Assembly: GCA_001643675.2 (NCBI GenBank)
Contig: LSRY02000039.1
Coordinates: forward strand, 868,001-932,000
Direction of reading: 5' to 3'
Length of the DNA stretch: 64,000 nucleotides
Origin: Monocercomonoides exilis PA203
Lineage: Eukaryota > Protista > Preaxostyla
Made by a program: the position numbers and the translations under genes. Below the pieces are notes generated by a model. It did not search any database. It saw only the letters and a list, made by a program, of their open reading frames with translations, and had not been told where the DNA came from. Each line of letters opens with the position of its first letter. Within the stretch, counting starts at the first letter, position 1. Below are positions 1 through 64,000 of the stretch, one piece after another.

Positions 1-735
1 CTTGATAAACTGATTAGAAATAAGAAAAATATCAATACAACATAAAGGAAATAGAAGTGAACATACGCAATATCTATTGATGTGACTTAATTCAAATAAA
101 GCCATTTCCACTTCTTTTTGTGTTTTCTCGTTTTCTTCCTTGTTTAATGCAACTTTCAGAAGACATTGCATGCAAGTCGAATGCAATCTCCGCGAATTTA
201 AACCTTGCATAAAAACATAGCACTCGCAAAGATCAACCAAAAGTTTTTCATTCTTTCCTTCATTTTTCTGCTCTTCCTCAATAATCATTTTCTCAAATCC
301 ATATTTCAATGAATAACAGTCTACACAATTATTAAACGTTCCTTTCAGCATTTTGCAATACCCCAAATGTTTCAATAGCAAAAAGGCGTTTTCCAAAGGC
401 AGTTTCCTGTTTTCAATCATTATCCAAAGGCTCACTAATGTATCTCCTGAGCGAACAAGTTCCAATTCGTTTGCATCCATCCTCTCAATCATTTCATTTA
501 TTTCAATAATTTTCATCTTTTGTTCATCGTGGGACATCTCATAAATCTCATTTAACATTCCTCCAAAGTATGCTGACAATGAACAAAAATATTTTAAAAA
601 AAAAAATCAACAAATAAATTGAAGCAAAAAGGAAATAAAAATTTCTCAAAGAACACCTTCAAAGATTTCTGCTGGTGAAAAATTGTAATATTCAAAGAAA
701 ATTTTTTCATTTTCTGAAATATTTATCAAGTTCAT
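1..735 (-). CDS. 5' part of a lineage-specific hypothetical protein, paralog of 3309-4679; truncated by the window edge
   Basis: ATG at 735, GT-AG intron ~573-656, second 57-nt intron 10-66. Positions 1-540 align with 4061-4600 at nucleotide and protein level (shared motif VEMALF-LSHINRYC). Confidence 0.75.
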
Positions 736-1534
736 TTTCAATTTCGCTCAATTTATGTCTGAAGAATTCAATACAAAACAATAAAACAAATTTCCTCATA
801 TAAAATATTCGATTATTTTTCCAATAACAGTCACACACGCAATTGTTTTTAATTAATGAAAACCCTCTCATTTTGGATCATTTGATCGTAAATAAAAAAA
901 TATTGGGGGATCACTTTTGCTTTTTTTATAAAAAATAAAAAATTAATTCCAAACTTATTCTGCTTCCATATCATAATAAGTCAAACATCATCACACAAAA
1001 TAAATAATGAAAAACTGATTTATAACAAAAAAGACACAAATATGTCGGATGGAACAAAAATTTAAAAATTAAAATTTTCATCCCATTTAAAAAAGAAGAA
1101 GAAAGTATTAAATATTACACAATCAAACAAAATTCTGAGTTATTCAAAAAATAATAACCAAAGCATTCCCTTGAAAAAATTCAGCTTTTTGTTTTTTATG
1201 AGGAAGTAACTTTCATCATCATTTTTTTCAATTTTTTTCGAAATTCATTTTTTTTTTATCCTGAGACAACAGGTAGAACAGTCTTTTCAATCGCTCATCT
1301 TCAAATTTTTGTTCAAAACTGACTTATGTGATTCCTAGACACTTTCATCAAAGTTAGCTCTTCAAATTTTCTGAAAGTTTATTGGGAAAAAAAGAATAAT
1401 AATTTTAATAATCATAATTTGAAGAAGAAGGATAATAATAACACTAATATAATCGAAATCCATCCAATAGCATTTTTCACACATACAGCAAGAAAGAAAA
1501 AGAAAAAGAAAAAGAGATTCAAACACACACAATC

Positions 1535-2560
1535 TCAATCCCCATCACACCTGAAGTACATTCTAATGACAATCAGCGGGATGAATGGCACATTCACATC
1601 CAGCAGTCGCTCTCTGTATGTGTTCATACGCTGCGCCATCTGCTGCGTAAACTGGAACCAGAACACCCACACAGGCACCTCTTTCGCCTTCGCGATGCTG
1701 ATAAACTGCGCCCTGTCAGCTTTTTTTCGGGTTCGTGCTGTCAATCACCACGCTCTTCCTGCTCTCCAACGCAGCCGCCTCAGCCTTTGCACATTTCCTC
1801 ATTTCCTTCAGCTTGTCCCTGTTGATGTGCTCGTACCTTCCTTTCTTCAAAAAGAACCGCTTTGTGAACATCTACTTCCCAGACATAGACTACCCCCGCC
1901 AAAAGCACCATCTCCTACTCTGCACTCGCATCCTACACAATGTGCCCTTCGTCTTAAACAGACCCAGTTACATCTTTTAGCACGCTCGGCTTCGTTAACA
2001 TCGGAGTGCCTTCTTTGAGCGTGTGAAGGTCAAACCCATCAATCTCGACTGAACTTTGGGTTTCTTCAGAAAATATTTCTCTGGTGTGTAGAAGTCAACC
2101 CCAACATTGATAGCAAACTTTCCGTCGCTGTACGAATGTTCCTTTTTGCGGTCAAGTTGCCCGCTGTTTGCTGGCCTCCCACCAGCGTCTCCAACATAAA
2201 AACTTTCCTTCAGACTTGGCTCCGTCCCTTTCAGAGACTTCTCCACAAGCAGTTCCCACAATCCACAAGACGGCTTGCGAAAGCCATCCTCGCTTGTAGC
2301 AACACACATATCAAATGGTATTCCAACCGCCTTTTGGAAGTTGTCAAATTCTCCCATGAAAGCAGATTCAGTAATATGCCCCTTAGAAATACCCATTTGA
2401 TTGGAAATTATAACTACAAGGTACTAATCTTCATAACATTTCTTTAATGCTTCAGGAACGCATGGTTTCCAAAACTACCAATTCGTTGGACCTGTGCAAA
2501 ATTTGCTTCCACTTTTTGTTTTTGCCAAGTTTCCATTTAAATCAAAGCATGCTATCCTTA
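1535..2560 (-). pseudogene. PNKP: Bifunctional polynucleotide kinase/3'-phosphatase (PNKP-like) pseudogene
   Basis: Motifs in order: IACFDLNGNLAKTKSG, IISNQMG, FRKPSCGLW, SFYVGDAGGRP, HSYSDGKFAINVGVDFYTPEKYF, broken P-loop (EMVLLAG..SGK*MF), YEHINRD, SVVIDSTNP. In-frame TAG at 2475-2477, 2424-2426 and 1872-1874, further stops and at least 3 frameshifts. Confidence 0.88.
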
Positions 2561-3308
2561 TTCAGATATCTTGATTCATAATTTTATATAGCGCAGTGTC
2601 ATGATGAATCCATTTATTGCTATCCGATGGGGTGCTTGAAGAGCTTGCCACTTCTAATTGTTTCAAGTTTCATTGTTGTCAAACACAATAATTTCATAAG
2701 AGATGAAGCAATACATTTATTCATATTTATCAAATAGAATAAAAGTAATAATTGCAAATGAAAAGTTCAAGTTAAACGTCAATGAATCAAATTACCAAAT
2801 ATCAAACCTCTGAATGATATTTAAATCAAACAAATTTTTGTTCATATAATTGAATATCAAACAAAGTTTACAGATGAAAGAGATTAAAAGGAAAACTTAA
2901 AGCAGAAGTTTACAAAATAACAAGTGGTATAAATATCCAAAATATGATCTTACCCATAATTGAATTGACAAAAATTGATCTGTTTGGAAGAAATTTTTTG
3001 TTAAAATAGTTCTTGCAGTTAAATTTTTAATATCAAAAACTAAATTTTGTATCATAGTTAAAAGATACATTATTTTCTTTGAGTATTGAATTGTTTTAAT
3101 TGTTTTTATTTTATTTTTGATTTATGTTTCATCCTTTCAAAAAAATGATAATAAGACTTTTTGACAAAGCAACTCTTGTGGTAATTTTAACACACTTTGC
3201 GAAATGAATAAAAAGATAAAGATATAATTTTGGAGTTACAAAAAAAAAAAAAGAAAAAAAGAAAAAATAGAATTGAATGATTTAAACCACAAAATAAGTT
3301 TCATTTTC

Positions 3309-4679
3309 TTAAACATTCACAAAATAATCAGAAATATTCAACGATAAATCAAGATAATATATTTTATTATCAAAAGAAATGAATCCATAAAGGCTTGCGA
3401 TGCAATCTTCATATCCTTCTTCTTCCAGCTTTTCAAAAACCTTCCTTTTCATTGTCTTCCTTTTCTCTTCTTCCTTTTCATAATCCTCATCCTCCTCATC
3501 CTCATCTTCTTTCAATCTTTCTGAAATCCTCAAAAAATTTAGCAAGCAATTTATCATCCAACTGTGAAAAAATGTTGGTTGCAGAATTTCCTCCAAAACT
3601 GCCTTAAATGCCCCTCCATTCAGCATGTCATCAATTTTCACTGCTTTGTTTTCTGCTGCTGTTTTCAACAAAGAAATGCACAATTTGCTAATTTCTCTGC
3701 AATATTCCCTTGCCGCTCGTAACAACAGAACAATGCTGCTCATTAGCCCATCAAATCCTTCATTCCACAAGGTGCATAAGAAAAAGCAAACATCAACAAC
3801 ATAGAGCCATCTCTCAACCACAAACACTTCGTCAGCTTCTTTTCTCTTCCAGTCAATGCATCTTGTCAGCTCCTCCAGTTCTCTTGTAACTTCTCTCACA
3901 AAACGCAGATCATTCACAATATCATCTTCCAAACTTTGGTCATTGTGAAATCTGTACATCAAAAACATCCAAGCAGATTGATATGCAAATCGAGTCAGAT
4001 TGTGATGCTCTTGATGATACTTGATGATTTCTTTGATTTCACTGACGTAAAGTTCTTGTTCGATAAACTGATAAGAAATTAGAAATATATCAATACAACA
4101 TAAAGGATATAGAAGTGAACATACACAATATCTATTGATGTGACTTAATGCAAATAAAGCCATTTCCACTTTTTTCTCAGTCTCCTCGTATTCCTCTTTG
4201 TTCAATGAAACCTTCAGAAGAAAAGGCACGCAAATTTGAAACAAATTTGAAAAAAATCCTTCGAAAAACAAAGCGTAGCATTCGCAAAGATCAATCAGAA
4301 GCTTTCCATCCTTTTCTTCTTTCATTTTCTTTTCTTCTTCAATTATCTTCTTCTCGAATATTTCGATCAATGAAGATTTCTTGAAACAATCAATACAAAT
4401 CCCTTTCAGTTCTTTGCTATATCCAACATGCTTCAGCAACAACAATGTATTTTCCATCGAAAGTTTCTCTTCTTCGATCATTTCATGAATTTTGTTGAAC
4501 ATTTCAAGATTGAGGAAAAAAAACAACTCGTCATTATTCATTTCATCAACCATTTTATTCATTTCTTCGATACTTTGTTTCTGTTTAGATTCAGTGAATT
4601 GTTCCAATTGTGAAAGTTTCTCTAAAAAAGTGAAAAATCAAAAGAGAAAAAAGAAGCAATTATTTATTTAACCATTCAT
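3309..4679 (-). CDS. Lineage-specific hypothetical protein (multicopy family, helical, E/K/L-rich)
   Basis: 432-aa ORF extended by micro-exon ATGAATG (4673-4679) over a 51-nt GT-AG intron (4622-4672). Probable 57-nt in-frame intron 4068-4124. Paralog at 1-735. Confidence 0.8.
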
Positions 4680-7213
4680 TTCTAATAAACTCTGGCAAAC
4701 CAAGAAACATTTGTCTTTTTGAAGATAACTGTGAAATCGCAAAATGAACAAAACAATAAATAAATTCATTTTCAGAATTGTCGTGAAATATTTGCATGAA
4801 TAGAATTAAAAACACCGAGTCAAAATTTTTTAAATAACATAGAATTCGAAACTATTTTTGCCATCAATGAATTTTGCATCAAAACAAGCAGATCTTTGGA
4901 TTAAAAAATCTCCTTTTTGAGAAATTAATAAGGGTGGTCAACCTATAATTTTTTAAGTGAAGATTTTTGGTTGATGATATGCTTCGTTAAAACTTTGTTT
5001 GTGCTGTTTTGGATGAACGATTTCTGGTGCACCCATGCAAGTTATTACAATGCAGAAGAGCAGGGGTTTTTCCAGCAAATGGATGAGCGAGTGAATGTTT
5101 GAGTAGATTGCTTGAGAAAAGTGAATAAGTGTGGGAAGTTGCATGAAATTTGAACGTGGTGAAAAATTGCAAAATGTGTGGCATATCGTCAAATGCTATA
5201 TTTTGAATGAAAAATGAATAAAGCAAGATGCAGAAAAAGCGAGCAAAATGCCAGAAAGATTGAATTGAACGGCTTGTTCATTTCGAGGGAAGTGCAGTGA
5301 ACTTAGCATTTCTTTTACTCAGTACTTGTTTTGCATGGTTTTTTGGGTCAAATGTTGGTTTTGTGGAAAAGGAAAGGGAATTGGGAGATTGAACAATGGA
5401 GGAAGCGAGCAGAATGAAGCACTCAGCAGGCCTCAATTACAATCTCATTTGAATTTAACATGAATGCTGCAAGAACACTATCAGTAAAGATTAGTCATTG
5501 AATTGAGTTTTGAAAAGGAGTTAATTTGGAGAATATATATTTTCATCTGATATCATGGCCAGTTTCACAATGGATTCTCTTCGTTCGATGACGTTCTTTT
5601 CCAGATGTTTGTTATCCAGTTGTCTGTGTTTTTGCAGCAAGAAGCAATTTTGGAGAACAAGAAAGCCAGCTGGGTTGATGATTACCAATCCATTGGAGAT
5701 GGGAAAATATTTCAAGGCCAAAAAAAAGATGGTTTGACTTTTTTTGTTTCATCCATTTTTCTTTAAAACTACTCTTTGATAAATTCAGAATAACTATGAA
5801 CCGAAATGCTGCTGAATGAAGCCTTTTTATCTTTTTTCAAAAGATTCAGAAGTTTTGAGATTATCTATTGTTTGGATCGCATTCAACGATGTCATTCATG
5901 GCTTCCACCATCTGTTTTGCAAGCAGTATAACCTGACAAGCTTAAGATGAGCTTGAAAGAGAGAGAAAGCAGTTTATTTGGTAGAAGCGACTCTTTTGTA
6001 TGAGTAGATGAGCTTTCTGAACATTCACATTCAGAAATCGCTAACTTTTTATGATTCTCAACACACAACATAATCTTTGATGTTTTTCCTTCCTCTTCTT
6101 CTCTCTTTTCTTTTTCTTTTTCTTTTTGTCTTTTCCCTCCTCCTTTTTCATTAAATAAAGTTCATTTGCTTTATCCAACCACGTGCGATGTCTAGCAGCG
6201 GACGCAGCATTTTGTGTCGCATCGGATGAAGGCAAAGGCAGGCAAATTGTCGTTTCATATGCAAAAGATGGAGCAGAATCTAAAGCAGTTGAGATTTTTT
6301 GGGGAAGAGCTTTGACAAGGAAGAATGAGTGACGAAGGACAGACAGGATGAAGACTCATCTGCATCCTTTTCCTTTTTATTCTTTTCCTTTCCTTCTTTC
6401 TCAGCATTCATCTTGGCAACTGATTTCACTTTTGTCGTGTTTTCTGCCTTGTTCGCAAAACAACATTCACTTTCAGCCGTTCCAGTTGCATCAACAACGA
6501 GAAAGAGATACAAATTAATTTGGACTCTTTTTGGTGGAAGAAGAAGAAGTGCGGATGGTCTGTGAGGAATTCGCAAACTTGTAGAGGAAGCTTTTGAAGA
6601 ATCAGAAATCTTTTCTTTGTGAATTATGGCTTTTTTCGGAAATATTTTCGCTTGTTTTTTTTTTTTGAAAATTTTATTTGATCAATTTATCAAAATTAAC
6701 AATTCGAAATTTTGAGTTTTTCGAACAAAAACCAAACAACAAATCATTATTTTTTATTGGATTTATAAGAAGTAGCATTATCTCATTTGTCTTAATTAAT
6801 TTTTGGTTTGCTTGTTTTGTATATCTTATTTTCAATCTTTTTGTTTGACAGTAATTTTCATTTCAAAATCAATCGTAGTTCTAATTTTTGAGAAAAAACG
6901 TAACAACATTCTGTAATCAGTTAATCACAAAAATTTAATTAGCCGAAAAATACATTCCTGATGTTCATATGAAAGATTTGATATTTTTGAATATTTTTTG
7001 TGAGTTTTCCAAAATAAACAAATGTGAAAACTACAAAAACCAAATAAAATAAATAAATAAATTCAAATTCGTATATTAATGGGAAATGGATACTCTGAAT
7101 GTTATGTGATTATAATGAAAAAATCAATTAAAGAAATAAAAATATGGGGCAGAAAAATTCTGTCATTTTTGACTATTTCCGGCAACTATTTCCCTTGCGA
7201 GCTCTTTTCTAAC

Positions 7214-10200
7214 ATGAAGGCTGTGTTTTATATTTGTGCATTGATTATGCTCGGTGCCAAATGCAGGAATATGGAAGACATTGCTGAAAGACAAATTCAA
7301 CAAAAAATGAACGAGGAGATGCAGAAAGATTTGATCAGCATTGCAGATAAAATTTATGAGGATAACGATAATTTTTACAATTCAATGGCGAAAGTTATAA
7401 AACCAGCTGGCAATTGCATCTGCTGTATTCAAACAACTTTAAAAATCATCAACACCTCCTTGTGTGTGAACCATCTCAACATCATCCCCCTCACTGGTTG
7501 TCCGATCCTCACTTCCCAACACCACTCAGCTACCACTATCCTCTCCTCCACTTGCCAAGTCAACACAGCAACAAAATCTCCACTTTTCCTCTCTTTCCAT
7601 GCCCTCCTCTCCCTCACCAACTTCTCCCTCATCCCCCACCAACCTGCCATCCTCTCCTTCCCCCTCTTCTCCACCCCAAACAATCTCCCCTCAGATACCC
7701 ACTCCCCAATCCCTGTCTCCTTCTCCATCTCACACTCCTCCTTCTCCTCTTTCGTCTCCCTCATCCAGTCTTTCCTTTTTTCTCCTTTTTCCCTTTCTTC
7801 TCCATCCCCTTCTCCTTCATCTTCCTCATCCTCGTACTCATCCTCTTCTTTTCCTTTTCCTTCTCCTTCTCCTTCCCCTTCACCTCTCCATATCCATCTC
7901 AATCTCCATCTCTCAAACACCCTCTTCTCCAACATCTCCTCTCCTCAATCCCATTCATCTCTTCCATCCCTTCCTTCACATTCACTCAATCCTTTCATCT
8001 CTACCACTTCTTTCTCTTCTCTCTCTTCCACCAACATCAATACCAATACAATCCCCTCCTTCTCCCTGCACTCATCTCTTTTCATCCACTCAACCATCTT
8101 CCTCCACACTCACAACCCCATCGATGGAACCATTCTCCCTTCCATCAACAGCCCATCCACTTCTCTCTCTGCCTTCAATGCCTCTTTCCTTCGCCAAGCA
8201 CGCTCTTCTACAAACGATGCTAAGGTGTTTATCGGAACGGAATCTCAAAGAAAAACTCCTGGAAGATTGGATTCTTTTGATGCAAACAGCCATCGCTTCG
8301 AATGGTGCGAATGGAATGACACAAAAAGTGAAAATGAATATGGAGGAGCACTGAAAGTTAGTTGCACAAATGCCAATCTCACAATCACTTCTTGTTCGTT
8401 CAATAATTGTTTTTGCACAGGTAATGGCCATGGTGGAGCGTTGTATTGTGAAAGTTTATTGAAAATCAACATCACAAAATCTAATTTCACAAGTTGTTCT
8501 GCTGCATATGGAGGAGCTAATTGCATAGCTTGGCCACAACCAAATTCTGTTTATTCATTGTTAGAAAACAGAGTTGAAAATTGTTCAATAACAAGTTGGT
8601 GCGGAACTGGTTGGTATTTTGCGCTTGAAAGAACTCCAACAAATGCTCAATTCTTGTTTTTCAAATGTAAGTGCATTGCTAATACTGGTGGTGATTCCTC
8701 CGGTTCTTTAACATTTTATGACCCTCCTAGTAACAAACCGAGTCAGTTTTCAATCAATGATTGTCAGTTCATCGATAACAAATTGACTGCATCTTCCACG
8801 TATGGAGGTACAGCTATTTATTTTCATTTAACTTTTAATTGGATGAATGAAATAAAATTTATAACATTCTGCTTCTTTGATGGAAATTCCGCAACAAATG
8901 GAAGGGGAAACGATGTGTTCTTCAGTGGAAATAGCATCACCCAATCCCCATTCCAGCAATGTGGATCAACAACAGAATCAAAAAGAGTGTATAATAATGG
9001 ACAAGCTGACAATGCTGAATATAATGGCTGGCTTCCAATCATCAACCAGAACAAAATCGTTGCGAATGGTGGAAGTGATGTCGATGCTTGTGGCAAAACA
9101 CAGCAAAGCCCCTGTGCCACAGTGGAGTATGCTCTCGGATGCGTTGCTCCCTTTAGCGATGCCTCCCTTTTTCTTCTCGTCTCAACTTTCACTCCCATAA
9201 AGACTCTCACATTCCGCGCCCCAAATACAAAAATCACCGGAAATGTCACAGATACCACAATTATCTCCTCATATGGTATTCCTCAAACATCATCTTCTTC
9301 TTCTTCTTCACCTGATCCATCTGCCTCGTCTGCCCTCTTCCAACAAACCCAGGGCTCCCTCATAATTTCTGCCCTCGCCATCGCCCACAACTCCACAAAT
9401 CAAATCACCCCCATCCTCTTCCACATCTCCGAAAACTCCCCTTTCCTCAACCTCAACACAACAACCATCACTGGAACAACCTCCATAACTATAAAAACTC
9501 CCCTCTTCTTCCTCACTGCTGGCTCCCTCACCCTCAACCACACAGCAATCACTCATCTCACCCTCAACAGCCAAAGCATCTTCCACCTCATCTCCCTCAC
9601 CACTCCCCTTGCCCTCAACTCCTCCAACATCACTGACATCACCTCCACTGCCACTCCCGCCAGCTGCTTCCTCTCCTCTGCCACCTCCCCTGCCCTCTCC
9701 CTCTCCCTCACCAACTGCACCATCACCAACATCAACTCAGCACAGTTGAGCCAACAGACTGCCACCAATGGCGGGTGCATCTCATTCGCCTCATCTGCCT
9801 CTATTAACACATTTTCTGTGAGTGACACCACCTTCTCCACCTGCTCTGTGAGCGAGGATACAAGTTCTGGAGGAAGAGGCGGTGCTCTCATGATCGAGTA
9901 CAAGGATGATTCAGAAGTGTCGTCAACAACCTTTTCCATCACCAATATCGTGTTTTCAGCCAACAAGGCCAGCGTCGGAAGAGATGTGTATTTTGTGTGT
10001 GAATCATTTGTCGCTTCTGTGAAGGAACCCTTGTTTGCCTTCATGAGAAGCATCACTGAAAAAGATAATTCGGTTGTTGGACATGACAGAACAGAATCAT
10101 TCGGTGATTGGAATGTGGACTTGTTCATATTCTTTGATGGATTCTTTGATGATACAATATTTGTCGATGGAATATCTGGAGTGGAGAAGGTGTATTGCGG

Positions 10201-13200
10201 ATTGGAGAAGGCGCCATGCAAGAGCGTGAATTATGGGATTGAACATCTGAAGCGAACACAGAATACAAAAGAGGAGATTATTTTAAGTTCAAATTCGTTG
10301 ATGGCGGGGTGTTTGGATGTAGGGGAAATGTGTATAAAGGCAAAAACTGAGACAATTATGGAGATAGAATGCCAAAGTGATATAAGTGGCTCTGAAGAAG
10401 AATGTGTTCTGAAATCTTCATCGCTGACAGAAATGGAGTTCATTGGGATTGTTGTTCCACCAAGTTTTAACAAAACTGTTTCATCAGTGATCGAATCAAG
10501 CACTCGAAATGGTGAGTTGCACATGAAGAACTGTGGGAAGAGTGTGATTGGAGGGAAGCAAAACACGATTAGATTTTCCTTGATCAAATCAACTGGGAAG
10601 ATGGTTGAATTGGAGTTTGTCACTATTTCAGATATGAAATCATCAGTCATACTGTTTTCACTTTCACCTTCATCTGGAACTGTGAATGAAGGAGAGAGCG
10701 AAAGAGAATACAAAATGAAACTGTTGAATTGTTCAATGGAAGGATGCTTCTTTGAGAGTTCATTTGGAGAATCTCCATTGGAAATATTTTCTTCTGTTTT
10801 ATTTGAAAGCAACAACTTTTCAAACATTATGAACACTGGCAGTGGAGAAGGAGGCGTTGCTAAAGTGATATTGCAAGGGAATGAAGAATTTATGATGAAA
10901 ACAACAAATGCATCATTTTGTTCACTTTCATCAGGCAATGGAAAAGGAGGATTCTTGTATTTGGATTGTGAAAACTGTTTGGATGAAAAGCCTTTTCTTT
11001 TTGATATTGGAATAACTTTTGAGAATAACAAAGCAGCCATTGGAAAGAATGTGTTCATTTTGGGAAAGGATTTTAATTCTTCTGTGACAAACAATTCATT
11101 CAAATTTGATTATTCTGAAATGAAGGATGATGAAACTCTGTTTGTTGGGAATGATAGTCATCATTCAAACAAAGATTTATTCATGTTTCTGATTTCATAC
11201 AGCTCGTTTGAGATATTTATCTCATCAGATGGATTTGATGTTGCAAGATGTGGAAGTGAGGAAGAACCATGTTTCACAATGTGGAAAGGGATGGATAATA
11301 TGAAAAAGGGAGATGAAATGAAAACAATTCAGATTAAAGGATCAACTATCATTCGAGATTCATTCAACATGTCCAATAATCGGATCAAAAAGGATACGAA
11401 GATGGGAGAAGAAGATACAAAAGCAATATTGAATTTTGAAAAGTCAATTGGAAATCAACTGGAATATTTTATGGAAAATGATGTTAATCTTGAATTGTCC
11501 AACATCCAACTTCAACTGACATCGGGATTTGACAACTCAGCCAAAACAATTATTTCCAGTAAAATTGGAGAATTGGTGATAACTGGATGTTCATTCCATT
11601 TAGAGGCTGGAGTTAATAATGGATTTGATTGTGTGTTTGTGGATGCGATTGGAGGCAGTGTGGAAGTGAATGATTTGTCGATGGAATCGTGCAATATTCG
11701 AAACAGTATTTTTGCCATTCATGATTCTGGAATAACTTGCCATTTTGTGAATGTTCGAGTGGAATCGTTGAATGAAAGTGGGGGATGTCTTCTTCTTATC
11801 AAAGGAACTGAATCAACAACAAAGATAAATGAAGTTGGCGAAGAAATGAATCTCAAAATTGATAGTTCATTGTTTTCAGAGGTGAAGAGAAGTGACAATG
11901 GAGTGAGTATTTTGGAGTCGAAAAGTGAAAATAAGATTTGTTTGGTTGTGAATGAGAGCAACATCACAGAAGATAAAGCAGAATTGAGTGAAAAAGGAGG
12001 GGCAATATTCTTCACATTGGGTGCATCAGGATCAATGAAGATGATTGAAACAACAATCAGTCATTGCAGCTGCAGCAGCAACATGGGGAAAGGAGGAGGA
12101 GTGTATTTGTCAACAAAAGAAAGAGGAGAATTGAATTTCACATTTACGGGAATGAAATTCAGTTCAAACACAGCAAGAGTGGGAAATGACATTTATATTG
12201 AATGTTTCAACATCACATCGCAGATCAATAAAAGTCAATTTCAGTTTGATCTTCGAGAGAATCATTATTCGCAAATTAATGCAATATATGGGAGAGATGA
12301 ATGCGATTATCCAAATGATACAGATCTAATTGACTTTGTGACTATTCATCAGAGTGACACAGTCATTGTGAGTAGTGTGAATGGATCAGATGAAAAACAG
12401 TGTGGAACAAACACACTTCCATGTGCTTCAATTGATTATGGACTGATGCATCTGACTTCAGATTTCATGAGCCAAATGATTGTTGTTGAAGAGAGTGCGA
12501 TTGGCTGTGAGATAAATCTGGAAGAAATGAGTTTGAGCTCAAAAAGAAAGGTTGAATGCAAAGTTGAAATGAAATCTGAAATTGACAGAACAAAGGATTC
12601 TGTAATATCAACAACAGGAGAAGTTTCATTGCTGAGAGTCAGCTTTGTGTTTGATTCGAATTTTGTTTCTCAACATGAATCGTTGATATCACCAGAAGGA
12701 GGAATTCTTGAAATTGTGAATTGTTCATTCAGCTCAAAACAATTGAAGGAGGGAGTTAATGAAGATTTTGCAAACATTCCATTTCACATTTTCAACATGG
12801 CAAAGGGAGAATTACAACTTATGGAATGTTCAATGTCAAATCTAATTCTTCAAGAATCTGCATTGCATTTTTCATCACAACTTCAATCAGTCATTGATTC
12901 ATTAACAATTTTCAATTCAACAATTGCAACTCCTCTGATGAATATAAACGAATGTGGACAATTAACAATAAAGAATTTCAATACAGAAAATATCACAGTT
13001 GAACGAAATGAAGAAACATTGATATCTTGCTTGGCAATGAAAAAGACAGTGCAATTGACAAATTGCACAATGGGCGGAGTCGGTTCAAAGGCCACAAAAG
13101 GAAAATTGATGAAATTGGAGGATTGTTTGGATGTGAAAATTGATAGTTGCGTTTTTGATGGAAGTTTAAAAGAAATAAATGAGAAAAATTCAAATACAGA

Positions 13201-15160
13201 AGAGGAGATGTGCAGATGGGAAGGATCTCTTGTGGATGTTGTGAAGAGTTCTGTTTTCATGAAAGACACAACAATCTCGAATTCACAAGAAGGCGGAATA
13301 ACAATGAATGGAGGGACCATGACTATTAATGATGGAAGAATTGAGAACAATAATCCATCAATTAAAGGATATCCATCATTGAGAAGAAATATCATTTGTT
13401 CAGACTCAGGAACATTGAACGTGATGAGTTTGAAAGGAGGAGATGGAGTTTTGCCAAACACATCACTTTGGATGTTGAATAAAGGATGCAGTTTTGAAGG
13501 GATTGTTTCAGAAAGGGATTCATCGTTCTTCATTCCTGTTTTGGAGAGTGTGGAAGCAAAAGAAGAGACAAATAGAATGAAGCTGATATTCAAAGGAATT
13601 CTTCTTGTTCCATGCAATCTGTCATTCTCAGTTGTGAAGAGAAATGGAGAAGAAAAAGAGATCGAAAAGCATGATTTTGATTCAAATGGGTTTTTGTCAG
13701 AAAAAGAAGTCGAGGGAAGTGTGGCAAAAGATCTAATCAGCAGTTGTGGAGATAAAATCGAGGTGAGCGTTAATATTATATTTGGGAATGCAAAATCTCC
13801 TTCATCAACCGATTCTTTCATTCTGAAGAATAGAAGTGAGATTGAACAAAAAGGAGAAGAAAACATTGTTGAAAGTGGAAACAAGACTGCATCTTATTGG
13901 ATTATCATAGTTCTTGTGTTATCAATGTTATTTTTGATAGTTTTGATTGGATTTATTTTGTTTGTTATTCGATGGAGAAAAGCAAAGAAAGAGAACAAAG
14001 ATCTGAGAGAGATTGTGAATGATAACATCAGAAAAGATCCAAAGGCATTTGAGATGGTGACGATGGAGCCATCGCCCGAGGAGCAGTGGAGAAGAGCAGA
14101 GATGGAAGCTGAAAAAAAGAATGAAGAAAGAATCAAGAAGAGAGTGTATGAGAAAAACTTGGGGTATTCTGAGTCTTCAGAGCATCTTCTGTCTGAGAGT
14201 GGCTCAACAGAATACATCTTGGGAAGAGATTCAGACAAGATTCCTGAATGGGCATTGGAGAAGGTTGAGGAAGAAGAGATAAGGAAGAGAACGCATTCTC
14301 CTTCTATTTCATCCACTTCAACCACAGACACTTCAGACACAGATTCCACATTTGTTCGACCAGAGAGCATGTGTCCAACCACCTCATCAATGTCGAATCT
14401 GGTAGATGCAATGGCCTGCTCATCGCCTCATGAGAAGTTGATTGTTGATCTGAGGGATTCGATGTTCATGTTGTTGCATGGAAGGAATGAGAAGAAGGAG
14501 ATGGCGATAGGCACTCTGAAGGAAAGAGAGCAGACAGCTGCCCAGATCTTGTTCTGGGTGGCTAATCTCGCACTTCATTCGTTTGAAGATGATGAAGATG
14601 AAATACCATCATTGGCCAATCTGAGTCCCCACATCGTGCTGTTCTCAGGACACATGGTTATTTGCATTGCCCTCCACTCTGACTGTTCATCAGACTCAGA
14701 TTCATCTTCCATTTCATCCACTGTGACTATTGTTTCATCTGCAAGTGATGATGATGAAGAAGAAGATTCTCTGCCCTCATCTGCCTTTGAGGATTGTGAA
14801 GACAATCGATATGAGTGTTTGCGATGGAAGGCACCTGAATTGTTGATCAACAAGAAGATGGGAGCAACAGAAAAAACAGTCTCATTCTCGATTGGGATGA
14901 TGCTGTGGGAGTGCCTGATTCTGAAGGTTCCGTTTGGGGAATATGAGGCAGAGGTGGCAGGGCAGAAGATCGTGAATGGAGAGATGCCGGAGATGGGGGA
15001 AACGGGATCAGAGGCTTTGATGGAGTTGGGAAATCGATGTCTGTGTGTGCAGTGGGAAGAGAGGCCGAGTCTTCGAAGTGTGAAGCGAGAATTGATTGGG
15101 CATTGTGAAAGTTGCTCGACAATGATGACAGCGACAGATGCGATTGATTTTGATTATTGA
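7214..15160 (+). CDS. Giant type I membrane protein: GGA/beta-helix-like repeat ectodomain, one TM segment, cytoplasmic degenerate TK/TKL-like kinase C-lobe
   Basis: Single 2693-aa ORF; likely start MKAVFYICALIMLG at 7214 (signal-like). Repeated GGAL/GKGG..F..N.A..G and CGxxxxPC modules; TM YWIIIVLVLSMLFLIVLIGFILFVI-RWRK; RWKAPELL, SFSIGMMLWE, VPF, ERPS near the C-terminus. Confidence 0.88.
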   Translation: MKAVFYICALIMLGAKCRNMEDIAERQIQQKMNEEMQKDLISIADKIYEDNDNFYNSMAKVIKPAGNCICCIQTTLKIINTSLCVNHLNIIPLTGCPILTSQHHSATTILSSTCQVNTATKSPLFLSFHALLSLTNFSLIPHQPAILSFPLFSTPNNLPSDTHSPIPVSFSISHSSFSSFVSLIQSFLFSPFSLSSPSPSPSSSSSSYSSSSFPFPSPSPSPSPLHIHLNLHLSNTLFSNISSPQSHSSLPSLPSHSLNPFISTTSFSSLSSTNINTNTIPSFSLHSSLFIHSTIFLHTHNPIDGTILPSINSPSTSLSAFNASFLRQARSSTNDAKVFIGTESQRKTPGRLDSFDANSHRFEWCEWNDTKSENEYGGALKVSCTNANLTITSCSFNNCFCTGNGHGGALYCESLLKINITKSNFTSCSAAYGGANCIAWPQPNSVYSLLENRVENCSITSWCGTGWYFALERTPTNAQFLFFKCKCIANTGGDSSGSLTFYDPPSNKPSQFSINDCQFIDNKLTASSTYGGTAIYFHLTFNWMNEIKFITFCFFDGNSATNGRGNDVFFSGNSITQSPFQQCGSTTESKRVYNNGQADNAEYNGWLPIINQNKIVANGGSDVDACGKTQQSPCATVEYALGCVAPFSDASLFLLVSTFTPIKTLTFRAPNTKITGNVTDTTIISSYGIPQTSSSSSSSPDPSASSALFQQTQGSLIISALAIAHNSTNQITPILFHISENSPFLNLNTTTITGTTSITIKTPLFFLTAGSLTLNHTAITHLTLNSQSIFHLISLTTPLALNSSNITDITSTATPASCFLSSATSPALSLSLTNCTITNINSAQLSQQTATNGGCISFASSASINTFSVSDTTFSTCSVSEDTSSGGRGGALMIEYKDDSEVSSTTFSITNIVFSANKASVGRDVYFVCESFVASVKEPLFAFMRSITEKDNSVVGHDRTESFGDWNVDLFIFFDGFFDDTIFVDGISGVEKVYCGLEKAPCKSVNYGIEHLKRTQNTKEEIILSSNSLMAGCLDVGEMCIKAKTETIMEIECQSDISGSEEECVLKSSSLTEMEFIGIVVPPSFNKTVSSVIESSTRNGELHMKNCGKSVIGGKQNTIRFSLIKSTGKMVELEFVTISDMKSSVILFSLSPSSGTVNEGESEREYKMKLLNCSMEGCFFESSFGESPLEIFSSVLFESNNFSNIMNTGSGEGGVAKVILQGNEEFMMKTTNASFCSLSSGNGKGGFLYLDCENCLDEKPFLFDIGITFENNKAAIGKNVFILGKDFNSSVTNNSFKFDYSEMKDDETLFVGNDSHHSNKDLFMFLISYSSFEIFISSDGFDVARCGSEEEPCFTMWKGMDNMKKGDEMKTIQIKGSTIIRDSFNMSNNRIKKDTKMGEEDTKAILNFEKSIGNQLEYFMENDVNLELSNIQLQLTSGFDNSAKTIISSKIGELVITGCSFHLEAGVNNGFDCVFVDAIGGSVEVNDLSMESCNIRNSIFAIHDSGITCHFVNVRVESLNESGGCLLLIKGTESTTKINEVGEEMNLKIDSSLFSEVKRSDNGVSILESKSENKICLVVNESNITEDKAELSEKGGAIFFTLGASGSMKMIETTISHCSCSSNMGKGGGVYLSTKERGELNFTFTGMKFSSNTARVGNDIYIECFNITSQINKSQFQFDLRENHYSQINAIYGRDECDYPNDTDLIDFVTIHQSDTVIVSSVNGSDEKQCGTNTLPCASIDYGLMHLTSDFMSQMIVVEESAIGCEINLEEMSLSSKRKVECKVEMKSEIDRTKDSVISTTGEVSLLRVSFVFDSNFVSQHESLISPEGGILEIVNCSFSSKQLKEGVNEDFANIPFHIFNMAKGELQLMECSMSNLILQESALHFSSQLQSVIDSLTIFNSTIATPLMNINECGQLTIKNFNTENITVERNEETLISCLAMKKTVQLTNCTMGGVGSKATKGKLMKLEDCLDVKIDSCVFDGSLKEINEKNSNTEEEMCRWEGSLVDVVKSSVFMKDTTISNSQEGGITMNGGTMTINDGRIENNNPSIKGYPSLRRNIICSDSGTLNVMSLKGGDGVLPNTSLWMLNKGCSFEGIVSERDSSFFIPVLESVEAKEETNRMKLIFKGILLVPCNLSFSVVKRNGEEKEIEKHDFDSNGFLSEKEVEGSVAKDLISSCGDKIEVSVNIIFGNAKSPSSTDSFILKNRSEIEQKGEENIVESGNKTASYWIIIVLVLSMLFLIVLIGFILFVIRWRKAKKENKDLREIVNDNIRKDPKAFEMVTMEPSPEEQWRRAEMEAEKKNEERIKKRVYEKNLGYSESSEHLLSESGSTEYILGRDSDKIPEWALEKVEEEEIRKRTHSPSISSTSTTDTSDTDSTFVRPESMCPTTSSMSNLVDAMACSSPHEKLIVDLRDSMFMLLHGRNEKKEMAIGTLKEREQTAAQILFWVANLALHSFEDDEDEIPSLANLSPHIVLFSGHMVICIALHSDCSSDSDSSSISSTVTIVSSASDDDEEEDSLPSSAFEDCEDNRYECLRWKAPELLINKKMGATEKTVSFSIGMMLWECLILKVPFGEYEAEVAGQKIVNGEMPEMGETGSEALMELGNRCLCVQWEERPSLRSVKRELIGHCESCSTMMTATDAIDFDY

Positions 15161-16318
15161 AACATTGAAGGAGAGAGTTTGGTGAGACAATTCAGAGATG
15201 AGGAGTAAATGTTGTTGAAATGATTGTCTATGTTTGTGAATAAGCGAGAAATGAGAACAAATACAGGATTCTGAGCAAACGCTTGTGCTGAACTCTGTTT
15301 TAGTGTTGAATGCTGAATGAAGTTTGTTTAAGAGCTTCATCTTCAAAAAGTGATTCCTTTGCAAAAATATAAACCTTTTTCTCCCACAAAAGAGAAAAGA
15401 AAAAATATTTGAAAAAATGAAGCTGATTTATGATTCATGAATGGAAAGAGCGATTTTCGAATCGCGATGTCTTTTGTGGCTGGATGATTGGTACAATGGA
15501 TTTGTTTTGCTGCTAATACATTTCATTTGAGTTTGAATGTATTTCACCTCAAAAAACAAGATTATTATTTTTGTATTTTTGCGTGTTTGGAATTACATTT
15601 TGTTTGTGTGTGTTTGTGTATGTGTATGTATTTTTTTCTAGATATGTTTTCCATGCCGATTATGTTGTTCTTGAGCGAAAAATTCAGTCAATATGCTTGA
15701 AATATGTATTTTCGTGTCTATATGTAGTTTTTCAATATTGTTGATTATTTCCAGAATGCTTCGTCTTTTTTTCTTTCAAACAAAAATCGTTAATGCATGC
15801 TTTTCTATTTTGCAGATGTGCAATTTCCCGCATTCATTCAATGAATACGTGAAACATTGCAATCTTCTTTTATTATTGTTGAGTATCAGATTGTTCAAGA
15901 ATTTTCGAATGCTTCTCAATGTATTTCATTGTGCATGCATAACAAAATGCAAAATTTGGTTTTTTGAAGTCGCAATTACACCAAAAATTATTCAACATCG
16001 AAAAAGTTTAATTCAAGATCGAAAATTCTTTATCTTCAAAAGATTTGAAAAAATTTTGAAAATTCTTGGTCATATCAGTTTCTTTTATTTCGAAGCACGA
16101 TCTGAGAAATTTATCAATTTCAATTAGAAAAATATTTTTTCATGTTTTTTTGGTGTTTGATTATGTGAAATAGTGGAAATAGGATAAAACTGAATTATTA
16201 TTAAACTTTTCACATGCATTCAGGTGAATATAAGGAATTTAAGCAAAAAATAAAAGTGATCGGATAGTTTGTGATCTTGTTTTGTGCGCAAAAAGACAGA
16301 AATATATCTCATTTATGG

Positions 16319-17399
16319 TTTTCTAATAAAGCGGTTTTTTAATCCGAACATTTTTTTTATCCGGACAAAATTTGAAACATAAAATATCTCAACAAATTTT
16401 CAATATCAATTAACAGTAATTTGCATGGTTGTATATAAACACACATGAAATCTATTCATATGCAAATTTTTAATTGCAGTGTTGTATATTTTTTGAAATA
16501 AATAATTTTTATATTTAAAAATCCGACTTTTGATGAATTTTTCTATTTAAATAATATGAGTTGGTTCATCTTTAATGCACACAACTAATTTTTTCCATGA
16601 TATAAACAATTCTGGTTATTTTTTATTTTCGCTTATTTACTCTTTCTAACGGAATAAAAATCTGTCATTTTTGAAAAATCATTGTCAATGGGATAACTTA
16701 AATAATATTATTGGCTAATGAAAAAAACATCTGACTAAAACGAACACTAACATTTATAAATATAATTGTTATATGAAATTACCACACAAAATCATAATTT
16801 AAATTGCTTCAATATCCATTTCATTTTGAAAGATTGTTAGAATTTCAAAGAAAATGATCATTAGAAATCATCAATTATGAAAACAATCTTTATTAATGAA
16901 ATACCTTCTGAATCATTTTGAATAACAGCTCTGTAGATATTTTATATAAATATCATATTTATTGATGTCTGTGTTAAATTCACTTGGATGTTTTTGTGTT
17001 TTGCAAAAAATAATTTTTCCGTTATGCCATTGATAATGATTTTTCAAAAATGACAGATTTTTATTCCGTTAGAAAGAGTAAATAAGCGAAAATAAAAAAT
17101 AACCAGAATTGTTTATATCATGGAAAAAATTAGTTGTGTGCATTAAAGATGAACCAACTCATATTATTTAAATAGAAAAATTCATCAAAAGTCGGATTTT
17201 TAAATATAAAAATTATTTATTTCAAAAAATATACAACACTGCAATTAAAAATTTGCATATGAATAGATTTCATGTGTGTTTATATACAACCATGCAAATT
17301 ACTGTTAATTGATATTGAAAATTTGTTGAGATATTTTATGTTTCAAATTTTGTCCGGATAAAAAAAATGTTCGGATTAAAAAATCGCTTTATAAGAAAA
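16319..17399. repeat. Long inverted repeat / palindrome (foldback-like)
   Basis: 16319-16697 is the reverse complement of 17021-17399. By eye 16335-16683 is mismatch-free, with 4 mismatches at the arm edges. The spacer is itself a degenerate palindrome about ~16859. Confidence 0.95.
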
Positions 17400-17930
17400 A
17401 AGTTTAACGAATTACATCTAACTTTTGAAAATTGTTCATACAAATGCTGAAAGCTTTTGCAATTGAAACCAGTTATTATTTCATCCGCTATTGCAAATCT
17501 TTTGATAACAATATCCTAATGCGCTTTTTATTTTACTTAAAAAATGAATGAAAAAAATTAAAAATTGCTTGTGTGCAGAAAAATATGATAATAACTTATA
17601 AAGATAAAATGGAAAAGTCTCACTCAAAAGTTGACTCCATTCATGTATAAGCTAATGCAAGTTGATTTTTCTATTTTTAAAATTGGTCTAACCAAGGACA
17701 GAAAAAAAAAACATATGCCAACTGCATCCAAAAACCAAACTTCAATTTTTGTTTTATTTGAAATGAAAATCATCAAAGAAAGAAAAACGATTTCACCCAT
17801 CTTTCAATGAGTGAATGAAAAAAGTTAAGCATAAATGTTACTTTTTAAACAAATGCTTTTGACTATTTTTGTGGTAAAAAAAACTAAACAGTCAAAGAAG
17901 GAAATTCTATCTGACTCTAATTCCTTATAT

Positions 17931-20900
17931 CTATTGCTGCTCTTCGTGCTTCTCCGAAACAGAAGGTGATGCATTCGAAAAAAATGAGAAAAAGTCGTTT
18001 GCTCCAATCATATTGGTGCTTGAAGCAGAAGAAGAGGTAGAAGAAGAAGAAGAAGAAGAAGAAGAAGAAGAAGAAGAAGAAGAAGAAGGTAAAGCTCCTT
18101 CATTCGAAGCAGAAGTGCTCAAAAACGATGCCATAAAATCATCGCTTGAAGATGCATTTGAGCTGATTGTTGATTGAGAGGTGGCTGGCTGAGAAGAGCC
18201 CGAAAGAAAAGCAGAAAAATCAAAAGCAGAAGAAGAAGAAGAAGAGTTCTGGTTGGTTTTTTGCTGAGAAGAAGCAGAAGATGGCATTGGAGAGCCAGAT
18301 GAAGATTGTGAAAGTGCAGGAGATGACGAAAGAGACGATTGAGGAGAAGATGAAGGAGAAGGAGAAGAGGAAGGAGTCGCAAAGAGCGAAAGCAAGGAAC
18401 TAAAATCAGAAGAAGATTGAGGAGAAGACTGAGGAGAAGATTGAAGAGGAGAAGATTGAAGCGAAGTGGAAGAAGGAGAAGAGGAAGGCTTGGCTGTTGT
18501 TGATGGAGTTCCAAACAGATCGAGAATGTCAATAATTGGCGAATCTGCAGCAGGCGGATGATGGCTGGGTGAGGCATGCAAGACATCTTCAGCAGCAGAT
18601 GAAGAAGAAGAAGCAGTTGCATCAATGGGGATTGAAATCTCTGCTTTCTTTGAAGAATCCTGTGCGGTGGATAAAACAGTTGCGAGTTGTGGCGAGCTCA
18701 CTTCAGCTGCTTCTGCTTCGGAAGAAGAAGAAGAAACAGAAAGAGATGCTGCAACTGCTGTTGATTGACCTGATGCAGAAGCACCTTCATGAATTACCAA
18801 TGAATCGCTTTGTGTGTTGCTATCGTTTCTGCTCTCAATTTCATCTTTATCTTTCTCTCTCTTTTCATCGTCATCAGCAGCAGAAGCAGCAGCTCCTGGT
18901 TGCACATTCAATTGCATTGTATCAATTGTTTCCTTCTCTTCTGGCTCCTTTTGCTCTTCGTCTGTCTTTCTCTTCTCGCTCTCTTCTTCTCCTGGTCCGT
19001 CTGACTTCTTCATCTCAGTGTATTTTCCTTCTTCAGAAGCGAAGCCAGCTTCAGCCTCCATCAACATTTTGTCTTCGACTGTTGTGATTTCTTTCTCTTT
19101 TTCTGCTTCTTCTTCTGCTTCTGTCTTTTTCAGCAATTGCGGTTGCAATGCTTCTTCACCTGTGTTCACATTCATTTCTTTTTGATTATTCGACACTTCA
19201 ACTTCTTGATGATCTTTTTCTTTCTCTTTCTCATCATTTTCTTCATTTTCTTCAACCATCTTGATTTCTTCTTTCGTTACTTCTTCACTTTTCTCTTCAA
19301 AATTGCCTTTCTCATCCTTTTCCTCATGCTTCACTTCTTCCTTCTTTTCCTCTCCTTCTCCTTCTTTCTCCTTCTCCTTCTCCTCTTCTTTCTCCTTCTC
19401 CTTCTCTTCATCTTTCTCTTTCTCTTTCGTCGTCTGCTCAGCAAACCCGAAGAAATTGAATGCATCCGGCTCAGAAGCTGCACTGTTTGTTCCTTGTTTC
19501 TCCGTCTCTGGCGAAGCAACAGAGTCAAAAGTGAATGAAAATCCAAACACTGGCTGTTGAGATGCATGTGCTTCATGTGATTCATGCGATGCTTCAGATG
19601 CAGCTGAAAGTTCGCTTTTAGAGGTTTCTTTGGAGATATCGACTTCCTCTTCTTTCTTGTCTGACACTTCTTTTTCTTTTTCTTCTCCTTCTTCTCCTTC
19701 TCTTCTCTTCTCTTCTTCTTCTTCAATATGTTGTTTGTCTTCACTTTCTCCTTCTCCCTCTCTTTCGATTTCTCTTTCGCTTTCTCTTTCTTCCTTCTCC
19801 TTTTCTGCATTATCATTATTCTTCTCTTCATTGTTTGAAATTTGTTCACTTGCATTGTTAACAACTCCATCTGAGCTGTTTTCTTTCGATGTTGCCTGAA
19901 GAAATGCAAAACCAGTAAAAGATGCCTTATTTTCAGTTGGGTTTCTTTGAATTTCAGTTGTTTCCTCTTTCTTTTCAATCTCTTCTGTCTTTTCTGTCTT
20001 TTCTTCTTTCTCCTCTTTTTCTATTTTACCGCTTTCTTCTTCTACTTTCTTCTCTTCTTCTTCTTTCTTCTCTTCTCCTTTCTCATTATTCTCATTCTTC
20101 TGCACTTCAGGCGAAGAGAACGAGAAAAAGTCAAATCCTGTGCTGATTGCTGCCTTTTGTGCGTCTTCATTGCTTTTGCTTTCATTCTGTGAAGGTTGAT
20201 CAAAAGAGAACGAGAAAAAGAAAGAAGTATTTTGTTGAGCGGAAGATTCAGAATTCGTCTCCAATGTTAGTTTTTCTGCTTCTTGTTCTGGTTTTTCTGA
20301 TAATTGATCTGCTTTCGATTCGTTTTTAACCTCATTTTCAGTCTGAACAGCTGATGCTGATGATGTTGCTTCTGTTTTATCTTTGTTTGTTTCTTCTTCT
20401 CCTTTGTTTGCTGGTATTGTTACGTTCTCTTCTTTGTTTTCTTCTTTTTCCTCTTTTTCTGTTATTTCTTCATTCTTTTCTTTCGCTTCTTCTTCTGCTT
20501 CGGTTTCTTCTATGCTCTTCTTTTCTTTCTCTTTCTCTTTCTCCTTTTCCTTCTCTTCCTCTTCCTTTTTCTCTCCTCCTTCCTCTTTCATCTTTGTTGT
20601 CTGCGCAGAAAAAGAGAAAAAGCCAAAGTCATTCGAAACAGACGGAGCATTCGAAGCAACCTCTTTTTTATCTGCTTCCTCTTTTATTCCTTCTTTTTCT
20701 CCTTCTTTTTCTCCTTCTGTGTCTTCTTTGGTTTCTTTTGCTTCTTTAATGTCTTCTTTCTCTTTTTCTTTTTCTTCTTTTCCCTCTTTCTTCTCCTCCT
20801 CTTTCTCCTCTTTCTCCTCTTCTTCCTTGTTTTCTTCTGTTTTCTCTTCTTTTTCCTTTGGTGTCTGAGCAGTTGAAGAGAAAGTGAAGAAATCAAAGCC

Positions 20901-21141
20901 AAAAGATGAATTTTGTGTGTGAATTTCCTCTTTCTCTTTTCCTTCTTCTTTCTCTTTCTCTTTTTCCCCTTCTTTTTCTTTTTCTTCTTTTACTTTTTCT
21001 TCTTCTTCTCCTTTTGCATCTTTTTGGTTCAGTTGAGGTTGTGGTGAAGAAGATGTTGTTTCGGAAGGGAATGAGAAAGAGAATGAGAAAGCAGAAGAAG
21101 AAGAAGAAGGAGAGGAAGAGGAAGAGGAAGAAGAGGAAGAG

Positions 21142-21179
<38 letters not shown>

Positions 21180-24100
21180 TGATGATGATGAAATATTTTC
21201 TGAAGAAAAAGAAGGGGAGGAGAAGGAGAAGGAGAAGGAAGAAGAAGGTGAATGAGATGGTGTTGAGGAAGGGGTGGAGAAGAAGTCTGCTGAAAAGAAA
21301 GGAGAAGAAGAAGGAGAAGGAGAAAATGATGATGATGTTGTTGTTGTTGTTGTTGTTGAATCTTTAGCTTTGCTTTTATCTTCGTCTTCTATTGGTTCTT
21401 TTTCTTTTTCCTCCTTCTTTTCTTTTTCTTCTTTCTTTTCTTCTTTCTTTTCTTCTTTCTTTTCTTCTTTCTTTTCTTCTTTCTTTTCTTCTTTCTTTTC
21501 TTCTTTCTTTTCTTCTTTCTTTTCTTCTTTCTTTTCTTCCTCTTCTTTTGTGTTTGCTTCTTCTTTCTCTTCTTTTTCAATTTCTTTCTTCTCCTCTTTC
21601 TTTTCATCTTCTTTCTCTTCTTTCTTTTCCTCCTTTTCCTCTGTTTTTATCTCTTTCTCTTCTGTTCCTGTTGAGAAAGAGAAGAAGTTAAATGCAGCAG
21701 CTCCATTTGTCAAATCTGAAGAAGAAGAAGAATTTTCCTTTTCTTTCTCTTCTTCTTTCTCTTTCTCTTCTTCTTTCTCTTCCTCTTCTTCTTTCTTCTC
21801 TTCTTCTTTCTCTTTATTTACTTCTTCTTTTTCCTCATTTCCTTCTTTTTCTTCTTTTCCTTCCTTTTCTTCTTTTTCCTCTTTTTCTTTGTTTTCTTTG
21901 TTTTCTTTGTTTTCTTCTTTTTCTTTGTTTCCTTCCTTCTTCTCTTCTGTTTGTGGAGCACTTGTTGAGAAAGAGAAGAAATCAAATCCAGAAAAAGTTG
22001 CATTTTGAGAAGAAGATTCAGTTTTCTCTTCTTTTTCATTGGAATTTGTGTCTTTTGAAGAAGAAGAAGGAGGAGGAGAAGGAGAAGAAGAGAAAGAGAA
22101 AGAGGAAAATGACGATGAAACATTATCAGAAGAAGAAGAAGAAGAAGAAGTGTTATCAGAAGAGGAGGAGGAGGAGAAGGAGAAAGAAGAAGATGGTGAA
22201 TGGGAAGGAGAAGAAGAGGAAGAAGAGGAAGAAGGTGTTGAAGATGCAAGTGAAAAGAAACCTGAGCTGAAAAAGTCACTTTTTGTGGTGTTTGTATCTT
22301 CTTTTGGCTTTTCTGTGATTTCTTTCTTTTCTTCCTCTTTTTCTTCTTTCTCTCTTTCTTCTTCTTTTTCTTCTTCTTCCTCTTCTTTCTCTCTTTTTTC
22401 TTCTTTTGTTTCTGTTTTCTCTTTCTCTTTCTCTTCGTACTTTTCTTCTTCCTCCTCAGCTTCTTCTTCCTCCTCTTCTTCTTCTGCCTCTTCTTCCTCT
22501 TCCTCCTCTTCATCTTCTTTCTTTTCCTCTTCTTTCTCCTTTTCCTTTTCCTTTACAACTTTCTCCTTCTCCTTCTCATCATCATCTTCTTCTTCTGTCT
22601 TATTGTTTGTTGATTGTTGTGTTTGTGGAAGAGAAGAAGAAGCAGAAGAAGAAGAAGAAGCGCCAAAGAATGAGAAGGCATTGAAAGAAGAAGAAGATGA
22701 TGATGATGATGATGATGATGTTGTTGTTGTTGTTGTTGTTGTATCAGAAGGGAAAGAGAAGGAGAAAGAAGAAGAAGAGGTTGTAGAAGAAGAAGAGGAG
22801 GAGGGAGAAGCAGAAGCAGAAGAAGAAGAAGAAGGTGTTGTTGAGAAGAAATCAAACGCAAATGAGTTTGTTTGTGAATGAATTGGTTGTTGTTCTTTCT
22901 CTTTCTCTTCTTTCTTCTCTTCCTCTTTCTCTCCTTCCTTCTTCTCCTTCTCTTCCTTCTCTTCCTTTTTCTCTTCTTCTTCTTCTTCTTCTTCTTCTTC
23001 CTTCTTCTTCTCTGTTGTTGGAGGAGGTGATGTTGGTTGAACAGATTGCGAAAAATCAAATGCAAATGCTTTTCCTGCTTCCACATTTGTTTCTTCTTTC
23101 TTCTTTTCTTCCTCTTCCTCCTTCTCCTTCTCCTTCTCCTCTTCCTCCTTCTCCTTCTCCTTCTCCTCTTTCTCCTTCTCCTTCTCCTTCTTTCTAGCTT
23201 TTTCTCTCTCTTCCTCTTCGTCTGTTGATGATTCATTGAGACTTAAATCATCTTTGTCCACAAAATCAAACTCATCTTCATCGACTTCATTCAAATTGTC
23301 TTTCTTATTCTTCTTCTTCTCTTTCTCTTTCATCATCATCTTCTTCATCGATTCAGGAGATAAAGGAGAAGGCGGGCGAGGCGCTTCTGATTTCTTTTCC
23401 TTCTTTTCTTTTCCTTCTTTTGCTTCTTCTGAAGATAAAGGCATTGGCTTATCATTTAATTCTTCTTCTTCTTCTTCTTCTTTATTTTTCTCTGTTTCAT
23501 TTTTAGTTTCTGCTTCAGAAGGAGAAGATTGAGTGATGGCTGGTCTGCGGGTGATGGTGTGTTTGGCTAAGAGAGAGGCTGGCGAAAATGAAAAAAAAGA
23601 GAGAAAGAAGAAGATGATTGAAGAGAAGGAAAGAAATTAATTAATTAATTAATTAATTAATAAATAAATAAATAAATAAATAAATAATGAGAAAATGAAG
23701 ATATTATGGCAAAGGGAAAGATTGAAAATAAAGATGAAGATGAAGCATGAAGGTGAATAAATGAATGAATAAAATAAATATGAAATATGAAACACAAAAT
23801 AAGCAAGAAAGAAAAACATTAAACAAAATAAAGTGTTTTTTCTTTTTGCATACGAGGGGTGAACGGGGCGAGTGAAGTGAGGTTGAGTCTGATGGAAGTG
23901 ATTGATGTGAAGACTTTACAGACATTGAATATCACTCTATCTAATGTGCTGTGGATGAAAGAGAGAAAATGAATGGAATAAATATATATAGATAAATATA
24001 TGGATATATATGGATATTCATATGATAGAGAGAGGGAGGGAAACAATATTGGAAAAGAGAAAGATTTTCACAATGAAAAGGAAATAAAATAAAAACATAA

Positions 24101-26853
24101 CAAATTATAAACAGAAAATAAAAAATAAATTGTTGAATTGGTCGATAATGTAAATGCACATGTAGATTTCATATTAAATAAATAAATAAATAAATCTTTT
24201 CATAAAAGAAAGAAACATACAAAGAAGGGTGCAGAGAATTCAAGATGTGTATGCGTGGATCATTCGTGGCACGAGGTACATAAACATCTGACACAAATAT
24301 GTCTCTATGGAATCGCAGATAACAAGGGGAAATGAATGAGAAAGAGATGTGATGATTAAGATTTCAATGAGGAGGTTAAAAAAAAATAGAAAATGAAAAA
24401 AATAAATAAAGTTTTGAATAAAATTCATGATGACAACAATTGGGCAAATAAAAGAAAGAGAAAAAGAAAAAAAGAAAAATCAATACGCAATCACAAGTAA
24501 TATCAAGAAAGCAAATTCACCAATCATGTTCAATCGCACACTTCTCTGCAATTGGCTCGAACATCTTCAGAACAGGCTCCATTTCCTTCACAGGATCAGT
24601 CGTCTCCATCAAGCAGCTGATAAACACTGTGATATACTTCTTAGAAGAGGAAGAAGAAGAAGAAGAAGAAATCGAGTTGTTTGTGGGCATTGGAGAGTCA
24701 GAGGCAGAAAGGGAAGCTGATTGAGAAGAGGAAAGATGCTTCGGCCGGCTGAATGAAACGTAAACAGCTGATTTTCGGTTCAGTTGCTTTGGCGGCACGA
24801 TGATCAGCCCAGTTTCAGAGGATGCTCCTTTCACGGGGAGATCTGAAGAGAGAAAGGGGAGAAGAGAAAGAGAGAGAGAAAGAAAGAAAGAAAGAAAAGA
24901 GAGAGAGAAAGAGATAGAGAGAGAGAGAGAAAGAGAAAGAGATAGAGATAGAGAATGATTAAAAGAATAGAAGGCAGAGGGAAAAAAGGTTTGTTAAAAT
25001 GAAAAGAAATGGAATTTAATGATAATAAGAATAACAACAATAAAATGAAGAAGAAGAAGAAGAAGAAGAAGAAGAAGAAGAATTGAAAATAACAAAATTC
25101 ATCCAAATAATATCAACATAAATATTAACAAAGCAAATAAAAAAATAAAGTCAATAAATATGATTTTGCACACGGTTGAGGAGGAGGACGGCTGTGATGA
25201 TTTCTCCATTGTTCTGGCAGAGATGGCGAGCATAAGAGGGATGGGCAACGATGTGGCTGCAGTGGATGAACTGAAGGACAGAATTGATGAATAAAAAAAA
25301 GAAAGAGAGAGAAAGATTGAAAGAGAAAAAGAGAAAGAAATAAAAAGAAAGAAAGAGAGAAAGAGAAAGAGAGAGAAAGAGAGAAAGAAAGAGAGAGAGA
25401 GAGAGAGAGAGAAATCGTTTTCAGTTATTTTAAAAGGCTTACTCCAAAACACAACCCACAAACCGATCCTTCTGTTGCCACGCCGAACAAGACGCTTTTC
25501 TTGTCGCATACAATTCGAACATCAGTTTGGCCAACAGAAATAGAAGCTCCATTCATCAGAGACACCCTTTTTGGATGAAGAAAGATGGAGAAGAAAGATA
25601 TGAAAATTAATTTATTAAATAAATAAAAATAGAAAATGTGGTCAACAATGAGGAAATTAAAGCAAATTGATGAGGAAAAGAAAATGGAAAGACAATGAAA
25701 AGATAAATTGAAAAGAAATAATTCGGACAATTATTAATTGAAGAAATATCAAATGTTATCTTTATTAAAATATACATCCGCTTTTTCTTTGATCTCTTTT
25801 TCTTTTTAATTTTTCTTTCTTTGTCAAATAAAACAAACTGTTGAGCACGCTGTAAAAGAGCTGCATTTCCACCGAGTGGATAGAGATACGGGTGTTGGTC
25901 TGAACATATCGAGCATTCCAGCATGCGCCGTATAGACGACATCAGAGGCAAAGCCGGATGCTCAAGAAATCTGTTAATCACAAGCAAATTGACAGAGAGA
26001 TTGATAAATATTTAGGAGCATTCATAAAGAATAAAAATTAAAAGTTAAAGTTAAAGTACAAACTGCTCATTTTCTGCTGATCCAAGTCCATATGTCAAAA
26101 AATCGCAAGACTCTGCATCAATTTTGAAATGTTTAAGTACATCTTTAAATAGCATCTCGTTAAGTCGTAAATTTCCGTAAGTAGATGGATTGCTTTCATC
26201 AAATTGAGACAGAAACAAAAAAAACTTTCTCAATTTTCCTTTGTTTGTTAATCCAGTTAGACCTGTTTGCACCATCTGTGCTTCAGAAAATGGAACCTTG
26301 AAAAATAATTTAAAATATCAAATCCAAAACAGAAAACAAAATACATACGGGCACAATTTTTCCCTTGTGAAAGCAAAATAAGCTATCAACTTTTTCACAT
26401 TCCAATGAAGGAGAAATTCCCAAAGCAGCCAAAAATGCAGCAGAATATCCTTTTTAAAAAAATCATAATTTAATCTTTAGAAATTCAGCCCACATACCAT
26501 ATGTCGAAAGAAATTTTGGCTCCTGTTCTATCATAAGCTGTCTTCGCTCTGATATGTGACTTGAAGGCCTGGATTTTGTGTGACAAAATAAAAACTTAAT
26601 TTATTGATTACACAACAAAAACAATGTCGCACATCAATTTGTCGAGCCTTATAGGTGAAACTTCACATCCTAAATTGATTGATTTCTCTAACTGCAACAC
26701 TTTTAATCCCTGTGCAGAAAGCATTGATGTTATGAGTGTCTCTTTCAATCCGCTTCCTGTAAGATATTTCAGCATAAATTCCTCGAAATCAAACAAACAT
26801 TAAAGAATTATATGTATCAAACCCAAGACAATTACATCATAACTGTCTATCAT
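17931..26853 (-). CDS. Divergent Rab GDP-dissociation inhibitor (GDI/REP family) protein fused to a ~1,880-aa acidic/Ser-rich disordered tail; 12 exons, 2339 aa
   Basis: Exons 26823-26853, 26633-26756, 26498-26568, 26349-26449, 26064-26296, 25839-25970, 25464-25566, 25174-25270, 24542-24842, 24221-24304, 23854-23948, 17931-23578; all GT-AG and phase-consistent (total 7020 nt). GDI motifs: YDVIVLGSGLKE, PKFL, PYLYPL, HPSY, IIVPPKQLNRKSAVYV, FVSDVYVP. Confidence 0.82.
21429..21538. repeat. Coding 12-bp tandem repeat encoding (EEKK)~9
   Basis: Unit TTCTTTCTTTTC repeated ~9 times inside the last exon of the GDI-like gene. Confidence 0.9.
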
Positions 26854-27039
26854 TAAATAATAAGGAAGAATTATTCTTGATCTAATCAATCATAATATCT
26901 TTTTGATTATAATTTTTCAATGTTGAATTTGTTAATTTTTTGTTAATTTTTTCATCTTTCAATTTATGAAACTATTTTTCAAAATATCCAAAATATCAAA
27001 CACCCATATATTTTTTTATTTTGCTCTAAATGTTTTGAT
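26854..27039. promoter_or_regulatory. Probable compact bidirectional promoter
   Basis: 186 bp of AT-rich DNA between divergent ATGs (26853 minus, 27040 plus). No specific motif identified. Confidence 0.5.
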
Positions 27040-30000
27040 ATGCAGAAAGTTGAGAATTCAACATTAAAGGAAGATATATTTCCAAAGGATAAAGATTGTT
27101 TATTTAGATTTTCGATTCTCAATGAAAGAAGTTCTTTTTCAAAAAATATCGATGCTGAAACTCTTTCAGTGAAGATAAAATATGAAGATATCATATTGAA
27201 TGAAAATTCTTTTTACGAAGTTTTTTCTTATGAAGAACCCGCAGGTAATGTTCTTTGCAAACAATCAAGGAAAATATTTTATGATTGTTTCTTTGTTGAA
27301 TACTCATGTGATAGTTGTTTTTCGAACTTGGATCAGATTCTAACTTTCTGTCAAAGATTTCATTTAAACATTGACTCTGATGTATGTTTTCATTTTATCA
27401 ACACGTTTTCTGGAGAATTTCTTTTGCTTTTAGGATTCGTGGAGAATAATTATCAATGTCATTTCTGGCCTTGATATTTTGGATAGAAATTGCATGGTTC
27501 ATGGATTATTAGCTAGTAATACTGTTTTAGTCAAAGATGATGAAGTGAAGCTTTGGAAACATAATATAACTCCGTATCTTTCTTTTGAGGCACAACATCG
27601 TTTGAGAAATGAAAATATGGAATATTTCAGTCCAGAAACAAAGACAAAAGGAATAAACAGCATATCATCAGACGTATACAGCTTGGGTGTAATTATTTCG
27701 AAAATATTTGATTTCACCGCCTTCTGTGACGAGAATGATAGGAAGGATATGATGGAATTGCGTGAGGCGTGTTTGGAGACAGATCCTGCAAAGAGAATTA
27801 CGCTCGATGATTTGATTGAGCACCGCCTGATCGCAAAGCTTCTTCCATCAGAAAATTGCAATGAAATGTATCAGACATCACATTCACATGGAAGAGAAGA
27901 AGAACAAGAAGAATCAGAGGAAAGAAAAGAAAATGAGTCAGATGATGTTCTGAATGTAGATTTCGCAGCAATTGTGGCTCATTCGCTGAATGCTGGACGC
28001 TTCTCCTCTTTAAATGAAGCTTCTTCTTCTTCTTCTTCTTCCTGCTCCTCCTCTTCTTCCTCTTCTTCCTCTTCTTCTTCATCATCTTCCTCCTCTTCCT
28101 CCTCTTCCTCCTCTTCGATTGCCAAGCGCTATCAATCAGATCTGCCTCTTTCTATTCTCAATTTCAAAGCGGCTGTCAAAGAATATGCATATCAAATGAC
28201 TGAGCTTGCAGATGTTGGCAGACTCCTCGATTCACAAAGGAAGGAGATACCTGAAAGAAAAGAGAAGAAAGAAGAAGAAGAGAAAGAGAAAGAGAAAGAA
28301 GAAGAGAAGAAAGAAACGCCCTTTCAGATCTCATCCACTCCTTCTGCACATCCAAAATCCATTGCTCCTTCCCCCTCTTCAAATGCACAAATAAGAGGAG
28401 TTAGACATAACATAAGAGGAATGTTACAGCCAACAGTTTTTCCAAAAGTGCTGCCGAAGGCAAAGCCAAAGGCTGTTCCTAAGGCTTCTCCAAAGGTATT
28501 TCCTTCATCTTTTCCAAAAACTTATCCAAAAACTTGTCCAAAGGCAAATCCAAAGGTAAATCCAAAGGCAATTCCAAAAGCAACACAAAGTTTGATTGTT
28601 CGCTCTAACACATCGACTGGGATTCGAATAAATTCTGTCCCAAAAACCAGAATTTGTGTACGTGGAACACATGTCAATAGTATTGTTGGATATCCTTATT
28701 CTAATTCTTTTCATTCTTCTTCTTCTTCTTCTTCTTCTTCTTCTTCTTCTTCTTCTTCTTCTTCTTCTTCCTCTTCTACCTCTTCCAAAGACCCTTCATC
28801 AACTAAGCCCTATCTCGTCCTCTTCAGCCCCACACGCAAAGGTGAAGAGGTGATTGACTCGTGCGTGGCCTATGCAAACTGTCCTGCTCCTGCTCCTATT
28901 CCGCGAGGAAACAGAGAGGTTGGCTCGACCACCACCATTTGTGTGAAGAGGGGCACACCACATCTGCTGAACACATCCCTACAGCAGTTCGCTCAGAGAT
29001 GCAATGGCACGCTTTTCTACAAGTTAAAAGTTGAATATGTGAGAGAGGAAGGAGTGGACTATGGAGGAGTGAGGAAGGAGTGGTGCAGTGCTGTGCTGGA
29101 GGAGACTGTGAAACCCTGTTTTGGCTTGTTTGATGCTGTGAGAGGGGAGGATGGGAGGCAGACGCTGATGGTGTCGTCTGCTTGTGGCACACGGGCCTTG
29201 TATTATTCTCGTATTTGTTCTCGAGCTTTGAAGCTTGCTTCTTCGTTTCCTGTTTGCTCCTCCTCCTCCTCTTCTTCTTCTTCTTCACCTCCTCCTCCTC
29301 CTCCTCATCTTCAACCTCTTTCTCCCTTCCTCTCTGCTCATGCATGCTACTATGCATTCGTCGGTTCCCTCTTGGCCAAAGTGCTGATTGATGGCTTCAA
29401 CGTGGACTTTCCTCTGTCAGATGTGCTGTTGAAGCACATGCTGGGCCAGCCACTGCACATCAGTGATTTGTGGAGTGTGGATGCAGAAATGGCGAGGCAG
29501 CTGGAGAAGCTGGAAGACTACTCGGAGGAGGAGATGAAGGCACTGGACTTGAACTTCACGATCACGGAGGAAGTGATGGAGGGAGGGGGGAAGGAAAAGA
29601 AGGAGGAGAGAGAGAAAGAGGAGAATGAGAATGAAGATAAGAAAATAAAAGCTAACGAAATGAACATTGCACAAAAGGATCAAAAAGAAAGTGATGTTTC
29701 TTCAAAGTCAATGGTATCATCTCATCAAGCCGTTGGAGACGAGCAGCCAAACATGCGTGTGCGGAGAGCAGTTGAGATTGAGCTTATTCCTGGCGGGTCC
29801 TCCATTCCTGTTACTTGTGCAAACAGGAGAGAATTCATCGCCCTGACTGCACATCGCATCCTTTTTGGTGGTGAAACAAAGCAGAAGAACACAAAGACAC
29901 TGGTAGATGCATTCCACTCTGCACTACCCCAGCGCATGCTCGCCAGCCTCACAGTTCCCCAGTTGCGGCTGCTTCTGTGCGGACAGGGCAGGATCGATGT

Positions 30001-30361
30001 GGAGGACTGGAAGAAGAACACAATCTATAGAGACGGCCTGTCACGAAGATCGCCAATTGCCAAGTGGTTTTGGGAGGTGGTGGAAGAATCCAGCGAGCTA
30101 TGGAGAAAAAAACTACTGTTTTTTGTGACCTGCTTTTCTTCCCCACCGATTGGAGGGTTTTCCTGTCTTGACAGGACTCAAACTTCATATTCCCGTCGTT
30201 TTACTCTTTCATTGAACAAAGGAGTTGAATGTGATCGTCTACCTGTTGCTCATACTTGCTTCTTCAATCTTGAACTTCCACGGTATCATACGAAACAACA
30301 ACTTAAATGTAAATTGCAAATGGCTGTAAATCATTGTAAAGATGGGTTTTTGATTCAGTGA
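27040..30361 (+). CDS. N-terminal pseudokinase plus C-terminal HECT E3 ubiquitin ligase
   Basis: Exon 27040-27381, 52-nt intron 27382-27433, exon 27434-30361. Kinase-like VHGLLASNTVLV, YFSPE, SDVYSLGVI, CLETDPAKRIT. HECT motifs EEGVDYGGVRKEW, ELIPGG, IDVEDW, KWFWEVV, LLFFVT, LPVAHTCFFNLELPRY (catalytic Cys present). Confidence 0.9.
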
Positions 30362-30526
30362 ATAATTTTTACATTTTAACTTTCATTTGATTTATTGTGA
30401 ATTTTGATCTTACCCTTTATGTTACCTTTAATTTTTGAAGTTTATTTTAAAAAATGGAAGTTTGCTTTTTCCGTTGAATTTAATAGCAATCCTGCTTTTT
30501 AAAATATTTATGTTTACTTTTTCAAA

Positions 30527-31262
30527 ATGGAAAAGAAATGTTATTTTTCTTCTGAGCCAAAAGGCGAACAGAAAAGGATACGAACAAGAATGAATGAAGA
30601 ATCAAGAGTCTGTCAAGATGATATTGATGAGGCACGTGCAGAAGCAAAAAGAAGAAAATTACAAAAACTGGATGAAGAACGAGCACAGCTGTACCTTGGA
30701 TCCCCACATGAAAGAAGAGCTGCTCAGTTTATATTTTTTTTACTTTTATATTTGGAGGGCAATATTGCATTCAATATGTTCTAACTTTTTCTTTTTTTTT
30801 CAATGTAGACAAAAGCAACTTGATGCTTTGAAAGAGCAAATGAAAGAAAAGGAGTATATAAAGCATTCTGGCTCAAGTTCAGCTCGAGTTCTTGTATTCA
30901 ATTGATATTAATTCGTACACCATTCTGAAAAAACCGAATTTTATTTATATATTTTTCTGTGATAAATTTTGATTTTAGGGATCAGAAACAACAGATCTCT
31001 CTGATAAAATTCGTCAAACAGATGAAATCAGAGCTCAGGAAAGGAGAGCCCAAGAAATTGCTCTTCGTGAGCAAAATAAAAAGGTTTTCAATCATTAACT
31101 TCCATTATTAAAAAGTGTTTTGTTCAATCATTGTATTTTGAAAATGTGTTTTAGATTGCTGAAGAAAGAAGAGTTGCAAAGGAAAGAGAAAAGGTTAGCG
31201 ATGCTCGATACGTTGAGTCAACAGAAGCGTTTATAGGATCATTTGGTAAGAGTTTAAGATAA
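30527..31262 (+). CDS. Small coiled-coil hypothetical protein, 4 exons
   Basis: Three short GT-AG introns join E/R/K/Q-rich exons in frame, ending TEAFIGSFGKSLR*. Confidence 0.7.
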
Positions 31263-31607
31263 AAAAGCTTGTTTGATTCTCCCTTCTAATACACAACAAC
31301 ATTTCCAAAGCATTATATATGTTATTTTTTAAATAAATATTTTCGTTCATATCACATAATACTGCAAAACTGTTAAAAAATCAAATTTATCAAATTTATC
31401 ATTGAAAGAAATGGGAAATTAATTTTTTGTAATTTCATTTTCACATGTAAAATTAAATAATCTCAACATATTTTGAGGATTATCTAATTATTATCAACAT
31501 CTGGAAATAAAGAATTATCTTTTCGATTAAACAAAAAATTAAAAAATATTTTAAACCTGTGAAAAGTGAAAAAGAATTTATCTTTATGGACACCAGTTTA
31601 ATATCAC

Positions 31608-31647
<40 letters not shown>

Positions 31648-31867
31648 AAAAGAAGAAAAACATTTGTCATTTATTGCTGTAATAATTGGATATTATCACA
31701 TTGGGTTTTGGACAACTTTTTTGTGATTATGTTCGTTTGTGATTATATGCAATGCTGTTTGACACCGAATTCAACAAATGGTATATTGAAGAATTAATTA
31801 TTTTGTGTCGAATAATTTTTCTGAAAAAAGTCTTCGAAAATACATTTTTCGATAAAAAAACCATAAA

Positions 31868-32881
31868 TAGGGCTATAATTTAATCTTGACCTTTTTTCTT
31901 TATCTTGACCTTTTTCTTTTTTATTAAACTTTCAGCTATACACAAGCTTGTGATAAATAAAAAATAATCAGAAATGTTTGAAATGTTTTTATTTCCTTAT
32001 TCTGTATGTTTTTTTCAATATTTCATTTTTAGCAAAAAGATCGAGGATTATAATAATTTTATGTTTTGATCATTAACTTGCTGCTTTTCCAGCGAATATT
32101 TTTTATCGGAAGTTTAAAGCTATTATATCATTACACATCGTTTATTTTTTATAAGTCAAACTTATTTAAAACTTTCTCAACTTGTTTTTTTAACACTTTT
32201 TCTCATTTCACACATTTTTTCAAAAAACACGATTTTAAGGACAAATATGAATTTGTTTTGAAATTTATTGAAATTATAAATAAACATTATTATAATAAAA
32301 AGATTCTTGTTTATTTAAATGATAAATTATTTGTATATGTTTAATAATTTGAATAACAAAAAAATCATATACACTTGCTTTTTTGTTCAAATTTTTGAGA
32401 AGTTCCTTTTCATTTCAAAACTTAATACAAATAAACGATAATAAAGACTTTGTGTATTTTTTTCATTTAAATAAAATTTGACACAAACACTTGTTTATTA
32501 AAAAAATCGTGTTTTAAGCAAAAACAGTGAAATGAGAAAAAAAGGTTAAAAATTTTATTGAAAAAGTCAAAAACAAGTTAAAATGATAATATAGGAATGT
32601 GAAATTTTGATGCTGTGGATTAAAACATTCCGTATGAAATATTGGCTTCACAGCCAGCAAGTCTTTGATCTGGGTCCTAAAATAATAAAAATTTTGAATA
32701 TTTTTTTGAACATAAAAATCTCAAAAAATTTTTTAACAGAATTCTGAAAAACAAAAATATCAGAAAGTCCATTTATTTTGTTTTTGTTTTTAGCCTTTTC
32801 ATAAATCAAAAAAGCAAAAATAAGTTTCAAAAAAATAGGGTTGAGATAAAAAATTGAGGTCAAGATAAAATAAGCACCCTA
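31868..32881. mobile_element. Degenerate ~1-kb hairpin/MITE-like non-autonomous element
   Basis: Left end TAGGGCTATAATTTAATCTTGACC vs reverse complement of right end TAGGGTGCTTATTTTATCTTGACC. Internal arms also pair (32201 TCTCATTTCA / 32528 TGAAATGAGA; AAAACACGATTTT / AAAATCGTGTTTT). No ORF. Confidence 0.7.
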
Positions 32882-33264
32882 TTATCAGTGCATTCCTTAA
32901 TTCTAATTTGAACATATTTTTGAAAAGTTTTAAAAGCTTGATTTAGTGTCTAAAAATCGATTAAAGATAGTTAAAATCGACCAAAGTCAAATGAAATGCG
33001 ACATTTAATATTTGATCCTGTGAATAAATACAATTGAAAAATGAACGAAAAAAAAGCAAAAAATGTTCATGTTCAGAAAAGTCTCACCAAAAACGATGTT
33101 GACTATTAGCGATGTGAAAATGTCCTGTTTTGATAATATTTATTTCTGTTGTGATTTTTTCTTTTTTTATTCATCTCTGATGTGACAATTATTGTCACGT
33201 TTATCTGTGACTGAATTTTTCATGTAGAAAATCAGTACGTCACACAGGTTTCGATATTTTTAGA

Positions 33265-33673
33265 TATAGTTAGTGTTTATAAAGGTGAACACTTTCAATA
33301 ACTGTGGACGGTGGTATTTTCTCAACAGCCATTGATAGTTGCATTTTGATAATAAACCCAACTATCCACTCAATGAATATAAACTAATATGTTTTGTTAA
33401 AATGACTCATCCAAAACAATGCTTTATATTGAAGTTATTTTTTCTTTTCGGAGAAAACTGGAGATATCAGATTCTAAGGATTTATCAAAGAATAGATAAT
33501 ATTCTTTTCTTGATTCTGAAGAGCAAGTTGTTTAGTTTCAGAATGTCCAATAAGTTTGTTTTCATTCCGGGTTTAATTGGATTAATTGTTAAAAAGCAAC
33601 TGTCAACGGTTGTTGAGAAAATGCAACTGTCCACAGTTAATGAAAGTGTCCACCATTACTAACACAAACTATA
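33265..33673. mobile_element. MITE-like element (~410 bp) with long imperfect terminal inverted repeats and possible TA target duplication
   Basis: Left GGTGAACACTTTCAATAACTGTGGACGGTGGTATTTTCTCAACAGCCATTGATAGTTGC pairs with right GCAACTGTCAACGGTTGTTGAGAAAATGCAACTGTCCACAGTTAATGAAAGTGTCCACC. Outer ends TATAGTT...AACTATA lie on the same axis. Confidence 0.82.
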
Positions 33674-34276
33674 TATTTCAACTTATACAGAATTCATTTT
33701 TATGAAAAAAGTCTATCATATCATTCTTTCTTCAATTTGAATGACTTGAAATTTGAGCTTTTTCACAAGCAATTATCAAAACGATTGCTTGATTTTCTGA
33801 ACAATTTTAATGTGATTCTTTTTTCAATAATATGTCTCGGATTGGATTTTTCATAAAATAGTGTGATTGATAAGAAAACAATAATATAAAAATCTTTTAA
33901 AGAAAACAGCATTAAAATATTTATGCACCCTCTTTTTTTATTCCAAATAATTGTTTTGCATTCTGACAAATTAGACAACTCATTTTGTGAGATACAGACA
34001 AATTATTCTGCGAAAAGATTTTGTTTAATAAACAAAATAAAGAAAAATTTTATATTTTAATCAAATCTCTGTTCTCACACATGAAAAATTCCTGGATAAA
34101 AAAATATCCTTGATAAAGCAACTTTCACTTTTCCTGAAGAACAACATAAGAAGAAACTGTAATTTAATCAAAACATGCGACTTTCATTTTCACTGGAAAA
34201 ATAAACAAAAATGACTTCAATATCATATTTCCACAATGAAATTGTAGTTTCCGAAAATTGTGGAATTATTTACATG

Positions 34277-34409
<133 letters not shown>

Positions 34410-34725
34410 TAATTATAATAAAAATAAAAAATAAATTTAAAAAATAAAAAAATAAAAATAAAAATAAAATATATTATGAGACTATAAACTAAAAATGTAA
34501 GCACAAATTATTTCTCAATAAATTCCTAAAAGGTTAACTCAAAAATCTACAAATATAGTTATTTTTGAAGAGATCGAATAAGATAAAGTTAAAATGAGGG
34601 GGGAAAAAGCCGAGATGGAATGAGATAGAAAAGAAAGAAAGAATAATAAGGATTGTTCAAATCAGAATTTAAATGCTCTTTAAAAATTAAGCAATTTTTT
34701 AATCACTCATCGAAATAAAAGGGAT

Positions 34726-37700
34726 CTAATCATCTTCGAGATTCGGTTCAACTATGTCAACAGGAATGTTTTCTTTAACAAAAGCACTAACCATCGTCTG
34801 ATCTTCATCAAAAGCTTCATCTTGCCCTTTATCATCTCCGCTATACTTTACGTAATGAGAATTCAGCGAAAGCAAATTCTGTTTAATGTCTTCTTCTTCC
34901 TTTTTCAGTCTTTGAACCCTTTTACGTATGAAGCAGAATGCAGCAATGAAAAAACCAAACAAACAAGCAATTCCAAGTACCAATATCAGTACAACAGCAA
35001 ATAAAGGAAGCTTTGTTCGATTATTTGTAGGATCAATCTCTTTTTCTTTCTTTTTCGTTGCAACCAAAGTATTAGAGGAAACAAAGGTATTTTCTTGTGG
35101 ATTGCTAAGAACAGAAACAAACACTTCAAACCGTTCAATTGACGGATCCTCTGCAATTTCTTTTTTCAATGTGAATGTTGAGCGTGTCTCGTTGATAACA
35201 TCAGTGAGGAAAAATGCATAGACTTTGTTTTCTTTTTCGTTTTCGTTTGAAGCTCTATTCAAGTGATGATAATTTTCTTCATATTTGTTTGCTTCAGTTT
35301 TTCCAATTCCCGTCACATAACACTGCAAATAGCAAGGCAAAAAATATAATCCCTCAAGAACAACGTTGTAGTCTTCTTTGGACAAAAACATTGTTGCGCT
35401 TGTCAAAATGGGCACAAAACACGAAGATGTTCGAGTCTTCATGGCTTCCCCTCCAATGCTGCAGCCTCTGTTCCAAACCCAAAGCGGAGAAGTCTCATCC
35501 AGCAATCCATCAGAAACCAACGAATCAACTGACACCTCTCCCTGCCCTTCACAGCGGATGTTGTGGCGCGAAAATTGTGATCCCAACATAATTCCCACCA
35601 GCGAGAAATCACAGGATGACACTTGCAAAGAACCTCCGGTGATAAGCACACCAGAGCATAACGAGTTCGTAAATGAGCAGTTATTCATCTGAGAGCAGCA
35701 GTACTTTAAGCCAATCAGAGCTTCTGGAACATCACAAATGGAAGACAAAGCAGCATCTGATACTGAAGTTGAAGAAGAAAAAGAGGAACTGAAAGAAGGT
35801 GACAAAAATGAATTGCCTCGATTCGCAAAAATTTTTGAATGATTCATTGAATTCTGAGAATAATCTCCATATCCAATAAATTCGCAATTTCGTAGCAATG
35901 CTCTTGTTGACTCTAGTAAAATAAGAGCACTGCTAAATAATTGCATTTGAGAGTAGAATGAAGAATTTGAAAGCGAAAATTCAACAAAAGGATGATCAGG
36001 CTCAGAAGAAATTCTCTTCAAGCCTGTTGACAGGAGATTCAATGTGAAAAACTTACCATCTCCTTTCGAATCAAGAATGCTTTTCAATGTTAAATTAACG
36101 TTTTCCAATGATATAGAGTGCAAACAATCATTTTTTCCTCTGTTTCCCTCTGAGTGTTGGCATTCATGTTGATTAACTGGAGAACATTGCAAAGGAGCTT
36201 CATTTGACTGCAATGGAACGTCCACAACGAATAATAAAAGTGAAGAAGAAATAAACGTGTCCAAAGAAATAGAAACATCTTTGAAATCAATGAGATTGCA
36301 GTTGCCAAACACAAACAAATTTACCATCTCAATAAAGATTGTGAAAGATGAATGAGATATGTGCACCTCTCCCTTTGATGCAGACAGCAGTGTGATGCAC
36401 ACTGGACTGCTCTGCTGATCAACCTGTTTCTCAACATACGAAAAATGCTCGAGCTTTGTAATGCAACTATCAGCAAGAAACAAAACATCTTTGTCTGTTT
36501 TGAATTCAGTTCCAACAACCAAGTCCACAGAAGAAAGACAGAAAGAGGATGTGCACAAACACAAAGCATTGAACGTGAAAAGCGAATGAATGCTGCTGTT
36601 AAGAAGAATGCTGCGAAAAGGAGAAGGAGAAACAGAAGTAATTTTGATATCCTTTACTCGTATTTCTCTTTCCAATGGCACAGATGAAATAAGAACAATT
36701 TCTGCCATCTTTTCCTCTTCGCCATTTTGCTCCCATTTTTCCGAGAAGCTATTTTTCATTCTATTTTGCATTGAAATCATCTTTAAATTCCAGTTTTGCC
36801 TTCTTTTTGTTGCAGTATCAACTACGTCTGACAAATGCACAATGCCATCAGATAGTTCAGTACACGGATTGTCTTTTGATCCACAATCTTCTTCTGTTGA
36901 CGAAGAAACGGAAGAAAGTCCATCTACATCTTCCTTTTTTATCCCACAATAACATTTTTGATCTCGAAAAATGTCAAGCAAAATTTCAGTCACAACATTC
37001 ATGCTTTTATCATCTTTTTGATCAACAGCAAGTATTGAGTTATGAGTACTGAAATTATTCGCAATTGGATCAAAGAGAAATTGAACGAACGAAAGCTGAC
37101 TTTTTGGCTCACGGCACACAAAGCATACATCGCGCCCAAACGTTGCTTGGTTTTGATTACAAGAAAGCTTAATTATAAGAAAAGGAAGCAGAGTTCCTGA
37201 AGAAGGAGACGACGATGGAGATGAATCCACAACGCAAACGCCTCCTCCATGTCCACCAGCAGCAACAGTCTGACAGAAAGAAAACGTTGTTGTGTCGAGT
37301 GTGAAGCTATCGTCTTCCGAATAAAGGTCAATTTTGAGTGCTCCTCCGTAGAAAGAAGAATCAGATGAGCAATTTGAGAAAGAAGTATTAGTTATTGTGA
37401 CGGCCATTGGATGCAAATTAATTTTTGGAGAGGAAGTATTGATGGAAGATGAGGAGAAAGAAGAGCAGAATGAAGCGAATGATGAAGTGGAATGACGTGA
37501 GACAGAATTTTGTAGATGTGAAGCTGAAATGGCTGGAGAATTTTGCGTATCGAGATCATGAATGAAACTTGAGTCAATTTGCAGTAAACAGCCAGCACTG
37601 GTTGTTTCTTGCACATTCACTGCTGAAGTTGACTGAAATGCGAAGTGAAATAAATTTAGAGAAGCAAATTTGACGCAACCTCCATTAATTTGTATGATTG

Positions 37701-40113
37701 GAGAGCGAACATTTTGTAAGGTATAGTAAGAGGGAAGAGAAGGCGAATGATCATCGCCTTTGATTAGAACATTCGACAAAGTCAAGTCAAATGTGCGAAA
37801 TGGATCGAAATTGAACGATGCGAAATCCGCTTCAACAAGAAAAAGAGGAGAAAAAACGATTTGAGAAGTCGTGTCAATAACAAATGCCATATTGGCAACA
37901 GTCATCGCTTTGCGAACAATAAATAGAGGATGATCACGAGCAGACAACGTAGGTCTGATTCCAGTACTTGTCTGCCCTGAGCCTTTTATTTGAAGTGGAG
38001 AACGGCGAATTTCATAGCATTCATCGCTTCTGCATGCAACGTCTCCTTCCATTAACCATATTTCCCTCTCTATCTCTTCTGTAATCTGAGAGAAAGCATC
38101 TTTGAGCGTTGAACACGATTGCTCTTCAGAAATACCACAAATTTCAGAAGCGTATTCTGAATGAGCTTGTTTTTTTTGAACTTGAAATACGTCGTTCGTA
38201 GTTTTTGTTTTGTGTGAGTTGCTTTTCGTTGAATTCTCACTCTGCTCTGTTTCACAACTTTCATCAACTTCAACAAATACTTTTCCCTCAGAAATTGCAT
38301 TCACTTCTTCATTCAGCCTTTTGTTCGAAATCTCGTTATTCTTAACTCCACTGACAAATACCTTCCGCATGCCTGTCATAAGCCAAAAGTCAACATTTAT
38401 TGCAGTTAGCTTGCCTAACCTCCACAGAACCCTTTCGTTTCGTTTTGTGCTAAACGAATATAATGTGGGGCGAGTGTGATTCAAAAGCACTTTGTATACG
38501 TCGATAAAGAGTAGATCCGAGGCAGCTTCTTCAGGTGCTTGATTCTCCACCGAATTATTGTGGAAAAACGAAAAAGCGAGAAGTGGAGACGAAGAGTGCA
38601 ACGTATTGAAGCAATTAATCTCAAGTCCAGCACTCGCATTAAAGCTTTGACAATGAAGGAATGAGCATTCAGTAACCAAGGTATCAAATGAAAACAACAA
38701 AATATTAATTCCTCCAAAGTAACTACTTGCGCCGCAGCGAGAAATAACACAGTTTGAAATAATCGCGTCAGCATTCAAAGCAGCTGCTTGTGAAAGATTT
38801 GATTGCAATTGCTGAATTGTCTCATTAATCGATGCATAATTCTCCATTTCCCCTGAATTATTCACTTCAAATTGATGTTTGTAGTAAATCTGATTCGATG
38901 TGACATCTGAGAAAATAAGCGTTGCAGCTCCGCCAACCGCAGCATTACAATCCTCCATCACACATGAATCAATGTGCAACATTGAAATCATACCGAAAAT
39001 TGCTCCTCCAAATTCTTCTTGCTTTTCCGAAGTTCTGACTGAATTATTTGAGAAAGCACATCCTGAAGCTATTAGATGGCATCCAACCACATAGATTGCT
39101 CCTCCGCTAGAAATACTATGGCAATGCTTGAATGTGCATGATTGAATCTCCACATGACAGCCTTGAAAGCTCGAAAAAACACATAACGCACCTCCTGAGC
39201 AATAAAGATAGTTTCCTGGAGAGGCCGAACATTTTTCTTCAGAAATTGTATCATTGAGAAATTCGCATTGATAGAATAAAATATTTCCAAGTAAATATGT
39301 CTGGCTATATCGTGGCATTGGTGGCTTTTCTTGCGGCAATGTGGCTATAACACTTGAAAATGAGCGTCTGATCCCATTGAACGAAGAATTTCGTGCTTCA
39401 AAATGTTCATATTTAGCCACATTCTGGAACAGCAATCCATCAAACACATTTATGCATTTTTCCAATTTACAAGAAGAAATGCAAAGAAAATCAATTCCAA
39501 AATCTGAAATTTTTCGAGAAATGAAACGAGTTGAAGAAATATTTGCGAAATTAGTCGAGCTAATTGCTATATTTGATTCAGCTGATGTTGGAAAAATTGG
39601 ATTTGAACTTTGAAAGTGAGAAATAAAAGAAGAAGTTATCGAAACGAGACCAGAAGATGATTTGGAGAATATCATTAGATTTTCACGGGTTCTTTTCGAT
39701 TTTTCCGATTTTACAGAAACATTATTCATTAAAACAGTTCCTTTTGTTGAAAAGAAACTTCCTTCAGTAGAAGCTGTTAGCAAACAAAAATTTATTGAAA
39801 TTAATGCATCAGAGCAAATGTTGAAAAAATAGCTTGGCTCATTCATTGAAAAGTGTATATCAAAAATAGAAAGAGAACTGTTGCAACAATGAAAAACTGA
39901 TGAATATTGCAGCGATTTCTTTGCTATGTTATCGACAGATATAACTGTTGTTTCAAAAGATGAAGGGAATGGAAATAAATTGTGAAATATATTCGCAGTA
40001 GACTGCTCACAAGCTATTTTCTCCAATTTTGAAGATGATGAATTTTGAGTAAAAATGAAACTAAATAGAGATAAAACGCAAATGTACATCAACTTCATAT
40101 ATAAGTGGTACAT
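34726..40113 (-). CDS. Large type I membrane protein with GGA/beta-helix-like repeats and a short cytoplasmic tail; distant paralog of 7214-15160
   Basis: 1795-aa ORF; N-terminal hydrophobic stretch; GGAL, GGAIY, GGAIF, GGHGGGV..N.A.FGRDV; CGSKDNPC; TM LFAVVLILVLGIACLFGFFIAAFCFI-RKR. Confidence 0.88.
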   Translation of the reverse strand: MYHLYMKLMYICVLSLFSFIFTQNSSSSKLEKIACEQSTANIFHNLFPFPSSFETTVISVDNIAKKSLQYSSVFHCCNSSLSIFDIHFSMNEPSYFFNICSDALISINFCLLTASTEGSFFSTKGTVLMNNVSVKSEKSKRTRENLMIFSKSSSGLVSITSSFISHFQSSNPIFPTSAESNIAISSTNFANISSTRFISRKISDFGIDFLCISSCKLEKCINVFDGLLFQNVAKYEHFEARNSSFNGIRRSFSSVIATLPQEKPPMPRYSQTYLLGNILFYQCEFLNDTISEEKCSASPGNYLYCSGGALCVFSSFQGCHVEIQSCTFKHCHSISSGGAIYVVGCHLIASGCAFSNNSVRTSEKQEEFGGAIFGMISMLHIDSCVMEDCNAAVGGAATLIFSDVTSNQIYYKHQFEVNNSGEMENYASINETIQQLQSNLSQAAALNADAIISNCVISRCGASSYFGGINILLFSFDTLVTECSFLHCQSFNASAGLEINCFNTLHSSSPLLAFSFFHNNSVENQAPEEAASDLLFIDVYKVLLNHTRPTLYSFSTKRNERVLWRLGKLTAINVDFWLMTGMRKVFVSGVKNNEISNKRLNEEVNAISEGKVFVEVDESCETEQSENSTKSNSHKTKTTNDVFQVQKKQAHSEYASEICGISEEQSCSTLKDAFSQITEEIEREIWLMEGDVACRSDECYEIRRSPLQIKGSGQTSTGIRPTLSARDHPLFIVRKAMTVANMAFVIDTTSQIVFSPLFLVEADFASFNFDPFRTFDLTLSNVLIKGDDHSPSLPSYYTLQNVRSPIIQINGGCVKFASLNLFHFAFQSTSAVNVQETTSAGCLLQIDSSFIHDLDTQNSPAISASHLQNSVSRHSTSSFASFCSSFSSSSINTSSPKINLHPMAVTITNTSFSNCSSDSSFYGGALKIDLYSEDDSFTLDTTTFSFCQTVAAGGHGGGVCVVDSSPSSSPSSGTLLPFLIIKLSCNQNQATFGRDVCFVCREPKSQLSFVQFLFDPIANNFSTHNSILAVDQKDDKSMNVVTEILLDIFRDQKCYCGIKKEDVDGLSSVSSSTEEDCGSKDNPCTELSDGIVHLSDVVDTATKRRQNWNLKMISMQNRMKNSFSEKWEQNGEEEKMAEIVLISSVPLEREIRVKDIKITSVSPSPFRSILLNSSIHSLFTFNALCLCTSSFCLSSVDLVVGTEFKTDKDVLFLADSCITKLEHFSYVEKQVDQQSSPVCITLLSASKGEVHISHSSFTIFIEMVNLFVFGNCNLIDFKDVSISLDTFISSSLLLFVVDVPLQSNEAPLQCSPVNQHECQHSEGNRGKNDCLHSISLENVNLTLKSILDSKGDGKFFTLNLLSTGLKRISSEPDHPFVEFSLSNSSFYSQMQLFSSALILLESTRALLRNCEFIGYGDYSQNSMNHSKIFANRGNSFLSPSFSSSFSSSTSVSDAALSSICDVPEALIGLKYCCSQMNNCSFTNSLCSGVLITGGSLQVSSCDFSLVGIMLGSQFSRHNIRCEGQGEVSVDSLVSDGLLDETSPLWVWNRGCSIGGEAMKTRTSSCFVPILTSATMFLSKEDYNVVLEGLYFLPCYLQCYVTGIGKTEANKYEENYHHLNRASNENEKENKVYAFFLTDVINETRSTFTLKKEIAEDPSIERFEVFVSVLSNPQENTFVSSNTLVATKKKEKEIDPTNNRTKLPLFAVVLILVLGIACLFGFFIAAFCFIRKRVQRLKKEEEDIKQNLLSLNSHYVKYSGDDKGQDEAFDEDQTMVSAFVKENIPVDIVEPNLEDD

Positions 40114-40352
40114 TTTATCTCATAAATAATTTTCTCAAATCCTTTTAACGGAAAATATAAAATTTTTTATGTTTCAATATTTACATATTGGTTATGATCT
40201 CAACTATTTCAACTTTCTCTTAAACGAACTTGATGTCGAATGAAAAGATGATTTTGTTTTATTAAATTATTTTGAATTTAAATGCCTATAATAGCACACG
40301 CAAAAGAAAGCGAGTTTTTCAAATATTTGATTTGAAAATATTCTACAGATAA

Positions 40353-42310
40353 ATGTTTCAGCTCTTCATTTTATGCACCTTCTCAAATACTGTTGGACAA
40401 TGGATAAATCCAACAGATGTTTTTTCAAGTAATCCAAACATATTTCAGAACGTCTTTCCAAACGCAATGCCTTTTTTCCAGACTCAACCACAATCACAAC
40501 AGCCTCAACAACAACAGCCAGTGATCGAAGAACCAAAGCAACCAACTCCAAAGAATGAAACTGGTATTTTTATATCATTAATATTCAAAATTATTATCAA
40601 TTATTCATTATTTTGACTTTATAATCATTTTTTTTCGAAAATTGATGTTATTTTTTAATTAAAGTGGAAGAGAAGCCAAAGGAGCAAAAGAAAGAATTAA
40701 ATCATGAAGAGAAAAAAGAAAAAGGATACGTTCCTAGCTGTCTTTACGATTATGATGATGACTCATTTGCATCCTTTCGAGCAAAATACCCTTCGAAATA
40801 TTCAAAGAGAGAAAGATCGTATGATGATGATGACTTTCCAAGAAAGTCTCCACGTCGTTATACGCGTACGGACTATCATCGTGATAATTATTATGATTCT
40901 TACGAAAGAACTCGCTACGAAAGGCCAACTCCTCGCTTTTCAAGTCGTTATGCCTCAAAAACAACACCTTTTTATTCAGCTCTGATGAGCTCAAGTGCGT
41001 TTCCTTCAACTCCTTCGTTATCTGACAAAGAACTTCGTTTGATTGAAAAGAAAACGCAATCTCGACTTTCCTGTCTTGCTGACTGTGCTGTTTGCTTCTT
41101 CAATTGCTTTTCAAAATTTATTTTTTGGATCAAATATTTTTATTATGAATGCAATCTTTTTCTCAAATTCAATATGATTTCTTATCCCTTTATTTTGACA
41201 AATGCATTATTATTATTATTCCTATTACTATTATTAAATTGAAGGACGAATACGAGGACTGTCTTGATCAAATACGAGAGATGGATCGGGAGAAGCCGAA
41301 ATCCACCGCTCTTCTGTCGAAATCAGAGCTGAGCGAGTTGGCTGGCGATGGGAACTTCAGCATGGATGGGAATAGCAGCACGGTTGCTGGGCTGGCCGGG
41401 GATGTGGATGGAAGGAAGAGTGCGAATGGTACGGGGATGATTGAGAACGGAGATAAGTCGGTATCAATGAGGAATTCAACAGAAGTTAAAGCTACTGGAA
41501 TGATAAATGAAAGTGATAAAGGATCAGAAAAGGAAGATAAAGCGGAAATTAGAGGAGGAAATGAAAAGGAAATAGGAAAAGACACAATACAAGAAGAAGG
41601 AAAAGGTGATGATGACGATGATGAACAAGCCACTAAACAGCCGCTTTCCTTTTCGAGCTACGAAAGAGAGCCCAGAATTCGCAGTCCATTTCAGAAGAAG
41701 AAAGAGAAGCCGACTGGAAGATCACGCAATTCGAGCTTCAAAGAGCAGACTGAACGCGAAAGAAGGGCAATGCGAAAGGAAAGAGACGATTTGACTGAAG
41801 AAGAGCAGCCGATGAGCCGAGGAGGGTGCAGAGAAAGGCAGAAGAAGTGTTCGAAGAGATGTGAAGACAACGAAGAGGAAGACGCGCTTTCGGTGTGTGA
41901 GATGATGAAGACAGCAGCAAACAAGGCGTGTGAGGATCAGTACGACGGTTTGTGAAGATTCTATTTATTTATTTATTTATTTATTTGAATATTGTGATTC
42001 AATTCAATATTTCACTCAAAATGATTGATTTTTCTTTTGAATTAACTTTCTTCACCAATCTTTTTTCAAACACAAAATGATAATTTCTTTTATGTCATTT
42101 AAAAAACTTCTCTTTATCAAATTTATATTAATTGCATCTTTTTTTTTTTTTCATTCATCAGATCGGATGACAATTGGGCTTCTGTATTCGAAGCGCTCTG
42201 CTGATTATGCGGCTGAGAGAGAACGGAAAGAGCGAAGAGACCTGAGAAGATGCAATGCAGCTGTGAACGATGCTTATGATGAATGTCTGTTGGGAATAGG
42301 AAAGCACTAA
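40353..42310 (+). CDS. Hypothetical protein, 4 exons, largely low-complexity
   Basis: Exons 40353-40563, 40665-41089, 41245-41947, 42162-42310 join in frame by GT-AG introns. Recurrent C..D.Y(D/E)(D/E)C-like motif. Confidence 0.68.
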
Positions 42311-42672
42311 AGTCTCAGACAAAACAGATGTGTTGGATTTTATTGAAGAAGTTGAAAAGATAAATTGATATGTGAACAATAACATTTTGATTTAAATTTG
42401 TTTATTGTGTCAATTAATTTTTGTCTTGATAAAAGAAGCATGTCTTTTTTTTTGTTCTTCGATCCATCTTTTTAAATGTGAATAAATTAACATTCTGAAA
42501 GTTAAGTTTTATTTTTGTTTTGTTCACATTTCAATTGATCTTATTTCAAAAAAGAAAGAAAGAAAAGAAAAGAAAGTTGGAAATGTTTCAACGATATTTC
42601 GAAGGAGAAGGAAATCTTAATCTTCAAACGAAAAAGAAAATGAAGTTATGATCTTAAGATGATTTGATTGAA

Positions 42673-42703
<31 letters not shown>

Positions 42704-43675
42704 GTGAGATTCAAAGAATGAAAGGATCCTTTTTTTCAGAATTTGAAAAAATAGTGCAATTTCTTATTTGGAGTAAGATGTTCTTTTATCTCCACAAGCA
42801 TTTCTGTTCAAATAAAAATATTTTCAATTCAAAAAAATGTGAGAAAAGATTTTAAAATTCTACATGTTTCAAAGAGTAAATAAAAATCTGTTTTATTGAA
42901 ATGAATAACATAAATGAATGAGAAATTCAAACGAACGATAACAATGCATAACTTTTGTTGCATATTTATAAATATTAAATTTTTTTTTTAAAACAATAAT
43001 AATTATTATAATTATATCTTTTATCAATCAATTTGAACAAAATAACAAAATACTCAAAAAAAGGCAGAATATTTTAACATATCAATCGAGAACTTCAATC
43101 TCTGTCACCACATTTTTGTAAAAAATTTGTGTTAAATATGCCATTTTAGTAGGCACATTAAACACAAAAGAAAAGTGATGAATATTTAATCTCAACAAAT
43201 TTCAGAAAGATAAATAAATAAAATAATAATAATAATAACTGAAATAAAATTCAATAATGAATGGAACATAAAAACAGAATCTAAATACAATGTGCGGGGT
43301 GATAAAAGGAAACATACACATATTTTTATATTGTTCCAATAAAATTGAAGAATTCAAAGAGAGGAAGATCAAAAAGATTAGAAAATAGCATAAATTTGTG
43401 TATCAAAGAAAGAAATAGAAGTTTAGGTGAATAATGATGCAAGGAAATTTTCATTCATCTCATTAGAATAAGAGAAAAGAAAAGATAATTTAAAAACAAT
43501 CAGTATGACATATAATTCAATAAAACAACCAAAGAAAATGTATCAATAACTCACTGCAAGTCAAACAAAATAAACAGCGTAGCGAATAAAGAAATTAAGA
43601 AGAGAGAAGTTTGAGATAAATCTAAATAAAGTTTTTCGATTCATTTAGAAAGAAAAACATATGATGGAAAGGAGG

Positions 43676-43775
43676 AAGAGAAGAGAAGAGAAGAGAAGAG
43701 AAGAGAAGAGAAGAGAAGAGAAGAGAAGAGAAGAGAAGAGAAGAGAAGAGAAGAGAAGAGAAGAGAAGAGAAGAG
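43676..43775. repeat. (AAGAG)20 pentanucleotide microsatellite
   Basis: Perfect tandem run downstream of the Tmc-like gene stop codon. Confidence 0.97.
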
Positions 43776-44046
43776 AAATACATTGGGCAGAGAATAATCA
43801 ATTTCAAGTCCATATTGTAAGGAATCAAGAAAGAGAAAGAGAAAGAGAGCGAGAATGAGAATGAGATAGAAAGAGAACATAAACACTCAAAACAACATGT
43901 GAAACAGTGCGTGAAATGAAATCCAATGAAATGAAATGAAAATAGAATAAGAATAAGAATAAGAAAGAACAAAAGACAGATAGATTGATAGATTGACTGA
44001 GTCCATTTTCAAACAGAATAATTCACACAACAATCATCGCTCCTCA

Positions 44047-47000
44047 TCACAGTCTGAGATCAGGTTCGTCCAACTGCTCACCTCCATCGCTCATCCCATC
44101 CATCTCGTTGTTCTCATTGTTTTCATTGTTCTCGTCTGTCTTGTTCTGCCCCGCTGAGAAATCGACCTGTGTCTGCGCGTATTTGATATCGTCGTCTGTG
44201 AAATGCTTGTCGAATATTCGAATCAAAGCCCTCTTCGCAGACATCTGCGCGGCAGCATTCGACGTCACAATCTGATCCATTATGATCGTCAGCCTCTGTC
44301 TGAGCAGAATGTGATCAGCACTGTGCTCTTTGAACTCCGAATACCCCGCCTGCGCCATCTCTTTCTCTTCCTCTGTGAACTGCTTCAGACACATCTGAAT
44401 CAGGTGCTGCATAAGACTCACAATCACTGAGCTTGACTCTTTGTCCTTCAGTGCTTGGATCACTGCCTGCGCTGAGTTGATGATGCGCCTTCTTTCCACA
44501 TCCCATTTTTTGATGTGCGTCACCATCGACGGCAGCATCACCATCTCCTTCTCGTCCTCGTCTGTCGGCAGCAGCTCCTTCAGCTTCTTTGTGTAGTTTG
44601 ACTCCTTCAGCAGCCCATTCCTCAGAGGCGTGATCACACACATGTACGACAGAAACACCAACACACACACACAGCACGTGATAATCGTGATGGTGTCCAT
44701 CGTCGTCTGCACAGTTGCCACGCCGCTGTCTTCCAGCTCTGTGGAGATGTGCAAGTTCCCGTCGCGCATGTCAAATGACAGGGCAGTGTGAAGGTAGAGA
44801 TAGTAGTCACTCGTCACATTCAGCGGACATGGTGAGTCATTCATGTTCAGTCGGTTGATTTCGTGCACGTAGAACTTGAACCGGCTGATCAAAGAGGACA
44901 TGCCCAGGATCTTCTTGTCGATGTGGAACAGTCTGTTTTGATATTCTGGCAGGTTGCACATGTATTCATGTTCCAAATAGCAATCTTTTTCCTCAAAGAG
45001 CATTTTCGTGTTCAAATCGATGTCTGCATGTGATGCCTTCACCAAGTCCACTATTCGATCCCCAGTGTCCTGTGAGTTCTCTGCCCCGTAATGAACTGAC
45101 GAGTGGATGCGGTCGTAGTAGCTCATCAAAGAAAAGATGTAGTCCATCATCTGCTGTCTGTCTGTTGTGAAGTGCGACGAGTTGCGCCAGACCGGATTGG
45201 TCGATTTTGGGTAATCAACGTTGCTGATGTATGTCAGTGCTGCTGTGTTATCGTGTGTCATACGCAGTAGAAAGTAGTGGATCATCGACAGAATCGTCGG
45301 GCGCAGGCCAGACAGAAAGATAGACGGCGCCAGGGAGTCGTGTGCTGCACACATGAAGAACCCGCACAGCCCCAAAGCCAGTCCACATACAAGAAAGACC
45401 AGCACACCTGCAAGTGTCTGGATGAACATCTTTGTCGACAGCGCTGACGGGAATGAAGCAAACATCGATGCCAGCTTCTGCATATCTGCATCCAGCTTGT
45501 CTTCCCACTTGCTGTCTGGAACGACATTCCTGATGATCCCCCTCATCGCCTCTTCTGCCTCGTCTTCATCGTCTGGAATGCGCACCTGCGGCATCATTGA
45601 GCGGTCGATGGCAACTCCTGTCTGCGGCTGGTGCGGAGTCACACCTGCTGTTGAGGATGTGTTTGTCCCTTGTGACGGTGTCTTCGCACAGTGCTGGGAA
45701 ATCGTGCCTCCATTCGCATTGCCACTGCTACTGCCGTTTGCCCCGTTGGCTGATCGTTCTGCTGCAGAAAGCGGCTGGAAGACTCTTGTGGTTCCGAACA
45801 AGGTAGCAGTCTGACCTGGAATGATTGAGTTTTCTGAAGAACTTGAAGAAGAGGAAGAGGAAGAGGATGAAGAAGACGATTCATCAGAGGAAGATGAGGA
45901 TGAACTGTCGGTTGAGCTGAAGTCAGATAGCAGAGTCGCTTTGCCTGTTCGTGATGTCTGTGAAGGAGTATGCTCAAAGTTCTTATTCTGCCCTTTCTTC
46001 TTCTCTCCATTCTTTTTATGTTTGTGTCGATGTTTCCTTTTTCCTCTCAGCTCTGTATCGTGCAATGTTTGAAACTGCTTTGCGATTTCAGACTGCTGCG
46101 AAAGAGAGGGAGAGAATGGCGGACTGATCAGGTGGGAAATGCTGGTGCTTGTTTGTGAGGTGCTCCCTGTGCGTGCGAGAAGCTGCTGCTGGAGAATTTG
46201 GTTCTGTTGCTGAAGAAGAGCAAGGTGCTGCTGCACTTGCATCTGCACAGAGGATGACGCAGAGAGTGTTGAAGAAAGAGGATGATATGTTCCTCCTGCC
46301 CCTCCGAATCCATTGCCTGTCCCGCCCACTCCATTCGCCCCGTTCGGCGATGTTGCAGTGAGTGAGTTCTGGTTCAGTGACTGCATCGTGGGCGACATCA
46401 GAGAAGAAGGACGATAGCCCAACTGAGGCACATGCGAGAGAGAGGACGCCTGGTGTATTTGAGGTGTGACCTCGTTTGACGTATTAAGTGACGTTGTGCT
46501 CAGCAAACTGCGACCGAAATAAGGTGATGTTTGCGGACGCTCTGAAGAAGGCAGACTGCCATTGAGCGACGCTGTTGCTGCCTGTGACGCAGCCGTCTTC
46601 GAGCTCTGGTTGAACAGCTTATGTGAAGCAGAGGCACCTGGATATCCCGACAAGTAGCTGTGCCCCAATGCCCCTTGGTTTGATGACGGGAGCAGCAAGT
46701 TTGTCGCACCGAGGTTGCCCTTCATCGGCCCAGGGACGCCTCTCAGCAGCGGAGACAGGCTTCTGCCAGGGTTGGCTCCCAAAGTGAGTCCCGCAGGCAT
46801 TGTGGCGAAGATGTTTGTGGGTAGTTGGGAAATCAAGGAAGGTGTAGAGACAGCCGCAAGCGGAGGATTAGAGCGTGCTGTGATTGAACCGCTGCGGGGT
46901 GTCTGGATGCGCTGGTTGACTTCCTCGGGCTTCAGGCGGGGGTCGCTGTCTTTGTTTGCTTCTTTAACCTTCCCGTCAGACGACGAGCGAGAACTGCCTC

Positions 47001-50000
47001 TGCTTCTGTTGCTGTTCTTCTCTCTCATCAGCGCTTCTCCTGTTGAGTCACTGATGCTTTGCCTTCTCATCCCATCTACAACTACGCCTGCTCCTCCTTT
47101 TGGCCTCATCTGATTTTGTTGTTGTTGTTGAATCTTTGTCATCTCTTCGATGTCGTTCAGTCCAATCACCTCATCAAACGTTGCGTCTCTTTCATCGCTT
47201 TCTTTTCTGTCTTCTTCATTCACTTTTCCTGCTTCGCTATTTGTTTCCTTCGCATTCTCATTCGCCTTCTCGTCGTTGCTGTCCTCCATCATCGCCTTCT
47301 CTATCACCTCCCACACTTGCTTGTCGCTCTGCACCGCTCCAACATTCCCTGCATTCCCCACAACTCTCTCAAATCTCCTCTCTTCCTCTTCTCTTCCTTC
47401 TCCTCCACTCACACCAGCTCCAACTCCAATGCCATTATGTCCATTCAGCTCCATCACACCCAGCACAGGCGACAGCCGCGTATTCGACGCTGAGTCTGGC
47501 GGAGGCGAGCCAGAACGCGATCGCGCTGAGTCCTGCTGCGAATGATGGCTTGATTGGCCAGAAGAGCCAGAGGAAGCAGAAGAGGCGGAGGAAGCAGAAG
47601 AAGCAGACACAACAGAGTTTCTGTGGTCGCACAGGGCAGTTGACTCGCCGTTGATGGCAGACGTGCCCATCCGCTGCATCTTGCTGTTGATCAATGACAG
47701 CTCATTCGGTGAGTTGAAGTCCAAATCATCCGAACGCTCTGAAAACGACCTCCCTTCCAACCCACCAGACAATGCATCTTCTTCTCCTCCTCTTCCTCCT
47801 CTTCCTTCCTTCTCTGCTCTTCTTCTTTCTTCCTCCTGCTGTTGCTGCTGATCCTGCTGCTCTCCCTCATCCTCCTCTTTGCCCATCCAACTCCCCTCCA
47901 CAACTCCTTTCTCTCCACTCACACTCCCACTGCCTGTGCCATACTCCTTCACCAGCTGCGATGTACTGTCTCTTATCTGACTTGAGCTCTTCTGCATCGA
48001 ATGTGCATCGCTCTGCTCATCCAACACACCCCCGTCGTTGTATTGCTCATCGTTGTACATATCCCCAGCTCCGTTCTGCCCTTCTGTGGATGCATCGTCT
48101 TCTCCATTTTCGCTTTGCAGCAGTCTCCTTATGATAGCTTGAATGTCGCTTTTGGGCACTTCCACGAGCATTCTCAGTGCATTTGCCCTGTTGTTGTTGA
48201 GATACTTCGCAATAAACACGAAAATCAGCGAAGAAGCGCCGAAGCAAATTGTGCCTGCAACTAAGCAGCAGAGCAGCAGATTCACTCTGCTTTTTTTAAC
48301 AACAGTGTTTGTCTCCTCCATATACGACTCCAGCGCTCTCTTCAGCCCATCAGTGCAAGGCAGGATGGTGTCATACATCATCATCAGCAGATGCTCCTCC
48401 AACATCGGCATTTCCCAGGGGGCATTCCCTTTCATCACAATCTGCCGCGCATTCTGAGTAATGCTGATGAGCACATCCATCAGAGAGTCCATCGAAATCG
48501 TCTGCGACACAATCTGCTTCGCGACCCGGTCGAAGCTGAAGATCGTCACGGGAATCGTCTTCGTCTCCCACGGTGTCATATCCGATGCCAATGAAGACAC
48601 TTGTGTAAGCTTGCCTTGCTGACACTCCGAAACCTGCTGGAAGATTGTTTGAAGAGCAGAAAGTGTCTGGATTCCGATGGTTGTATCATTCACTTTTGTC
48701 CAGTTGTACTCCATCTCGTGTATCAGCATCTGAATGGCAGTGGTGCAGTACTTGTTTGTGTCTGACGCAATGTGCGCAATGATGCCCAGGTTCTTCAAAC
48801 ATGTCTGGATTTTGCGGCAGTTGTTCACAAAAAAGGCGCAGGCGATAATCAGAATGATGATGTACAGAATGTGCAGCAGCATGAGCAACAAAGTGGAGAC
48901 AATCTGAATTCTTTTGGAGTTGCTTTCGTTCCCGTTGATCAGCAAGTCCTGCATCTGCGCCTCTACATCCGTCTTCTTCTTCTTCTTTTTCTTCTTCAGC
49001 GGCGGCTTTGCGTGTGTCGATCGTGAACGAGACGTCTTTCGTGGGTCTCCATCGTTGAACGAGTTGTGGTGAACCAGCCCAGGCGAGCGTGGCTGGTTAG
49101 ACCCAGCTGTCTGCATCTGACTGCCGTGTGCCTCTCCCCTCGTTCCATCGTCGCCCATCCCAACACTCAGCCCTATTGAAGCACCCATCGTGACGCTGTC
49201 TTCCATCTGGTCTGCGCGGTTGAAGATGATCTCAGCTGTATCGTCATCGTTGTAGATGTCCAACAGCAACTGCCCGTACATCCTCAAAATCTGCGTGTTC
49301 GTCGGATACGACCGCAGCAGCTCCTCAAAACAGCGCCGGCTTTCTGCCTCGCAATCCACCACAGTTGCCAGCTGCTCCACAATCGCTTCGAAGTTCGGGT
49401 TCTGTGTCGCCATCGCCTCCCACATCTCCTTCAGCGCCGTCTTCGCACTCACCCGCTGGTCTTCTGCTTGGTTGAGTAGCGCCTTGAATGTGAGAGATGT
49501 GAGCTCTGACCCGTTCCCTGCTGCTCCGCCTTCGCCCGCGGGGCCAAACGCCTTCCCGCCTTCCTTCGTCTTGCAGTACAAGATGAACTTCAGGTTAATG
49601 GAAGGAGACGCAATCCTGCTCTGTCTGTATGCCATGCCAGCTTTGACGCTGTTCTTGCGGTAGAACGTGAGGAAGTTGGCGTACTCGAAGTGCAGCTGGG
49701 CGTTGTCCTTGTGCCGCATCAGCGCCTTCGTGTAGACCATCTCCGCATACGACAGCATCGTGCTGTCTCTGTATCTTTTGTTCTGCAGAAAGCGCATACT
49801 CTTCTCCACAAGCGACGGATCCTTCATTTTCAGTGGAAAACCCGCCCCACTTCCGCCGCTTGCCCCACTCCCTGAGCCATCTCCTCCAGATGCCCCCGTC
49901 GAAATGCTCGGAAGCGGAAACGACTGCGGCGACGGGCAGGATGGAGTGATAGAAAGACCGATGTTGGCAGAGGAGGACGTTGCTGATGGTGGCGTTTGAA

Positions 50001-51243
50001 CAAGCGGCATGGCTAGCCCCGAGGCGTCTGGAAAGGCGCCTGGCAGGGAGCTGTTGCGACCGTGGGGCATCGACGATGCAATGTGCGCTGTCATTTCGAG
50101 GACAGACATCTCAATCAGCGGCTTCCCTTCAGACGTCAGCAGGAACAGCCGCTTTCTCCGCCGGTTGACGAAATAGACACACATGATGCTCAGCGCTACG
50201 CTGGCAAGAGCTCCAATCAGATAGAATATCCACACATATTCCGGGTATTTCTCCTCAAGCGCTATCCAGCCAATCTCTTGGAACAGTCTCATTGACCCGA
50301 AAATGACATAACGAATGCACATTAGACTGTTTCCCATCAGGTGATAGAACGGCTGCTTGCTGATTGTGTAGAAGATAAGCAGAAGGCTGGTTGCTACAGT
50401 TACAAAGCCACGCCAAAATGGCCACCCAGTGAGCATCCTCATCGCGAAAATAAGTCCAAATACAAGCGTTCTCTCAAATACATTGCATATCCCACTCGAT
50501 GAGCTAAAAATTCCACCATTCTTTGGATTGTGATTGAAATACAGAAGAGAAAATATATTTCCGAAAAGAAATACAACAATTAAGCTGAGGAGCGAACAGA
50601 TGAAGCTTGCTATCTGAAGAACATCAGAATCCAAGCAGGACAACTGACCAAAGCGAGTTACAAGTCCGTCGCTTGATGAAAAACATTCAAATGCTGATAT
50701 ATCACTCGTTATGATTGGAATATAAACAATATTAATAGAGAAGCTAACGAGCCATCTTAAAAGTGAAATGATCCAAGGTTGTGACCCAACAATTTTCTTA
50801 AAGAAAATCGCAACTATCGCCTGATAAAGAAGAAGCATAACATTATATCCAATCATGCAAAAAATAATATATGGAAACGCTTTTCCCAAAAGATTTGAAA
50901 ATGATGTTGCATCAATAAAGCCGATATAAAACGCAAGATTATCCACAGTTTCAGTTCCTGGTTTGAGGTGATAAAAAGAAATAGATAATAACTCAAGAGT
51001 TCCATATAGCCATAAAATAAAGGCCCAAGTGCTACTGGGATGTTTTTTCTGTGTATAGAGCATTAAAGAAACAAAATATTAAGGCAGACAACAAAAATTG
51101 TAAAAAAAGAAAACCTGCTCATAAATTGGATAAAAGAAGGAAAATATAAGTTCTTCTTTGTGTGAAAATGTTTCCTCTTTCTGTGTAGCTATAGCAGCAG
51201 CACTTCCAGTTGATGCAACGCTCTTTGTTTCATTGTCGTTCAT
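44047..51243 (-). CDS. TmcB/TmcC-like polytopic membrane protein with TPR-like region and C-terminal hemerythrin-like domain (~2376 aa)
   Basis: Exon 51115-51243, 66-nt intron 51049-51114, exon 44047-51048. About 8 N-terminal TM segments; TPR-like LHFEYANFL and ELLRSYPTNTQILRMYGQLLLDIYND; two further TM pairs; C-terminal QFTEEEKEMAQAGYSEFKEHSADH...KHFTDDDIKY. Confidence 0.85.
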
Positions 51244-51420
51244 TTTTTCTAATCTTACTATGGGATAATTGAAAATATCAAAAACGAGCCTGCGATTCGT
51301 TATTATCGCATTTGATTTAGTCAAAAAACATAGCTGGAATCTCTGAAAAAAGAGTTCATTTTTCAACAGTTTGATCAAAAAGAAAAAATTTATTTATCTT
51401 TGAGAATTCATTTGATCAAA
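51244..51420. promoter_or_regulatory. Probable compact bidirectional promoter
   Basis: 177 bp between divergent ATGs (51243 minus, 51421 plus). Confidence 0.45.
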
Positions 51421-52015
51421 ATGTTAACACCACTCAAAATAGTAATCTTAGCTGTTTGCGCGACATGGTATGATAACTTTATATCCTTTTGATTTTTATG
51501 ACTTATTTCCGTTTTTAGTGGCCTAACTTGCACAATCGTTGGATGTGCTGTTGGCAACAATTGGTGGTGCTTGTTTGGGTACGTGTTCTTGGCGTGTGCA
51601 GCAATTTGCTTGTTTATCTACTCACAATACATGGGAAGCGCTGATTTAACGTTTGAATGATATTTGAGTTTATGTTTAATAAATTATTTATGTGAATTTA
51701 TAATTAAAAAGTTCACATCATTTCTTCATGCTATTGGGTGGAATAATCCTGCTAATTTCAGGACTCGCTTTGATGCTTGTTTTATATCACGGGAAAGTGG
51801 TTTGTTTTTGATTTCAATCAAAAATTCACTTGAATTTTCGTGATTTTTCAATTTAAAACTATTTTTTTAATCTCATAATGTAGTATCAAGCACTTGTGGT
51901 TTTGATACTGAATGTTATTGGTTATACTATTTTCATTGTAACCGCTGTGCTTGCATTGCTTTTGGATAAACCAAGTGGAAGTTCGGGAGGAATTCCAGCC
52001 TTTGTGTATGGATAG
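51421..52015 (+). CDS. VPS55: Vps55/LEPROT(OB-RGRP)-like small four-TM endosomal protein, 4 exons
   Basis: Not in the ORF track. Spliced reading MLTPLKIVILAVCATCGLTCTIVGCAVGNNWWCLFGYVF...LISGLALMLVLYHGKV...; GCA..NNWW.LF and L.LVL.H match the Vps55 pattern. Confidence 0.72.
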
Positions 52016-53177
52016 TCAGATATAAAGCTTTATTTTTTAAATAAAAAATTAGAAAAAATATCTCATTGAACTTTTAAGCATTTTTGTTAATGATTTTTTT
52101 CATCAGTATTTGCTTATTTTATCGTTTTCGATTATGTATCAAAGTTATTAGTTTTTTAGATTTTTAACAGTATTCTTTTTAAAATTTTTTGGTTTGACAT
52201 TGTTTTTGTGGAATTTAACACATTATAAAGCATCAACCTTTTTCCTTTCTCTTTATATTTTTGAGTGTTGTTTGTAACATGAAGAAATAAAAAGAATTGC
52301 TAAAAGAGTGGAAAATTGATCATCAAAAAAATGATGATCTGAAAAATACAAAAAGGCAGATAGAAATCTTTCTGAAATGGAAAAGAACTTTGAACAAAAA
52401 GAATTTTTGATTAAAAAAAGAAAAGAAAACCTTGGGAAAGAAACGAAAAAAATAGATTGAATATGATGAAAATATTTACATCAAACACGACGAGCTTAAA
52501 CTTATTCTCAAATGTGCGACAAAATGAACAAGTCAAAATCGGATGGCCTGAAAAATCGAAACAAAAAGGTTTAAGGATATTAGTTTCATATTCAACAAGA
52601 GATGGCACAATTCTATTCTTTTATATTTTATTTGCTCATTTGCATTCACATAAACAGTTATAAAATCAATGAACTTTTGAAAAGGAAAAAATTTTTATAA
52701 GAAAAAAAACATGCAAGCACACTTTAATAATCTTGTCAAAAGAATAAAGGAAATTATGCTCCAGATAAAAAGAATGAATGTTTAGAAGAAAGAAGAAAAA
52801 GAAAAGCAGATTTTTCAACTAATTTCAAAGCGAATGCAAAACATGCATCAAAAAAGAAAGCATCAAACACATTTCGAACGAGAAATGAAAAGATAATTCA
52901 ACAATAAAAAGCACATAATAAAAAATTAAAATAAATAAAATAAGAATAAGAAAAAATAAATAAAAATAAATAAATAAAAATAGACATGTTTTATATTTCA
53001 AAATAGACTTTGTAAATAACAAATGAATAAATAATAACAAGACATTCATCTTATAAATAAAGATTTTCTCATAAAAATCAAATGTCATTGAACATCAATT
53101 TAACAAGAAGCAAAGAAAGATAAATTGAGAGTGAAAGAGAGAGAAATAGAGAGAAAGAGAAAGAGAAAGAGAAAGAG

Positions 53178-53215
<38 letters not shown>

Positions 53216-53219
53216 AGAG

Positions 53220-53254
<35 letters not shown>

Positions 53255-53756
53255 GAAAGAGAAAGAGAAAGAGAAAGAGAAAGAAAGAAATAGATAAGGG
53301 GAAAAAAATGAATTATGAAAGGAAAAAAAAACATTCTGATAGAAAATTAAACCTCAAACCCAAATAAGAATGAAAAATCGAGTGAAAGCGACAAAAAATG
53401 CAAGTGTGAAACAAAAAGACTCATTGAAACAAGTTGGAATAAAACAAAAAACAGAAAATTGAATAAAGAAAATAGAAACACAGAAACACAGAAATAGCTA
53501 AATAAATAATGAACGCTATATATTTGCATGCAACTTAAACAAAGAACAGTTCTAGATACAACATTTCTATATATGTGAAGCTAAATAAGAGAAGAAAAGA
53601 AAAGAAAAGAAAATGAAATAATAACCATAATAATAATAATAATAATAAAATAATCTATCTATATGAACAATATTGCTATGCTTCTTTATCAAATTCTTAT
53701 TCTCATTTTACTTTTATTTAACTTAATTTTTTTACATTTTATTTTTGAATGAGAAA

Positions 53757-54171
53757 TCAGTCAAAACCTCTCACCCACTCAAGTGTCAGCCGCTCTGGAT
53801 GGAAGCGAGGGTACTTCGAAGATGAAGATGAAGATGAAGGAGGAGAATTCGAGTTTGTGTCTGAAGATGAAGATGAAGATGAAGATGAATTAGAATCAGA
53901 ATTTGCGCTGGAATTGGCAGAAGACGATGAACTGTTCGTATTCTTCGCATCTGCTTCTCCTTCCATCGCGCCTGCTTTCTCTTGTTTCCCCACACCCAAA
54001 CACGAATTTGTAGCTTCACCTGAATTTTGACTTGCAATTTGTGTTGTTGTTGAATTCTTGCCTGTTTTGAGGGAGGCAGAGGCAGTTGACACACGCGACG
54101 ATATCTTTGGAGAGCGCACAGAGCGAGTGGCTGTGGAAGAGGATGGGACATACGATGAGAGAGAAGAAGAG

Positions 54172-54203
<32 letters not shown>

Positions 54204-55562
54204 TTGCATTGAAGAAGAAGAAGAAAATGTAGAAGAAGAAGCAAAATCCGTGTCAGATGAAGGAAAGCTGATGGGAGAAGTGATTGCAGGTGATTGGAGA
54301 AGAGGGTCTGTTGGGTGGACTGGCTGAGGAGATATGATTGAAGAAGAAGAAGAAGAAGAATGAGAAGAAGAGGAGGAGGAAGAGGACAATGAAGGTAACT
54401 GAGGCTTAATAATCTGCGAGACCATAGGAAGTTGTTGAAGAAGTTAATTAGATAAAGATTGTGAATATGAAATTATAATGACGATAATTTTCAAAAAGGA
54501 TAAGCAAAAAGAAAGATTTCAATAGAAATGAAATGAACACAACGAATAAGCAAACATTTCTGGGAGTTGGGTCAAACAGAGTTGCTTGTGCAATCCCATC
54601 AAAATCAGTTGCAGCATGAGAATGTCTTTGGAATATGATAAAAGAAAGAAAGAAAGAAATTAATAAATAGACATTCAACAAATAGAGAGAAATAGAAGAA
54701 ATTTGAGAATGATTGAATGAAAGTCAAATGAAAATTGAAAGATTAAAAGAGAAAGAAAGAAAGAAAAATGAAAAGATAATGTTGATGTTAAAAAAAGAAA
54801 GAAAATAACAAATCAAAGTTTCGTACCTGTCTTGATACATGAGTACTTCCCATCGTGTGTTCAGTGGGTGTAGTGCACTTGCAGCAGAAGAAGGAGAAAA
54901 CTGAGGAGAAAGGCAGTTGTGCCTGATATCGACTGTCTTGAGATGTTTGTTAGAGGAGAGGAGAAAGAGAAGGGCAGTGACTCCTGAAAAGAAGAAGTGT
55001 AGAACATATTAAACATGATGATGATGATGATGACATTGGTGTTATTTTAATGAAAAGAATGAAGAGGAAAATAAAAAAACAGAAGTTGAATGAAATTTAT
55101 CAGAAAACAACATATTCATAAAACATTCAATTTATTGATGGAAAAACAAGAGAGTGAAAGAAAGAAAGAGAGAGAAAGAAAGAAAGAGAGAGAGATAGAT
55201 AGAGAGAAAGAGAGAAAGAGAGAAAGAAAGAAATAGAAGACAATTGATATTCAATAACATCAATTTCAATTTTTATCTCACCATTCTCAAACCTTCTTCA
55301 GTGATTTTGTTGTGGTTCAGATTCAGCTCTTCCAGACATGTGTTCCTGCTGAGCGTATCTTTGATATGCTCTGCACAAATGTTGGTTAATTTATTTCTAA
55401 TTGAAAAAGATAAAGAAAAGTGGAATTATAAAAAAGATATAAAAAATTATGAAAATATAAAACGATTCAGAAATTGTTGTCATAAAGAAATAATATTAAT
55501 CAACAACATCCAAATTTCTCAAAATATAATGCATTATTGCCATTTTCTCTATTTATAACAAA

Positions 55563-55613
<51 letters not shown>

Positions 55614-58600
55614 TTCTTCACACCTCTCTAAATTCAGCACTCTCACACTGCCCTGCTCCCCCACCGCCTCCAACACAGGCGCTGCCCCCGCGTCTTCCAG
55701 CCCACACGCCCCCAAATCCAACACCTGCAGCACACAAAAGCGGCTCCTCAGATACTCCCCCAGCATCTTCACTCCATCCAGCACTGCTTCTCTGCCTTGG
55801 TGGCACAGTGATGCATTGCCTCTGAGGGAAAGCAAGGTGATTCTGAAGGCTGTTGGCGATGTGTCGAGCAGGCCGGCGGAGAGATGAGCGAGAGAAGAGG
55901 AGCGGAGGTCGTTGGTGTCGAGGATGATGGAGGAGAGCGGGTGGGGTGGGATGTGGATGAGGGAGGAGGAGAAGGAAGAGGAAGAGGAAGAAGATGAAGA
56001 GGAGGAAGTAGCAGTAGAGGAGAAAGAGGAGGAGAACAATGAAGGAGATGATGATGATGGTGATGAATGTGTTTGGTTGGAAGAAGAGATATCTGATAAT
56101 TCTGTTAGAAATGGGTATGAAGAGGAAGAAGAAGAAGAAGAAGAAAAAGCAAATGGCAGAGAAAGAGGAGATGAAGAATTCGACGGGAGTGAAATAGGAG
56201 AAGTATACAACGGAGTCATCAGAGGTAACGATTGGGGTGATGTGTAAGCAGAAGAAGAGGAAGAAGAGGTAGAGGAGGAGGAGGAAGCAGAAAAAGGTGA
56301 AGTGCCAAGAGGAGGGATAAGAGGAGAAGAGGAATATGAAGACGAGGAGGAAGAGGAGGAAGAGGAGGAAGAAAAAATTGAAGAAGAAGAAGAAGAAGAA
56401 AGAGCAGGGTAAGTTGGTGTGCGTAGTGAGTCCACCAAATATGGAGAATGCAACATCATGTTTTCGTTGCTGCTTCTGTTGTTGCCTGCGCCCGGAGACA
56501 AAGAATGAGGCTGAGGAGAAGGCGAATGGGAAGGAGAAGAAGCAGCAGAGCGGGTGTGGTTTGGAGCAGCTGGATGAGCGTGATAGAAGGATGGGCTGGT
56601 GCTCTGAAGAGGAGAAGAGGAGGAGGAAGATGAGGAAGAGGAATAATCGAATGAGCGAAGAGATTCAGGGAGGGTGAAAAGAGAGGTGGAGGCTGCTTCG
56701 TTGAATGTGGGAATGGAAGGAGCAGAAGAAGAAGAAGAAATGGAAGGAATGGAAGAGGAGGAAGAGGAGGAAGAAGAAGAAGTCAGAGAAATAGAAGAGG
56801 CCGAGATCGAGTTTGCGTGTATGCTCTTCAGCTTCGGCGAAGGCGAGGTGTATTTCGAGTGCTGGGCAGGTGAATGTGACTGTGAGTGTCTTCCTTTGAG
56901 CTGCCTCGTGGGCGACAAATGACTCACTCTCCTTAGCTCTGGCGACGCCACCTGGCGATACGGCACACGGCGCGTCGTCAGCGGCACCTCAAACAGCTCT
57001 CCTTCTCTGCTGCCTCTCTCTTTGCTCTTGCTTCTGCTGTTGATGCTGTTATTACTGTTACTCATATTGCTGTTGATACTACTGCCATTGCTTTCTCTTT
57101 CTCTCCCCCGCGCCTCGCTCTTCCCTCCGTTCAGTGCGCTTCTCCTGCTGTTGTTGTTCTCTCTGTTTTCTCCATTCCGCTCGCTTCCTCCATTTCTTTC
57201 GCTTCCTCTTCTTGCTCTTCCTTTCTCTGACTCTTCCCTTCTCCGCTGGGCAGCAGACGTTGAATTGCCCTCTGCATTTTGTGCTGCTCCGCTGCCTGTT
57301 TTCACTTTCAAAGGCGAAAGTGCTGCGAAGCGTGTGACGAAAGGAGAAGTCGAGCGGCTGAGTTTTGATGGAGATGCTGAAGAATTCTTGCGGAGCTGAG
57401 GTGAAGAAGAAGAGGAGGAGGAAGAAGAAGTGGAAGTGGAAGAGGAAGAAGAAGAAGAAGAAGAGAGAAAAGGAAGAGAGGGAGGAGGCGAAGGAGAAGG
57501 GGAAGTTGAAGAGAACGAAGATGGATGTGCGACTGCTGCATGTGCTGTGAATGAGAGTGGAGAGGAAGAGGAAGAAGAAGAAGAAGAAGAAGAGAAAGTG
57601 GAGCTGTAAGACTGGGGAGTGTTTGACTGAGCTGTAGATGATGAAGAATTCGAAGTGGAACAAGAAGAAAGAGACGAGCGAGGTGTTGGTGCAGCAAAAG
57701 ACGACGAAAGAGGAGAAGATGAAGAAACAGCCCCTATTCCGGTAGAGGAGGAGTAAATGCCAGGCGCAGCTGAACCTGTTCCTGATGTTTTTGACATCGA
57801 TGCGTTTCCGCAGTTTGCGTGTTCTTTGTCATTTGGCTTCATTCGTTGGATGGACTTCTGCTGCTCATTCAGCACAAACTGGTTCACAGACTCGCGAAAT
57901 GATCTCATTGATTCTTCTCCCACGTTACAGCGAGAAAGATCAATCGTGCAAAAGTGTGTGTTTGTTGCAAGGCTTTTCATAAGTGCAGAACCTCCTCCAT
58001 CACCAATTGGATTGAACCTAATGTGCACCCGTTGCAAGGGAGGATCTTTCGCTAGATAATCTGACAGTGCCTAAAGGAAATATGCAAGAAAAAATGAATC
58101 CTTTAAATGAATTAAGGAATGAATATACAAACGATTGCTCCATCTTGGTCAATTTGATTACTGTGAATGTCCAAAACTTCCAATGATGTATTTACATTGC
58201 ATTGAAGTGCATTTGTAATTGCAATCAATCCTTGTGAGCCAATTTTGTTCCATTCAAGATTTAAGACTCTTAATGAAACATTTTCCTTTAAGCATTCTGC
58301 AAAATGCTCCGCTCCAAGGGAGCCAAGATGATTGTGCCCAAGATCAACAGATTCAATAGTTTTGTTTGTTTTCAAAATGTTAGATAGACTTATTACTCCA
58401 TTCGCATCTGGAAAAAAAAAATCATATTTTTTGAAGGCGTTTTGAAAAAGCAAAATATTACAAAAATAAATGAAAATACCAAAATTTGTTTGCGCAACAT
58501 CCAAGGTTGTTATGTTTAAACTTCTAGAAGACAGTTGAATGGGAAGTCCAGCCATTTCATACTGAGTTAAAGGTTTCCATCTCAATACGAGAGAATATGA

Positions 58601-58699
58601 TTTTGTTTCTGGGTGATATTGAATGCAATCAGAAAAATCTCCAAATTCACAGCCTTTTGAATAACTGCTATTGCATTGAGATATCATAAAATCCCCCAT
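53757..58699 (-). CDS. Ribonuclease-inhibitor/NLRC3-type leucine-rich-repeat protein with long Ser-rich insertions (multi-exon)
   Basis: LRR units VDLGHNHLGSLGA, LNLEWNKIGSQG, LDIHSNQIDQDG, LDLGACGLEDAGA, LNLERNKL, LNLNHNKITEEG. Introns 58408-58479, 58071-58132, 55397-55623 and others; 3' exon boundaries less certain. Confidence 0.8.
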
Positions 58700-59313
58700 G
58701 AATCAATAAAAAAACTTTTAAAAGATAAATGATGGGGAATTAAAGAAATGAAAATTTTGTGAATCGAATTCTGTTTGGATGAAATATAAATAAAAAGATG
58801 AGAAAAAAGTTTTCAATAACAAATCATTATTGATGGAGTCTATAACCTACAAAGTGTTCAGTTTTGTCAAAAAATTACGATATCAACAAAAAACTTGAAT
58901 GGAACAAATTTTTGTGAATGTGTATGTTATTTCCATTTAATTTCAAAACATACCTGCAGAAGGAAGCAATGCACTACTAACCAAATTCATCTTATTTGTG
59001 TTCTAAAATTTTTATGTTTGTTGTTTCACATAACTTCTATAACTGTCAACTCCTTGATTTGAAAAAAAACAAAACAGAAAAAATTGTATAATATTTTTTA
59101 TTCAGTGTCAAATTTTGATTGAAAAAAATAAATTTGTCACAATTCAAACTCTGATGCATCTGCTTTATCTCCGGCTCCTAAAGAATCAGATTCATCTTCG
59201 GTTTCTTCGTCATTTTAATTTTTAATCATCTTGTCACTTCCATTTGATTCTTCAGTTTCGTTTTTTTCAGTTTCATCCATTTCTTTTTCAACATTTTAGA
59301 TCTTATAAACAAA

Positions 59314-60030
59314 TTATTTTCGAATGAAATCCTTAAATTCAAGTATTTCTGATCTTAATCCAACAAAGCTTGTCACGTAGTCATCAATATATTTTTCTTT
59401 TATTTCATTTCCAGGAAGAGATTTTCGAAAACTTGACCAAGTGCTATCTATCAAATTGAAACAAATACCACTATCTTGATCCACAAAATTGTATTTGTAA
59501 CAAACAGTGTGATGATCAAAACCAAAAGATGACAAAGAGCCGCAAGCTTTCCATTCATCTGAGTAAATGGTTGATTCAATAATTGAATCACTTTCGATAA
59601 TTGGTATTGATGTCTCTTTTTTTCTGTTTTTCACTCTCACAATCTAATATTTCCCTTTCTTTCCATCATGTTTTCTTTCTATCATTCCGAATAACCATGT
59701 CTGTTTCTTTCTCCTTCCTTTTCGAAATTTTCTTTTTCGCAGAATTGCTTCATCTATTTCAATAATTATTCCCGGGCCACAAAGCTTTTCGAATAGAAAG
59801 CAACACTGATTTATTTCTATGAAGATCCAGAAACACAAAAATATCATCATTATTAACTCTATGGGAATTTTTGAATTTTTCAAGGGAGTTAATCCCAACA
59901 ATGAGCAGTATTTTCCTCATCTGTTGCACCTGTAATTTCTGAAATTACAGTTTGCGCAAAAAATACCGAACATCGCAAAAAATATTCGACAAGATCGATT
60001 TCTCAATAACCGCAAGTGGAATAATTCTGT
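59314..60030 (-). mobile_element. Inactive IS1595/ISXO2-like (Merlin-type) DDE transposase remnant
   Basis: GPGIIIEIDE, RKFRKGR, WLFGMIER, TIYSDEWK, HHTV..KYNFVD..SG, NLIDSTW. The two ORFs share a frame, split by TAG at 59644-59646. Broken Cys-motif traces upstream. TIRs not identified. Confidence 0.88.
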
Positions 60031-61958
60031 TAATTTTCATTTAAATCTATCTTAATAATACTTACATATTTGTCATATCAAACTTTCATTTTCACGTCGA
60101 CTGAATATTTAAGAAATAATTTTTGAAATCTCGGATAAACTCAAAATCCCATTTCTTCGAGATTTCGAATTTTATTTCTTCTGAGCACAAATGAGACTGT
60201 TTTGAATGTTTTGCGTAGGCCTGGTTGACGGATTGAAAAACTGACGGTTGCGTCAGTCAGTGGAATATTTTCACATCAATTGGCTTTTTCTCTCTCTCTC
60301 TCTTGATTTTTGAGGCAATAAACACAATTTTTATTGAATTAAAATATTAATTATTTCAGAAAATAGCCATGCAATGTATTTCTTTTTTCAACAAAAGAAA
60401 GAAAATATTATGAACCATAATTCGAATAATACAGATTCTGAGAAATATCTTTTTGCAATTACACGCTTACAGTCAATGATAACTGATTGGTTTGCATATT
60501 GTTGTATTTACCTATTATCTGTAAATGTTCTTCTTTCAGGCAATCCAGTGGAAATTTTCGAAAATAAACAAAAAGTGGAACATCTTGTTTATCTGCATGA
60601 ATATCGAGTTTATTCAACAAATTCAAGAAGAAAGTTCACAGGATGAAGAAACTTGGAAGTGAAAACTGAGAATCAGATGATGAAACATAAGAAAAAGGAA
60701 GGAATAATGAAATTGATAAAGAAAACAGTTGCCAATGGATAAAAAACAGAAAATTTGCTTATAGAAATGTTTTGAAGGTTTGATATTGTTATTATTTTTT
60801 TACAAGTGATTATAATTATTTTATTCAGATGCTGAAAGAGAGAAGGAGTGGATGGCTTTGAAGAAGAAGAAAAGCAAAGAAGAAAAATGAAATGAAGATT
60901 GATGAAATTAAAGATAAATCGAAGATGCCTTCCATTGGGCTTTGGCGAAGAATTATTTTTGAGGAAAGATGATTTTTTTGTGAAAGAAGTGGAAGTGAAA
61001 GAAGAAGGCATGGAATGAAAAAGGGAACGCTCAATTTTTCATATTTTTTGATGGAAAGAGAGAAAGAGATTAAGTTGAAAGTGAAAATTGTTCAGAGATT
61101 TCTCCTTTGCAGAAGAAGACAAAATCCAGAAGAAGAGAATTTCGATGAATTTCTCCGTTGACATCAATTGACTCTCATCTTCTCAATTTTCAACTATTAA
61201 TCATCTCATTAAAAACATTCATCATCATCATTGTCTTCTGGATCTTCTTTCAATATATCATCAACAATTCACACAATTTTTTCTTCTTTTTCTTCTTCTT
61301 CTTCTTTTGTTAATTTGACATGTCTGTTTTCAATTGAGTTATGGAATTATCTCCGGAATAAATTGAACGTACACGAACGATGGAATTTTTTTTTGGTAAT
61401 TTTTTGCTGAATTATTTGCAGAAGAAGAAGAAGAAGAAGAAGAAGAAGAAGGAAGAGGAGAGCAAGGAAAAGAAGAAGAACATGAAGCTGGTTGAGAGCT
61501 TGCCACCAACTGCGGAATGTGCTTTACAGAGCGAGAAAAAGAGAAATGCTACCAGGGAGACTCAAACGAGATAGGAGGAACTTAGTCCATGCCACTTGAC
61601 TCAGAGAACAGCTTTGTATCTCTTTCTGCTGCATTCGGTGTTCTGCAGCTTGTTATTTCAACATGGAACAATGAATGACTCTTATGCTTATGTGAGTGTA
61701 TGCTTCATTGTAACTTGCACAATCTTCACAATCCTTTCAAATGGCAAATGAATGTTCGACCTCTTCTTCTCCTTCTCCTTCTCATTCTCTCTTTGCATCG
61801 TCCATCCCAGCTTCCACTTCTCCGCATCAATTTCTATATTACTCATTCTCTCTCTCAGCTGAATGTGCTCAAACGGATTAAAACCACAACGGAAGACAAG
61901 TGCACAAAGGGCAAAAAGCAACAGGAAAGCGAGCAACTAAAGAATTTGGCAGAGAAAA

Positions 61959-62774
61959 TTACACATACGAAGAGGAATACGAAGAAGAAGGGAAAGAGGA
62001 GGTGGAAGAGCTGGTTGTTTGTGGAAAAGCATCAGGAAAGAGATGGGAATGAGCACAAGGCGAGCCAACAACGAACGAATAAGATGAAGAAGCCAATGGA
62101 GATATTGTATTATAATTGGAGAGAGAAGGCGACAGATCTGAAATTGCTGAAAAAGAGAAAGAAGAAGATACGCAAAGGGGAGGAGAGGAAGATGAAAGCG
62201 AATAAGAGCCATTGGAATTCCTGTTTTGAACAATCTCATCAATTGAAGTGGAAGCATTGAAGAAGAGAGAAGAGCCACGGCTTGACAGATCAGGTGCTGC
62301 ATTTGGAGAGTGAAGCGGGGTTGATGCAAAAGGCAGCTGAAACGCACAGCCTTGGAATTCGACTGATGAATTGAGAAGAAACGAAGAAAAGGAAAAAGAT
62401 GAAGAAGGATATGACAATGATGGCGATGATGATTTATCACTAGAGTCATTCTTTTGTTTCATTTCTTCTTTTTCTTCAACACTTCTTTCATCATCTGTTG
62501 TAGTGCTTTCATCCGTTCCAATGGGAATGATGTCTGATGTGATGAGTGCTGCCCTCAAAAGCGACAGGTCGTCTCTGCCGAGGCAGAAGCAGTTGTTGAT
62601 GGAGAACAGCACGGCATCTAATAGCTGGTTGTCAGAAACAAGATGGATGACCGGCTGTGGGATGAGGGAAAACATAGCAACGATCTGTGGTGGGTGTGGG
62701 AAAGGACGATAGCTCCGTTGGGAAAGAAGTGAGTGAAAAAGAAGAAGATGGCGAAGAAGGAAAAGAAGTTGCAA
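61959..62774 (-). other. Possible coding fragment of unknown function, Ser-rich
   Basis: 271-codon open frame with exon-like composition; no recognisable domain, start or exon chain. Confidence 0.3.
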
Positions 62775-63218
62775 TTGAAGAGGAAATATCAGTGAAGCGT
62801 TAAAATAAAAAAAAAATCAGCAAGCAAGAATGGAATTCAGAAAGCATAGAGATATGCACAAAGCCGTGGAGAAGACAGAATGCAAGGCAAACATAATATG
62901 TTGGAAGTTATGACAACGTTTCGAACATTTTCACACAACAGAAGTGAGATTTGAGTGAAAGAGAAGGAAAATCAATTCATTTTTTTTTCTTGTTGACGTT
63001 CATAGTGAATATTGCATTCAGTTTCCTCTTTCAGATGTTCTTCTTTTTATTTTCTCATTGATATTAACGCTTTTCAAGAACTATTTTCAAATATGCAGTT
63101 TATTCATGAAAATATTGATTGATGATTTTTGAAAAAATCAAAAAAGAAAACAGATGATTTATTGTTTTTTTTAAATTTATCGAAAGTATTGTGAAACGAA
63201 AATACTTTTGTGAAAAGG

Positions 63219-63830
63219 CTAAATAGTTAAAAAATCATTTAGAGCTTCTGATGATAGGGAATGCCTTCTGTCACCAGAGATCCTTTTCATCCTTGAAAAG
63301 ATACGTTCGCAGCTTTATTCGCTACATGGAGACGAAACCAATGAAAAACAGATGTTTTTGTATATTGTTTGAATAGGTCCTTTCTTTGTAATCTCTGTGT
63401 AGAACTTTTGTATGTAGTCTTCAAATATGAAAATTTGTGCTTCATTCAAAAAATCCAGAAACAGCTTGAAACATAAATCCCTGATCTCTTTTGATTGATT
63501 CGACAAAATTGTCACAACGAATCTGTCAACACTTTGTCCAATTCGTGTATCCCAGCAAGATGATAAGGAGCACACCACTTGATCGCAAACTTCTTTCTCT
63601 TTTCTGGTTCCAGTTGGGAAGTAAAATTGATCTTCTGGTTTGAAAACAGCACCTCCACATCATCTTCTCCACATTCTATTTCATCAGTTCCGTCTTCCAT
63701 TGCATCTTCAATTAAGTCATGAGAATTATCAAAGAAAAATGTGATATGAGAATATGTCAAACATGTCGAAGAAAAACTACCAAAAGAAGAGCACGAGGAA
63801 GTTGTTGAAGGAAACGAAAAAGACTCATGA
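63219..63830 (-). mobile_element. Inactive hAT-superfamily transposase remnant (C-terminal dimerisation region)
   Basis: Reading through the TAA at 63315-63317 gives LVSSPCSE*SCERIFSRMKRISGDRRHSLSSEALNDFL, the hAT P.S....ER.FS.......RR..L signature. Frameshifts upstream; 5' limit uncertain. Confidence 0.8.
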
Positions 63831-64000
63831 ATGCTTTCATCTTTTTTCTTTTCGCTTTATTTTGTTAATCCGGTCATTTGAAGATACACTTCAAAGTGTG
63901 TTTTAGCTATTCAAAGTGAATAAATCAATCAAAAAACGATGCATTTAATATGTTTATCCATAAAGGCATTATGAAATTCACTCAAATGATTTTAACATTC

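Follow-up and report, generated by a model that had tools for sequence, protein, structure and literature searches.

Few regulators of membrane traffic are as conserved, or as uniform in architecture, as GDI. A Rab GDI proper is soluble, measures about 430-500 aa and has no long extension; it binds prenylated Rabs in their GDP-bound state, extracts them from membranes and so recycles them. When compared with Rab GDI (bovine alpha-GDI, 1D5T and 1GND; yeast Gdi1, 1UKV; PF00996), the product of a gene of Monocercomonoides exilis in our window, that is, the whole 64,000-nt stretch of DNA that was analysed, has a head that is collinear across the entire fold. Like Rab GDI, this head is about 457 aa long, carries an N-terminal DVIVLGxG motif and retains the blocks PYLYP, IIVPxxQxNRK and ETTDPxKE; the differences from Rab GDI include a Ser-rich stretch inserted in exon 9 and, should the last intron be spliced, a tail of 1,881 aa. 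The gene lies on the minus strand, and its features are as follows, with positions in the window.

26823-26853, minus strand: exon 1, ATG at 26853, encoding MIDSYDVIVL and a split Gly; the start is identical to MONOS_2648 (P0001).
26633-26756, minus strand: exon 2, GDI SCR1 region, by a Pfam GDI match (8.3e-5) and alignment; present in P0001.
26498-26568, minus strand: exon 3, present in P0001.
26349-26449, minus strand: exon 4, present in P0001.
26064-26296, minus strand: exon 5, domain II region and most conserved part of the head; Pfam GDI 2e-12.
25839-25970, minus strand: exon 6, SCR3B region with 'PYLYPLGGNAALLQRAQQ'; present in P0001.
25464-25566, minus strand: exon 7, with the GTTTGT donor chosen in the public protein; an in-frame GTAAGC alternative reaches 25443 (+7 aa).
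25174-25270, minus strand: exon 8; the 454-era MONOS_2648 runs past its donor and stops within intron 8.
24542-24842, minus strand: exon 9, Pfam GDI 3.6e-9; Ser-rich insertion of ~30 aa when set against bovine GDI 308-376.
24221-24304, minus strand: exon 10, its first residue in the published model; aligns to GDIs.
23854-23948, minus strand: exon 11, final helix of the GDI fold, where homology ends.
23579-23853, minus strand: putative intron 11, 275 nt, GTATGC...CCAG.
17931-23578, minus strand: predicted exon 12, 1,881 whole codons and a stop (17931-17933); acidic low-complexity tail.
23445-23576, minus strand: 44 coding-like open codons that follow the acceptor and precede the tail ORF's first ATG.
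17979-23066, minus strand: span of 18 alternating-Phe clusters, each with S/T/N/Q linkers alongside.
17753-17759, minus strand: AAATAAA, candidate poly(A) signal 172 nt past the tail stop (motif according to Treitli 2021).

The 11 head exons (26853-23854) give a 457-aa GDI-like product, and all of them have GT..AG borders with agreeing phases. The head is a known, annotated gene of M. exilis, since its junctions are public: those through 9/10 agree with MONOS_2648 and MONOS_2648fu12816 (Treitli 2021), the 8/9 junction being confirmed by the latter in Table S3 of that work and the 9/10 junction being visible in its published sequence, which is shown to residue 400. The 10/11 junction was placed by homology, a GTATGT donor and phase, and exon 11 was assigned to the last GDI helix by eye; MAFFT misplaced this short piece. 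A sequence-only reading of this DNA had chained eleven GDI exons in consistent phase to a 1837-aa low-complexity ORF that is open upstream of its ATG, for a total of 2339 aa. These statements were reproduced. The ORF occupies 17931-23444 of the minus strand, its frame is open upstream to 23636, and head plus tail amount to 2,339 aa if exon 7 ends at 25464, at the GTTTGT donor, or to 2346 aa if it ends at the GTAAGC donor, 21 nt downstream. A codon walk through head and tail, exon after exon, met one stop only, at the extreme end.

The 5.6-kb tail frame appears to be unannotated in the published genome. In word searches, the tail start is absent from public proteins of 1045-3327 aa and 83-262 aa, and exon 9 has no match among those of 87-276 aa; the exact 1,837-aa ORF is absent from the protein collection, which includes the NCBI proteins of the new annotation. 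The MONOS_2648 gene is not named in the supplements of Novak 2023. Because no public protein of 1045-3327 aa has the tail start, the published MONOS_2648fu12816 model probably ends before the tail. The apparent omission is probably due to the masking of simple repeats prior to gene prediction. The annotators of MONOS_2648fu12816 had long-read cDNA, which counts against a fusion with the tail.

Exons 1-8 together match the Pfam GDI profile (PF00996) at 2.5e-49, scoring 168.5 bits across 303 positions of the profile (curated cut-off 23), which places the head in the GDI/REP superfamily; exons 5 and 9 on their own reach 46.8 and 36.1 bits. Residues 5-305 of bovine GDI match the head at E 7.5e-35 (head residues 3-295, with small gaps only and no REP-type insertion), and residues 308-376 match exon 9. 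REP-1/CHM (1VG0, 1LTX) belongs to the same superfamily but is a far weaker match (2e-9). Judged by these alignments, the head is GDI-type, not REP-type. The REP-like gene of M. exilis (G000:C30:1009079-1009711) is a separate locus that is even more divergent than the head. Another member of the family, MONOS_13593 (P0005, KAH7826345.1), is likely the housekeeping GDI of the organism: it scores 570.7 Pfam bits, retains YYGG, Glu and Arg, and has its own C-terminal extension of about 50 aa, rich in Ser, Ala and Glu. Its exon-5 identity to the head is 35%, and by eye at least two intron positions look common to both, one following the ..VI.LG exon and another following ..NEQ.

The residues by which a canonical GDI binds Rab are replaced in the head. 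In exon 2, SCR1 reads 'EKS..NLGC' where the canonical sequence is 'DRN.YYGG', the YY of YYGG having become NL. In bovine numbering, Arg240 is replaced by Gln (Arg in all nine canonical GDIs aligned) and Glu233 by Ala (Glu in seven of the nine), and the conserved Rab-binding platform, consisting of YYGG in SCR1 and Glu233 and Arg240 in SCR3B, is consequently missing. At bovine Y39, E233, R240, T248 and M250, which we take to be the residues needed for Rab binding, the head has L, A, Q, S and S. The label Rab-GDI-like given to the domain earlier thus stands for a true member of the GDI family by sequence, and it does not amount to Rab GDI, because the canonical Rab-binding residues are replaced. 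In the tree, the terminal branch of the head is 2.72 compared with a median of 0.49, suggesting an evolution about five times faster than that of canonical GDIs. The phylogeny against GDI and the REP-like gene, which had been proposed as a check, set the head on a long branch of a star tree whose order is not resolved.

A search of related genomes for tailed GDI paralogs had also been proposed; no GDI-family protein with such a tail was found among 1.84 billion representatives, in which the orthologues are short fragments. No orthologous locus was found in the metagenome scan. Three orthologue fragments lie on contigs of 0.8-1.6 kb, too short to reveal a tail. Exon-5 identity to the fragments P0002-P0004 is 42-53%, and one fragment (L008) also has the derived 'EKS', so that by sequence comparison the fragmentary orthologues share part of the change in the Rab-binding residues.

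We infer that head and tail are probably fused by a predicted splice. A GTATGC donor at 23853, located exactly at the end of the GDI homology and resembling the GTATGT donors of introns 3, 4 and 10, together with an AG acceptor at 23580-23579, brings the head into phase with an exon starting at 23578. This AG is the first listed in the 120 nt scanned upstream (back to 23700). The GC content rises from 0.22 in the intron to 0.39 in the 44 codons that follow, and the switch falls at the AG, not at the ATG 134 nt beyond; that these 44 codons contain no stop has a probability of 0.02-0.16 in shuffles. Intron 11 has 4% G and 56% T, a base make-up like that of introns 7-10 and unlike either flank, and neither AAUAAA nor AAAUAA occurs within it. 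Splicing is favoured because of the phase, the composition switch at the AG and the 44 open codons, and also because of the intron-like make-up, the lack of a poly(A) motif and the spacing of only 375 nt between the read-through stop and the tail ATG. Sequence signals therefore give good support to a predicted in-frame splice into the tail, and the junction is in none of the public models reached.

As the sequence-only reading had anticipated, retention of the last intron is predicted to give a normal-sized GDI, reading ...PRMQKEKTLYFV up to a stop at 23821-23819. At ~468 aa this product would fall within the 430-500 aa of a GDI, while the spliced one of 2,339 aa would not. The foremost alternative is that there are two genes, a ~468-aa GDI ending at 23821-23819 and an independent 1,837-aa protein starting from the ATG at 23444, whose promoter would lie in the 375-nt spacer. 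Besides the normal GDI length of the read-through ending, the public annotation, which seems to have no tail in the head's gene, is in line with two genes, as is an AAATAAA at 23487, 332 nt past the read-through stop and close to the published mean length of a 3'UTR. This AAATAAA, however, stands in a purine-rich context, not in a U-rich one as real signals do (Treitli 2021), and the published means (intergenic 1855 nt, 3'UTR 312 nt, 5'UTR 62 nt) leave too little room in the spacer for a 3'UTR followed by a promoter and a 5'UTR. Moreover, the coding-like make-up and the open frame begin at the AG, ahead of the ATG, the exact 1,837-aa ORF is likewise unannotated, and a protein without any folded domain would be unusual. 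We consider two genes rather unlikely, though a possibility to be taken seriously.

The tail consists of 18 charged blocks, which are 15-104 aa in length, contain almost solely E and K and cover ~39% of it, and of Ser-rich linkers between them, which carry the 18 alternating-Phe clusters (for example FAFDFF, FGFDFFTF, FSFSFSF and FNFFSF). Glu far exceeds Lys, for a net charge of -250. No Pfam domain was found in the tail and no paralogue of it in the genome. AlphaFold2 run without an alignment, which tends toward helices in E/K-rich sequence, modelled charged blocks as lone helices of 67, 83 and 86 aa with pLDDT around 70-90; outside the helical blocks, pLDDT is below 50. The description of the tail as disordered is hence no more than partly apt, since the charged blocks that were modelled come out as long lone helices. 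ER/K single alpha-helix (SAH) spacers are isolated helices with a usual i/i+4 salt-bridge pattern. The E/K blocks of the tail resemble them in being modelled, in single-sequence predictions only, as isolated helices of 67-86 aa, and differ from them in the excess of Glu over Lys and in some (KKEE)n blocks without the i/i+4 pattern.

Low-complexity EK/S stretches are common across this genome, and for this reason most of the tail may have arisen by mutational drift and not by design. Another reading is that the tail ORF is not expressed as protein and is a long frame derived from trinucleotide repeats within a 3' region, where purine-rich composition and in-frame slippage would have kept stops out. 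Along with the abundance of such stretches, the 47 overlapping rows of tandem repeats and the tail's seeming absence, within the reach of our searches, from both public annotations would agree with this. Against it, 1,901 codons are open, compared with a maximum of about 280 aa in any other frame, opposite strand included; old, imperfect repeats make up the rows, most of which have 62-90% matches; and synonymous codons are mixed, with all six Ser codons in use and TTT/TTC at 45/45. Nor are the 18 Phe clusters simple repeats, and FxF occurs 37 times where the Phe content would predict roughly 4, an enrichment of about 8-fold by our own arithmetic. We regard a tail that is not expressed as very improbable.

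FxFG-type nucleoporin repeat domains have Phe-based repeats with charged spacers. The tail is similar to them in that its Phe clusters are spaced by charged or polar stretches and that this long region contains no folded domain, but its clusters, with gaps of 23 to about 400 aa between them, are only about one-tenth as dense, and it lacks a nucleoporin anchor domain. Counts in the tail are zero for FxDxF, DP[FW], NPF, the clathrin box, gamma-ear, the FFAT core, FxFG and GLFG; FG dipeptides number only 6 in 1,881 aa, and D[LI][LF] has two overlapping matches only, both within one DILDLF. The tail has neither the dense FG, FxFG or GLFG of a nucleoporin repeat domain nor an endocytic or adaptor array of short motifs, and as far as such patterns tell, the Phe clusters match no known short motif class. 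An FG-nucleoporin-like or endocytic-adaptor-like array for karyopherins, AP-2/AP-1 ears, clathrin or VAP, which the alternation of hydrophobic clusters with charged spacers superficially recalls and for which the single DILDLF could be cited, is very improbable, the known motif classes and the FG-nucleoporin reading being rejected on these counts.

The best overall explanation, which we hold with moderate confidence, is one gene that combines a remodelled GDI-fold head with a rod-and-linker tail. Once the 275-nt intron (23853-23579) was removed, the 11-exon head would continue into one exon of 5.6 kb, and the product would measure about 2,339 aa and roughly 260 kDa; retention of the intron would leave one of GDI size. 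The functions that we infer for it are as follows. The head would have descended from Rab GDI, diverged fast and lost the residues gripping the Rab switch regions; it is probably no longer a general Rab recycler and may have become a module specialised in binding a divergent prenylated GTPase or a membrane. The tail would form a polyanionic chain of rods and linkers, with the charged helices as stiff spacers and the alternating-Phe clusters on the Ser-rich linkers as weak multivalent 'stickers'. The role of a tethered trafficking scaffold suggested earlier is speculation. A fuller version is doubtful: the GDI paralogue, once a general Rab recycler, would now head a polyanionic tether of 260 kDa, with a binding face for a lineage-specific GTPase and with the Phe clusters, borne on stiff charged helices, as a new multivalent array. 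The paralogue on which such a tether would be built is common to relatives seen only in fragmentary environmental contigs. A very divergent Rab7-like clade is a candidate GTPase for the remodelled face; it has been reported from M. exilis only (Karnkowska 2019).

If the last splice is not real, the result is an ordinary one, an annotated divergent GDI paralogue beside a low-complexity ORF. If it is real, a housekeeping chaperone fold would have been recruited as the head of a scaffold whose tail is four times the size of the head, and a 5.6-kb open frame seemingly overlooked in the published genome would be a gap in its annotation. If such tails are common in the genome, the proteome of M. exilis, a model amitochondriate eukaryote, would be under-described.

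The sequence-only reading had described a Rab-GDI-like domain spliced in frame to a very long low-complexity tail, and as a statement about the sequence this was borne out. The two parts of the chain are as follows.

26853 (ATG) to 23854, minus strand: eleven upstream GDI exons with GT..AG borders.
17931-23444, minus strand: ORF of 1,837 aa, the frame of which is open upstream to 23636.

When the codons were walked exon by exon by script, the eleven exons were in phase with the ORF and a single stop was found, at the very end of the chain. One possible exon-7 donor yields 2,346 aa in total; once the GTTTGT donor 21 nt upstream was taken, which is the one used by the public protein, the 2,339 aa originally claimed were reproduced. 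The stop predicted for retention of the last intron is also present: translation that continues past the last donor runs ...PRMQKEKTLYFV and terminates at 23821-23819. Below, exons 1-11 are called the head (457 aa), exon 12 (23578-17931) the tail, and the putative intron between them (23853-23579) intron 11. The gene is convergent with a large plus-strand ORF on its 3' side and divergent from another plus-strand ORF on its 5' side.

7079-15160, plus strand: open frame of 2,693 aa that ends in a kinase-like region; a transmembrane stretch is predicted close to its C-terminal third.
27479-30361, plus strand: putative kinase-HECT ORF, Pfam PF07714 and PF00632.

Part of the first 400 residues of the former reads like translated CT-rich intron, which makes a spliced gene model probable; the protein collection has no entry for the exact ORF. 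In the latter, a protein-kinase domain represented by its C-terminal half (PF07714, residues 3-79) precedes a full-length HECT ubiquitin-ligase domain (PF00632, 1.3e-68), so that kinase and HECT would be combined in one protein. No Pfam match was obtained for the ORF upstream of it, 27040-27474.

Homology searches used the individual exons of the spliced model, or else the public partial model P0001 (MONOS_2648). With the head as query, the match to bovine GDI (7.5e-35) was far better than that to REP-1 (2e-9), and therefore we regard the head as a GDI rather than a REP. There are three GDI-family loci in the genome: the canonical GDI MONOS_13593, the divergent GDI head and a weak REP-like gene.

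G000:C30:1007579-1011211 (L005), minus strand: third GDI-family locus, PF00996 at 6.4e-7, REP-like look.

The next same-strand open frame at this locus contains poly-Ser as well as a long stretch rich in E and K, which shows that low complexity of this type is a habit of the M. exilis genome. The head is far more diverged than the canonical GDI. Its Pfam score is 168.5 bits over 303 positions compared with 570.7 bits, and the two are 35% identical in exon 5. The phylogeny against GDI and REP, proposed earlier as a check, placed the head on a long terminal branch (2.72; median 0.49), the rest of the tree being unresolved. In the alignment, bovine Y39, E233, R240, T248 and M250, which mutagenesis has linked to Rab binding, are replaced by L, A, Q, S and S. 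Among the canonical GDIs aligned, Arg is conserved in 9/9, Glu in 7/9 and the second Tyr in 7/8.

Three orthologue fragments, from assemblies of environmental samples or of sequencing runs, show 42-53% identity to the head in exon 5. They share with it the paralogue-specific strings VPFSE, KLRKLF and HFKI, and thus the paralogue predates the species. One of them, L008 (a 1410-nt contig of Logan SRR13490893), lacks intron 4, so that exon 4 runs directly into exon 5, and reads 'EKSGYIGEG' against 'DRN.YYGGE' of canonical GDIs. The derived 'EKS' replacing 'DRN' before the YYGG site is common to the head and L008, which argues for remodelled function over decay.

From the sequence around the junction, the head and the tail are probably spliced as one fused gene. 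The donor C|GTATGC at 23853 is the exact point where GDI homology ends (GTATGT donors occur at introns 3, 4 and 10). The acceptor at 23580-23579, in phase with it, is preceded by a T-rich tract and is the first AG among those listed back to 23700; another in-frame AG follows after 12 nt. Intron 11 contains 4% G and 56% T, compared with 3-11% and 52-58% in introns 7-10, and differs from its flanks (12-14% and 33-41%). The jump in GC content, from 0.22 to 0.39, coincides with the acceptor AG and not with the first tail ATG 134 nt downstream. No stop interrupts the 44 codons between the two, which contain an in-frame run of Glu; such a stop-free stretch arose in only 2-16% of shuffle trials.

Two separate genes are an unlikely alternative, for which the spacing is short: the tail ATG follows the read-through stop after only 375 nt, against published means of 1,855 nt (intergenic), 312 nt (3'UTR) and 62 nt (5'UTR) in Treitli 2021. 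AAUAAA and AAAUAA, the poly(A) motifs defined there for M. exilis, were absent from intron 11 in a motif scan, and AAATAAA lies 172 nt past the tail stop. On the other side, the tail probably lies outside the published gene; as indirect evidence this weighs mildly against fusion, given that long-read cDNA was available to the annotators. That the tail is unexpressed is highly improbable: its codon use is mixed and its tandem-repeat rows are mostly imperfect, so the frame is maintained and no fresh microsatellite, even with the first 120 tail residues in no protein of 1045-3327 aa or of 83-262 aa in a database word search.

In a search of 1.84 billion representatives, exon 5 retrieved P0001, a 454-era annotation of 304 aa that covers exons 1-8 and continues into intron 8 without splicing. 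MONOS_2648fu12816, listed in Table S3 of Treitli 2021, is, under the naming scheme used there, a fusion of MONOS_2648 and MONOS_12816. The 400 residues given in that table cover exons 1-9 and run into exon 10, and so confirm junctions 8/9 and 9/10. Exactly at the MONOS_2648 stop, intron 8 (24843-25173, minus strand) carries (CTT)11 and long (CT)n runs, likely the reason for the old gene split. The protein database includes NCBI entries from the new annotation (KAH7826345.1 is the canonical GDI), but none that equals the 1,837-aa ORF. Most likely, the published gene ends ahead of the tail and the tail is unannotated. This fits the masking of simple and low-complexity repeats ahead of de novo prediction described in Treitli 2021.

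The tail of 1,881 residues (E 24%, S 19%, K 14%, F 4.8%; net charge -250) lacks Trp and Cys throughout. It had been called disordered, which holds in part. Outside 18 charged blocks, AlphaFold2 without alignment gave pLDDT below 50, and no hidden fold was found in the last 366 residues; the blocks make up 39% of the residues and, where modelled, are predicted to form lone helices (67, 83 and 86 aa, pLDDT around 70-90). Of 90 Phe, 69 fall in 18 alternating-Phe clusters flanked by S/T/N/Q linkers, and FxF occurs 37 times against about 4 expected by simple arithmetic from Phe content. The known short-motif classes tested by motif scan were all absent. No tail paralogue was found elsewhere in the genome. 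The canonical GDI (P0005; G000:C8:87285-88910) has a Ser-, Ala- and Glu-rich C-terminal extension of ~50 aa, which resembles the low-complexity tail on a small scale.

A remodelled GDI fold would anchor a very long, stiff, acidic chain, which may display many weak aromatic contact points; the protein is on this view a candidate scaffold or tether. According to Karnkowska 2019, a clade of very divergent Rab7-like GTPases is unique to M. exilis. As speculation, the divergent GDI paralogue would be a natural candidate for the partner of this clade.

Follow-up and report, generated by a model that had tools for sequence, protein, structure and literature searches.

A half-site hemerythrin domain at the C-terminal end of TmcB-like giant membrane proteins in the anaerobic protist Monocercomonoides exilis

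Results

An intronless gene encodes a giant TmcB-like membrane protein

We analyzed a 64,000-nucleotide stretch of contig LSRY02000039.1 from the genome of Monocercomonoides exilis (hereafter the window). At 44047-51063 its minus strand carries an uninterrupted, intronless open reading frame of 2338 amino acids plus stop, which encodes a TmcB-like giant membrane protein; all features described below lie on this strand. M. exilis is an anaerobic protist that lacks mitochondria and makes its Fe-S clusters in the cytosol, in agreement with the anaerobic host that the original prediction had supposed from the letters of the DNA. RNA-library contigs, one of them 7425 nt long, are colinear with the genome over 43786-46400, and no joints fall inside the ORF. 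Because these are assembled contigs from one study, they do not by themselves prove that the ORF is transcribed.

The protein opens with a multi-pass membrane region (aa 1-295; 50179-51063), in which Kyte-Doolittle hydropathy peaks at aa 62-84, 97-115, 148-166, 216-234 and 277-295, and the last of these helices is immediately followed by a cluster of five basic residues, RRRKR. A TPR_TmcB domain (Pfam PF25474, E 3.8e-15) lies at aa 524-623 (49195-49494). Its score of 56.3 bits against a curated cut-off of 27 makes the protein a member of the TmcB/TmcC family, as the original label of a Tmc-like protein had it. Hydropathy then delimits a first TM-loop-TM unit (48211-48891), with membrane helices at aa 725-743 and 933-951 on either side of a loop of about 190 aa. 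The next 930 aa or so (aa 952-1886; 45406-48210) form a low-complexity region, in which the translation shows S/Q/G/E/K-rich runs. The region is without Pfam matches, and its composition indicates that it is probably disordered.

A second TM-ectodomain-TM unit (44635-45405), defined by hydropathy, alignment and an AF2 model, follows with TM3 at aa 1887-1905 and TM4 at aa 2125-2143. At the sequence level, BLASTP detected no similarity between the two units. The membrane helices were called from Kyte-Doolittle hydropathy; at least five N-terminal and four later helices make the protein polytopic, as had been proposed. The loop between TM3 and TM4 is a helical ectodomain some 220 aa long, in which the paralog alignment shows two cysteines that hardly vary and NxS/T sequons. 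AF2 models it (pLDDT 87) as a helical bundle whose final helix continues through TM4. Its best structural matches in VIA-align are the ligand-binding domains of the chemoreceptors PilJ (Z 11.7) and McpN (Z 10.8). For helical bundles these scores stay under the caution line, in a range that unrelated bundles also reach.

Behind TM4 comes a K/R-rich juxtamembrane linker (aa 2144-2165; 44569-44634), recognized from the translation and the charge count after TM4, which in the AF2 model prolongs the TM4 helix and then forms a short loop. The domain that is the subject of this report occupies aa 2166-2299 (44167-44568), and an acidic, N/E-rich tail of 39 aa (44050-44166), unconserved across paralogs, ends the chain. 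Basic residues past TM4, acidic residues ahead of it, and the cysteine pair and sequons in the loop all bear on the topology. Taken with helix parity, the positive-inside rule and the AF2 model, they suggest that the hemerythrin-like domain is cytosolic and sits directly behind the last TM helix.

Pfam searches of the 2338-aa protein at E <= 1 returned no kinase, cyclase, MCP, HAMP, PAS, GGDEF or HD-GYP domain; the missing PAS domain had already been remarked on in the original prediction. F-box and RING/CHY E3-ligase domains were likewise absent from the Pfam results for the whole protein. Since no output domain of the kinase, cyclase, MCP, HAMP or PAS type was found, a signaling role for the protein is suggested by analogy only. 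An ESM Atlas feature search with the C-terminal 435 aa returned unnamed eukaryotic clusters and, as weak neighbors, PilJ and CZB.

The C-terminal domain is a homolog of bacterial hemerythrins

The last structured domain had been read as a hemerythrin from a run of residues that we located at 44170-44544 of the window, corresponding to aa 2174-2298. Single-sequence searches with this copy were uninformative: it scored 13.1-14.6 bits against the Pfam hemerythrin profile PF01814, where the cut-off is 25.3 (E 0.05-0.13), and phmmer against the PDB gave E 0.055. Such insignificant scores would be compatible with a helical segment that resembles hemerythrin by chance. A profile built from the domains of 29 paralogs, from which the significance of the sequence match derives, gave a different result. 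It matched the bacteriohemerythrin of M. capsulatus (PDB 4xpw) over its full length with E 4.6e-11 and DcrH-Hr with E 1e-8, and it collected 12,471 hemerythrin-type matches from a library of 1.84 billion proteins. Nineteen of the 29 paralogs touch PF01814 on their own, the best with E 8.7e-7.

The structural comparison pointed in the same direction. AF2 folds the domain with a pLDDT of 92.7 into a four-helix bundle of the up-down kind with an N-terminal loop ahead of it (helices at 20-41, 46-74, 79-100 and 105-133 of the domain). In a Foldseek search of the PDB the top 14 matches were all hemerythrins, among them DcrH-Hr with a TM-score of 0.83 and an rmsd of 1.8 Å. The Foldseek E-values were weak (best 2.5e-3) although the ranking and the TM-scores were clear, and VIA-align was therefore used as confirmation; it returned Z 17.8 to DcrH-Hr against at most 12.5 for generic bundles. 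In the ESM Atlas a structural match reached a TM-score of 0.89. The domain at aa 2166-2299 is a true homolog of bacterial hemerythrins with the four-helix hemerythrin fold. The full-length profile E-value, the number of hemerythrin-type matches and the VIA-align Z-score rule out chance helical likeness, to which we assign a negligible probability.

Both ligands specific to Fe2 are replaced and the other five are kept

In hemerythrin, H73, H77 and H101 bind Fe1, E58 and D106 bridge the two irons, and H25 and H54 bind Fe2, the iron that takes O2. We checked the ligand-equivalent codons by translation of the minus strand. The position of H25 is occupied by arginine (44491-44493) and that of H54 by glutamine (44380-44382). 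A glutamate (44368-44370) aligns with the canonical bridging E58. The HxxxH motif (44311-44325) supplies the equivalents of H73 (44323-44325) and H77 (44311-44313), and the HxxxxD motif (44188-44205) those of H101 (44203-44205) and D106 (44188-44190). Translation and alignment therefore bear out the central claim of the original prediction, that exactly the two Fe2-only ligands are lost. With five of seven ligands the window copy falls short of the complete set of an O2-binding diiron hemerythrin, and we call it a half-site domain.

The spacing of the ligands had been described as exactly that of hemerythrin. This holds for the xxxxE, HxxxH and HxxxxD motifs and for the gap from the glutamate to the first histidine; the overall spacing follows bacteriohemerythrin (37/4/15/4/36/5 in the window copy, 36/4/15/4/36/5 in M. 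capsulatus) and not the shorter invertebrate numbering. The M. capsulatus protein (4xpw, 4xpx), the best profile match, also has the D-x-x-[H/R], F-x-x-E-E-x-x-M, HxxxH and HxxxxD blocks in common with the window domain. Unlike the window domain, in which R and Q occupy the positions of the two Fe2 histidines and L that of the tryptophan, it is a soluble O2 carrier that stands alone, with a full diiron site and its pocket tryptophan in place.

The 29 paralog domains are only 23-46% identical, yet all five retained ligands are invariant in 29 of 29. These five fall among just 12 invariant columns out of 134 (hypergeometric P 2.4e-6). Within the C-terminal 434 aa no other part is as conserved as the hemerythrin-like segment, which contains 12 of the 14 invariant columns found there. 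The position of H25 is arginine, encoded mostly by AGA, in 26 paralogs and histidine in the other three, where it represents a nested reversal. The H54 column is variable (V18 Q4 I2 A2 T2 Y1). An RQR motif (44293-44301), situated 4-6 residues past the second histidine, is specific to the family: its glutamine and second arginine are invariant and its first arginine is at least 90% conserved across the 29 paralogs, while canonical and full-site hemerythrin domains are without it. The O2 pocket has been remodeled as well. In the half-site clade the canonical W (90%), which precedes the helix motif of H101, has become L, the canonical Y (75%) is now a variable residue and N (80%) is Q, and a further pocket position has changed from I to F.

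The half-site domain defines an expanded clade in three oxymonad genera

The original prediction had treated the protein as a single odd case, which the genome contradicts. At least 69 giant TmcB-like ORFs with a TPR_TmcB domain are present in M. exilis; about 33 of them end in a half-site domain, and at least seven further members carry a full-site hemerythrin. Half-site domains also occur in Blattamonas and Streblomastix, again with R at the H25 position; one Blattamonas member (P0063) combines this R with a retained H54. In the domain tree the half-site domains of all three genera form one clade (support 99/97), so the half-site pattern is older than the split of the three genera.

The full-site sister paralogs retain all seven ligands and likewise place the hemerythrin domain behind the last TM helix. 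Examples in M. exilis (MONOS_2049, which is P0159; loci L038, L043 and L044) show the same architecture of TPR_TmcB and post-TM hemerythrin. They keep H25 and H54, pass the Pfam hemerythrin cut-off and lack RQR, and in place of the acidic tail they end in a conserved extension of about 60 aa. The tree neither supports nor rejects one clade of half-site and full-site oxymonad domains, and an AU test did not reject their single oxymonad origin (p 0.418). A word-indexed homolog search returned oxymonad matches throughout, and its blank outside the oxymonads carries little weight. In the literature searched on TmcB with hemerythrin, and on hemerythrin in oxymonads, we met no account of the family; Karnkowska et al. 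in 2019 reportedly called one or more genes hemerythrin.

The half-site domain could also be taken for a non-functional remnant of the full-site TmcB hemerythrin under neutral drift. In favor of this, other M. exilis TmcB paralogs lose different ligands, so that the site is somewhat relaxed in the wider family, and in-frame stops make pseudogenes of a few members. The conservation data of the half-site clade contradict neutral decay: the domain is the best-conserved segment of the C-terminal module, five of its twelve invariant columns are ligand positions, the pattern is held in three genera, and new invariant residues have been gained in RQR. We therefore reject a decaying relic as very improbable.

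Discussion

The best explanation of the data as a whole, to which we give a probability of about 0.5, is that the half-site domain acts as a one-metal, metal- or redox-dependent switch on a receptor-like protein. Strict conservation of five ligands together with loss of the Fe2-only ligands across a large family suggests that the domain may be a one-metal sensor, and a mononuclear-metal sensor is plausible; the sensing of metal, redox state or NO that the original prediction had put forward is likewise hypothetical. A single ion of iron, or of some other divalent metal, would most likely be held at the old Fe1 site by three His, Glu and Asp, and the guanidinium group of the arginine would occupy the emptied Fe2 site and balance its charge. 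By established chemistry the bookkeeping would work out, in that Fe2+ with a bridging OH- (net +1) would be exchanged for Arg+ and the charge of the site kept. With Fe2 vacated and filled by arginine, we propose, O2 could not bind end-on as it does in hemerythrin. The domain would then serve as a metal- or redox-dependent switch of conformation or stability at the cytoplasmic end of a protein that may be receptor-like, by analogy of its ectodomain with the helical-bundle sensors of chemoreceptors, and the RQR face could be the contact surface for a regulated partner. Against the switch stand the missing output domain, the ectodomain matches at Z-scores that unrelated bundles also reach, and the differing ligand losses of other M. 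exilis TmcB paralogs.

The conserved residues could also be read without a metal. Arginine, three histidines and two carboxylates may form a buried network of hydrogen bonds and salt bridges, in a pseudo-hemerythrin that would dock or scaffold through the RQR face. The network would either just stabilize the bundle or bind a small anion or a proton (anion or pH sensing). A cationic arginine fixed at a former metal-ligand position and the remodeled O2 pocket are consistent with such a network, AF2 predicts the fold confidently without a cofactor, and the invariant His, Glu and Asp could serve polar contacts or a non-metal ligand. Plant BTSL2 offers a documented case of a hemerythrin-like subdomain that has no metal centre (PMC12022348). 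However, three buried histidines and two carboxylates that stay invariant in three genera at such low identity are the signature of a metal site, a single arginine is unable to partner all five of them, and a core kept for structure alone would normally drift towards hydrophobic residues. On balance we regard a metal-free domain as unlikely, though worth taking seriously.

We consider it a good deal less probable still that the site is binuclear, with Fe1 bound tightly and a second iron bound weakly through only the two bridging carboxylates and water, so that its occupancy would report on the pool of labile iron in the cytosol, much as in the iron sensors FBXL5 and BRUTUS. Both bridging carboxylates are invariant, though a mononuclear site needs at most one or two. 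The return of His25 in three paralogs and the H54 of the Blattamonas protein suggest that the loss of the second site is not irreversible, and hemerythrin-like domains are established iron sensors in eukaryotes (PMC12022348). A positive arginine at the Fe2 position should nevertheless repel any further cation, the column of H54 is under no constraint, and Pfam detected no partner domain of the E3-ligase, F-box or degron type.

The switch proposed here can be set beside several known systems. DcrH of Desulfovibrio vulgaris (PDB 2avk, 2awc), the best structural match, is a methyl-accepting chemotaxis protein of an anaerobe, a membrane receptor that runs from a TM-ectodomain-TM unit into a hemerythrin domain at its cytoplasmic C-terminal end (PMC9388753). 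DcrH has seven ligands and takes O2 at Fe2, whereas the M. exilis half-site domain lacks two of them. DcrH also places HAMP and MCP domains between membrane and hemerythrin; in the M. exilis protein Pfam detected neither, and the hemerythrin-like domain stands about 22 residues past the last TM helix of a eukaryotic TmcB-like giant. Hemerythrin sensor domains on membrane receptors are thus already known, and what is new is the half-site variant. The tiny macrocyst proteins TmcB and TmcC of Dictyostelium (PF25474) have the TPR_TmcB domain and multi-pass membrane character in common with the oxymonad proteins, which are far longer and contain two TM-loop-TM units; we know of no hemerythrin domain in the Dictyostelium proteins. 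Dictyostelium tmcB reportedly acts in macrocyst formation and cAMP signaling and is induced late in hypoxia (PMC12750705).

FBXL5 and the plant proteins BRUTUS and BTSL2 share with the oxymonad family the use of a hemerythrin-like fold as a eukaryotic regulatory sensor. Unlike the M. exilis membrane protein, they are soluble components of E3 ligases with another ligand set. One BTSL2 subdomain, H2, is naturally without a diiron centre (PMC12022348); it lacks any centre and so is not a precise half-site. CZB domains offer a functional analogy only, as C-terminal four-helix bundles that hold a mononuclear metal on chemoreceptors: no homology was detectable, and the score of CZB as an ESM Atlas feature neighbor (0.82) lies in a range often reached by chance. 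CZB binds Zn through three His and one Cys.

A wider scenario, in our estimation possible but short of an even chance, is that oxymonads made a diiron hemerythrin into a mononuclear 3His/2-carboxylate site, with an arginine as the permanent replacement of the second iron. They would then have expanded the half-site form, alongside intact diiron paralogs, into dozens of TmcB-type receptors that may jointly sense O2, redox state and the iron of the cytosol.

A site of two irons is what defines the chemistry of hemerythrin. A clade that has long kept one half of this site, with an arginine in the other, is a ready-made natural experiment on the single hemerythrin iron, for which the intact sister paralogs in the same genome are built-in controls. 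Half-site and full-site proteins together amount to a major unannotated share of the membrane proteome of M. exilis, the model eukaryote without mitochondria. TmcB-type proteins are widespread in protists and poorly understood, and if the family described here is a family of sensors, it would provide a first handle on their function.

Layout of the TmcB-like protein

The interval flagged in the original prediction lies within a single unbroken frame of 2338 amino acids on the minus strand (window 44047-51063; ORF listing). Minus-strand translation of the interval reproduced the quoted residues exactly and confirmed all ligand-equivalent codon positions; the plus-strand translation was meaningless. 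The protein had been described as Tmc-like, polytopic and without a recognised PAS domain, and each description held. Pfam placed TPR_TmcB at aa 524-623 (E 3.8e-15) and found no PAS, HAMP, kinase or cyclase domain in the 2338-aa protein, and hydropathy delineated an N-terminal multi-pass block reaching to aa 295, followed by RRRKR, and two TM-loop-TM units (aa 725-951 and 1887-2143) separated by a low-complexity stretch of ~930 residues. The second unit is joined through a K/R-rich linker of ~22 residues to the hemerythrin-like domain (aa 2166-2299), which ends in an acidic tail of 39 residues. Helix parity and the positive-inside rule would assign a cytosolic location to the TPR domain, the low-complexity stretch and the hemerythrin-like domain.

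In the AlphaFold2 model of the last 434 residues (pLDDT 87), the third TM helix runs into a helical ectodomain. The final ectodomain helix is continuous with the fourth TM helix and emerges in the cytosol, where a short loop leads to the hemerythrin bundle. Two cysteines of the ectodomain are almost invariant, and the ectodomain also carries NxS/T sequons. Its best structural matches in VIA-align were the chemoreceptor ligand-binding domains PilJ (Z 11.7) and McpN (Z 10.8). Since Z scores of 10.8-11.7 are within reach of unrelated helical bundles, we treat this modelled likeness as a resemblance that falls short of membership.

Contigs from four metatranscriptome runs of one study were colinear with the genome over 43786-46400 and had no joints within the ORF; repeats at 43700-43785 and 43910-44003 were left out of the RNA-read comparison. 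One RNA contig, at 7425 nt, had the length to span the entire ORF; RNA depth dropped beyond ~43790. As assembled, these contigs are consistent with one unspliced mRNA. Just 3' of the stop, window 43661-43972 holds a short tandem repeat coding REEKR or SSLLF runs in different frames, and a depth spike at 43791-43881 probably came from similar repeats elsewhere. The neighbouring 1795-aa ORF (window 34726-40113, minus strand) is unrelated to the TmcB gene; its product is repeat-like and rich in Cys and Ser, and has a TM helix at the C-terminus as well as a charged tail.

Hemerythrin homology and fold of the terminal domain

Searched alone, the window copy was sub-threshold everywhere, with Pfam hemerythrin E values of 0.13 and 0.048 and a bacteriohemerythrin as best PDB match (E 0.055). 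A six-frame search of its own genome (Monocercomonoides exilis, 82.3 Mb, 101 contigs) returned 46 matches, ~30 of them at E < 1e-24 and each of these closing an ORF 1700-3600 aa long. From these matches we built an alignment of 29 paralogous domains, A1, with identities to the window copy from 46% down to 23%. The HMM search and structure prediction that the original prediction had called for both led to hemerythrin when based on A1. Its profile matched M. capsulatus bacteriohemerythrin (E 4.6e-11) and DcrH-Hr, the C-terminal hemerythrin domain of Desulfovibrio vulgaris DcrH (1e-8), over their whole length, and gave 12,471 matches among 1.84 billion representative proteins, including ordinary bacteriohemerythrins of 130-140 aa at E ~1e-13 to 1e-16. 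The AlphaFold2 model was a four-helix bundle (pLDDT 92.7). Against the PDB, the top 14 Foldseek matches were without exception hemerythrins (DcrH-Hr TM 0.83, rmsd 1.8 A), exhaustive VIA-align search scored DcrH-Hr at Z 17.8 versus at most 12.5 for generic bundles, and the ESM Atlas returned bacteriohemerythrin clusters at TM 0.83-0.89. Because these profile and structural results agree, hemerythrin homology and fold are established; a chance resemblance to hemerythrin is exceedingly improbable.

Loss of the Fe2-only ligands

In hemerythrin, Fe1 is held by three His and Fe2 by two, Glu and Asp bridge the irons, and O2 binds at Fe2 (PMC9388753). Profile-to-structure alignment placed Arg at the canonical H25 position and the residue preceding a conserved Phe at H54, with identical residues at E58, H73, H77, H101 and D106. 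The predicted loss of H25 and H54 with retention of the other five ligands recurred among the relatives: all five were invariant in 29 of 29 paralogs, and this half-site signature was also present in Blattamonas nauphoetae, Streblomastix strix and metagenome contigs. All five retained positions belong to the 12 invariant columns among the 134 of A1 (chance P 2.4e-6). The H25 position was Arg in 26 paralogs and His in 3, and the H54 position was V (18), Q (4), I, A or T (2 each) or Y (1). Within the C-terminal 434 residues the hemerythrin-like segment was the most conserved, with 12 of the 14 invariant columns. Neutral decay of the domain is, in our judgement, very improbable.

When the seven ligand positions were scored in the top 150 library matches, the family signature R-x-E-H-H-H-D, accompanied by an RQR motif that follows the second His, separated from the canonical H-H-E-H-H-H-D. 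Comparison of group-conserved columns showed RQR to be new in half-site domains; around the site, the Trp, Tyr, Asn and Ile of canonical hemerythrins have been replaced as well. Helical periodicity predicts a solvent-exposed position for the motif's invariant Gln, which would suggest a conserved contact surface. The domain could lack metal and serve as a polar network or docking module, a reading we regard as possible but doubtful. A labile second iron reporting the iron pool seems unlikely.

Across the half-site clade, precisely the Fe2-only ligands are lost and the pocket is remodelled, the other five are invariant and Arg is fixed at the H25 position. We favour, at roughly even odds, a reading in which a single metal ion would be held at the former Fe1 site, the Arg guanidinium would fill and charge-balance the Fe2 position, and the terminal domain of this receptor-like protein would act as a cytosolic switch that depends on metal or redox state.

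Breadth and history of the family

M. exilis encodes at least 69 TPR_TmcB ORFs and ~33 half-site domains. Publicly, relatives are named "hypothetical", "TmcB/TmcC TPR repeats domain-containing" or, in a few automatic cases, "hemerythrin-like". Searching the genome with the Pfam hemerythrin model revealed a second set of TmcB-like ORFs whose terminal domains keep H25 and H54 and pass the cut-off; these domains likewise come directly behind the last TM helix and precede a conserved extension of ~60 aa. Additional paralogs either keep H25 without H54 or lack H101. The wider TmcB-hemerythrin family samples several partial sites, as at loci L054 (G000:C25:1074100-1075400), without His at H101, and L046 (G000:C30:942263-945592), with a degraded HxxxH region.

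In the maximum-likelihood tree, the half-site clade comprised 39 rows from three genera (support 99/97). The window copy clustered with four M. exilis paralogs (100/90) in a group sister to two Blattamonas proteins (99/81), and these lineages are therefore older than the genus split. The three copies with His at the H25 position were nested within Arg-bearing ones, which indicates a reversal. Constraining half-site and full-site (all seven ligands) oxymonad domains to one clade was not rejected (AU p 0.418). Outside the oxymonad clade, P0114 (196 aa), which clusters with a bacterial sequence (99/91), and domain 1 of P0059 (710 aa) have Arg at the H25 position and the remaining ligands intact, and this substitution may have more than one origin.

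The Blattamonas nauphoetae protein P0004 (3353 aa) contains two hemerythrin-type domains in one annotated protein: an internal one (aa 1495-1621) with the signature H-Q-E-H-H-H-D, which clusters with the full-site oxymonad clade, and a terminal half-site one (aa 3187-3319). It may represent two adjacent TmcB genes fused in the gene model, or a true tandem. Loci L010 (G000:C37:62503-65988) and L011 (G000:C37:580488-583973) lie ~518 kb apart on one contig, and the identity of their C-terminal domain sequences points to a recent duplication. In-frame stops or very short open frames mark L030 (G000:C25:860043-861291), L040 (G000:C47:217535-220870) and L027 (G000:C60:351517-352942) as likely pseudogenes or fragments, of half-site and full-site types both.

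Relation to known hemerythrin proteins

Bacterial membrane proteins with hemerythrin domains, namely DcrH and P1B-5 ATPases, are already known (PMC9388753), as are eukaryotic hemerythrin-like iron sensors, one plant subdomain of which has no metal centre (PMC12022348). In the M. exilis genome paper, the word "hemerythrin" is used solely for a bacterially derived oxygen-stress gene. Our literature search found no paper tying TmcB-type proteins to hemerythrin and none on a conserved half-site hemerythrin clade. The half-site TmcB-hemerythrin is well supported as an observation, its functional role being putative. Hemerythrin on membrane receptors was known beforehand; a conserved half-site clade on TmcB-type proteins appears to be new.
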